Below are positions 1 to 32,000 of a stretch of 32,000 nt of DNA, piece after piece (position 1 is the stretch's first letter; each line of letters begins with the position of its first letter). Under the pieces are notes generated by a model. The model was given only the letters and a program-made list of their open reading frames with translations, made no database searches and was not told where the DNA came from. Both the position numbers and the translations under genes were made by a program. The stretch covers positions 360,001 through 392,000 of the forward strand of contig NZ_LN885086.1 of NCBI RefSeq assembly GCF_001458695.1, written 5' to 3'. Source of the DNA: Candidatus Nitrospira inopinata. Lineage in GTDB: Bacteria > Nitrospirota > Nitrospiria > Nitrospirales > Nitrospiraceae.

Positions 1-460
1 CGGTAAACAAGAGGCGAGCCCGTTCCAGGGCCTTTTCAGCCACGAGGGCGGCTGTTCTTCTTTTTCGATATTCCAACAACGCTTCGCCGACGGCGGGGCT
101 GTCCAGCTTGAGGAGTGGATCGTCCGCCTTGACGCGATCGCCAAGATTGGCATACACCGCTAAAATCCGCCCCGGCACGCGCACACCCAAATGCGCCAAA
201 CGATTTTCGTTCGGCAAAATCTTCCCCCCTTGCGCCTTCAGGGCAAGGCGGAGCGGACGGACCGCCGCCTGATCTGTTTGAATCTGAGCCAGCGCCTGGC
301 TCTTCTCGGACAATTCAAGGAGGCCGGGCTGACTGCTTTCGGCTTCCACGCGGGGGCTTTTCTTCGGCTCGGCCTCCTCTTGCTTGGGCTGACAAGCGGG
401 AGAGACCACCGCCAGCGCCGCGACGATCACCGTCATGAATCCTCTGCCTGAACGGAACAT
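1..460 (-). CDS. Efflux RND periplasmic adaptor (membrane-fusion protein), N-terminal part; the gene runs off the left edge
   Basis: My own reverse-strand translation from the ATG at 460 gives MFRSGRGFMTVIVAALAVVSPAC, a lipoprotein-like signal with Cys. It continues ...GVRVPGRILAVYANLGDRVKADDPLLKLDSPAVGEALLEYRKRRTAALVAEKALERARLLFT, which looks like the lipoyl/hairpin region of HlyD/CusB/CzcB-type adaptors. I hand-verified the frame at both ends (about 290-460 and 2-58); the middle was only read by eye, where I noticed no stop. It is absent from the ORF track because it is truncated by the window edge. Confidence 0.6.
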   Translation of the reverse strand, partial: MFRSGRGFMTVIVAALAVVSPACQPKQEEAEPKKSPRVEAESSQPGLLELSEKSQALAQIQTDQAAVRPLRLALKAQGGKILPNENRLAHLGVRVPGRILAVYANLGDRVKADDPLLKLDSPAVGEALLEYRKRRTAALVAEKALERARLLFT

Positions 461-684
461 GTTCGAACCACACCGCATGAAGACGCCTCCCTTCTATCCA
501 AACGCCGCCTGCGAGCTGTCCGATGGACTAAGCCCGTGCGCTCTGACGACCGTTTCCTCAGTCCACCGGTGGAGCGACCAATATGGAATGCAAGCAGCCC
601 CCCCGCTTCTTTCCATCAGGCGGGAAAGGGAGGGCGCGCCATCTTGCATCGGATCACGACCGCAATGGACTACGCAATGACAGG

Positions 685-1218
685 TTAGGCCAGAACGGGA
701 GGAGGAGCACGGGAGAGGCGATCAGAAAGAAGGGAAACAAAGCGCGGCTTATCCTCCGTAGGTCTTCCGAAACGGACTTCGCAATCAGGAGCCGGTGATC
801 CCGGCTGTGCAACGGCCATCGCATGGACAAGTGGAGAGGCAACCAGCCGCCGATCCGACGAGTCGCCGAGCATCGTGAGGGCGAACTCGGCATGCCGGCC
901 TCCTCTGTGAAAGAGATGGTCCAGATCTTCAACAGCGCCGTCGGGCTCGTCCTGAGTCTGGTCACTGTCCCCGTCACGATCACCTTCACACTCAAGGTCC
1001 GGAGACCAGATGGTATGGACGAGGCTACCGTGGGCATGCCCTTCTTTCCCGTGCTGGTGATCCGCTTCGGGATGCACGTGAACGAAGGGAACCGCCAGCA
1101 CCCAGAGTCCGACCCACGCGAGCACCATCAAGCGAAAGAGCCGATTGTTCCGGAACCGAGATCGCATGATGAGGACACCATACCACCGCCGAGCATTCGC
1201 GACAATCGTGTCCCTCAC
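685..1218 (-). CDS. His-rich membrane-anchored hypothetical protein, translationally coupled to copA
   Basis: The GTG start at 1218 overlaps the copA stop (GTGA overlap) and is preceded by a GGTGGAG Shine-Dalgarno. There is one hydrophobic helix ([17 protein letters not shown]) followed by [18 protein letters not shown]. The C-terminus reads [10 protein letters not shown]. An alternative ATG lies at 1167. Confidence 0.5.
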
Positions 1219-3812
1219 AGCTCCACCCTTCGCAACCGCAGCGCGTTCGTGATGACAGAGACCGAGCTGAACGTCATGGCGGCGCTCGCGAACATGGGAC
1301 TGAGCAGCAACCCCACGAACGGATAGAGGACGCCCGCCGCCACCGGCACCCCCACCATGTTGTAGGCGAAGGCGAAGAAGAGATTCTGCCTGATGTTCCG
1401 CATCGTCGCCTTGCTCAAGCGCATGGCCCGCACGAGGGCGCGGAGATCGCCTTTGATCAAGGTCATTCCGGCGCTTTCAATAGCGATTCCCGCCCCGGTC
1501 CCCATCGCGATGCCCACGTCGGCCAGGGCCAGCGCCGGCGCATCGTTGACGCCGTCGCCGGCCATCGCCACGACGCGTCCCTCCGCCTTGAGCTTGGCCA
1601 CCACCGCTCCTTTTTGATCGGGCAGCACGCCGGCGATGACTTGGTCCAAGCCAAGTTTCCTGCCGACCGACTCGGCGGTCTGCCGATGGTCACCCGTCAA
1701 CATGATCAGCTTGAGCCCCTCCGCCTTCAGCATGGCGACCGCCTCCGCCGTCGAAGGCTTGATCGGATCTGACACACCGAGCAATCCCGCCGGTTTGCCA
1801 TCGACGGCCACAAAGACGACCGTGTGCCCGTCCTGCCTCAGCTTCTCCGCCTCGGCGTCAAGTCGCTCCAGCTCGTTCGACTCCTCTTCGACCACTTCGC
1901 GAAGGAACGACAACGTTCCGACCGCCACCCTTTTACCCTCGACGATGCCGGACACCCCCTTGCCGGTCAGCGACCGGAACTGCGTGCCCGTCGTCAATCG
2001 AATGCCCCGGCTTTTTGCACCAGCCACCATCGCCTCGGCCAGCGGATGTTCGCTGCCCTGCTCAAGACTTGCTGCCAGACGCAGCAACTCCTGCTCGGAC
2101 CAGGGTTCGACCAGGTGAATCGCCGTGAGTGCCGGCTTCCCTTGAGTCAACGTACCGGTCTTGTCGAAGACGACCGTATCGACCCGGCCCAAGGTCTCAA
2201 GCGCCTCGGCCTTTTTGACGAGCACGCCGGCCATCGCGCCACGGCCGGTCGCGACCATGATCGACATCGGTGTCGCCAAGCCCAAGGCGCAGGGACAGGC
2301 GATGATCAATACCGCGACGGCATTGACCAGCGCATGCGCCAGCTTGGGTCCCGGCCCCCACAGGGCCCAGGCAATGGCCGTCAAGAGAGCGACCCCGACC
2401 ACCAGCGGAACGAAATAGGCCGCCACGCGATCCGCGATTCGTTGAATCGGGGCTCGGCTTCGCTGCGCCTCGCCGACAACTTGCACGATCCTGGCGAGCA
2501 AGGTCTCGCGCCCTACCCGCTCGGCGCGCATCAGCACACTGCCACTTCCGTTGATCGTTCCTGCCGTCACCGGACTGCCTGCTTCCTTGGCGACGGGTAT
2601 CGGTTCACCGGTGATCATCGACTCATCGATCGCGGTCATGCCCTCCAGCACGACTCCATCAACCGGCACGCGATCACCCGGACGGACCCGCAGCCGATCG
2701 CCGACTCGGACTCGATCGATCGGCACGTCTTCCTCATGACCATCGTCCCGCACGAGCCGCGCGGTGGCGGGCGCCAGCTTCAACAGCGCCCTGATGGCGG
2801 ACCCGGTTTGCGCGCGCGCGCGCAGTTCCAACACCTGGCCCAGCAACACCAGCACCGTGATGACCGCACTCGCCTCGAAATAAACCGGCACGGTGCCGTC
2901 AGGTCGGTGGAATGAAGCAGGTAACAGCGTGGGCGCCAGGGTGGCCACGGCACTGTAGCCGTACGCTGCGCCAGTCCCAAGTGCGATCAAGGTAAACATA
3001 TTGGGCGAACGATTCACGATCGAGGCCCAGCCCCGCTGGAAGAACGGGGCTCCCCCCCAGAGCACGACCGGCGTCGCCAAAACGAGCTGCGCCCACTGGA
3101 GAACCGTGTTGCCCACCGCCTGCTGTAACGGCATGCCGGGAATCATGTCGGCCATCGCCAGCGCCATGACCACCATCGTGGGAACCAGGCAGCGCCACAG
3201 CCGCCGGCTCATGTCATCCAGTTCAGGATTGCCGGTCTCCTCGGCCGAGACGATCTTGGGCTCCAATGCCATCCCGCAAATCGGACAAGCTCCCGGTTTG
3301 GTCTCCAGCACCTCCGGGTCCATCGGACAGATATATTCCACGGTTCCGCCGGGCGGCGGCGCGACGATGCGGGGAGCCCGCTGGTCAGGCGGAGTCAGGT
3401 AATAGGCGGGATCGTCTCGAAATTTCGCCAAACAGCTCGTGGCGCAGAAATAGTAGGTTTTTCCTTGATAGACATGCGAGCCGGCGGCGTGATCCGGTTG
3501 AACCGTCATGCCGCAGACCGGATCGACTTCGCCCTTTGGCGGCTCCCCCTTCGGCGCCTGCATCATCGGAAGCGGCTTTCTGGCAGAAGGAGCGGCCGGA
3601 GACGGAGCTTGAGCTTGAACTTGAGATGGAGCGGCGGGAGCTGTCATCAGGATCAGCGGCTTTCGCTTCAGGGCCGCCTCGGGATCGGCGCGAAACCGTT
3701 CAAGGCAGGACCCCGAACAAAAGTAATAGGTCGTGCCCTTGTAGTCATACCGCCCCGCCGCGCGAGCGGGATCGATGGTCATGCCGCAAATGGGGTCAAT
3801 CGCCATCGTCAT
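1215..3812 (-). CDS. copA: Copper-translocating P1B-type ATPase
   Basis: 865 aa carrying the CPC motif ([12 protein letters not shown]), the phosphorylation site FDKTGTLT, and the TGD and [10 protein letters not shown] motifs. The N-terminus has two TRASH/YHS-type modules ([10 protein letters not shown]...[12 protein letters not shown] and [10 protein letters not shown]...[12 protein letters not shown]) plus YICPMDPEV...CPICGM. Confidence 0.95.
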
Positions 3813-3914
3813 GCCGTGAGGGGTGAATGGCTAGGCGTGAGAGGCAAGCAGAAACTCCGCTTCCTGTTGCCGGCATTTTGTCTTCCCCTCCGTTCACCCC
3901 TGACTCCTTACCAT

Positions 3915-4568
3915 TCACCGTTTCGCATCATTCTCCAAGATGCTCCGAATGATGGTGACCACGTTCTCCGGCGTCATGTTGACGCCATCGACCTTGATAT
4001 TGCCGTCGATCAGAATCGAAGGGGTGGATGAGACCTGGATGCGCTCGCCCCAGCGCCGTCCTTCTTCGAATGCTTGCGCCGGCTTGCCGCTGGCCAAGCC
4101 CGCTTCGAATGCCGCGACATCCAATCCCACTTCGCGGATCAACAGTTCACGAATCGACCGGTCCAGGATGCCGGTCATTTTGTCTTTGTGTATGGTCCGG
4201 AACAGGACCGCCTTCATTTCATCGCCCTTGCCCATCATCTTGGCCTGCTCGTACATGTCGAAGGCGGTCGGCAATTTCCCATGGATGACGGGGAAGCCGA
4301 CCATCGTGATCTCGATCTTGTCGCCGAACTCACGGCGCAACATCGGAATCGCAGTCTCTTCGAAATGGTGGCAATGGGGACAGTAGAAATCGGCGAACTC
4401 GACGATTTTGACCTTTCCCCGCTGGTGGGTGGAGGATTCGTCTTTCAAGAGTTCGTACTTCCCCTTGATATCGGGAACCGCCGCGCCCGCGCCGAGCGAC
4501 GTACCAACAACAACTGCCAGGACGGCAACCCCCATCGCTACTTTCCACATCGATCCGTTCGAAGCCAT
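3915..4568 (-). CDS. DsbA-family thiol:disulfide oxidoreductase (secreted thioredoxin fold)
   Basis: N-terminal signal/anchor and the active site FADFYCPHCHHFEE (CPHC). It lies directly upstream of copA on the same strand. Confidence 0.85.
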   Translation of the reverse strand: MASNGSMWKVAMGVAVLAVVVGTSLGAGAAVPDIKGKYELLKDESSTHQRGKVKIVEFADFYCPHCHHFEETAIPMLRREFGDKIEITMVGFPVIHGKLPTAFDMYEQAKMMGKGDEMKAVLFRTIHKDKMTGILDRSIRELLIREVGLDVAAFEAGLASGKPAQAFEEGRRWGERIQVSSTPSILIDGNIKVDGVNMTPENVVTIIRSILENDAKR

Positions 4569-4615
4569 CGTTGCCCACTCCTTTCTGCAATCATCATAGA
4601 GATCGTATTATAGCG

Positions 4616-4629
4616 AATGCGCGCGCATT
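4616..4629. promoter_or_regulatory. Perfect 14-bp palindrome AATGCGCGCGCATT in the divergent dsbA-copA / slp intergenic region; candidate operator
   Basis: The sequence is its own reverse complement. It sits in the gap between the dsbA-like start (4568) and the likely slp start (4653). Any function is inferred. Confidence 0.3.
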
Positions 4630-4652
4630 TGGGTTTTTGTTACACTGTCTTT

Positions 4653-5198
4653 ATGAATGGACGCTGGCGAGGAAGTCTTCTGTGTCTCGTCCTGGTCTTC
4701 TCCGGTTGCGCCTCGACCGGCGAGTACACGGCACCGGCTTCGTCGCTGATTCCCTTCGTGGAAGTCGGCCGTGCTCCCGACACGTTCAAGGGACAGACCG
4801 CGACCTTCGGCGGCAAGGTCTTGGCGGCGAAACGATTGACGGAGGGAACCCGCATCGAGATCCTCCAACTGCCCCTGGACTCGTCGCTCAGGCCGACGCA
4901 TGATTTAAGCAAATCGCAAGGCCGTTTTCTCGCGATCAAAAAAGAATTTCTCGACCCCGCCACCATTCCCGCTGGCACCTTTGTCACCGTCACCGGAGAG
5001 GTGACGGGAGCCGTCACGATGCCGCTGGATGAAACCGAGTATCGCTACCTCACCCTGGCCATTGCCACCTTGCAGGTCTGGCCCGCCGAGGAGGATCGCC
5101 CGGCTCGTCTGCGCCCCTATCCCTATTACATCATGCCCGGCCCCTATTGGGGCCCCTACTGGCATCCCTATTGGTGGGGCCCGTGGCCGTACTGGTAA
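4653..5198 (+). CDS. Slp/YeaY-family outer-membrane lipoprotein
   Basis: Lipoprotein signal MNGRWRGSLLCLVLVFSGC. The core resembles E. coli Slp (GQTATFGGKV..., IEILQLPLDS..., GRFLAIKKEFLDP..., FVTVTGEV, LQVW). The ORF track starts at 4617, but the ATG at 4653 gives a normal signal peptide. Confidence 0.8.
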   Translation: MNGRWRGSLLCLVLVFSGCASTGEYTAPASSLIPFVEVGRAPDTFKGQTATFGGKVLAAKRLTEGTRIEILQLPLDSSLRPTHDLSKSQGRFLAIKKEFLDPATIPAGTFVTVTGEVTGAVTMPLDETEYRYLTLAIATLQVWPAEEDRPARLRPYPYYIMPGPYWGPYWHPYWWGPWPYW

Positions 5199-5512
5199 CG
5201 ACGATTTGTCGTTGGTCGAAGAGAGGATGTCGCTAACCCCATGCACCGAATCCGCTCCTCCCCTTATACCGCATCCTTGCTGAAAGCAGAGGGACGGAAA
5301 GGCGCCAGATCGCGCATGAAATCGAACATCTTTATCGAGTGTGACGGATCGCCACCGTGAGATTTTGTTTGCTTGACTTGGATCGACAACCTCTTCTGCA
5401 TGTCCTGAAGAAACATTGGAGGGGTGTGGGACGGGTCACGCGCGGCGCGCCTTGCGGCCCGCCGCGATGAGATTCTGCATGCGCTGAAGGTCCTGACAGG
5501 GACTCCGCGGGA

Positions 5513-5815
5513 TTACTTGGCTTTGCCCTTCGCCTTGTGCTGATGGGCCTGCTCGGCGTGCGCCAACGATTCCTCGGCGTGCTTCAGCGATTCCTTGGCA
5601 TGCTCAAGGGCCTCTTTGGCGTGGGACTCAACACTGTTCTTCACCGCTTCTTCCAGATGCTGGATAGCCTCTTTGACATGCGAAATTCCCTCTTTCGCAT
5701 GCTTGATGGTCTCTTTGACGTGACCGCCTTCGCCGGCGAGGGAGTGGCCGGCAAGACTTCCCACAAGAAGCCCGCTGATCGCGACTGTGACCAAGAACAT
5801 TCTGACTTTGCCCAT
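5513..5815 (-). CDS. smbP: Small metal-binding protein, SmbP-like (His-rich heptad repeats)
   Basis: The internal ATG at 5815 is preceded by a GGGAGG SD. A signal peptide (MGKVRMFLVTVAISGLLVGSLAGHSLA) is followed by repeats HVKETIK HAKEGIS HVKEAIQ HLEEAVK ... HAKEALE HAKESLK HAEESLA HAEQAHQH. This matches the style of Nitrosomonas europaea SmbP. Confidence 0.7.
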   Translation of the reverse strand: MGKVRMFLVTVAISGLLVGSLAGHSLAGEGGHVKETIKHAKEGISHVKEAIQHLEEAVKNSVESHAKEALEHAKESLKHAEESLAHAEQAHQHKAKGKAK

Positions 5816-6013
5816 ACATACCTCCCTAATTATTTGTATTGATGACGGCCGCATTGCGCACTTTGCCTCTAGGTACATGCACGAAGAACGGCTGTCAAGG
5901 AACGCCTTCGTGTCCGCCCGCGGCCGCCGCATCAGACAGGACGAAAATATGGAAGGGCTGAGATTCAGCACGCTTCATCCTGACGCCTGATCAGGCAACT
6001 TGCTATCCTTCGC

Positions 6014-6316
6014 CTACTTCATCACTTTGGCATGGCAATGCCAGCCGTCGCCTTTGACGTTATTGACCGCCTCCACAAGCTGTTTCGACGTCGTCTTGTC
6101 TCCCTCAACCGTCACGACCGCATGACCTTTCATGCTCTTGAAGTCGACCGCCTTGACGCCGGACACCTTTTTCACCGCCGATTCGACTTCGCCCAAATAC
6201 AAATCGCAATAACTCCCCCCGAGCATCAATGTAATCCTCTGCTCCGCCGCCTGGGCAAGTTCGAGAACACCGAGCAAGACGCCCGTCGCAATGATCGCGG
6301 TCACGATCCGCTTCAT
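6014..6316 (-). CDS. Periplasmic heavy-metal-associated (HMA)-like small protein
   Basis: Strong SD (GAGGAGG) and a signal peptide ending AQA/AE. The length and pattern fit an HMA fold (VESAVKKVSGVKAVDF...AVVTVEGD...LVEAVNN). The GMTCxxC loop is replaced by GGSYCDLYLGE, and the C-terminus is GDGWHCHAKVMK. Confidence 0.55.
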   Translation of the reverse strand: MKRIVTAIIATGVLLGVLELAQAAEQRITLMLGGSYCDLYLGEVESAVKKVSGVKAVDFKSMKGHAVVTVEGDKTTSKQLVEAVNNVKGDGWHCHAKVMK

Positions 6317-6390
6317 GATCCCCTCCTCAAAAATTTAATCTCACATCGATGATTGACATTCCACAGGCCGCATGAGGCCGATGAACGTTC

Positions 6391-6433
6391 TTAAAAAAGG
6401 GAGGGAGTCGGAGGGAGGCCGCCTCCGACTCCC
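6391..6433 (-). terminator. Rho-independent terminator after the HTH gene
   Basis: On the minus strand: a perfect 12-bp stem GGGAGTCGGAGG / CCTCCGACTCCC (6403-6414 and 6422-6433), a 7-nt loop, then TCCCTTTTTT (the A-run at 6393-6398 on the plus strand). Confidence 0.65.
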
Positions 6434-6483
6434 CACGCAGGCCTAGAGGGAGGGAGGTGCCGACCCTCCAGACCTGAACTTTT

Positions 6484-6771
6484 CTAGCGTGATGATCGCG
6501 TATTCCGTCTGTTGCCTTGCGAACGACTCTTTCTTTCCGTTATCGGCCCGTTTCGCTCGATTCCGTCGCCATCGGTTATCTTGGCTTTTCCAATCAGATC
6601 ATCCACTGAAGCCCGAAAAACCCTGAGGCTACTCCCTCCTATCTTCGTCGCACGCAATCGGCCTTCGTCTATCCATCGATAGATCGTCCACTTGCTGACA
6701 TTGAGCAATCTGGCCGCCTCCTGAACTCTGAGCAACACCGGTTCCACACTGCACCCAACTCGACCAGGCAA
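6484..6771 (-). CDS. Excisionase-family / MerR-superfamily helix-turn-helix DNA-binding protein
   Basis: LLRVQEAARLLNVSKWTIYRWIDEGRLRATKIGGSSLRVFRASVDDLI is the typical excisionase-type HTH. The start is uncertain: TTG at 6771 has no SD, and GTG at 6747 or 6738 is equally plausible. Confidence 0.7.
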   Translation of the reverse strand: MPGRVGCSVEPVLLRVQEAARLLNVSKWTIYRWIDEGRLRATKIGGSSLRVFRASVDDLIGKAKITDGDGIERNGPITERKSRSQGNRRNTRSSR

Positions 6772-6774
6772 AGG

Positions 6775-6801
6775 GGGAGAGCGCCCAACCAGCGCTCTCC
6801 C
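6775..6801 (-). promoter_or_regulatory. Perfect 10-bp stem-loop just 5' of the HTH gene (weak terminator or leader structure)
   Basis: GGGAGAGCGC (6775-6784) pairs with GCGCTCTCCC (6792-6801) around a 7-nt loop. On the minus strand it is followed only by CCCTTTGCC, so there is no proper U-tract. Confidence 0.3.
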
Positions 6802-6997
6802 TAATCGGAACGGTGGAAGGAGGCCACCAACAGCGCCCGTTCCGAGGACCTATGAATCAGAATCCCTCTTTGCCCGACTTTGACCGCATTCAGAGCGACA
6901 TCAGCAATGACGACAGACCGATCAACTGATGAATGACTTTCTCGCGCCCGCCGGAGGCATCACACAAGAGCGAGAGCTGATTCAGCCATCCTATGGT

Positions 6998-7327
6998 CTA
7001 AAGAGAGGGAGGAGCGCGAGAATGCAGGGGTGATGAATGACAAGTCGAATCCATCTGATGGAAAGACTCGCCTGGCTCATACGCGATGGGAGCATACGAG
7101 GTGAACGTCGCCTGAGCGGGGGCGTCCGACTGAGAGGAGACCTGACACGCCCAGGAGCACAGGGATGAATGAGTCGCGTTGTGATCATGATGTTCATGAC
7201 CGGCGGCGTTCGCCGAAGTGTCGAGCGCAGGAGCGCACAAGGCCATCAAGCACACCAGTCCCACATAGGTCACGGCGGTCAAACTCGCGATGACCATGTG
7301 GCACCGGGTGTAACGGAAGAGCCGCAT
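6998..7327 (-). CDS. His/Cys-rich secreted or membrane-anchored hypothetical protein, distant paralog of 685-1218
   Basis: AGGAG SD 6 nt before the ATG at 7327. The N-terminus is hydrophobic, followed by the cluster GHEHHDHNATH. The C-terminus HSRAPPSL echoes [10 protein letters not shown] of ORF 685-1218. Confidence 0.5.
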   Translation of the reverse strand: MRLFRYTRCHMVIASLTAVTYVGLVCLMALCAPALDTSANAAGHEHHDHNATHSSLCSWACQVSSQSDAPAQATFTSYAPIAYEPGESFHQMDSTCHSSPLHSRAPPSL

Positions 7328-7352
7328 GCCGTTCTCCTAAGCTGATAGTGCC

Positions 7353-7381
7353 GTTATACGCGCTCTCTTCTTTGCTGTCTA
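7353..7381 (-). promoter_or_regulatory. Sigma-70-like promoter for ORF 6998-7327
   Basis: On the minus strand: TAGACA (7376-7381), a 17-nt spacer, then TATAAC (7353-7358), about 25 nt upstream of the start codon. The final T of the -10 consensus is missing. Confidence 0.35.
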
Positions 7382-7439
7382 CCGACGCCTGCCACTCCTT
7401 GCAACAGAAAATCGGAGGTCGAGCGGGCTTCGGCGTTAC

Positions 7440-8963
7440 TTACCATGCACGACATTGCGTCGCCGACGGACGTCGATTGTTCCGTGATAATGCCCTGAAG
7501 CGGTTTCGTCGAGACGCACGTTTGAGGAATGTCGCCTCGGCCTTTACCGGCGCCTCGGCACGCCTTCTCTGCCCCTTCAGAAGATCAAGCAGCTCACCGC
7601 GCTGAACCGACTTCGCGAACGCCATTCTCGAAAGACTTTCGATGGCCCGACCCGTCGATTCCGACGAATGCCGCACCTTGAGCTTGAACCCGACGCCTTT
7701 GATGGCGACAATCTCGCAACCGTGATCCGTGTCGCGGCTCAGCAGCTTCCGAAGGGCGTGAATATGAACGTCCAGGGTGTGTTCGCCGATGGCGAACCCA
7801 GGCCCCCAGACCAGCCCGATCAGATCCTCGCGCGCGAACACCTTGGAGGGCGCGCTCATAAACACCTGCAGGATCGCAAACTGTTTGGCGGAAAGATGGA
7901 CGGTCTCCGATCCGATCGTCAGCTCGTGGGTGTCGGCATCCAATTGAACGTCGCCTATCTGATACACGCCTCGACGCGCCATATCATGCCCCGCTCTTCG
8001 GCAATAGGCGCCGATCATCGCCAGAAACAGCTTATGACCGTCTCGGCATGAATACACGCCGTCCGCTCCCCGCTCCAAATCGGCCACGATGTCCTCGTCG
8101 TTTTCCATCACTTCGTGGGAAATCAATGTCAAGATGGGAACGTGCGCGATCGCCTGCTCCGTGCGAAGCATGTCCCAGTCCGCGACTCGCCGATCGACCA
8201 ACACCAACGCCGGCGGGCGATGACGAGCCCACTCTAAGAGCTCCGCCACGGAAGTCGCCGCGCGGCATTGATAGCCGGCCCGCTGCAATTGTTCCTCAAG
8301 ATCCGACGAGAAGGCCCGATCGGACGATAAGAGAAAGACCTCGCACGAGCGGGTGACTGGCGACGGGCAAGTCGAAGCCCCGGACTCAAAGTCCTGACGC
8401 CTGACAGGTCCCTGTCGACGCACCACGATCCCGACGATTCCACAGAGACCGGATCCGAACAGAACGACCGCGGCCGGAATAGGCACCTGTTCCGTCGTCG
8501 TCTTACGAGGCGCTCCTCCACGATCGCCGGCCATCATGATAAACGGCTGCATCAGTGCAACCGTGCGCCCCCATGAAAGGTCCAAGAATACGCTTCCGAA
8601 AATGTTTCCCGATTCTTCAGAGACACTGTCCCCAGGATCACCGGAGGCCAATGGAATGGTCAGTAACGAATTCAACGATGCTCCCACCCGTCCGATTCCA
8701 GCAAAAAGCGGCATCACTGGAAGCGGGAGGGGCTGGCCGGTTACGGTTAAGAGAGCAGCCCCCGATGGAGCCTCGATTCCATTGCCGTTGACGCCCATCG
8801 CGCCACGAGAGAAATCCAAAGCGCCGACAACCGCAGCATGCCCTCCCGTGGGATCAAGCCCCATGCCCGATACCCAACACAGGGCGAACATGATGACCGT
8901 GACAGCGAACTTCCCACTCCGCCTCGCAATCACCGCCACATGTCCACCTCGTCTTTCTTTCAT
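7440..8963 (-). CDS. Membrane-anchored regulator: signal peptide, ectodomain, internal PEP-CTERM-like TM segment, degenerate receiver domain, OmpR/PhoB winged-helix domain, Arg-rich tail
   Basis: The winged helix reads YQIGDVQLDADTHELTIGSETVHLSAKQFAILQVFMSAPSKVFAREDLIGLVWGP...TLDVHIHALRKLL...IVAIKGVGFKLKV. The receiver-like region runs EVFLLSSDRAF...PALVLVDRRVADWD...PILTLIS...GADGVYSCRD. The internal segment VPIPAAVVLFGSGLCGIVGIVVRRQ lies at nt 8412-8486. The ORF-track start at 9179 overlaps the upstream gene. I use the ATG at 8963; GTG at 8939 has a better SD (GAGGTGG). Confidence 0.75.
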   Translation of the reverse strand: MKERRGGHVAVIARRSGKFAVTVIMFALCWVSGMGLDPTGGHAAVVGALDFSRGAMGVNGNGIEAPSGAALLTVTGQPLPLPVMPLFAGIGRVGASLNSLLTIPLASGDPGDSVSEESGNIFGSVFLDLSWGRTVALMQPFIMMAGDRGGAPRKTTTEQVPIPAAVVLFGSGLCGIVGIVVRRQGPVRRQDFESGASTCPSPVTRSCEVFLLSSDRAFSSDLEEQLQRAGYQCRAATSVAELLEWARHRPPALVLVDRRVADWDMLRTEQAIAHVPILTLISHEVMENDEDIVADLERGADGVYSCRDGHKLFLAMIGAYCRRAGHDMARRGVYQIGDVQLDADTHELTIGSETVHLSAKQFAILQVFMSAPSKVFAREDLIGLVWGPGFAIGEHTLDVHIHALRKLLSRDTDHGCEIVAIKGVGFKLKVRHSSESTGRAIESLSRMAFAKSVQRGELLDLLKGQRRRAEAPVKAEATFLKRASRRNRFRALSRNNRRPSATQCRAW

Positions 8964-8981
8964 TTTTTGGAGAGTCACGCC

Positions 8982-9019
8982 AGAAAAAAGTTCGGAGAGG
9001 CGCGTCGGCCTCTCCGAAC
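8982..9019 (-). terminator. Strong Rho-independent terminator between the PEP-CTERM gene and the regulator gene
   Basis: On the minus strand: a perfect 12-bp stem GTTCGGAGAGGC / GCCTCTCCGAAC (8990-9001 and 9008-9019), the loop CGACGC, then TTTTTT immediately (8984-8989). Confidence 0.75.
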
Positions 9020-9052
9020 CGGAGATCTGCTTGCTCGGCAGACCAGGCAGGT

Positions 9053-9613
9053 CTAGGACACTTTTTTCATCCGACGGGACAACCCGGCCAACCCAACCAG
9101 ACCGGTACCGAACAAATACAGCGCCGCCGGAACTGGGATAGGCGGCGGCGGCGGCGGAGTAGACCCGTATGAACCCCACATCGTCAAAGTGTAACTTCCC
9201 CCACCAGAACGGGCAAGTCCCGATGGATGAAGATGGTAGTCACCAGGAGGCATTAAGATGCCTAAATCCGCCAATGGGAAGTCCGTAAAAGAGGGTGCCG
9301 CCCCTCCCCCTGGAACCTGCCTATCGGTGTTATTCTCAAAAATCGAGGCGCCGAACCAGGATGTCAGGTTGGTAGTGCTAGAGGTCATATTAAAATGGGT
9401 GAATGGTCCCAAATCAAAATTAACTGTATCCAAGAAGAAGCCAGCCGCTGGATTGGCGGTGTACACAACCGGGTTTGTGGCATCTCCATACCCCGGGCCA
9501 AAGGGCAAGCTTGGATTGTACGGCACGGCCTGCACGTTCGCCGCGCCGCTTAGCACTGCAGCAGCCGCCACCAGCCCCGCTACTGCCATCTTAAGCCGAG
9601 AAACGCTTCTCAT
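9053..9613 (-). CDS. PEP-CTERM sorting-domain protein (secreted cargo)
   Basis: AGGAG SD and a signal peptide (AANVQA/VP). The C-terminus is STPPPPPPIPVPAALYLFGTGLVGLAGLSRRMKKVS, i.e. a PEP-type motif, a TM helix and a basic cluster. Confidence 0.85.
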   Translation of the reverse strand: MRSVSRLKMAVAGLVAAAAVLSGAANVQAVPYNPSLPFGPGYGDATNPVVYTANPAAGFFLDTVNFDLGPFTHFNMTSSTTNLTSWFGASIFENNTDRQVPGGGAAPSFTDFPLADLGILMPPGDYHLHPSGLARSGGGSYTLTMWGSYGSTPPPPPPIPVPAALYLFGTGLVGLAGLSRRMKKVS

Positions 9614-9932
9614 TGCCCCACTCCTTTCGTTAAATGACCCTTGTAAATGCCCTTCTCACGCGACTCATACGCCCCTCTTACCTTTTACCTGACAACCTGT
9701 CTTTCACTCTCCGCGCGCTCAAAACTCCCTGACAGCCTCTTCCACCAAGCCGCGCTCTTGGCTGTCCGCATGCCCTTGTTATACGGATCACCAGCCTCAG
9801 AATCTACCCGCCGCTGCACCAGATGCCTATGGCTGAAACGGAAAATTCTCTTAGGCTCTTGCCTTGGTGCATTCGCCGGAGCAAGCGCGCGGCAATCGTA
9901 GCAGGAACCGGTCATCGCCGGCTACGGACACA

Positions 9933-9962
9933 CGCACCAGGTGCACCAGATGTGACAAAAAG
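9933..9962 (-). promoter_or_regulatory. Conserved upstream element, copy A; sigma-54-type -24/-12 promoter candidate
   Basis: The minus strand reads TTTTTGTCACATC-TGGTGCA-CCTG-GTGCG, with the GG and GC spaced as in TGGCACG-N4-TTGC. It is almost identical to copy B at 11342-11371 and lies about 320 nt upstream of the start at 9613. Confidence 0.4.
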
Positions 9963-10215
9963 TCCTTGTTTTGATCTTCCAAACCACCCCAAGACTCGAC
10001 AAGTGATGCCATCTGACACGGACTCCCACGGCCTTCTGCGCCTATCCTTTGTCTCTTTCCGCACCACGGCCCCAAGGGGAGCAATCCCCCCCTCTCTTTG
10101 TACCGGGCGCGGCCATGAATCGCCAAGAGCAACAAACCGTTGATCCAACACGAGCCCCCCTTTTCTAATCACGATGAGAGATGGTCTCGCTCCGAACTTC
10201 TTTGGGGCAGGACTC

Positions 10216-11232
10216 TTACAGCATCGTTTTCCGGCGGGCTAATCCAGCCAGCCCGACCAACCCGACTCCGAACAGATACACCGCCGCCGGTACCGGAACT
10301 GGACTCATATTTCCATTGACCGACATACGAATAAACATGTTCCTGGCGCGACGCAGAATCCCATAATCCGCCGGGTAAGATGTTCCATTGCAGGAGACTG
10401 GGTTACCATAATCGCAGGCCGTATAGCCGGCGGCTGGATTCCCAACTCCCTGCTGCACAAGATCAAACAGCTCTTGCAGATCGCTCAGACTCGTTCCGCC
10501 GATCACCAGCGAATAGGTGCCCGGACCGAGCGCGCCCGTCCAGCTTGCCACATTGTCCAGTGCATCCCCGTTGTGGCCATCCCCGACGGAAATACCGGTA
10601 TACGTCATGGTGCTTACCATGCCGGCATTGTTGCCCATGGTGACAGACCCATCCGCCCGATACACGCCCCAGTTCGGTCCGCCGGCATCGACCGCGCCGC
10701 CGCCATTGGCGGTGATTTCATCCATGGCGTCAAAAAATGGAGACCAGGTCGCAAAAGCCGGTTGAGTGGATAGATAATTCAGCATGGCCGGGCTGTTGAG
10801 CGTCGCAATCTGAGCCGGCGTCAATCCATTCGTGTCTCCCACTCCGTCATGCGATCCCTGCGGCACCTGCCCCATAAAAAGGGAGAATCCTGGATTGAGA
10901 ATCGACGCGCCATTGGCGTTTGGCATTCCAACCACTGTAATGCTTACAAGAGAGGGTGCCGTTAGCGTAAAGAAGCGAAAGCGGTTGTTGTGACTGTCAG
11001 CCAGCGTGTCAATGGTCGCGGTGCGATTGACGCCGTTGTTGCTCATGCCGGAGAGCCATCCCGCATTGCTGCTGACGGTGGGATTGAAGCCGGCCGTCCC
11101 CAAGGGCCCCCAGGTATTCGTGCTCTGGTCATACAACGACGTGCCATACCCGACATGGGCTGATGCCACGCCGGTTGTCAACATGAGAGCCATTATCGAA
11201 ACGGCTCCAAGGATTGTCGTGCACTTCTTCAT
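10216..11232 (-). CDS. PEP-CTERM sorting-domain protein (secreted cargo, 338 aa)
   Basis: GGAGG SD and a signal peptide (TTGVASA/HV). The C-terminus is MSPVPVPAAVYLFGVGLVGLAGLARRKTML. Confidence 0.85.
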   Translation of the reverse strand: MKKCTTILGAVSIMALMLTTGVASAHVGYGTSLYDQSTNTWGPLGTAGFNPTVSSNAGWLSGMSNNGVNRTATIDTLADSHNNRFRFFTLTAPSLVSITVVGMPNANGASILNPGFSLFMGQVPQGSHDGVGDTNGLTPAQIATLNSPAMLNYLSTQPAFATWSPFFDAMDEITANGGGAVDAGGPNWGVYRADGSVTMGNNAGMVSTMTYTGISVGDGHNGDALDNVASWTGALGPGTYSLVIGGTSLSDLQELFDLVQQGVGNPAAGYTACDYGNPVSCNGTSYPADYGILRRARNMFIRMSVNGNMSPVPVPAAVYLFGVGLVGLAGLARRKTML

Positions 11233-11341
11233 TCGAAACCTCCTTGTTTATGGATTACACGGCTTAGACATGAACCAAACCCTAACGTACTGACCAATAA
11301 GCGCGTTATAGCAAAGACGTACAATGCCCGATACAGACCGG

Positions 11342-11371
11342 TGCACCACATGCACCATCTGTGACAAAAAA
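11342..11371 (-). promoter_or_regulatory. Conserved upstream element, copy B; sigma-54-type -24/-12 promoter candidate
   Basis: The minus strand reads TTTTTTGTCACAGA-TGGTGCA-TGTG-GTGCA, about 110 nt upstream of the start at 11232. It shares GCACCA-N3-GCACCA-N3-GTGACAAAAA with copy A. Confidence 0.4.
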
Positions 11372-11416
11372 TGCGCCCTGCCCCGCTGATCGATCTCCAG
11401 AGAACCCATTCAACTT

Positions 11417-13015
11417 GTGATTCGTGCTACAAAGACGCGCATGTCTCGTGTTGAAACGAGCTCTTCACGGCGGACGGAGCGAAACAACGCCGTGCCCGAT
11501 CGCGCCACGCACCGGCTTCTGCTGTATGGGACCGTGACATTGACCGGCGGCGCGGTGATGGTGCTTGAGCTGCTCGGCACCCGCATCATCGGGCCGTTTT
11601 ACGGTGTGAGCCTCTACGTGTGGGCATCGCTCATCGCCGTGACCATGATCGCGCTGGCTCTCGGCTACTTTATCGGCGGGTATGCAGCCGACCGATTTCC
11701 GTCTGTGCGCTTGAGCCACGTCCTGCTTGCCGCGGCCCTCGGCACGGCCGTCATCCCGCTGCTCACCGGTCCGGTCCTTCGCCTGACCGATTCCTTGGGA
11801 CTGCGCGGCGGCGCCTTTACCAGCGCGCTGTTGCTCTTTACCTTTCCGCTGACCGCGCTCGCCATGGTGGGCCCCTATGTGATCAAGCGCGCAACCCGTG
11901 ATCTCGCCGGCGTGGGCACCGTGGCCGGCTCGGTCTATGCCGTGAGCACGGTGGGCAGCGTGGCCGGCACGTTGCTGCTGGGGTTTTATCTCCTGCCGCT
12001 GTTCGGAACGAAAACGATCCTCCTGTCCGTGAGCCTGCTCCTGGCCTCGCTCTCGGCCGTGGTGTCCTGGCAGGAACGAGCGCGGACAGCGGCGCTAGCG
12101 CCCACCGCCATGGCGGTGTTCGCCGCCTTCGGCCTCTGGTCAGCCACCGGTTTTGCGGGATCAGGGAAATCGCTGGAAGGGTTTGCCGTGCTCTCGGAGG
12201 CGGAAAGTCTCTACGGGTGGGTGCGTGTGGTGGACGACGAGCGATACGGCATCCGCTTGATGCTCTCCGACGCCTCGGTCATCAGCGCGGTGGACAAGAA
12301 ATGGGATCGCAGCGTGCTAGGCTATCAACAAATTTTGGGGTTGCTCCCCAACTTCAGGCCGCGCGCGACACAGGCCTTGCTCATCGGCCTCGGCGGGGGA
12401 CACGTCGCGCGTGATTTGAAATCCCAAGGTCTCGAGACCGACACGATTGAAATCGATCCGGCGGTTGCCGACGCAGCCCAACGGTTCTTTTCTTTCAAAC
12501 CGACCGGCCGGTTTCTGATCGGCGATGCGCGGTACGAGATCAAACGGCTGGACCGGCGTTACGACATCATTATCCATGACTGTTTCACAGGTGGAACGGA
12601 ACCGATCCACCTGCTGACCCAGGAAATGTTGGGTCATCTCCGGGAGCTGCTCACCGAGGAGGGGCTGCTCGCGTTGAATTATGTCGGTTTTCGAACGGGA
12701 GAAGGCTCCGAAGCGGTCGCGGCCGTCTATCGAACCCTCAAAAGCCTCTTCCCACACGTCAGGACCTTCACGACCGACCCCACAGACTTTACCGACTTTG
12801 TGTTGCTCGCCTCGGGCGCGCCCCTCGATCTTGAACGCTACCGAGACGACCCCCGAGTCTCTTGGCTCGTGCAACACGAACATCACCTGCAGGATACCGG
12901 CGGCTTCATCATCACCGACGACTACAACCCGCTCGAACGGCTCCAGACGCGCAAAGCCGAGACCTACCGCAAGATCTTCCTGGAACGGATCGCGTTCGAT
13001 CTGTTGGTGCGGTAA
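11417..13015 (+). CDS. Fused MFS-like membrane domain / spermidine-synthase-like protein
   Basis: The N-terminal ~230 aa form multiple hydrophobic helices. The C-terminal half has a class-I methyltransferase / spermidine-synthase fold (ALLIGLGGGHVARDL, DTIEIDPAV, YDIIIHDCF). The start is GTG. Confidence 0.75.
   Translation: MIRATKTRMSRVETSSSRRTERNNAVPDRATHRLLLYGTVTLTGGAVMVLELLGTRIIGPFYGVSLYVWASLIAVTMIALALGYFIGGYAADRFPSVRLSHVLLAAALGTAVIPLLTGPVLRLTDSLGLRGGAFTSALLLFTFPLTALAMVGPYVIKRATRDLAGVGTVAGSVYAVSTVGSVAGTLLLGFYLLPLFGTKTILLSVSLLLASLSAVVSWQERARTAALAPTAMAVFAAFGLWSATGFAGSGKSLEGFAVLSEAESLYGWVRVVDDERYGIRLMLSDASVISAVDKKWDRSVLGYQQILGLLPNFRPRATQALLIGLGGGHVARDLKSQGLETDTIEIDPAVADAAQRFFSFKPTGRFLIGDARYEIKRLDRRYDIIIHDCFTGGTEPIHLLTQEMLGHLRELLTEEGLLALNYVGFRTGEGSEAVAAVYRTLKSLFPHVRTFTTDPTDFTDFVLLASGAPLDLERYRDDPRVSWLVQHEHHLQDTGGFIITDDYNPLERLQTRKAETYRKIFLERIAFDLLVR
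12983..13011 (+). repeat. Left copy of a 29-bp perfect direct repeat (right copy at 14385-14413)
   Basis: GAACGGATCGCGTTCGATCTGTTGGTGCG occurs identically at both positions. The left copy forms the last codons of the spermidine-synthase-like gene. Confidence 0.9.
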
Positions 13016-13446
13016 GCACGCACTTTATGAAGCGTCGCGCGTACCTCGCGGGAATAACCATTGAAATTCTTCCTGCATTCGCTTTTTGTTTCACGAATAA
13101 CGAGCGACGAACCGCACATAGCGGCATATCAGCCTATCTGTAGGCACCACACAGACGGGCGGTTGCAGTAGAAGTGCTCGGATCAACGACCATGTGAATC
13201 CACCGCGTTGGCCTGGAATGATGTGCACGGCTTCCTTCCACCCACTACCAATCGAGACCAGTATTTGAACCAGATGTGACGGGAAAATTCAGGAGCGAGG
13301 AGTGAGGCGGTCTCAAGGCTAAAGCCGTGAGCGGGACAAGGCTGAGGGGAAGATTCTGGTTTGCGTGTCGCGTGATTCAAGCAGGCTTCGGCTTCATTCA
13401 GCACGTCCTCGTTTTAGGTCCCCCCTGAACGATTGCTTTGGTGGAG

Positions 13447-13467
13447 ACTGGTCTATATACTGGTCTA
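13447..13467 (+). promoter_or_regulatory. Tandem direct repeat ACTGGTCTA-TAT-ACTGGTCTA overlapping a TATACT -10-like box; likely the Phd/VapC autoregulatory operator and promoter
   Basis: The repeats lie at 13447-13455 and 13459-13467, with TATACT at 13456-13461. An AGGAG SD at 13486-13490 precedes the ATG at 13497. Confidence 0.4.
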
Positions 13468-13496
13468 CATGGCGATTTGAATGAGAGGAGAGCCTC

Positions 13497-13739
13497 ATGA
13501 AGATCGAAATTGGTTCGTACGAAGCGAAAACAAAACTCCCTGAATTGCTGCGGCAGGTCAAAGCCGGCAAGAGCTTTACCATCACCAATCGCGGGGAAGC
13601 CATTGCGGATCTCGTGCCGAGCGCGGGTGCGAGAGCGAAGGACACTGTTGCGGCAGCAAGAAAATTGAAGGCATTCATGCTGGCCGATCCGGTGCGCGGG
13701 GTCAACATCAAAGCGCTCATCGAGGAGGGGCGCGCGTGA
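13497..13739 (+). CDS. Type II antitoxin, Phd/YefM family (partner of VapC)
   Basis: MKIEIGSYEAKTKLPELLRQVKAGKSFTITNRGEAIADLVP is a typical Phd/YefM N-terminus. The gene overlaps the toxin gene by 4 nt (GTGA). Confidence 0.85.
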   Translation: MKIEIGSYEAKTKLPELLRQVKAGKSFTITNRGEAIADLVPSAGARAKDTVAAARKLKAFMLADPVRGVNIKALIEEGRA

Positions 13740-14155
13740 GCTTCGTCCTTGATAATTCGGTGACCATGCGTTGGTTTTTTGGCGATGGCAATCCACAAGA
13801 TCTTGCCTATGCGGGCAGAGTGCTCGATGCGATGCAAGAGACCAAAGCGGTCGTTCCCATGACCTGGGGGCTCGAAGTCGCCAATGTCATCGCCAAGGCG
13901 GAAGCAAAAGCTTTGGTGACAGAAGCGCGAAGCAAGACATTTCTTGAGATGTTGGAAGAGGTCGAGATTGAGGTGGACGCAGCCACATTCGCGCGGGCGC
14001 TGTCCGACACCCTTCATCTGGCGAGGCGATACAAACTCTCCGCCTACGATGCCTCATACCTCGAACTGGCCTTACGAGCAGGCCTACCGCTTGCCACGCT
14101 CGATGAAGCTTTGCAGAAGGCTGCAAAGAAAGCGGGCGTAAAAAAGTTTGCGTGA
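13736..14155 (+). CDS. vapC: Type II toxin VapC (PIN-domain ribonuclease)
   Basis: The PIN acidic residues are present: FVLDNS (D6), GLEVANV (E), SAYDASYLELA (D) and LATLDE (D). The protein is 139 aa. Confidence 0.85.
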   Translation: MSFVLDNSVTMRWFFGDGNPQDLAYAGRVLDAMQETKAVVPMTWGLEVANVIAKAEAKALVTEARSKTFLEMLEEVEIEVDAATFARALSDTLHLARRYKLSAYDASYLELALRAGLPLATLDEALQKAAKKAGVKKFA

Positions 14156-14281
14156 GGAAGCCACGGTTCGGCATCCATTGATGTCGAGACAAAGCCTTAC
14201 GGAAGACATTCTGGCATGCCTGTCCCGTGAGTCGATCAATACGCGGGCAACAACTCAGCGTGCCCCCTCTTCGGTTCTTCC

Positions 14282-14439
14282 GATCTCGCCGGCGTGGGCA
14301 GCGTGGCCAGATCGGTCTGTACCGTGAGCACGGTGGACGGTTCTTTTCTTTCAAGCCGACCGGCTGGTTCCTGGTGGGTGAATCGAACGGATCGCGTTCG
14401 ATCTGTTGGTGCGTTGAGGCGATCAACCGGCAAGCACGG
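14282..14439 (+). pseudogene. Collapsed remnant copy of the spermidine-synthase-like gene, made of three collinear blocks
   Basis: 14282-14336 matches 11900-11954 at about 90% identity. 14337-14378 matches 12481-12522. 14385-14413 equals 12983-13011 (29/29), and homology continues past the stop codon (AAGCACG). The reading frame is not preserved between blocks. Confidence 0.75.
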
Positions 14440-14485
14440 CCCCAGCTTGTTTTGGGGTGTCGCCGCCTCCGTCCCGGAGAAGGAG

Positions 14486-15901
14486 TCATCGTCGCCGCGA
14501 GGTTATCGACCGCCACCAGGCCATCGGCGTGCGCAGCCACGTCATCGGCTGCGATCGAGAACCTATGCCTGCGGGAGATCGTCGGTCTGGATCATCTCCA
14601 TCGACTCGATCGGCGATATCACGAAACAACGGATCTACGCGATGAATCAGACGGTACTCTTCCTGCGCTTCCCGGAACCTTCCCATCTTGTCGAGGACTT
14701 GCCCGAGCACGTAGCGAACGTTGAGAAGGTCCTCCATCTTGGCGCCATTGACCGCAAGGGCTCGTCGGAACGAGGCCGCCGCTTCTTCGAGTCGCCCGGC
14801 CGCCCGCAAACACATCCCCTGCTGCACCCTGGCCAAAAACCGAAAGGCGGGATCTTGCTCCGCCGCCTGGAATTTCTTAATGGCTTCCTCATACCGCCCG
14901 GACTGTTTGAGATCCAGACCGTCTTGATACGGATCCAGCCCCAGATTTTCTCGCGCGACATGCTCGGCGGATGGAACAGTCCGAGTCTCGACCGTTCGAT
15001 TCGTGGAAGGAGGAGGCGCCGGCGAAATTTGCGATTCGCCCGCGACCTGATCGGGGTCGAGCTGAATGGTCTGAGGATCCACGTCGGACGGCAGGATGCC
15101 TCCCCTGGCGCGATCCGACGCCACTTGCAGGACGATCGCCGCCGTAATCCGCTCCTTGCCGTCGCCGAAGCCGTAGGCGAGAGACAAATCACAAAGCTGG
15201 TTGATCAGCCGAGGAATGCCGCCGCTGAGCCGACACACCAGAGAACAGGCGTAGTCGGTGAAAAGATGGGGATCGCCGCCGACGATCGCCAGCCGATGAC
15301 GGATGTAGGCTCGGACATCGGCTTCGCTCAGCGGCTCCAAGGCGTAATCCACCGTGATCCGTTGCGCGAATTGCCGCATATCCGGACGGGTCAGCATGGC
15401 CCGCAGCGTGGGTTGTCCGGCCAGCACGATCTGCAACCCGATCTGACGGCCGTCGTTGAGATTGGACAGAAGCCGAAGGTCTTCGAGCATCTGCAGGTTG
15501 AGATTTTGGGCTTCATCGACGATGAGCAGCACTTGCCGGCCGGCCGAAAAGGTGTGTTTCAAATAAGACGTGATTCGGCGGAACTGACTGACGGTGTCGA
15601 GGCCGGAGACGTCAAGTCCGAAGGCGTCGGCGACCCACGGCAAGAGGCTGGTGTCGTTCGGATGGGTCGTGCCGATCACGCCGACGGCAAACCGCCCGCG
15701 ATGTTCCTCCAACATCTTGTTGAGCAGAGTCGTCTTGCCGGTTCCGGGCTCTCCCGTAAGGACAGTGAAGACCGCGCGATTGAGGAGACCGTACTCCAGG
15801 ACATTCAGCCCCGGCTTATGCCGCCCGCTGAGGAAGAGAAATTCCGGATCGGGCAACAGAGAGAAGGGCTTCGCGCGAAGCCGGTAAAACGATTCGTACA
15901 T
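14486..15901 (-). CDS. XrtA/PEP-CTERM system-associated AAA ATPase (ExeA-like) with a C-terminal TPR-like extension
   Basis: MYESFYRLRAKPFSLLPDPEFLFLS..., Walker A GEPGTGKTTL and Walker B LLIVDEAQNL are present. Its position after the tyrosine-kinase gene matches XrtA loci. The C-terminal ~150 aa look TPR-like. Confidence 0.8.
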   Translation of the reverse strand: MYESFYRLRAKPFSLLPDPEFLFLSGRHKPGLNVLEYGLLNRAVFTVLTGEPGTGKTTLLNKMLEEHRGRFAVGVIGTTHPNDTSLLPWVADAFGLDVSGLDTVSQFRRITSYLKHTFSAGRQVLLIVDEAQNLNLQMLEDLRLLSNLNDGRQIGLQIVLAGQPTLRAMLTRPDMRQFAQRITVDYALEPLSEADVRAYIRHRLAIVGGDPHLFTDYACSLVCRLSGGIPRLINQLCDLSLAYGFGDGKERITAAIVLQVASDRARGGILPSDVDPQTIQLDPDQVAGESQISPAPPPSTNRTVETRTVPSAEHVARENLGLDPYQDGLDLKQSGRYEEAIKKFQAAEQDPAFRFLARVQQGMCLRAAGRLEEAAASFRRALAVNGAKMEDLLNVRYVLGQVLDKMGRFREAQEEYRLIHRVDPLFRDIADRVDGDDPDRRSPAGIGSRSQPMTWLRTPMAWWRSITSRRR

Positions 15902-15907
15902 GGTGAC

Positions 15908-16750
15908 CTATCTTGCCCATTTCCGATCGGCCGACACCGCCCGCTTGACTTTCGACATGCTGAGTTGATCGCGCCCGGACTTGTTCAGAACCGTCCCCAG
16001 CACGGCGGTTCCCCCCTTTAACACGTGCAGAGTCCGTTGGAGATCCGGCTCGGACGTGTTGCCGTCCTCCACCACGAGAAGCAGCGCGTCGAGCTGAGGG
16101 CCGAAGGCCAGCACGTCCGCGCGATCGAGCACCGGCGGCAGGTCGAAAATCACGATCCGGGACTCATACCGATGCTTCAATTCCTTTCCAAGCGCCGTCA
16201 TGCGCGGGGAAGCCAAAATTTCGGCGGACTGTTCCGTTCCCCGCCCTCCCGGCAGCACGACCAGACGGCCGAGACCGGGATAGAGCAGCATTTCCTCAAC
16301 CGGCAGCCCGTCCAGCAAATACTCCGTCAAGCCCGGTTTCCGCTCCAACTCCAAGACTTCATGGATCCTTGGCGCCCGCAAATCCGCGTCGACCAGCAAC
16401 ACCGTTTGATTGGGTTCGGTGGCGATGGCGATGGCCAAATTGATCGCCGTCAACGTCTTGCCCGCGCCGTCCCGCGGGCTGGTGACTCCCAGCATGTTCC
16501 AGCCGTTCTCCCGCAAGCGATGCAACACCTGGGTTCTGAGGATTTTGTACGCGTCCGCAAAGGGTGAATCGTGCCGGGTGAGGATTCGCCGCCGCTGCAG
16601 CACGTCCTCATGGATGACGACGGAGCGGGTCCGCGAATACAGAATGGTCGGCGGCGCGGCGGTCGGAGGCTGATCGGGCCGAGGCGGCACCCGCGCCGAA
16701 TGTTGCTGAGCCTTGAACCGATCCATTGCGCTCTGCAAATGTTCCATCAT
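15908..16750 (-). CDS. Exopolysaccharide/PEP-CTERM-locus tyrosine autokinase-like P-loop ATPase (BY-kinase family)
   Basis: Walker A TSPRDGAGKT, Walker A' LLVDADLRAPRIH and Walker B IVIFDLPPV are present. It follows the chain-length determinant gene. Confidence 0.8.
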   Translation of the reverse strand: MMEHLQSAMDRFKAQQHSARVPPRPDQPPTAAPPTILYSRTRSVVIHEDVLQRRRILTRHDSPFADAYKILRTQVLHRLRENGWNMLGVTSPRDGAGKTLTAINLAIAIATEPNQTVLLVDADLRAPRIHEVLELERKPGLTEYLLDGLPVEEMLLYPGLGRLVVLPGGRGTEQSAEILASPRMTALGKELKHRYESRIVIFDLPPVLDRADVLAFGPQLDALLLVVEDGNTSEPDLQRTLHVLKGGTAVLGTVLNKSGRDQLSMSKVKRAVSADRKWAR

Positions 16751-16776
16751 GATTCCGCCGTCCTTTCGCTTTCCGC

Positions 16777-18540
16777 TTATGTGAGCCCCAGTTTGCGCAT
16801 CGCGGCGTACCAGATGACGTCCAGGGGATAGAACAACACGTGCACGGACGCCGCCAACAGCACCACCACGCCGATCCCCGCCACCGCGACGCCGTACCGT
16901 CGTCTGGCAAAGCGACGGAGATCGTCCTCGTTGGCCAAATAGGGAATGACGGCCAACGGCGGCAACCCCGCGACGGCTCCGAGATGCTGTTCCCCGCGAA
17001 TCGAACGGTCCAGTTGCTCAAACAGCACGCCGCTTCCCGCTCCGCCGCCCAAGGCCAAAATCAAGCCCAGAATCATGATGACCGGACGGTTGGGTTTTTC
17101 CGGTTTTTCCGGCAGGTCCGGCGGATCGATCAGAGAAAACCGTTCGCCCTTTCGTTGAATCTCCAACTCCTTGGACACCTCGGCCTCCAACAACCGAGAG
17201 GTAATCTCCTCGTGCTTGCGGATCGCCTCTTCACGGTTCCGGACCAGATCGAGATAGGTCGGTTCGACGTGCACCGTCTGCTCGATCCGCTTCGCGTACT
17301 CGCTTACCCGTTTCTTGATGCCCTCTCTGGATTTTTTCAACGCTTGCAGAGAGGAGTTCGCGGTGGCGAGTTGCGCCTGGATGTTGATGTAGGCCGGATT
17401 TTCCGGCTTGACCTCGGCCTTTCGGCGGCCGGCCTTGACCACGCGATCAAGCTCCTGCTCCAACGAGGCAATCGATCGGCGGGCCAGAATGACATCGGGA
17501 TGTTCATCTCCGTATGTATCAAGCAAGGTCGCCAGACGAGCCCGCTCCCCCGTCAATTTTTTTTGCAACTCCTCGGGTGTTTCCTGCTCACTGATGTCCC
17601 GTTCGAGGGCCGCAATCTGTTGTTGAATTTGAATGACGTCGGGATGTTCCGGCGACAGATAGCCGGTCATGCTTGCATACTGCGCCCGCAGGGCCCTCAG
17701 CCGTTCGCTCGAATCGAGGATCCGCTCTCCGCTGGCCGCGATGATCGGCGTATTGGGTTTCAACGTCGCCAATTCTCCCTCCAGATACGTCTTCCGTTCC
17801 TCCCAGCTCCGGATCTCGCGGTCGATGTCGAGCAGCTCCCGCTCCGCCTGGTTGAGCATCGTCATGTTCAGACTGGTCAGCTCGGGCAGAGCACCTTCCG
17901 CCCGCTGTTTGACGGCGGAGAGCTGCTCCTGAATCTCACGAATCCGTTGAGCCAATCGTCCTTCCTCTTTTTTCAGGAACTCGGTCGTCTCTTGGGCGTG
18001 GCGCTCGCGAGTCTTGAGGTTCTCTCCGAGAAACAGGCTCGTCAGTTCATTGGCCACTTTCTGGGCGATTTGGGGCGATTCTCCCTCGTAGGACAAGGTG
18101 AACGCGATCGTCGCCTGGGTCGGCGTTTGCGTGCGCTTGTCGATGATCTTGACGTTCATGACTTCCACGCGGATGTCGTCGGTGAACCGTTCCAAGACTT
18201 CCTCGGTACTGCCGGTCTGCCTCAGCTTCTTGTACAAACCGAATTCGTCCACGAACTTCGTAAGCGTCGAGCGCGTCATGACCTGCTGCTTGATCGTCTC
18301 GATTCGTTGATCGGCGTAGCTTGTAATGGCGGAGCGGACAATGTCGGCCGGAATCTCCTGCTCCTCGATCAGAATGGTGGCGGTGGACTTATACACGGGC
18401 GGCCACAGATAGGCCACCGCGACGCTCGCGAGAAAGAGCGCGGCCGTCGTCAAAATGATGGGCACGCGCCTTCGCCGCGCGATCTGCCCGATTTGTTGCA
18501 GCGTAAGAGAAGTTTGACTCGTCATCTGATTCATAGACAT
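16777..18540 (-). CDS. Polysaccharide chain-length determinant (Wzz/GumC-type, XrtA-locus subtype)
   Basis: An N-terminal TM is followed by LWPPVYKSTATILIEEQ. A long coiled-coil periplasmic region leads to a C-terminal Gly-rich TM (PVIMILGLILALGGGAGSGVL). Confidence 0.85.
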   Translation of the reverse strand: MSMNQMTSQTSLTLQQIGQIARRRRVPIILTTAALFLASVAVAYLWPPVYKSTATILIEEQEIPADIVRSAITSYADQRIETIKQQVMTRSTLTKFVDEFGLYKKLRQTGSTEEVLERFTDDIRVEVMNVKIIDKRTQTPTQATIAFTLSYEGESPQIAQKVANELTSLFLGENLKTRERHAQETTEFLKKEEGRLAQRIREIQEQLSAVKQRAEGALPELTSLNMTMLNQAERELLDIDREIRSWEERKTYLEGELATLKPNTPIIAASGERILDSSERLRALRAQYASMTGYLSPEHPDVIQIQQQIAALERDISEQETPEELQKKLTGERARLATLLDTYGDEHPDVILARRSIASLEQELDRVVKAGRRKAEVKPENPAYINIQAQLATANSSLQALKKSREGIKKRVSEYAKRIEQTVHVEPTYLDLVRNREEAIRKHEEITSRLLEAEVSKELEIQRKGERFSLIDPPDLPEKPEKPNRPVIMILGLILALGGGAGSGVLFEQLDRSIRGEQHLGAVAGLPPLAVIPYLANEDDLRRFARRRYGVAVAGIGVVVLLAASVHVLFYPLDVIWYAAMRKLGLT

Positions 18541-18558
18541 ATCCCGGGTTTGGTCATT

Positions 18559-19767
18559 TCACTCACTCATCGAAAACTTAAGCGGGAAATAAGTCACCAA
18601 CAACCGCACCGCGTGGGATTCGCCGCTCCGGTCCACGCCTTCGAATTCGCGCCGCGAATACATATAGCCGACGTCCACGGCCCAGTAGTCGTCAAAATGC
18701 CATCGGACATGGGGATCAATGTAAAAGAAACGTGTTTCGCGAAAGCGCGCGCCGCCTGTAAACAGGTCGCTGGTGGCCACCGGATTGATGATCGCAGCTT
18801 GCCCGTTGATTGAGAACGTGAGATGGTCCGTCGCTTGATAGCTGGCCCTGGCCAATAAGTGATCCTTTTGGATCAAGAGTCCGAACCCGCTGGGAAAGAT
18901 ATCTCTGCCGATCTCGAGCGAAACGTTGGCCCGCTCAAATTTATGCGCCAACACCCCGTTGAACACCCAGACGGTCGTACTGTCCTCCAGCGTTCCAACC
19001 CTTGTGTCGATACGATTTGTGATGAACCGGGGACCGCCTGAGGCGGAGAGAGTGAGCTGCTCGGAAAAGGCGTGTGTTCCTCCCATCTGGGCTCCGTAGG
19101 TATCCGCCACCAAGTTCCCTCGATCAGGCAGAAGAAAACGAGTGAATAATCCGGTCACCTGAATCGTATCCCGATCGCCGATGTTATACGAGAGGGTCTC
19201 GCTCGCCGTGTGCACTTCATAGTCGAATAGGAAGAGACGTTGGCTGCCTCCCTCGTATTGAGCCTTGCTGAACTGATAGGATGTCCGGGCTAAAAGCCGA
19301 TCCGTAAGACTGTAGGTCCACGAAGGGCCCGCTGACCATAAATTTCGCTGAGCGAACGCGAGCACGACCCCCGTTTGCTGCAGCTCGCTCCGCAACGTGT
19401 TGTCGCGATCCAAACCGCCGGTGAATCCCCAAACGCTTCGATCCTGGCGATATTGGACGGAGAGGGGGAAATGGAGATTGTAGATCTTGGCGTCTCTCTC
19501 TCCATAATACTCGACATAATCAAACGCCAGCCGGCTGCTCACCTGAAGCGTCTCCGTTGCGCCGGTGAACCGGACGGCGGGGGAAATCCAGTACGCATAG
19601 GTTGAGAGCTGCGGCTCGAGCGCCAGAAGCAAATTCGAGTGGTATTCGCCTCGCACGCTCATGGAAGGCTCGATCGACCATTCCGCCGCCCGCGCAGTTC
19701 CTTGACCGATCACCGCCAACAAGCTTCCCATAACCATCCCCAAGAAAACCCCTCGCCAAGACGTCAT
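18559..19767 (-). CDS. PEP-CTERM-system-associated outer-membrane beta-barrel protein (TIGR03016-like by position and composition)
   Basis: Signal peptide MTSWRGVFLGMVMGSLLAVIGQGTARA/AE from the ATG at 19767 (SD GGGGGA). Alternating aromatic/polar beta-strand patterns run throughout. It lies between the export and chain-length genes. Confidence 0.6.
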   Translation of the reverse strand: MTSWRGVFLGMVMGSLLAVIGQGTARAAEWSIEPSMSVRGEYHSNLLLALEPQLSTYAYWISPAVRFTGATETLQVSSRLAFDYVEYYGERDAKIYNLHFPLSVQYRQDRSVWGFTGGLDRDNTLRSELQQTGVVLAFAQRNLWSAGPSWTYSLTDRLLARTSYQFSKAQYEGGSQRLFLFDYEVHTASETLSYNIGDRDTIQVTGLFTRFLLPDRGNLVADTYGAQMGGTHAFSEQLTLSASGGPRFITNRIDTRVGTLEDSTTVWVFNGVLAHKFERANVSLEIGRDIFPSGFGLLIQKDHLLARASYQATDHLTFSINGQAAIINPVATSDLFTGGARFRETRFFYIDPHVRWHFDDYWAVDVGYMYSRREFEGVDRSGESHAVRLLVTYFPLKFSMSE

Positions 19768-19821
19768 GCCGATTCCCCCGCTCCTTGCCGCCGCGCGAGG
19801 GGAGCATCGCTCTCTCATAGG

Positions 19822-20457
19822 TTAGGGAACCACCACGACATCGCCGCGCTGAAGCACGATGTTCTGCTCAAGCCCCCTCCCGTTTCGCACGTCTCCATAC
19901 CGGAACGGATAGACTCTCTGCTCTCCCTTGTCTCTCCTGATGACCTTGATGTCGTTTTCCTTGGCGAAGGGGGTCAGACCTCCGGCCAGGCTGAGGGCCT
20001 GGAGCACGTCGGTATAGTGACCGACCAGGAATTCTCCCGGCCTGGCGACGCGCCCGGTGACATAAATTTTATTGCTCATGATCTTCGTCACCATGACCGT
20101 CACGTGCGGATTCGGCACGAATTTGTTCAGGCGCGCGACCAGATCCTGTCGCACGTCCTCGACCGTCCGGCCGGCAGCCATGATGTCGCCGACCAGCGGA
20201 AACGAGATCATGCCGTCCGGGCGCACGACGACTTCCTGCGTGAGCTGCTCATCCCGCCACACCGAGATCTTGAGCGTATCCTCGGGCCCCAGCAAGTACG
20301 CCGCGTCCGCCACGAGACCCGGATCGGTCTCGCCAGCAACCTGAATCGGTTGAGGAGCCAAAAAATCCGGCACGTAGTCGGTCACGGAGGCGCAGTGCTG
20401 GAGGGTTGGCGCCAGCAAGACGCAGAGAACAGACCGTGTCAATTTCGATTGTTTCAT
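19822..20457 (-). CDS. Polysaccharide export protein (Wza-like Poly_export + SLBB; XrtA-locus subtype)
   Basis: YLLGPEDTLKISVWRDEQLTQEVVVRPDGMISFPLVGDIMAAGRTVEDVRQDLVARL is the Poly_export signature. An SLBB-like segment follows (YVTGRVARPGEF...). Confidence 0.85.
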   Translation of the reverse strand: MKQSKLTRSVLCVLLAPTLQHCASVTDYVPDFLAPQPIQVAGETDPGLVADAAYLLGPEDTLKISVWRDEQLTQEVVVRPDGMISFPLVGDIMAAGRTVEDVRQDLVARLNKFVPNPHVTVMVTKIMSNKIYVTGRVARPGEFLVGHYTDVLQALSLAGGLTPFAKENDIKVIRRDKGEQRVYPFRYGDVRNGRGLEQNIVLQRGDVVVVP

Positions 20458-20491
20458 CTTTTCCCTATTCCTTCATTCTCCTTGCCTTACT

Positions 20492-22882
20492 CTATCCTTG
20501 CAATTGCGCCAACACGGACTTGGCCTCATCCAGCCCGGGGAACGGCTTCGGCGACGCCACGGCCTTTTGGAGATACGTTTTGGCCTCCTCCGTCTTCCCG
20601 GTTTTGTAATAGGCGATCCCCAAATGGTAATTGACCACCGGATGGTCCGGCACCTTGGCCGCAGCCTGCTGAATAAAGTGCAGGGCCTGGCCGGAATTTC
20701 CCATCTTCAGGTGCACCCAGCCCAGCGTATCGAGGAAATACGGATTGGGCGCGACCGTTTCGAAGTCTTGCGACAGCGCCAGGGCCCGCTCCAGACTTTT
20801 TTGATCGCCTTTCTCGTCCGCCAGCAACGACGCCAAATTATTGGCCGCCAGCAGCGAGCGGGGATTGTTGCGCAGGATCGTCTCGTATTCCTCGATGGCC
20901 CGGTCGAACTGCCCGGCTTCCGTCAACGAGGTGGCCAGCGTCAGGCGCAGGTCCTCGCTCCTCGGATTGGCCGCCAATCCCTTCTCCAGAATAGCCCATG
21001 CGTCTTCCCGTTTCCTCTGAGCCAGCTTGAGGTTGGCCAAATGGAGCCACGGCTGCACCCAATCGGGTTTTCGTCGGGTGGCCTCCACGAATCGGCGTTC
21101 GGCTCCCGCCGGGTCCCGCTCCAAAAGCGCAATCTCGCCGAGCAGTCCCACCGCGTAGGGATGGTTCGGGTTCTGAGCCAATAAATCCTCCAGCCGCCGC
21201 TTGGCATCAGCCGGTTTCCCGAGCTGCAGATCCAACTGAACCAACGCCACCAATGGATCGGGAGCGTCCGGGTACTTTTTGCGAGCCCGCTCGAACGCTT
21301 CGCGGGCCTTGTCCCATTCCTTCCGAGCCTGATACAGACGGCCCTCCGCCAAATCCGCCATCGCGCTGTCCGCCCCCGCCTCGCGGGCACGGGCCAGCGT
21401 CTCGGCCGTCGCCGCCCAATCCTTTTCCGCGGCCTGCAACCGCAACAACGCGCTGAGGGTCCTCAAGTTTTTCGGGTCCTGCTTTGAAAGGCCTTCCACG
21501 CGGGCGCGCGCGTCCTTGATGTTGCCCGACGAGGAATCGATCGCGGCCAAGGCCATCTGCGCCTCTTTCAACTGCGGATTGAGGGCTGCGGCCTTCTCGA
21601 AACTTTCCTTGGCCAGCTCCTTGTCGGCCGTGGCCAGATAGGCTTGGCCGAGCAACATATGAACGTCGGCGAGATCCGGTTGATCTTTCAAGACGCTGCG
21701 GAAGTCTTGGATCGCGTCCTTCGCATGGCCTTGCTGCAACGCGATCTTCCCCCGGAGCAACAGCGCCTGCGACATACGGGAATTCTCTTTCAACACCTCC
21801 GCGAGCAGCTTCTCGGCGTCTTCCCGTTTCCCGGTCGACCAGCCGATCGCCGCCAGCTTGACCTTCGCCTCCTGCTCGGCCGGCTTGCCGCGAAAGTCGT
21901 CCCGCGCCTGTTCGTACACCGCCCGCGCTTTCTCGGGCTGCCGGTTCAGTTCATAGAGTTCGCCCAGCGCGAATCGTAGGGCGTGGGACTTGGGCAACGC
22001 CTTCTGCGCGTCCAGCAACGCAGTCTCCGCCTCCGACGCCCCCTTGCGAGCATAGAGGAATTTCACCAGCCCCAGATACCGCTGCTCGTTTTCCGGGTCC
22101 AGCTTGATCACCTCGCGCAACACGGATTCGGCATCGTCGAAGCGGCGACGTTCGTCGTAAAAACCGGCAAGGCGGATACGATGGTCCAGATTTTTCGGCT
22201 CAGCCTCGATGATCTTCTTCAACACGGCTTCAGCCTTGTCGAATTTTTCCAATCGGGTCAAGGCGGACGCGAACGAGTCCAAAAGCTGGAGATCGGTCGG
22301 GTTCGCGTCGATGGCCCGCTGCATGACCGGCTCGACGTCCGCCGTTCGCCCGAGGGCCAGATACAACGTCGCCAGCAACGTCGCCGCGGAGGGATCCGTC
22401 GGATGGTCCTTCGCCAGAGCTTCCGCAGCCGTCAACGCTCCGTCGCGGTCGCCCCGCACGGCCTGCACGGCGATCGTAAGTGTCCGCGCCTCGACCTGAT
22501 TCGGATTCTTGTCCAACACCTTCTTGGCCGTTTCTTCCACCTGATCGATCGCGCCGGCTTGCAGATAGAACTTGGCGAGCTTCACCAGAGCCTTTTCATG
22601 GTCGGGAACCAATTCCACGACCCGCTGGTAGTTGGCGAACGCTTCCCGCCAGTTCTTCTCCTTCTCCTCGACTTCGGCGAACAGATAGTGGGCTTCGACG
22701 TCCTTCGGGTCGATCTTGAGCACGTTGCGCAGCGCCACGCGGGCCTTGGCCAGGTTGTCCTCTTGAATATAGGTCTGCGCCTTGGCCAGATAGTTGGCCT
22801 TCCGTTCCTCAGGTCCTCCACACCCGACGGCCGCCAGAACAAGCCCAAGAATCAACGGAGTGAACCGCTTATGAGCAAACAT
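20492..22882 (-). CDS. prsT: PEP-CTERM system TPR-repeat lipoprotein
   Basis: Lipobox LAAVGC, then about 750 aa of continuous TPR repeats. Its position immediately upstream of the export gene matches XrtA loci. Confidence 0.75.
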   Translation of the reverse strand: MFAHKRFTPLILGLVLAAVGCGGPEERKANYLAKAQTYIQEDNLAKARVALRNVLKIDPKDVEAHYLFAEVEEKEKNWREAFANYQRVVELVPDHEKALVKLAKFYLQAGAIDQVEETAKKVLDKNPNQVEARTLTIAVQAVRGDRDGALTAAEALAKDHPTDPSAATLLATLYLALGRTADVEPVMQRAIDANPTDLQLLDSFASALTRLEKFDKAEAVLKKIIEAEPKNLDHRIRLAGFYDERRRFDDAESVLREVIKLDPENEQRYLGLVKFLYARKGASEAETALLDAQKALPKSHALRFALGELYELNRQPEKARAVYEQARDDFRGKPAEQEAKVKLAAIGWSTGKREDAEKLLAEVLKENSRMSQALLLRGKIALQQGHAKDAIQDFRSVLKDQPDLADVHMLLGQAYLATADKELAKESFEKAAALNPQLKEAQMALAAIDSSSGNIKDARARVEGLSKQDPKNLRTLSALLRLQAAEKDWAATAETLARAREAGADSAMADLAEGRLYQARKEWDKAREAFERARKKYPDAPDPLVALVQLDLQLGKPADAKRRLEDLLAQNPNHPYAVGLLGEIALLERDPAGAERRFVEATRRKPDWVQPWLHLANLKLAQRKREDAWAILEKGLAANPRSEDLRLTLATSLTEAGQFDRAIEEYETILRNNPRSLLAANNLASLLADEKGDQKSLERALALSQDFETVAPNPYFLDTLGWVHLKMGNSGQALHFIQQAAAKVPDHPVVNYHLGIAYYKTGKTEEAKTYLQKAVASPKPFPGLDEAKSVLAQLQG

Positions 22883-22903
22883 CGCCGTTCTCCTCGCCCG
22901 GCG

Positions 22904-24529
22904 CTAGAGCCAGGCCCTCAACCCCAGAATCAGCATAATCCATAATGAAACCAAACCGAACTGGATCAATCGTTCGGCGAAACTGTGCAGCATCAATTCG
23001 ATGGCCAAAAACATCACGATCATTTTGGCGGCCAAGACGCCGAGCGCGACGTCCCCCACGCGCATGTCCGGCCAAAACGACATCGCGAACACCAAACACA
23101 CCATAAGATAATCCAGCGGCGTCATTTCAAAACGGTGTTTGACGCCGAATCGGATCGTCAGCGTCACCAAGACCGCCAGCAGGATGAAAAATCCGTTCAC
23201 CGGAGTCTGCAGAGCCGACCATTCGGGAGGCATCGGTTGCTCAAGCAGGTAAATGACGAAGGTCGCGCCCAGGTAGAGACCGGCCCGCACGATTAGTTGT
23301 CGAGCGGATGGCACCGCGTAGGCGCCCACCGCCAGCACCAAAAACAATCCCGTGGCGGCATAGCCCAGATCGACGGGCACGTCCGCCGGCCACAACGCGG
23401 CGGCGGCCAAAAAAACGGAGACCGCCAATCCGAGCGATTTTCCCGGCAACGTCGAGTACACCTCGCCGGTTTCCGCCATCTCGGCCGTTTGGGCCGACCC
23501 ACTCCACCTCCCCTGTAGAACGAACCGGCGTCCCGCCAGGACGAACAGCGAGAGAATCGGCAGCGCGAACGCTCCGTACACCGCAAGGATGACCTCATCC
23601 GACTGCCACCGGAGCAGATAGGCGCAACAGACCATCAGCCCATGAACGGCATAGATGGCCGTCACGGCCTGCCGGTGCTGGAGCCCCATCGACAGCAGCT
23701 TGTAATGGAGATGGTTCCGGTCTCCGACAAACGGCGATCGTCCTTGCAAGATCCGCTGCCCCATCACGCCCACGGTGTCCAAGATCGGCACGCCCCAGAG
23801 GAACAGCATCAACGCCGGGCTATAGAAGGGCTTGCTGAGATCCGTCAACAGAATGGCGGCCACCGCCAAATAATGCCCCAGAAATTGGCTGCCGGCGTCC
23901 CCCATGAAAATGCGCGCCGGGTATGTATTGAATCGGAGAAAGCCCAGCAATCCGCCCAGGACCGCCACCATCAGAAAGACCAACTGTGATTCATCCGCCA
24001 GATACGCCAAAAAGGCGATGCCGGCGAAACTGATCAGCGCCAACCCTCCCGCAAGCCCGTCCAATCCGTCGGCGAGATTCACGGCATTCGTCACCGCGAC
24101 GATCACGAACAGCGTAAGCGGGACGGCCATCCAACCGGGCAGGATGACGTCCTCGTCCATGAACGGCAACGACGACAGGCGAAGCCCGGCAAACCCGACG
24201 ACCACGGCGGCGGCCGCGATCTGCCCCAGAAACTTGACGCCGTAAGGAAGGTCGGTCCGATCGTCCCAGACGCCGAACAGCAAAATCACCGCGCCTCCCG
24301 CCAAACTGGACAGAATCACTTCGTCCTTCGGCGCCCACCAGAGCACCGCCGTGAACGTCGCCACGGCAAAGGCAATGCCTCCCACCTTCGCGATCGGCGC
24401 CGAATGGGCATGTCGATCGCCGGGCATGTCGATGATCTGGAGACGCCACGCCGAAGCGGTCAACATGGGAATCAGCGTCATGCTGATCACCAGGGAAACC
24501 ATAAAGCTCAAAAACAGCGGCGTGGACAT
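22904..24529 (-). CDS. Polyprenyl-phosphate N-acetylhexosamine-1-phosphate transferase (MraY/WecA family, glycosyltransferase family 4) with an extra C-terminal membrane domain
   Basis: IIDMPGDRHAHSAPIAKVGG, VWDDRTDL, NAVNLADGLDGLAGG and FMGDAGSQFLG motifs are present. It is polytopic, and about 200 extra hydrophobic residues sit at the C-terminus. Confidence 0.85.
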   Translation of the reverse strand: MSTPLFLSFMVSLVISMTLIPMLTASAWRLQIIDMPGDRHAHSAPIAKVGGIAFAVATFTAVLWWAPKDEVILSSLAGGAVILLFGVWDDRTDLPYGVKFLGQIAAAAVVVGFAGLRLSSLPFMDEDVILPGWMAVPLTLFVIVAVTNAVNLADGLDGLAGGLALISFAGIAFLAYLADESQLVFLMVAVLGGLLGFLRFNTYPARIFMGDAGSQFLGHYLAVAAILLTDLSKPFYSPALMLFLWGVPILDTVGVMGQRILQGRSPFVGDRNHLHYKLLSMGLQHRQAVTAIYAVHGLMVCCAYLLRWQSDEVILAVYGAFALPILSLFVLAGRRFVLQGRWSGSAQTAEMAETGEVYSTLPGKSLGLAVSVFLAAAALWPADVPVDLGYAATGLFLVLAVGAYAVPSARQLIVRAGLYLGATFVIYLLEQPMPPEWSALQTPVNGFFILLAVLVTLTIRFGVKHRFEMTPLDYLMVCLVFAMSFWPDMRVGDVALGVLAAKMIVMFLAIELMLHSFAERLIQFGLVSLWIMLILGLRAWL

Positions 24530-24637
24530 GAGCCATCAACCTATCACGGCCGGAACGGGCCCGACATCCTACTTTGGGAGTGTAGCAGTATAGCGAAAGA
24601 GCGATTCAGCAGGAACAACGCCAGGTTCAAACTGATG

Positions 24638-24652
24638 TTAACGAATCGTTAA
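24638..24652. promoter_or_regulatory. Perfect 7-1-7 inverted repeat TTAACGA-A-TCGTTAA in the divergent EPS-operon / wecB control region
   Basis: The repeat is seen directly in the sequence, in an AT-richer 311-nt intergenic region. On the minus strand it is about 45 nt upstream of a TATACT box (24587-24592). Confidence 0.3.
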
Positions 24653-24665
24653 TAACGTCTCCGTA

Positions 24666-24690
24666 ACAAGAAAAACGCCCCGAGGGGCGC
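24666..24690 (-). terminator. Minus-strand Rho-independent terminator upstream of the EPS operon control region
   Basis: On the minus strand a short GC stem (CGCCC/GGGCG, 24676-24689) is followed by TTTTTCTTGTT. The plus strand has no U-tract after it. Confidence 0.45.
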
Positions 24691-24840
24691 GTGGATTGAC
24701 CGACTCCCCGGACAATTGTTGATAGACAATTTTTTTGAAGCAACCACTGGAATCCAAAAATTTGACTTTGCCATAACAGTATCCGAGGGGACGCCATGCT
24801 AAGATGCCCCACCCGGTGTCTCAATGCAAGGGTTGACCCG

Positions 24841-26103
24841 ATGAAACTTCTCCTGGTGGCCGGCGCCCGTCCCAACTTCATGAAGATCGCCTCCATCGTC
24901 GAGGCGCTCGACGCGCACAACCGGAGCGCGCGACCGCCGAAGCAACGACTGGATTACCTGGTGGTCCACACCGGCCAACATTACGACGAGAAAATGTCCG
25001 GGACCTTTTTCAAGGAACTGGGCCTGCCGAGGCCGGCCGTGGACCTCGAAGTGGGATCGGCCTCCCACGCCGTGCAAACGGCGGAGATTATGAAACGGTT
25101 CGAGCCGGTACTGGAAAAGGAACGTCCCGACGCGGTGATCGTCGTCGGCGACGTCAATTCCACCGCGGCCTGCGCGCTCGTCACGGCTAAAATCACCCAC
25201 GGTGGAACGGGCGGCGCCACGACCCGATCACGGCCGCTCATCGCCCACGTCGAAGCGGGATTGCGGAGCCGCGATCGATCCATGCCGGAGGAAATCAACC
25301 GCCTCGTCACGGACTCGATCGCCGATTTGCTGTTCGTCACGGAAGCGGACGCCGCGCGCAACCTGCTTCGCGAAGGTGTTCCTCGCCGTCACATCCATTT
25401 CGTCGGCAACACCATGGTCGATACCTTGCTTCGCCATCGGGCTCGCGCCGAACAATCGCCCATCCTCGAACGGCTGGGGCTGCTTGAGTCGTCCGCGTCG
25501 CCTCGTCGCCTTCGGCACTCCGCCGCCGGCTCGTCAGCCGTCCGTCCCTATGGAGTCGTCACTCTGCACCGTCCCAGCAACGTGGATGATCCAACCGTCT
25601 TTCGGGGCATCTTGGATGCGCTGCTCACCATCAGTCGATCCGTGCCGTTGATCTTCCCCGTCCATCCCAGGACCGTCGCCCACATAGGGAAGTTCGGCCT
25701 GGCGGCGGAGTGTCCCTTGCTCGGCCCAGGCGAGACCATCACAGACCCCGCCTCCGGCTTATACTGTATCGAACCGCTGGGATACTTGGATTTTTTGCGG
25801 TTGATGTCCCAGGCCCGTATCGTCCTGACCGACTCCGGCGGCATCCAGGAAGAAACGACGGTGCTCGGCGTGCCATGCGTGACCCTGCGTCACAATACGG
25901 AGCGCCCCGTGACCATCTCCCATGGCACCAACGTGTTGGCCGGGACGCATATCGATACGATCATCAGAAAAGCCCGTCAACAGTTGAAGCTCGGCCACCG
26001 ACCCACACACCCCCGCTATTGGGACGGCAAGGCTGGACAGCGAATCGTCAAAATCCTCGCGCAAGTGTTGGCCGATTCATCCATCCGCATATTCCGTTCC
26101 TAA
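24841..26103 (+). CDS. wecB: UDP-N-acetylglucosamine 2-epimerase (non-hydrolysing)
   Basis: MKLLLVAGARPNFMKIASIV, VHTGQHYD, HVEAGLRSRDRSMPEEINR, TLHRPSNVDD, LTDSGGIQEE and the ending TERP are present. The ATG at 24841 is preferred over the track start at 24796. Confidence 0.9.
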   Translation: MKLLLVAGARPNFMKIASIVEALDAHNRSARPPKQRLDYLVVHTGQHYDEKMSGTFFKELGLPRPAVDLEVGSASHAVQTAEIMKRFEPVLEKERPDAVIVVGDVNSTAACALVTAKITHGGTGGATTRSRPLIAHVEAGLRSRDRSMPEEINRLVTDSIADLLFVTEADAARNLLREGVPRRHIHFVGNTMVDTLLRHRARAEQSPILERLGLLESSASPRRLRHSAAGSSAVRPYGVVTLHRPSNVDDPTVFRGILDALLTISRSVPLIFPVHPRTVAHIGKFGLAAECPLLGPGETITDPASGLYCIEPLGYLDFLRLMSQARIVLTDSGGIQEETTVLGVPCVTLRHNTERPVTISHGTNVLAGTHIDTIIRKARQQLKLGHRPTHPRYWDGKAGQRIVKILAQVLADSSIRIFRS

Positions 26104-27356
26104 CAGCCACCGGCGCTTCCCCGTCTTGCCCCTCCACCAACCACGGCTGACAACACCTGCAAGTATGACCGAGCCAGTTTGGCCCGGTCGAAATGTTGAA
26201 GCACATAGGCTCGCCCGCTGCTTCCGAGCTTCCGGCGTAGAACCGGGTCGCTATACAACGCGAGCACCTGTACCGCCAACTCCTTGGCGTCTTCCGGGGG
26301 GATGCACACCCCGCCGCCGGACTCCCTGACCAATTCAGCGCTCTCCCCCTCGACACCCAGAATGATCGGCTTTTCCATCGCCATGCTCTCGAAAATTTTC
26401 GACGGCAGCACCGTCTTGAACAGATCCGACTTCTTGAGCAGGACAAGGCTGACATCCGACAGAGACCAGAACTCCGGCATCCGTTCCTTCGGCTGTTGCG
26501 ACAACATCCGCACGTTCGAGAGATTCATCGCGTCCCGCATCTCCACCAACCGCTTCCGCTCGGCGCCGTCGCCGACCAGGAGAAACACAATCTCCGGACG
26601 ATCGCGCAAGAGATCGGCGGCTTCCAGGACGGTTTCGAGATGATGGGCCATGCCGTGAGTGCCGAAGTATGAGGCCACGAACTTGCCGTGAAGCCCCAAT
26701 TCCTTCGCCAGCGCCTCATGGCCGTGAGCTGGCCGTTGATACAGAGACAGATCCGCTCCGTTCTTGATGACCGTGACTTTTTCAGCCGAAATACCCAGCT
26801 TGGCCATGTGAGATTTGAAGGCGTCGGTCACGACGACCAGATGAGTCGCCTTGCGGTAGGCGAACAATTCCAGCCATTCCAACAGACGAATGACCGGACG
26901 AGAGGTGATCGCCCCCACCGCGACGATGGACTCCGGCCAAAGGTCGCGAATTTCAAGCACCCAAGGGGCTCGCTTCAACCGGCTGACCACATAGCCGGCC
27001 AAGCCGTTGAAGAACTGCGGTGAAGTGGAAAGCACCACGTCGCAGCGAGAGAGAAACGGCGCTGCCAGCACGGCCGACATCATGTAGGAGACATAGTTGA
27101 TCGTCCGTTTGAGAAACCCCTCGTTCGCCGTGACATACGTCCAGATCCGCACCACATGAATGCCGTCCTTTTCTTCCCGCTGAAAGACAGCATTCCGGTA
27201 CCCCTCATAGACGATGCCGCGCGGATGGTTCGGCGCGCAGGTCACGACCGTGACCTCATGCCCGTCCTTGACCCACTGTTTGCAGTGTTCGTACGTTCTG
27301 GACGCCGGAGCATTCACTTCCGGAGGAAAATAGTGCGAGAGAAACAGGATTCTCAT
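26100..27356 (-). CDS. Glycosyltransferase family 4 (WbuB-like)
   Basis: MRILFLSHYFPPEVNAPASRTYEHCKQWVKDGHEVTVVTCAPNHP is the typical N-terminus. The C-terminal GT-B region includes the E-x7-E area (ILGVEGESAELVRE). Confidence 0.8.
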   Translation of the reverse strand: MRILFLSHYFPPEVNAPASRTYEHCKQWVKDGHEVTVVTCAPNHPRGIVYEGYRNAVFQREEKDGIHVVRIWTYVTANEGFLKRTINYVSYMMSAVLAAPFLSRCDVVLSTSPQFFNGLAGYVVSRLKRAPWVLEIRDLWPESIVAVGAITSRPVIRLLEWLELFAYRKATHLVVVTDAFKSHMAKLGISAEKVTVIKNGADLSLYQRPAHGHEALAKELGLHGKFVASYFGTHGMAHHLETVLEAADLLRDRPEIVFLLVGDGAERKRLVEMRDAMNLSNVRMLSQQPKERMPEFWSLSDVSLVLLKKSDLFKTVLPSKIFESMAMEKPIILGVEGESAELVRESGGGVCIPPEDAKELAVQVLALYSDPVLRRKLGSSGRAYVLQHFDRAKLARSYLQVLSAVVGGGARRGSAGGC

Positions 27357-27370
27357 TGGTCGCTCTTCGG

Positions 27371-29065
27371 TCAGTCTCGATGGGACATCCTGGTTGAGGG
27401 CATGGGTACTTTTTTGATCCGATAGCCGACCGCGAACGGCGCCGCCTGCGACCGAGCAAACACGAGGACGGGATTCTCATACCGCAGTCCGAATTGAGGG
27501 AAATACCATCCTCGATCAAGCCGCACATCGCACGGAGTGAGCGGCTCCACCACCGCCACAACTCGCCCATCGGTCCCCACCAGCTTCAGCCGTCGGTCTT
27601 CGCCAATGACGCGGAAATCAGGGTGAACGTGCACATAGGTCTCCATCCGGTGTTCTCTCTTCCCAGCAAGCCTGTCCTCGATGATCCACTCCCCCCCTTC
27701 AGCATAGGTGATCGTGCGTGAGTGGACCGGCTTGCCGGGCAATCGCCGATAGCCGTCATGGGCCCCTTCAAAGATCACCCTGCCGTCCTCGCCTCGGTGC
27801 AGCGACGCTCGAATCGGCTTCGCCCGGCGCGCCACGCGAAACACGCCCCAGATTTCAGATTGTTCGACACCATCCACCATCACGGTATTGTGGGCCCTCG
27901 TGCTTCTGGCGTAGGCTCGTTCGGGGCTCGCCTCATAATCATACACACCACTATCCACGATCACTCGCCGACCATCGATCGCCAACTCATAGCTCAGGGT
28001 ATCGCAATGGGCATGGCCTGGTTGATAATCCGGGCCGATCAGTCCACCGTCAATCACCAGACGATCGTTTCCATTAGCAACAATGAAGTAGCCACTGTCT
28101 GGATAGGCACGCAGCTCCAGCCCCTGAGCCCGGGCCGGAGGTTCATAGCCAAGAAGGGCGTTGGCATACTGAAAGATCTGTTGGGGACTCGGCGCAATCC
28201 CGAACGCCGAGTCATTGAACAGCGCGATGTTCCCGTCTGGAAGACACAGGTCATACAGATACTCCAAGGCGGCCCTCGCCTTGTCCTTGAGCCGTACCAC
28301 ATCCTCTTGAACCACCGGCGTCCCCGAACGTTCGAGCAGGTTCACAACATCGAGGCAGTCCAACAGGCAGATCGAATGGTACATCGGGCTCCGTTCATAA
28401 TGTCCGCCGTCCGAAAGAAACTGCTCGGCGAGCTCTTGCCGCAACAGCGCCCATCCCTGCCGCAACCAGCGGTCTCCATCGGGGCCATCAAAATACGCCC
28501 CGGCAAACACCAGGGCCACGGCATTTTTGAAAACGTGATTGGCCAGCAGATGGTATTCCACATGCCGCTCAAGCCAGGCAGCTTGTGTCCAGAGACTCTG
28601 GAGCCAAGCCATCTCAGGCGGCTTCTCGCGCCGCAAGAAAAACTTGATCCAGTTCACGACGCGCAACGAGACGGGATAGGGCTCCCATCCGTCACCGACG
28701 CCCAGAGGATTCTTCGCGATCCAATCGGCGATCAGGCGGCATTTCGCCTCGTCGGATCGAGCAGGGTCGGCAAGATAGTCGAAGTAATGCAGGTTGTATC
28801 GCCACAGTTTGGGCAGGTCCGGGGAGGCCCAATCAACGGACGAGGGGGGAAAGGTCACCGTCCGGTTCAAGAAACAAAACGAGAAATCGCCGGAAGCTGG
28901 AGCGCACAAGGACGGTGAGGGACCGATATTCACACCGAGCCGCCTCCTCACCGATCGCACCGGCGGCACACGAGAGGAAAGACGCACTCGCTTGAGCACC
29001 TGGGCGAACACTTGGCCGGGGCGCAGATAGGAGACCGTGCGCGCGAACAACAACAGCCGTTCCAT
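27371..29065 (-). CDS. Heparinase II/III-family (alginate-lyase-like) protein
   Basis: MERLLLFARTVSYLRPGQVFAQV..., WRYNLHYFDYL, LANHVFKNAVALVFAG and PGHAHCDTLSYEL are present. The ATG at 29065 is chosen; the track start at 29203 would overlap the upstream gene. Confidence 0.75.
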   Translation of the reverse strand: MERLLLFARTVSYLRPGQVFAQVLKRVRLSSRVPPVRSVRRRLGVNIGPSPSLCAPASGDFSFCFLNRTVTFPPSSVDWASPDLPKLWRYNLHYFDYLADPARSDEAKCRLIADWIAKNPLGVGDGWEPYPVSLRVVNWIKFFLRREKPPEMAWLQSLWTQAAWLERHVEYHLLANHVFKNAVALVFAGAYFDGPDGDRWLRQGWALLRQELAEQFLSDGGHYERSPMYHSICLLDCLDVVNLLERSGTPVVQEDVVRLKDKARAALEYLYDLCLPDGNIALFNDSAFGIAPSPQQIFQYANALLGYEPPARAQGLELRAYPDSGYFIVANGNDRLVIDGGLIGPDYQPGHAHCDTLSYELAIDGRRVIVDSGVYDYEASPERAYARSTRAHNTVMVDGVEQSEIWGVFRVARRAKPIRASLHRGEDGRVIFEGAHDGYRRLPGKPVHSRTITYAEGGEWIIEDRLAGKREHRMETYVHVHPDFRVIGEDRRLKLVGTDGRVVAVVEPLTPCDVRLDRGWYFPQFGLRYENPVLVFARSQAAPFAVGYRIKKVPMPSTRMSHRD

Positions 29066-29088
29066 AGAATAAGGGCGGAAGCACCGGC

Positions 29089-31251
29089 CTACGCGAGCGC
29101 GTCCACAATATCGAACGTGGCTCTGGTCACTTCCACCAGTTCCTCGAAGGCAATCGGGGATGGCTTGCCGGATCGAACGGCCTCGACGAACGAAGCGGCG
29201 CAAGCCGCCTGCCCCTTGTCCTGCCGCCAGAGGCCCAGACGTTTGAACCCGGGCCAGCCATAACCGTACAGATTGCGGTAATTGTCCAGTTGCAGAATCC
29301 GCCCCGCACAGAAGACTTCCAACCGCTCCTTGGGAAACGACTTGTGCCCATTCGAGAGATAATGCACCGTCCCCATCGACCCGTCGGCAAACCGCAGCGT
29401 GATGGTCACCTGATCAGCAAGTGCCCCCTTCCGCCCCACCCCTGATCCTGCCCCCTGCGCCGCCACCTGCACCGACACGATCGGCGCCCCGACCAGGAAC
29501 CGCTCCAGGTCGATGAAGTGACAGGCTTCTCCGATGATCCGCCCGCCGCCGACTTCGGGATCTTGCGTCCAATGGTCCGAGGGAATCGCCCCCGCGTTGA
29601 CGGTCATGACCAGCGTCTTCGGCTCTTGGACGGACGACAGCAGCGCCTTCATCTTTTGCACATGAGGAGCGAACCGGCGATTGAACCCGACCATCAGCAG
29701 CCAGGCTTCGCCATCGCCGCTGTTAACCTTCTCGTAGGTCTGTTCAATCTCCGACAGTTCCTCGCGGGTGACGGCAAGCGGCTTTTCAACAAAGACGTGT
29801 TTCCCCCCCCGCAACGCCTCGCACACGTAGCGCGCATGGCTTTCATGCCTCGTCGCCACCACCACCGTATTGATCTCGGCATCGGCGAACACCGATTGCG
29901 CCTCCGTCCCCGTTTCCTCAAAACCATGTTTTTGGCCTGCATGGACGCCGCTCACCCCTTTGGCCGAGATCACCGTTTTCAAAACGGCCGGAGTCTGTTT
30001 GAACGCCGGGATCAGAATCTGCGAGGCATAGTTGCCCGCCCCGATAAATCCCAGCACCACGGAATCACGGGGCTTCGCCGGCCGTGGCGGACGTTCGGCC
30101 AAGCGCACGTGCCTCGCTCGGAGCAAGGCGTCGGATTGCTCCTCCGCTCCAGGATAGCGGAGCACGATCCCCAACGAGCCGCCGGCCGTGAGCAGCCGAT
30201 ACGCCTCCTCGGCGCGGGACAGATCGAACCGATGGGTGATGAGGGGCGCCATGTCCAGGCGGCCGTCCGCCATCATGTCCAGCACCGCCTCGAAGTTCCG
30301 TTGCTCCGTCCAGCGCACGAAGCCGATGGGATAGTCATGCCCCCCTTCTTCATACGCGGCGTCATAGCGGCCAGGCCCATAGGAACAGGACACCTGGAAC
30401 GTGAGTTCTTTTTCATAAAAATCGGCGCGCGACAGTTCCAGGCCCACCACGCCTACCAGCACGATGCGGCCTCGTTTGCGGCACATCAGCGCGGCCTGGT
30501 GCACCGGCTCGTTGCTGGTCGTCGAAGCCGCGATCACGACGGCATCCACCCCTCGCCCGCGCGAAAACCTCGCCGCGGCGGTCAGCGGATCTTCGCCGCG
30601 CGAGAGATCGACCGCCTCGGCGCCGAACCGCCTGGCCAATTCCAGCTTCGCCGGGTCCAGATCAATGCCTAATACGCGGCAGCCGTGCGCGCGCAGAAGC
30701 TGCACGGTAATGAGCCCGATCAGGCCGAGGCCGGTCACCACGACCGCTTCGCCGAGCGTAGGTTGCACCAAGCGTACCCCTTGCAAAGCGATGGCCGCGA
30801 GCACCGTAAAGGCCGCCGCCTCATCGCCCACCGCCTCCGGCACCTTGGCGCAGAGGTGTTTGGGAACCGCGACCACCTGCGCATGTTTGCCGTTCGACGC
30901 CACCCGATCGCCCACCGCAAAGCCCGTCACCCCCGCTCCCACCTCCATCACCACACCCATGTTGCAATAGCCCATGGCAAGGGGCTGGTCCAACTTGTGG
31001 CGCACCGCATCCAACGTCGGCAGCAGGCCGTCGGTCTTGATCTTGTCGAGCACCATCCGCACTTTGTCCGGCTGTTGGCGAGCCTTCTCCAGCAGATTGG
31101 CCTTGCCGAACTCCACCAACATCCGTTCTGTGCCTTGTGAGACCACCGTACACACCGTGCGAATCAGCAGGTGGCCGGGCGGACAAGCCGGGCAGGGCAC
31201 GTCCACCACCTCTGTTTCACCGGTTTTGAGGTTTTGGAGGATTTGCTTCAT
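29089..31251 (-). CDS. Bi-domain oxidoreductase (N-terminal zinc-type alcohol dehydrogenase domain + C-terminal Gfo/Idh/MocA domain)
   Basis: MKQILQNLKTGETEVVDVPCP...SQGTERMLVEFGKANLLEKARQQPDKV, then a Rossmann motif VVVTGLGLIG, then VLGFIGAGNYA plus EKPLAV of Gfo/Idh/MocA. A GGGAG SD precedes the ATG at 31251. Confidence 0.8.
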   Translation of the reverse strand: MKQILQNLKTGETEVVDVPCPACPPGHLLIRTVCTVVSQGTERMLVEFGKANLLEKARQQPDKVRMVLDKIKTDGLLPTLDAVRHKLDQPLAMGYCNMGVVMEVGAGVTGFAVGDRVASNGKHAQVVAVPKHLCAKVPEAVGDEAAAFTVLAAIALQGVRLVQPTLGEAVVVTGLGLIGLITVQLLRAHGCRVLGIDLDPAKLELARRFGAEAVDLSRGEDPLTAAARFSRGRGVDAVVIAASTTSNEPVHQAALMCRKRGRIVLVGVVGLELSRADFYEKELTFQVSCSYGPGRYDAAYEEGGHDYPIGFVRWTEQRNFEAVLDMMADGRLDMAPLITHRFDLSRAEEAYRLLTAGGSLGIVLRYPGAEEQSDALLRARHVRLAERPPRPAKPRDSVVLGFIGAGNYASQILIPAFKQTPAVLKTVISAKGVSGVHAGQKHGFEETGTEAQSVFADAEINTVVVATRHESHARYVCEALRGGKHVFVEKPLAVTREELSEIEQTYEKVNSGDGEAWLLMVGFNRRFAPHVQKMKALLSSVQEPKTLVMTVNAGAIPSDHWTQDPEVGGGRIIGEACHFIDLERFLVGAPIVSVQVAAQGAGSGVGRKGALADQVTITLRFADGSMGTVHYLSNGHKSFPKERLEVFCAGRILQLDNYRNLYGYGWPGFKRLGLWRQDKGQAACAASFVEAVRSGKPSPIAFEELVEVTRATFDIVDALA

Positions 31252-31423
31252 GGACAACTCCCAAGCCGCCGGCTGTTTCAGCATGCAATGAAACCACTCT
31301 ATCGTCTGGCGCCTTACCGTTACAGCACAGCACCGGATACGGCGGCTCGTGGAGCCTCCGGCGCCTGGCGATACGTCCCTCGCACACGTGCAACGCAGGT
31401 CCGACAGTCACATCGGCTGATGC

Positions 31424-31636
31424 TCAAAGGTCTTCGGGTTTCAGTCCCGTGTGCTTGGCAATGCGTGCAAGCATCCGCGGACCGAGCTCTTCCCTTTCAT
31501 GGAACGCGAAGACAAAATCCGGCCAGCCGGCGCGAACGAGCGTGCGGTGCGAACCCGACTGGCGTTTGATCTGCCAGCCGATCCGCTGCAAGGCAGAGAG
31601 CACGCGCACAGCCTTCGAAGAAGGCCACAGGCTCAT
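31424..31636 (-). CDS. hicA: Type II toxin HicA (mRNA interferase)
   Basis: 70 aa with ...LQRIGWQIKRQSGSHRTLVRAGWPDFVFAFHEREELGPRMLARIAKHTGL, which fits the HicA/YcfA pattern including GSH. It overlaps hicB by 4 nt. Confidence 0.85.
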   Translation of the reverse strand: MSLWPSSKAVRVLSALQRIGWQIKRQSGSHRTLVRAGWPDFVFAFHEREELGPRMLARIAKHTGLKPEDL

Positions 31637-31839
31637 GCCGCGGCAACCGAAATACTGATGTCAACCGGGGCCGTCTCACAGTGTTCGAGACGTTCAGCCA
31701 GCACCCGCAGCGCAAGAACCTCGGCCTTGGTCTGCGCTTCCACTGCGCTGTCGCCATAGGCCATCACACCGGGCAGTTCCGGCACTTCAGCCAACCAACG
31801 GCCGTCTTCTTCGCGCTCGCACTCGATCGTGAGCTTCAT
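31633..31839 (-). CDS. hicB: Type II antitoxin HicB (UPF0150 fold)
   Basis: MKLTIECEREEDGRWLAEVPELPGVMAYGDSAVEAQTKAEVLALRVL is the classic HicB N-domain. A GGAGG SD lies upstream. Confidence 0.85.
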   Translation of the reverse strand: MKLTIECEREEDGRWLAEVPELPGVMAYGDSAVEAQTKAEVLALRVLAERLEHCETAPVDISISVAAA

Positions 31840-31864
31840 GACACCTCCCGAAGCGGCAACACCT

Positions 31865-32000
31865 GAACACCATGCGCCGCGCCCGCCACCGTTGCACGGG
31901 AAACAACCTAATCACGCCCAAGCCGCACTCCACCCGCTTCGCCCAATGCCGGCTGCACCAGTCGCCCCCCTGAAGCGCAATCGCCGCGAGCACCGTAAAG
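31865..32000 (-). pseudogene. Decayed partial paralog of the bi-domain oxidoreductase gene, continuing beyond the right edge
   Basis: 31865-32000 aligns with about 30675-30810 of the intact gene, roughly three-quarters identical by eye. The last 18 nt GCCGCGAGCACCGTAAAG are identical. The translation LAAIALQG...GLGVIRLFPVQRWRA compares with LAAIALQGVRLVQPTLGEAVVVTGLGLIGLITVQLLRA, with frame slips in between. Homology stops about 25 nt before the hicB start. Confidence 0.6.

Follow-up and report, generated by a model that had tools for sequence, protein, structure and literature searches.

Exosortases are widespread, and as far as we know most of what is said of their cleavage site, acceptor and regulation is still inference; we know of no biochemical demonstration of exosortase cleavage activity in bacteria. 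Regulators of the ToxR/CadC/TcpP type combine an OmpR-type winged helix, one TM helix and a periplasmic domain, have no kinase and are in several cases under regulated proteolysis; in substrates of regulated intramembrane proteolysis (RseA, RsiV, TcpP type) a site-1 cut outside the membrane is followed by a site-2 cut within it. Atypical OmpR-family regulators that act independently of phosphorylation (HP1043, ChxR, GlnR-type orphans) are soluble cytoplasmic proteins, and we know of none with an exported N-terminal domain and a TM tether.

PEP-CTERM sorting signals are followed by a median of 3 trailing residues (fewer than 10 in 87%), and a correlation between PEP-CTERM and EpsH has been published (PMC1569441). 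PEP-CTERM genes of Proteobacteria are regulated by PrsK/PrsR/PrsT, and the cargo there is encoded in single-gene units with large upstream regions and a shared element carrying a -24/-12 motif (PMC1569441). In HVO_0405 of Haloferax volcanii, a centrally located PGF tripartite signal was shown to be cleaved in dependence on ArtA, an archaeosortase of the exosortase/archaeosortase superfamily (PMC7157517). The protein has been used as a size-shift processing reporter for archaeosortase A. A two-component circuit of Streptococcus gordonii, SGO_1180/1181, senses a sortase-cleaved LPXTG C-peptide (PMC11326707).

A gene for a transcription factor with an internal sorting signal of the PEP-CTERM kind (here called the tag) was analysed together with its neighbours in the window, which is the whole stretch of 32,000 nt of Candidatus Nitrospira inopinata DNA under study (Table 1). 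An earlier note on this DNA knew of no described system of this kind, and literature searches returned none.

Reading frame and distribution of the fused gene

Started at ATG, the regulator ORF on the minus strand covers 7440..8963 and yields 507 aa (ORF list and sequence). The 508-aa product given in the earlier note was not recovered: NCBI and a second assembly both give 499 aa from GTG 8939, which has a Shine-Dalgarno-like GAGGTGG upstream, and the 499-aa call matched NCBI's 'response regulator transcription factor' from Candidatus Nitrospira inopinata at 100% identity. The regulator probably has 499 residues, not 508. The domain coordinates in Table 1 were checked by translation, which upheld the order of parts proposed for the single ORF (signal peptide, ectodomain, tag, receiver-like domain, winged helix, 77-aa Arg-rich tail), and the position given for the tag (nt 8412-8486) was exact. 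A hydrophobic segment at aa 12-28 (signal helix at 9-26 in the AlphaFold2 model) is followed by an A-x-A↓A motif, with A35 and A36 at least 90% conserved in the family; cleavage of the signal peptide is predicted before A36.

A frameshift or lost stop, arising in assembly or annotation, might have joined an ordinary PEP-CTERM gene to a separate regulator gene. This explanation is virtually certain to be wrong and was rejected because the fused frame is conserved across assemblies and across the junction: the frame runs without interruption in the closed genome of N. inopinata, in the second assembly and on ~40 independent MAG contigs, and the sequence is conserved over the fusion junction (RRQGPxKRQD). 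Nor do homologs always occur as two separate genes, since ~40 fused homologs were found, all of them from Nitrospira or Nitrospiraceae assemblies. Some homologs were over-extended upstream in the ORF lists, which affects the 5' end only.

Regulator homologs numbered 99, nearly all of 440-560 aa and with the same order of parts. Of 59 related genome loci, among them 55 that belong to Nitrospira or Nitrospiraceae, ~40 had long-form (fused) copies; the fusion is retained over a genus-level radiation, down to ~32% identity, and single genomes keep paralogous copies. In several genomes of Nitrospira, that of N. moscoviensis among them, the closest unfused paralogs (~236 aa), which are also pseudo-receivers, adjoin CopA-like ATPases.

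Table 1. Features of the regulator locus; positions are those of the 32,000-nt window.
Feature	Position	Strand	Basis or remark
CopA	1215-3812		metal-handling neighbourhood
DsbA-like protein	3915-4568		metal-handling neighbourhood
Slp	4617-5198		metal-handling neighbourhood
SmbP-like protein	5513-5971		metal-handling neighbourhood
Periplasmic HMA/MerP-like protein	6014-6316		metal-handling neighbourhood
HTH_17 protein	6484-6771		metal-handling neighbourhood
His-rich 109-aa protein	6998-7327		metal-handling neighbourhood
Metal-handling neighbourhood, downstream of regulator	1215..7327	.	family scans; same order in many loci
Regulator gene	7440..8939	-	499 aa from GTG 8939; stop codon 7440-7442; alternative ATG 8963 = 507 aa
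Arg-rich C-terminal tail, 77 aa	7443..7673	-	pLDDT <50, predicted disordered; conserved only at LKRxSRRxR-like patch
OmpR/PhoB-type winged-helix DNA-binding domain	7674..7967	-	PF00486; AlphaFold2 pLDDT ~90
Pseudo-receiver domain	7995..8342	-	AlphaFold2 (beta-alpha)5 fold, pLDDT >95
Cytoplasmic juxtamembrane linker (GPVRRQDFESGAS...)	8343..8411	-	low conservation except RRQGPxKRQD; pLDDT <50 at residues 176-195
Internal PEP-CTERM/VPLPA-like sorting signal, VPIPAAVVLFGSGLCGIVGIVVRRQ	8412..8486	-	only TM helix of mature protein
Ectodomain, aa 36-150	8490..8834	-	shortened, poorly conserved copy of all-beta ectodomain common to stand-alone PEP-CTERM proteins
Signal peptide, aa 1-35	8835..8939	-	predicted cleavage after G-H-A, before A36
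Intrinsic terminator between cargo gene B and regulator gene	8989..9020	-	13-bp stem, 8 GC pairs, then TTTTTCTGG
PEP-CTERM cargo gene B, 186 aa	9053..9613	-	almost always immediately upstream of regulator; synteny in >30 loci
Promoter-region element, ~45 nt, upstream of cargo B (TTTTTGTCACATCTGGTGCACCTGGTGC...)	9917..9961	-	conserved repeat family
PEP-CTERM cargo gene A, 338 aa	10216..11232	-	predicted mature N-terminus His (ASA↓HVGYG)
Second copy of ~45-nt element, upstream of cargo A	11326..11370	-	in divergent intergenic region common with MFS/spermidine-synthase gene
Fused MFS/spermidine-synthase gene	11417..13015	+	NF037959 207.6 bits > 40; divergent from cargo genes; start codon uncertain
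XrtA/XrtD-like exopolysaccharide (EPS) locus	14486..27356	-	ATPase, tyrosine kinase, chain-length determinant, outer-membrane protein, export protein, PrsT, glycosyltransferases

The tag and the exported half

The tag has the tripartite layout VPIP / AAVVLFGSGLCGIVGIVV / RRQGPVRRQ, and AlphaFold2 placed a single TM helix at residues 156-175, in agreement with the suggestion that the tag is the sole TM tether joining an exported domain to a cytoplasmic DNA-binding module. A lineage HMM was built only on true C-terminal ends of cargo proteins from Nitrospira (66 unique tails). On this model the regulator tag scored 39.9 bits (E 1.2e-11) and genuine local cargo tails 43-62 bits, and no unrelated ORF among 5765, polytopic membrane proteins included, exceeded 10 bits; by these scores the resemblance to the sorting signals of the neighbouring cargo, which had been noticed by eye, is far above chance. 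The generic PEP-CTERM HMM (TIGR02595), which the earlier note had named as a check, gave no match to the tag. PF07589 likewise did not match the regulator (curated HMM cut-off not reached), TIGR03370 (VPLPA-CTERM) gave 14.7 bits for the tag, below 25.35, and the tails of PEP-CTERM family models matched the regulator weakly (floc_PepA 19.8 bits). The signal is not at the extreme C-terminus; 324 residues trail its RR cluster.

In the family alignment P155 of the tag is invariant and L160, F161, G167 and G170 are at least 90% conserved. The mean top-residue frequency was 0.52 for the tag, 0.28 for the ectodomain and 0.35 for the linker, and the ratio of nonsynonymous to synonymous codon differences was 0.74 in the tag and 10.7 and 6.2 in its flanks; judged from these comparisons, purifying selection acts far more strongly on the tag than on the sequence to either side. 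Two positions set regulators apart from cargo: an aromatic residue before LF is present in 53 of 65 cargo tails vs 4 of 43 regulators, and a Cys in GLxG in 23 of 43 regulators vs none of 65 cargo tails. The lost aromatic and the gained Cys may reflect a changed mode of processing or no processing at all. About half of the family is more distant; in these proteins the tag has drifted to PSPSSALLFVPALVGLLGVLSRE, the RR cluster is gone and the score falls to 5-14 bits, with the architecture retained.

The ectodomain is the least conserved part of the regulator family. The N. inopinata copy has a ~45-residue deletion relative to homologs P0012 and P0014 in the alignment and was predicted to be disordered (pLDDT <50); the longer ectodomain of P0014 was modelled as all-beta (core pLDDT 80-87). 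A fold search of the ectodomain against the PDB gave no significant match, and no metal-binding motif was recognised in it. It is related to stand-alone PEP-CTERM proteins by homology and, more remotely, to PepA: a stand-alone PEP-CTERM protein of 204 aa is ~40% identical to the N-halves of P0012 and P0014 over 185 aa (E 1e-35), and an N-half profile found mostly proteins of 190-230 aa that aligned end to end with the tag at their end, one of which passes the VPLPA-CTERM model (27.0 > 25.35). The N-half of the regulator thus reads as a complete PEP-CTERM protein.

The cytoplasmic half

Trans_reg_C (PF00486) matched at 64.3 bits, above 26.2, which established the proposed OmpR/PhoB winged helix; it is the most conserved region of the regulator family. 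The receiver-like domain proposed alongside it stands as a fold, modelled with confidence by AlphaFold2 as is the winged helix (pLDDT >90), but not as a family match, with Pfam Response_reg (PF00072) at 18 bits, below 30.2. The positions equivalent to PhoB E9/D10, T83 and K105 are S/S, I and C, and D53 alone is kept; the degenerate phosphorylation pocket is common to long and short paralogs. Kinase control is unlikely, since the receiver keeps only the phospho-acceptor Asp. In four Pfam-annotated loci, no called gene up to 10 kb to each side has a histidine kinase domain, and none was found in the scanned ORFs of the window. With the acidic pair, Thr and Lys missing and no kinase gene nearby, the N-terminal module is the only visible input.

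Genomic context

The gene order MFS/spermidine-synthase, two PEP-CTERM cargo genes, regulator, copper-handling genes is conserved, with the position of the MFS/spermidine-synthase gene kept in most long-form loci. Scanned alone, the tails of cargo B and cargo A gave 19.1 and 20.6 bits with TIGR02595 (cut-off 16) and 25.4 and 28.2 bits with TIGR03370 (cut-off 25.35), so that both neighbours are genuine PEP-CTERM/VPLPA-CTERM cargo, as had been supposed. HVGYG, directly after the signal peptide, is conserved in 13 cargo A homologs; a PDB sequence search with cargo A gave no match. The 29-nt elements of the earlier note belong to a conserved element of ~45 nt that lies upstream of each cargo gene. 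In ~1 Mb of Nitrospira loci, 18 of 22 matches to the extended motif lay upstream of cargo A or B. The element fits TGGCAC-N5-TTGCA except for GG -> GT and has more the look of a variant -24/-12 promoter than of an operator for an OmpR-type protein, which we treat as a lead only; such a promoter would call for a sigma-54 activator, not an OmpR-type protein.

The EPS locus matched TIGR03015, TIGR03018, TIGR03007, TIGR03016 and TIGR03027, its PrsT scored 326.6 with TIGR02917 (above 312.2), and it adjoins the cargo/regulator cluster here and in at least 10 other loci. An ORF at 13394-14017 was set aside as probably spurious (no family, implausible composition), and Rfam and tRNA scans of the window were empty.

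Exosortase genes were screened by tblastn with XrtD and by a search for multi-TM ORFs with a CSG...NxxR motif, in ~1 Mb of related loci; the XrtD query was the annotated protein of a plasmid EPS locus, found in one of three regions examined. No exosortase gene was detected in the window, in the 10 kb beyond each end or in the 59 related loci. A protein search with XrtD gave at least 120 matches; those listed were XrtD-type relatives, none of them from Nitrospira, and those with organism names among them were all proteobacterial, mostly Rhodobacterales. The lack of Nitrospira among the matches listed says nothing on Nitrospira exosortases. An exosortase somewhere in the N. inopinata genome would be expected only from the PEP-CTERM/EpsH correlation.

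Discussion

On comparison of the sequences, the regulator is a Nitrospira-specific type of membrane-tethered OmpR-family transcription factor for which phosphorylation is unlikely, and it arose by fusion of a whole PEP-CTERM (VPxPA-variant) surface protein to a pseudo-receiver and winged-helix regulator. The signal peptide, the beta-rich ectodomain and the tripartite sorting signal all come from the surface protein. The N-terminal part is exported, the sorting signal crosses the inner membrane once, and the RRQGPVRRQ cluster with all residues downstream stays in the cytoplasm. As the whole PEP-CTERM protein was fused, tag included, the tag is the only membrane tether of a transcription factor. 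The architecture is new; the mechanism is plausible but unproven.

The reading we put forward, at a chance not far short of even, is that the tag is still recognised by exosortase-type machinery and that sorting is coupled to transcription via the membrane-tethered fused regulator. The tag would be recognised by the same machinery as the neighbouring cargo, and a cut at the outer face of the inner membrane would strip the ectodomain off and leave a TM-anchored regulator stub in a different state. The stub might then become a substrate of site-2 intramembrane proteolysis and be released; alternatively, its dimerisation or stability might change. No protease gene is linked to the regulator locus. 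Transcription would in this way respond to the flux through the sorting pathway or to its capacity, and the likely targets, both of them guesses, would be the PEP-CTERM cargo genes next to the regulator and/or the copper-handling genes that run in the same direction. The full version, in which an exosortase acts as site-1 protease of a membrane-tethered transcription factor and the stub is released or re-set to give a transcriptional read-out of surface-protein sorting, is rather doubtful. A read-out of EPS export, as first suggested, is only one possible input, because copper-handling genes as well as cargo genes are the most constant neighbours.

Coupling of sorting to transcription has in its favour the real frame, the complete PEP-CTERM N-half, the 39.9-bit tag under selection, the N-terminal module as the only visible input, the two cargo genes directly upstream with the EPS locus adjacent and, by analogy, the precedents of HVO_0405/ArtA and the streptococcal C-peptide circuit. 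Several observations count against it. After a cut at the outer face alone the regulator would still be membrane-bound; its release needs a second step. No exosortase gene was seen in the window, within 10 kb of its ends or in the 59 loci; the curated PEP-CTERM model did not match and VPLPA-CTERM stayed at 14.7 (< 25.35). The tag differs systematically from cargo tags and has drifted in the distant half with the architecture kept, the ectodomain of the N. inopinata regulator is truncated and predicted to be disordered, and the shared upstream element resembles a sigma-54-type promoter, not an OmpR-type site.

Another possibility, somewhat less likely, is that the protein is a ToxR/CadC-like one-component sensor of inverted topology whose tag stays uncut and is only an inherited anchor or dimerisation helix. 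A periplasmic or envelope cue, perhaps copper, would be sensed by the ectodomain or by the conserved Cys in the membrane, and the signal would pass via the helix to the pseudo-receiver and winged helix, which would contact DNA while tethered. The most constant neighbours are indeed copper- or metal-handling (HMA/MerP-like, SmbP-like, His-rich, DsbA-like, CopA), the closest unfused paralogs, pseudo-receivers of ~236 aa, adjoin CopA-like ATPases (also in N. moscoviensis), and the distant clade keeps the architecture though its tag no longer matches cargo tails. The regulator-specific TM Cys, present in 0 of 65 cargo tails, points the same way, and helix packing by way of small-residue patterns of the GxxxG kind could account for the conservation. 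Yet near-invariance over 25 residues is rare for a plain anchor in proteins only ~45% identical overall, and the Pro-x-Pro motif before the helix is conserved though it is not needed for helix packing; an ectodomain that is the least conserved part, truncated and predicted to be disordered here and devoid of any recognised metal-binding motif, would be odd for a ligand sensor.

It is improbable that the variant tag docks in the substrate site of the exosortase in competition with cargo, without turnover, so that the free or bound state of the regulator reports enzyme load; we know of no precedent for an uncleaved decoy tag. Strong conservation of a cargo-like tag (39.9 bits) that nevertheless carries conserved regulator-specific deviations beside its LFG core would fit such docking, which is purely inferential. 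No exosortase gene was located in the window, within 10 kb of it or in the 59 loci, and the only tested internal signal of the superfamily, that of HVO_0405, is cleaved (PMC7157517). Likewise improbable is an evolutionary relic, an accidental fusion of a PEP-CTERM gene to a downstream regulator gene in which the N-half only localises the protein or is neutral. Within the lineage each half is also found as a gene of its own, HVO_0405 of H. volcanii is an unstable, strain-specific fusion (PMC7157517), and Haft et al. raised the possibility that the rare PEP-CTERM copies away from the C-terminus lack function (PMC1569441); against this stand the retention of the Nitrospira fusion through a genus-level radiation, down to ~32% identity, the purifying selection on the tag and the paralogous copies kept within single genomes.

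The large cytoplasmic domain behind the tag would offer a simple size-shift assay for exosortase processing, and a fused regulator that is cut by an exosortase would provide a natural reporter substrate on which cleavage is easy to score. Control of the regulator by processing, if it occurs, would be a new wiring of envelope biogenesis to transcription and would add a class of type-I topology to the membrane-bound one-component regulators. Members of the family occur in comammox and nitrite-oxidising Nitrospira, which are key formers of biofilms and flocs in wastewater and drinking-water systems; lying between surface-protein and copper-handling genes, the regulator may be relevant to aggregation and to how nitrification enzymes are supplied with copper.

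Compared with PEP-CTERM/exosortase sorting, including VPLPA-CTERM proteins handled by XrtD, the regulator shares the signal peptide and the succession of Pro-x-Pro, Gly-rich hydrophobic helix and basic cluster, and it sits among genuine cargo genes beside an XrtA/XrtD-like EPS locus. It differs in that 324 cytoplasmic residues instead of the usual <10 follow a tag that is below curated cut-offs and has conserved regulator-specific substitutions. Like ToxR/CadC/TcpP-type proteins it joins a winged helix via a single TM helix to a periplasmic domain, without a kinase. In ToxR-like proteins, however, the winged helix is at the cytoplasmic N-terminus and there is no signal peptide, whereas the regulator has the reversed topology, with a predicted cleavable signal peptide, an N-terminal ectodomain, an extra pseudo-receiver between membrane and winged helix, and a TM segment that is a sorting-signal homolog. 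With HP1043, ChxR and GlnR-type proteins it has in common a receiver fold with degenerate phosphorylation pocket fused to a Trans_reg_C winged helix. PrsK/PrsR/PrsT are likewise dedicated regulators of PEP-CTERM genes, and a PrsT homolog is in the window; PrsR, however, is a soluble NtrC-type sigma-54 activator with a kinase, whereas the Nitrospira regulator belongs to the OmpR type, lacks a partner kinase and is tethered to the membrane by the tag itself.

HVO_0405 is also a gene fusion with a sorting signal of the superfamily in mid-protein, an exported N-part and a cytoplasmic C-part (PMC7157517). It is archaeal and has a PGF motif instead of PEP/VPxPA; the source describes it as strain-specific and unstable, and the available text assigns it no regulatory role (PMC7157517), whereas the Nitrospira fusion is conserved across the genus and ends in a transcription factor. 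In the SGO_1180/1181 circuit, too, surface-protein sorting is monitored through a membrane-embedded remnant of the sorting signal (PMC11326707). Sortase is a different, non-homologous enzyme, and a free peptide there acts on a separate histidine kinase, whereas the Nitrospira remnant would itself carry the transcription factor.

Domain order and distribution of the regulator

The regulator is encoded by a minus-strand ORF with two candidate starts, of which the GTG, giving the shorter product, is judged more likely because GAGGTGG precedes it and nothing of the kind precedes the ATG. NCBI lists the 499-aa product, at 100% identity, as a 'response regulator transcription factor' from Candidatus Nitrospira inopinata, and the identical call was made in a second assembly. 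Translation of sub-ranges bore out the order of parts and the coordinates proposed in the earlier note; of its two Pfam domains, the winged helix cleared the cut-off and the receiver fell short (see table). An AlphaFold2 model built from 60 homologs gave the receiver fold and winged helix at pLDDT >90, one TM helix (156–175) plus a signal helix (9–26), and low confidence for ectodomain and Arg-rich tail. A signal peptide, one TM helix and a positive-inside cluster together lead us to infer that the N-terminal part is exported and that the tag spans the membrane once. The tail is predicted to be disordered and is poorly conserved except for an LKRxSRRxR-like patch; ordinary OmpR-family proteins stop at the winged helix and have no such tail.

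Features of the window and, for parts of the regulator, mean frequency of the commonest residue in 89 full-length sequences
Feature	Position (nt)	Strand	Basis or remarks	Mean frequency
Metal island	1215–7327		His-rich 109-aa protein (HEHHDH), HTH_17/MerR-like, periplasmic MerP-like HMA, SmbP-like, Slp, DsbA-like, CopA	
Regulator ORF	8963 (ATG, 507 aa) or 8939 (GTG, 499 aa) to stop 7440–7442	minus	ORF calling	
Arg-rich tail, 77 aa	7443–7673	minus	translation of sub-ranges	
Winged helix	7674–7967	minus	translation; Trans_reg_C 64.3 bits, cut-off 26.2	0.75
Receiver-like domain	7995–8342	minus	translation; Response_reg 18 bits, cut-off 30.2	0.60
Linker	8343–8411	minus	translation of sub-ranges	0.35
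Tag, VPIPAAVVLFGSGLCGIVGIVVRRQ	8412–8486	minus	translation of sub-ranges	0.52
Ectodomain	8490–8834	minus	translation of sub-ranges	0.28
Signal peptide	8835–8939	minus	translation of sub-ranges	
Intrinsic terminator, strong	8989–9020		between cargo B and regulator	
Cargo B	9053–9613	minus	PEP-CTERM/VPLPA-CTERM protein, by tail scores	
Cargo A	10216–11232	minus	PEP-CTERM/VPLPA-CTERM protein, by tail scores	
Conserved elements, ~45 nt	9917–9961 and 11326–11370		upstream of cargo genes; repeat detection	
MFS/spermidine-synthase gene	11417–13015	plus	NF037959; divergent from cargo genes in most long-form loci	
EPS locus	~14486–27356		includes PrsT homolog above curated cut-off	

Of the 99 homologs found by protein search, nearly all are 440–560 aa long, and each full-length member combines a signal peptide, an ectodomain and a single internal hydrophobic segment with the regulator module. 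A scan of one genome per species yielded 59 loci (55 from Nitrospira or Nitrospiraceae), about 40 of which carry the long fused form, with two or three paralogs in some genomes. The remaining loci encode proteins of ~236 aa with the receiver-like domain and winged helix alone, as in N. moscoviensis (L058:9989-10684), and several of these short-form genes (loci L046–L059) lie just downstream of CopA-like ATPases, a hint that metal homeostasis was the role of the ancestral regulator.

For the N-terminal half, a stand-alone 204-aa PEP-CTERM protein ending in ...PVPIPAAVGLYATGLFGLGSWTWWRRRAGLPAAT was found at a related locus; over ~185 residues it shares ~40% identity (E ~1e-35) with the homologs P0012 and P0014, from their signal peptide through the ectodomain to the TM segment. 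An exhaustive search of 1.84 billion representative proteins with an HMM of the N-terminal halves gave 72 matches at E<1e-10, most of them 190–230 aa long, aligned end to end and ending a few residues past the basic cluster. One relative passed the VPLPA-CTERM model and another matched the C-terminal 100 residues of the flocculation protein PepA model (45.6 bits). These alignments establish that the N-terminal half is homologous to a complete PEP-CTERM protein. In the window the ectodomain aligns as a shortened copy with ~45 residues missing; the full-size version is a predicted all-beta fold, and a fold search with it against the PDB gave nothing significant. With stand-alone PEP-CTERM proteins and short-form regulators both found, the two halves also exist as separate genes, and the fused frame, which the earlier note had left to be confirmed, is real and continuous across homologs. 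By these comparisons the fusion is passed on stably and is confined to one lineage.

Six further proteins (P0165, P0191, P0204, P0210, P0124 and P0199) carry an internal PEP-CTERM signal that leads directly into another signal peptide and ectodomain, with one more PEP-CTERM signal at the end. They form another class of non-terminal PEP-CTERM signal, at least some members of which are probably real because P0165 is present on 12 contigs from four sources.

On alignment to E. coli PhoB, the equivalents of E9/D10, T83 and K105 were S/S, I and C, and D53 alone was kept. The acidic pair, Thr and Lys are lost in all long forms and short paralogs, and by its sequence the domain is a pseudo-receiver. 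No histidine kinase was seen among the window ORFs scanned or among the called genes within ±10 kb in four loci with Pfam annotation; given this and the degenerate pocket, the N-terminal module is the only visible input.

Relation of the tag to sorting signals

Scanned alone, the tails of cargo B and cargo A passed TIGR02595 (19.1 and 20.6, cut-off 16) and TIGR03370 (25.4 and 28.2, cut-off 25.35), so that both genes, judged by their tails, encode genuine PEP-CTERM/VPLPA-CTERM proteins with the true C-terminal signals that the earlier note had described. The tag itself gave zero matches to TIGR02595, which counts against that note's reading of it as a PEP-CTERM signal, zero to PF07589, and 14.7 bits on TIGR03370 (cut-off 25.35); several PEP-CTERM family models matched the regulator weakly, through their C-terminal ends alone. 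A lineage profile was then compiled from 66 unique true C-terminal cargo tails of Nitrospira loci and searched against 5765 ORFs from those loci. It scored the tag at 39.9 bits (E 1.2e-11) and real tails at 43–62 bits, and unrelated ORFs, MFS and P-type ATPase membrane proteins included, all scored ≤10 bits. The likeness to the neighbours' signals thus held up, and on these scores the tag is a close relative of the local signal dialect, which the generic model describes poorly.

Across the family P155 is invariant, and conservation reaches ≥90% at L160, F161, G167 and G170; within the clade of the window's protein the 30-residue stretch VP[ILV]PAAxxLFGSGLCGIVGxVVRRQGPxKRQD is nearly constant in proteins only ~45% identical overall. 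Codon differences in the tag were 900 synonymous and 663 nonsynonymous (ratio 0.74), against crude nonsynonymous/synonymous ratios of 10.7 and 6.2 in the 25 codons on each side, evidence at the codon level that the tag is under selection. By residue usage it is not simply a cargo tag: Tyr or Trp precedes LF in 53/65 cargo tails and 4/43 regulators, and GLxG contains Cys in 23/43 regulators and 0/65 cargo tails. This Cys (Cys166, codon 8439–8441, inside the tag helix as GLCG) could mark disulfide-linked dimerisation, acylation or metal sensing. The more distant half of the family has PxxPxxPSSxLLFxPxLxGLLGVxxRE in this place, without the double Arg, and there the segment scores only 5–14 bits on the cargo profile.

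Genomic neighbourhood

Gene order is strongly conserved across regulator loci: often an XrtA-like EPS locus ending in a TIGR03015-type ATPase; an oppositely oriented gene for the MFS/spermidine-synthase fusion; cargo A and cargo B, in some loci a third cargo gene, then the regulator; genes for a His-rich 109-aa protein, an HTH_17 protein, a periplasmic HMA/MerP-like protein and an SmbP-like protein; and Slp, a DsbA-like protein and CopA. The regulator therefore sits at the junction of surface-protein and copper-handling genes. The SmbP-like His-rich protein matches PF16785 below threshold, CopA has YHS/HMBD domains, and beyond the left window end (L068) lie a CzcB/ACR_tran heavy-metal RND pump, a restriction-modification pair and an integrase. 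In cargo A and 12 homologs the signal peptide ends in ASA followed by HVGYG, with His as the predicted mature N-terminus. Histidine-brace copper sites are marked by an N-terminal His; this and the copper genes nearby suggest that cargo A is a surface copper-binding protein. Searches of Pfam and the PDB gave no relative of cargo A. Between the MFS/spermidine-synthase gene and the EPS ATPase (13016–14485) no convincing gene was found; a 207-aa ORF (13394–14017) is doubted for want of a family match and for its implausible composition, and its DNA is conserved in related loci all the same.

The ~45-nt elements upstream of the cargo genes are found across Nitrospira (related loci L005–L037); of 22 sites that match the extended pattern in ~1 Mb of Nitrospira sequence, 18 are upstream of cargo A or cargo B and correctly oriented. 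Their conserved core, TTGTCACAT-TG-TGCA, can be written TGTCAC-N5-TTGCA, and 9-nt tandem repeats follow the element. The 29-nt elements of the earlier note are thus real repeats upstream of cargo genes, but their reading as OmpR-type operators is weakened because the core has the sigma-54 −24/−12 layout except for GG to GT. Proteobacterial PEP-CTERM genes have a comparable sigma-54 motif upstream (Haft et al., PMC1569441), and the core, as a lead from sequence, may be a sigma-54-type promoter variant.

Neither the window nor the 10 kb on each side of it nor any of the related loci yielded an exosortase gene. Plasmid-borne relatives of the EPS genes (ATPase and PrsT-like TPR protein) occur almost only on Rhodobacterales EPS plasmids, which carry VPLPA-CTERM proteins (L065, L067); the VPLPA-CTERM model is also the one on which the Nitrospira tails score best. 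L067, a Rhodobacter plasmid, has an annotated VPLPA-CTERM-specific exosortase, XrtD, in an EPS locus resembling the Nitrospira one; tblastn of XrtD against the Nitrospira loci compared gave no match. On L065 there is a gene for a rhomboid protease, and no exosortase is annotated. By the published rule that genomes with PEP-CTERM domains also have an EpsH homolog (PMC1569441), the N. inopinata genome likely encodes an exosortase.

Models for the function of the tag

Given the architecture, the homology of the N-terminal half, selection on the tag, the degenerate receiver and the conserved synteny, all established here, we tentatively propose that the sorting machinery still acts on the tag and would, on recognising it, remove the ectodomain, and that this loss would put the tethered regulator into a different state. 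A cut on the outer side of the membrane would leave the TM helix in place, so that release would need a second step, e.g. by a site-2 protease; alternatively, the stub might act while tethered. Two precedents make such handling reasonable: in HVO_0405, a fusion protein of H. volcanii, a signal in the middle of the chain is cleaved in an ArtA-dependent manner (PMC7157517), which shows that the enzyme superfamily does not need a C-terminal signal, and a S. gordonii circuit sensing a sortase-cleaved C-peptide (PMC11326707) shows that cells do monitor sorting via a membrane remnant.

The main rival, somewhat more doubtful, is an inverted-topology ToxR-like sensor with a helix merely inherited from a PEP-CTERM ancestor; in its favour are the copper-gene neighbourhood, the short paralogs linked to CopA and the drift of the tag in one clade. 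Lower still in probability stand a decoy that is not cleaved, a neutral relic and an artefact; an assembly artefact in particular was rejected on the fused frame in the second assembly and the ~40 long-form loci.

Comparison with known systems

A few PEP-CTERM copies at atypical positions have been noted and suggested to be perhaps non-functional (Haft et al., PMC1569441). A literature search found no description of a sorting signal tethering a transcription factor, in agreement with the earlier note. The regulator departs from PEP-CTERM proteins in two defining features (curated score and C-terminal position), from response regulators in lacking an intact phosphorylation pocket and from ToxR-like regulators in topology, and should not be regarded as an ordinary member of any of the three. 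If cleavage were confirmed, it would represent a genuinely new signalling logic among membrane-tethered one-component regulators and exosortase substrates.
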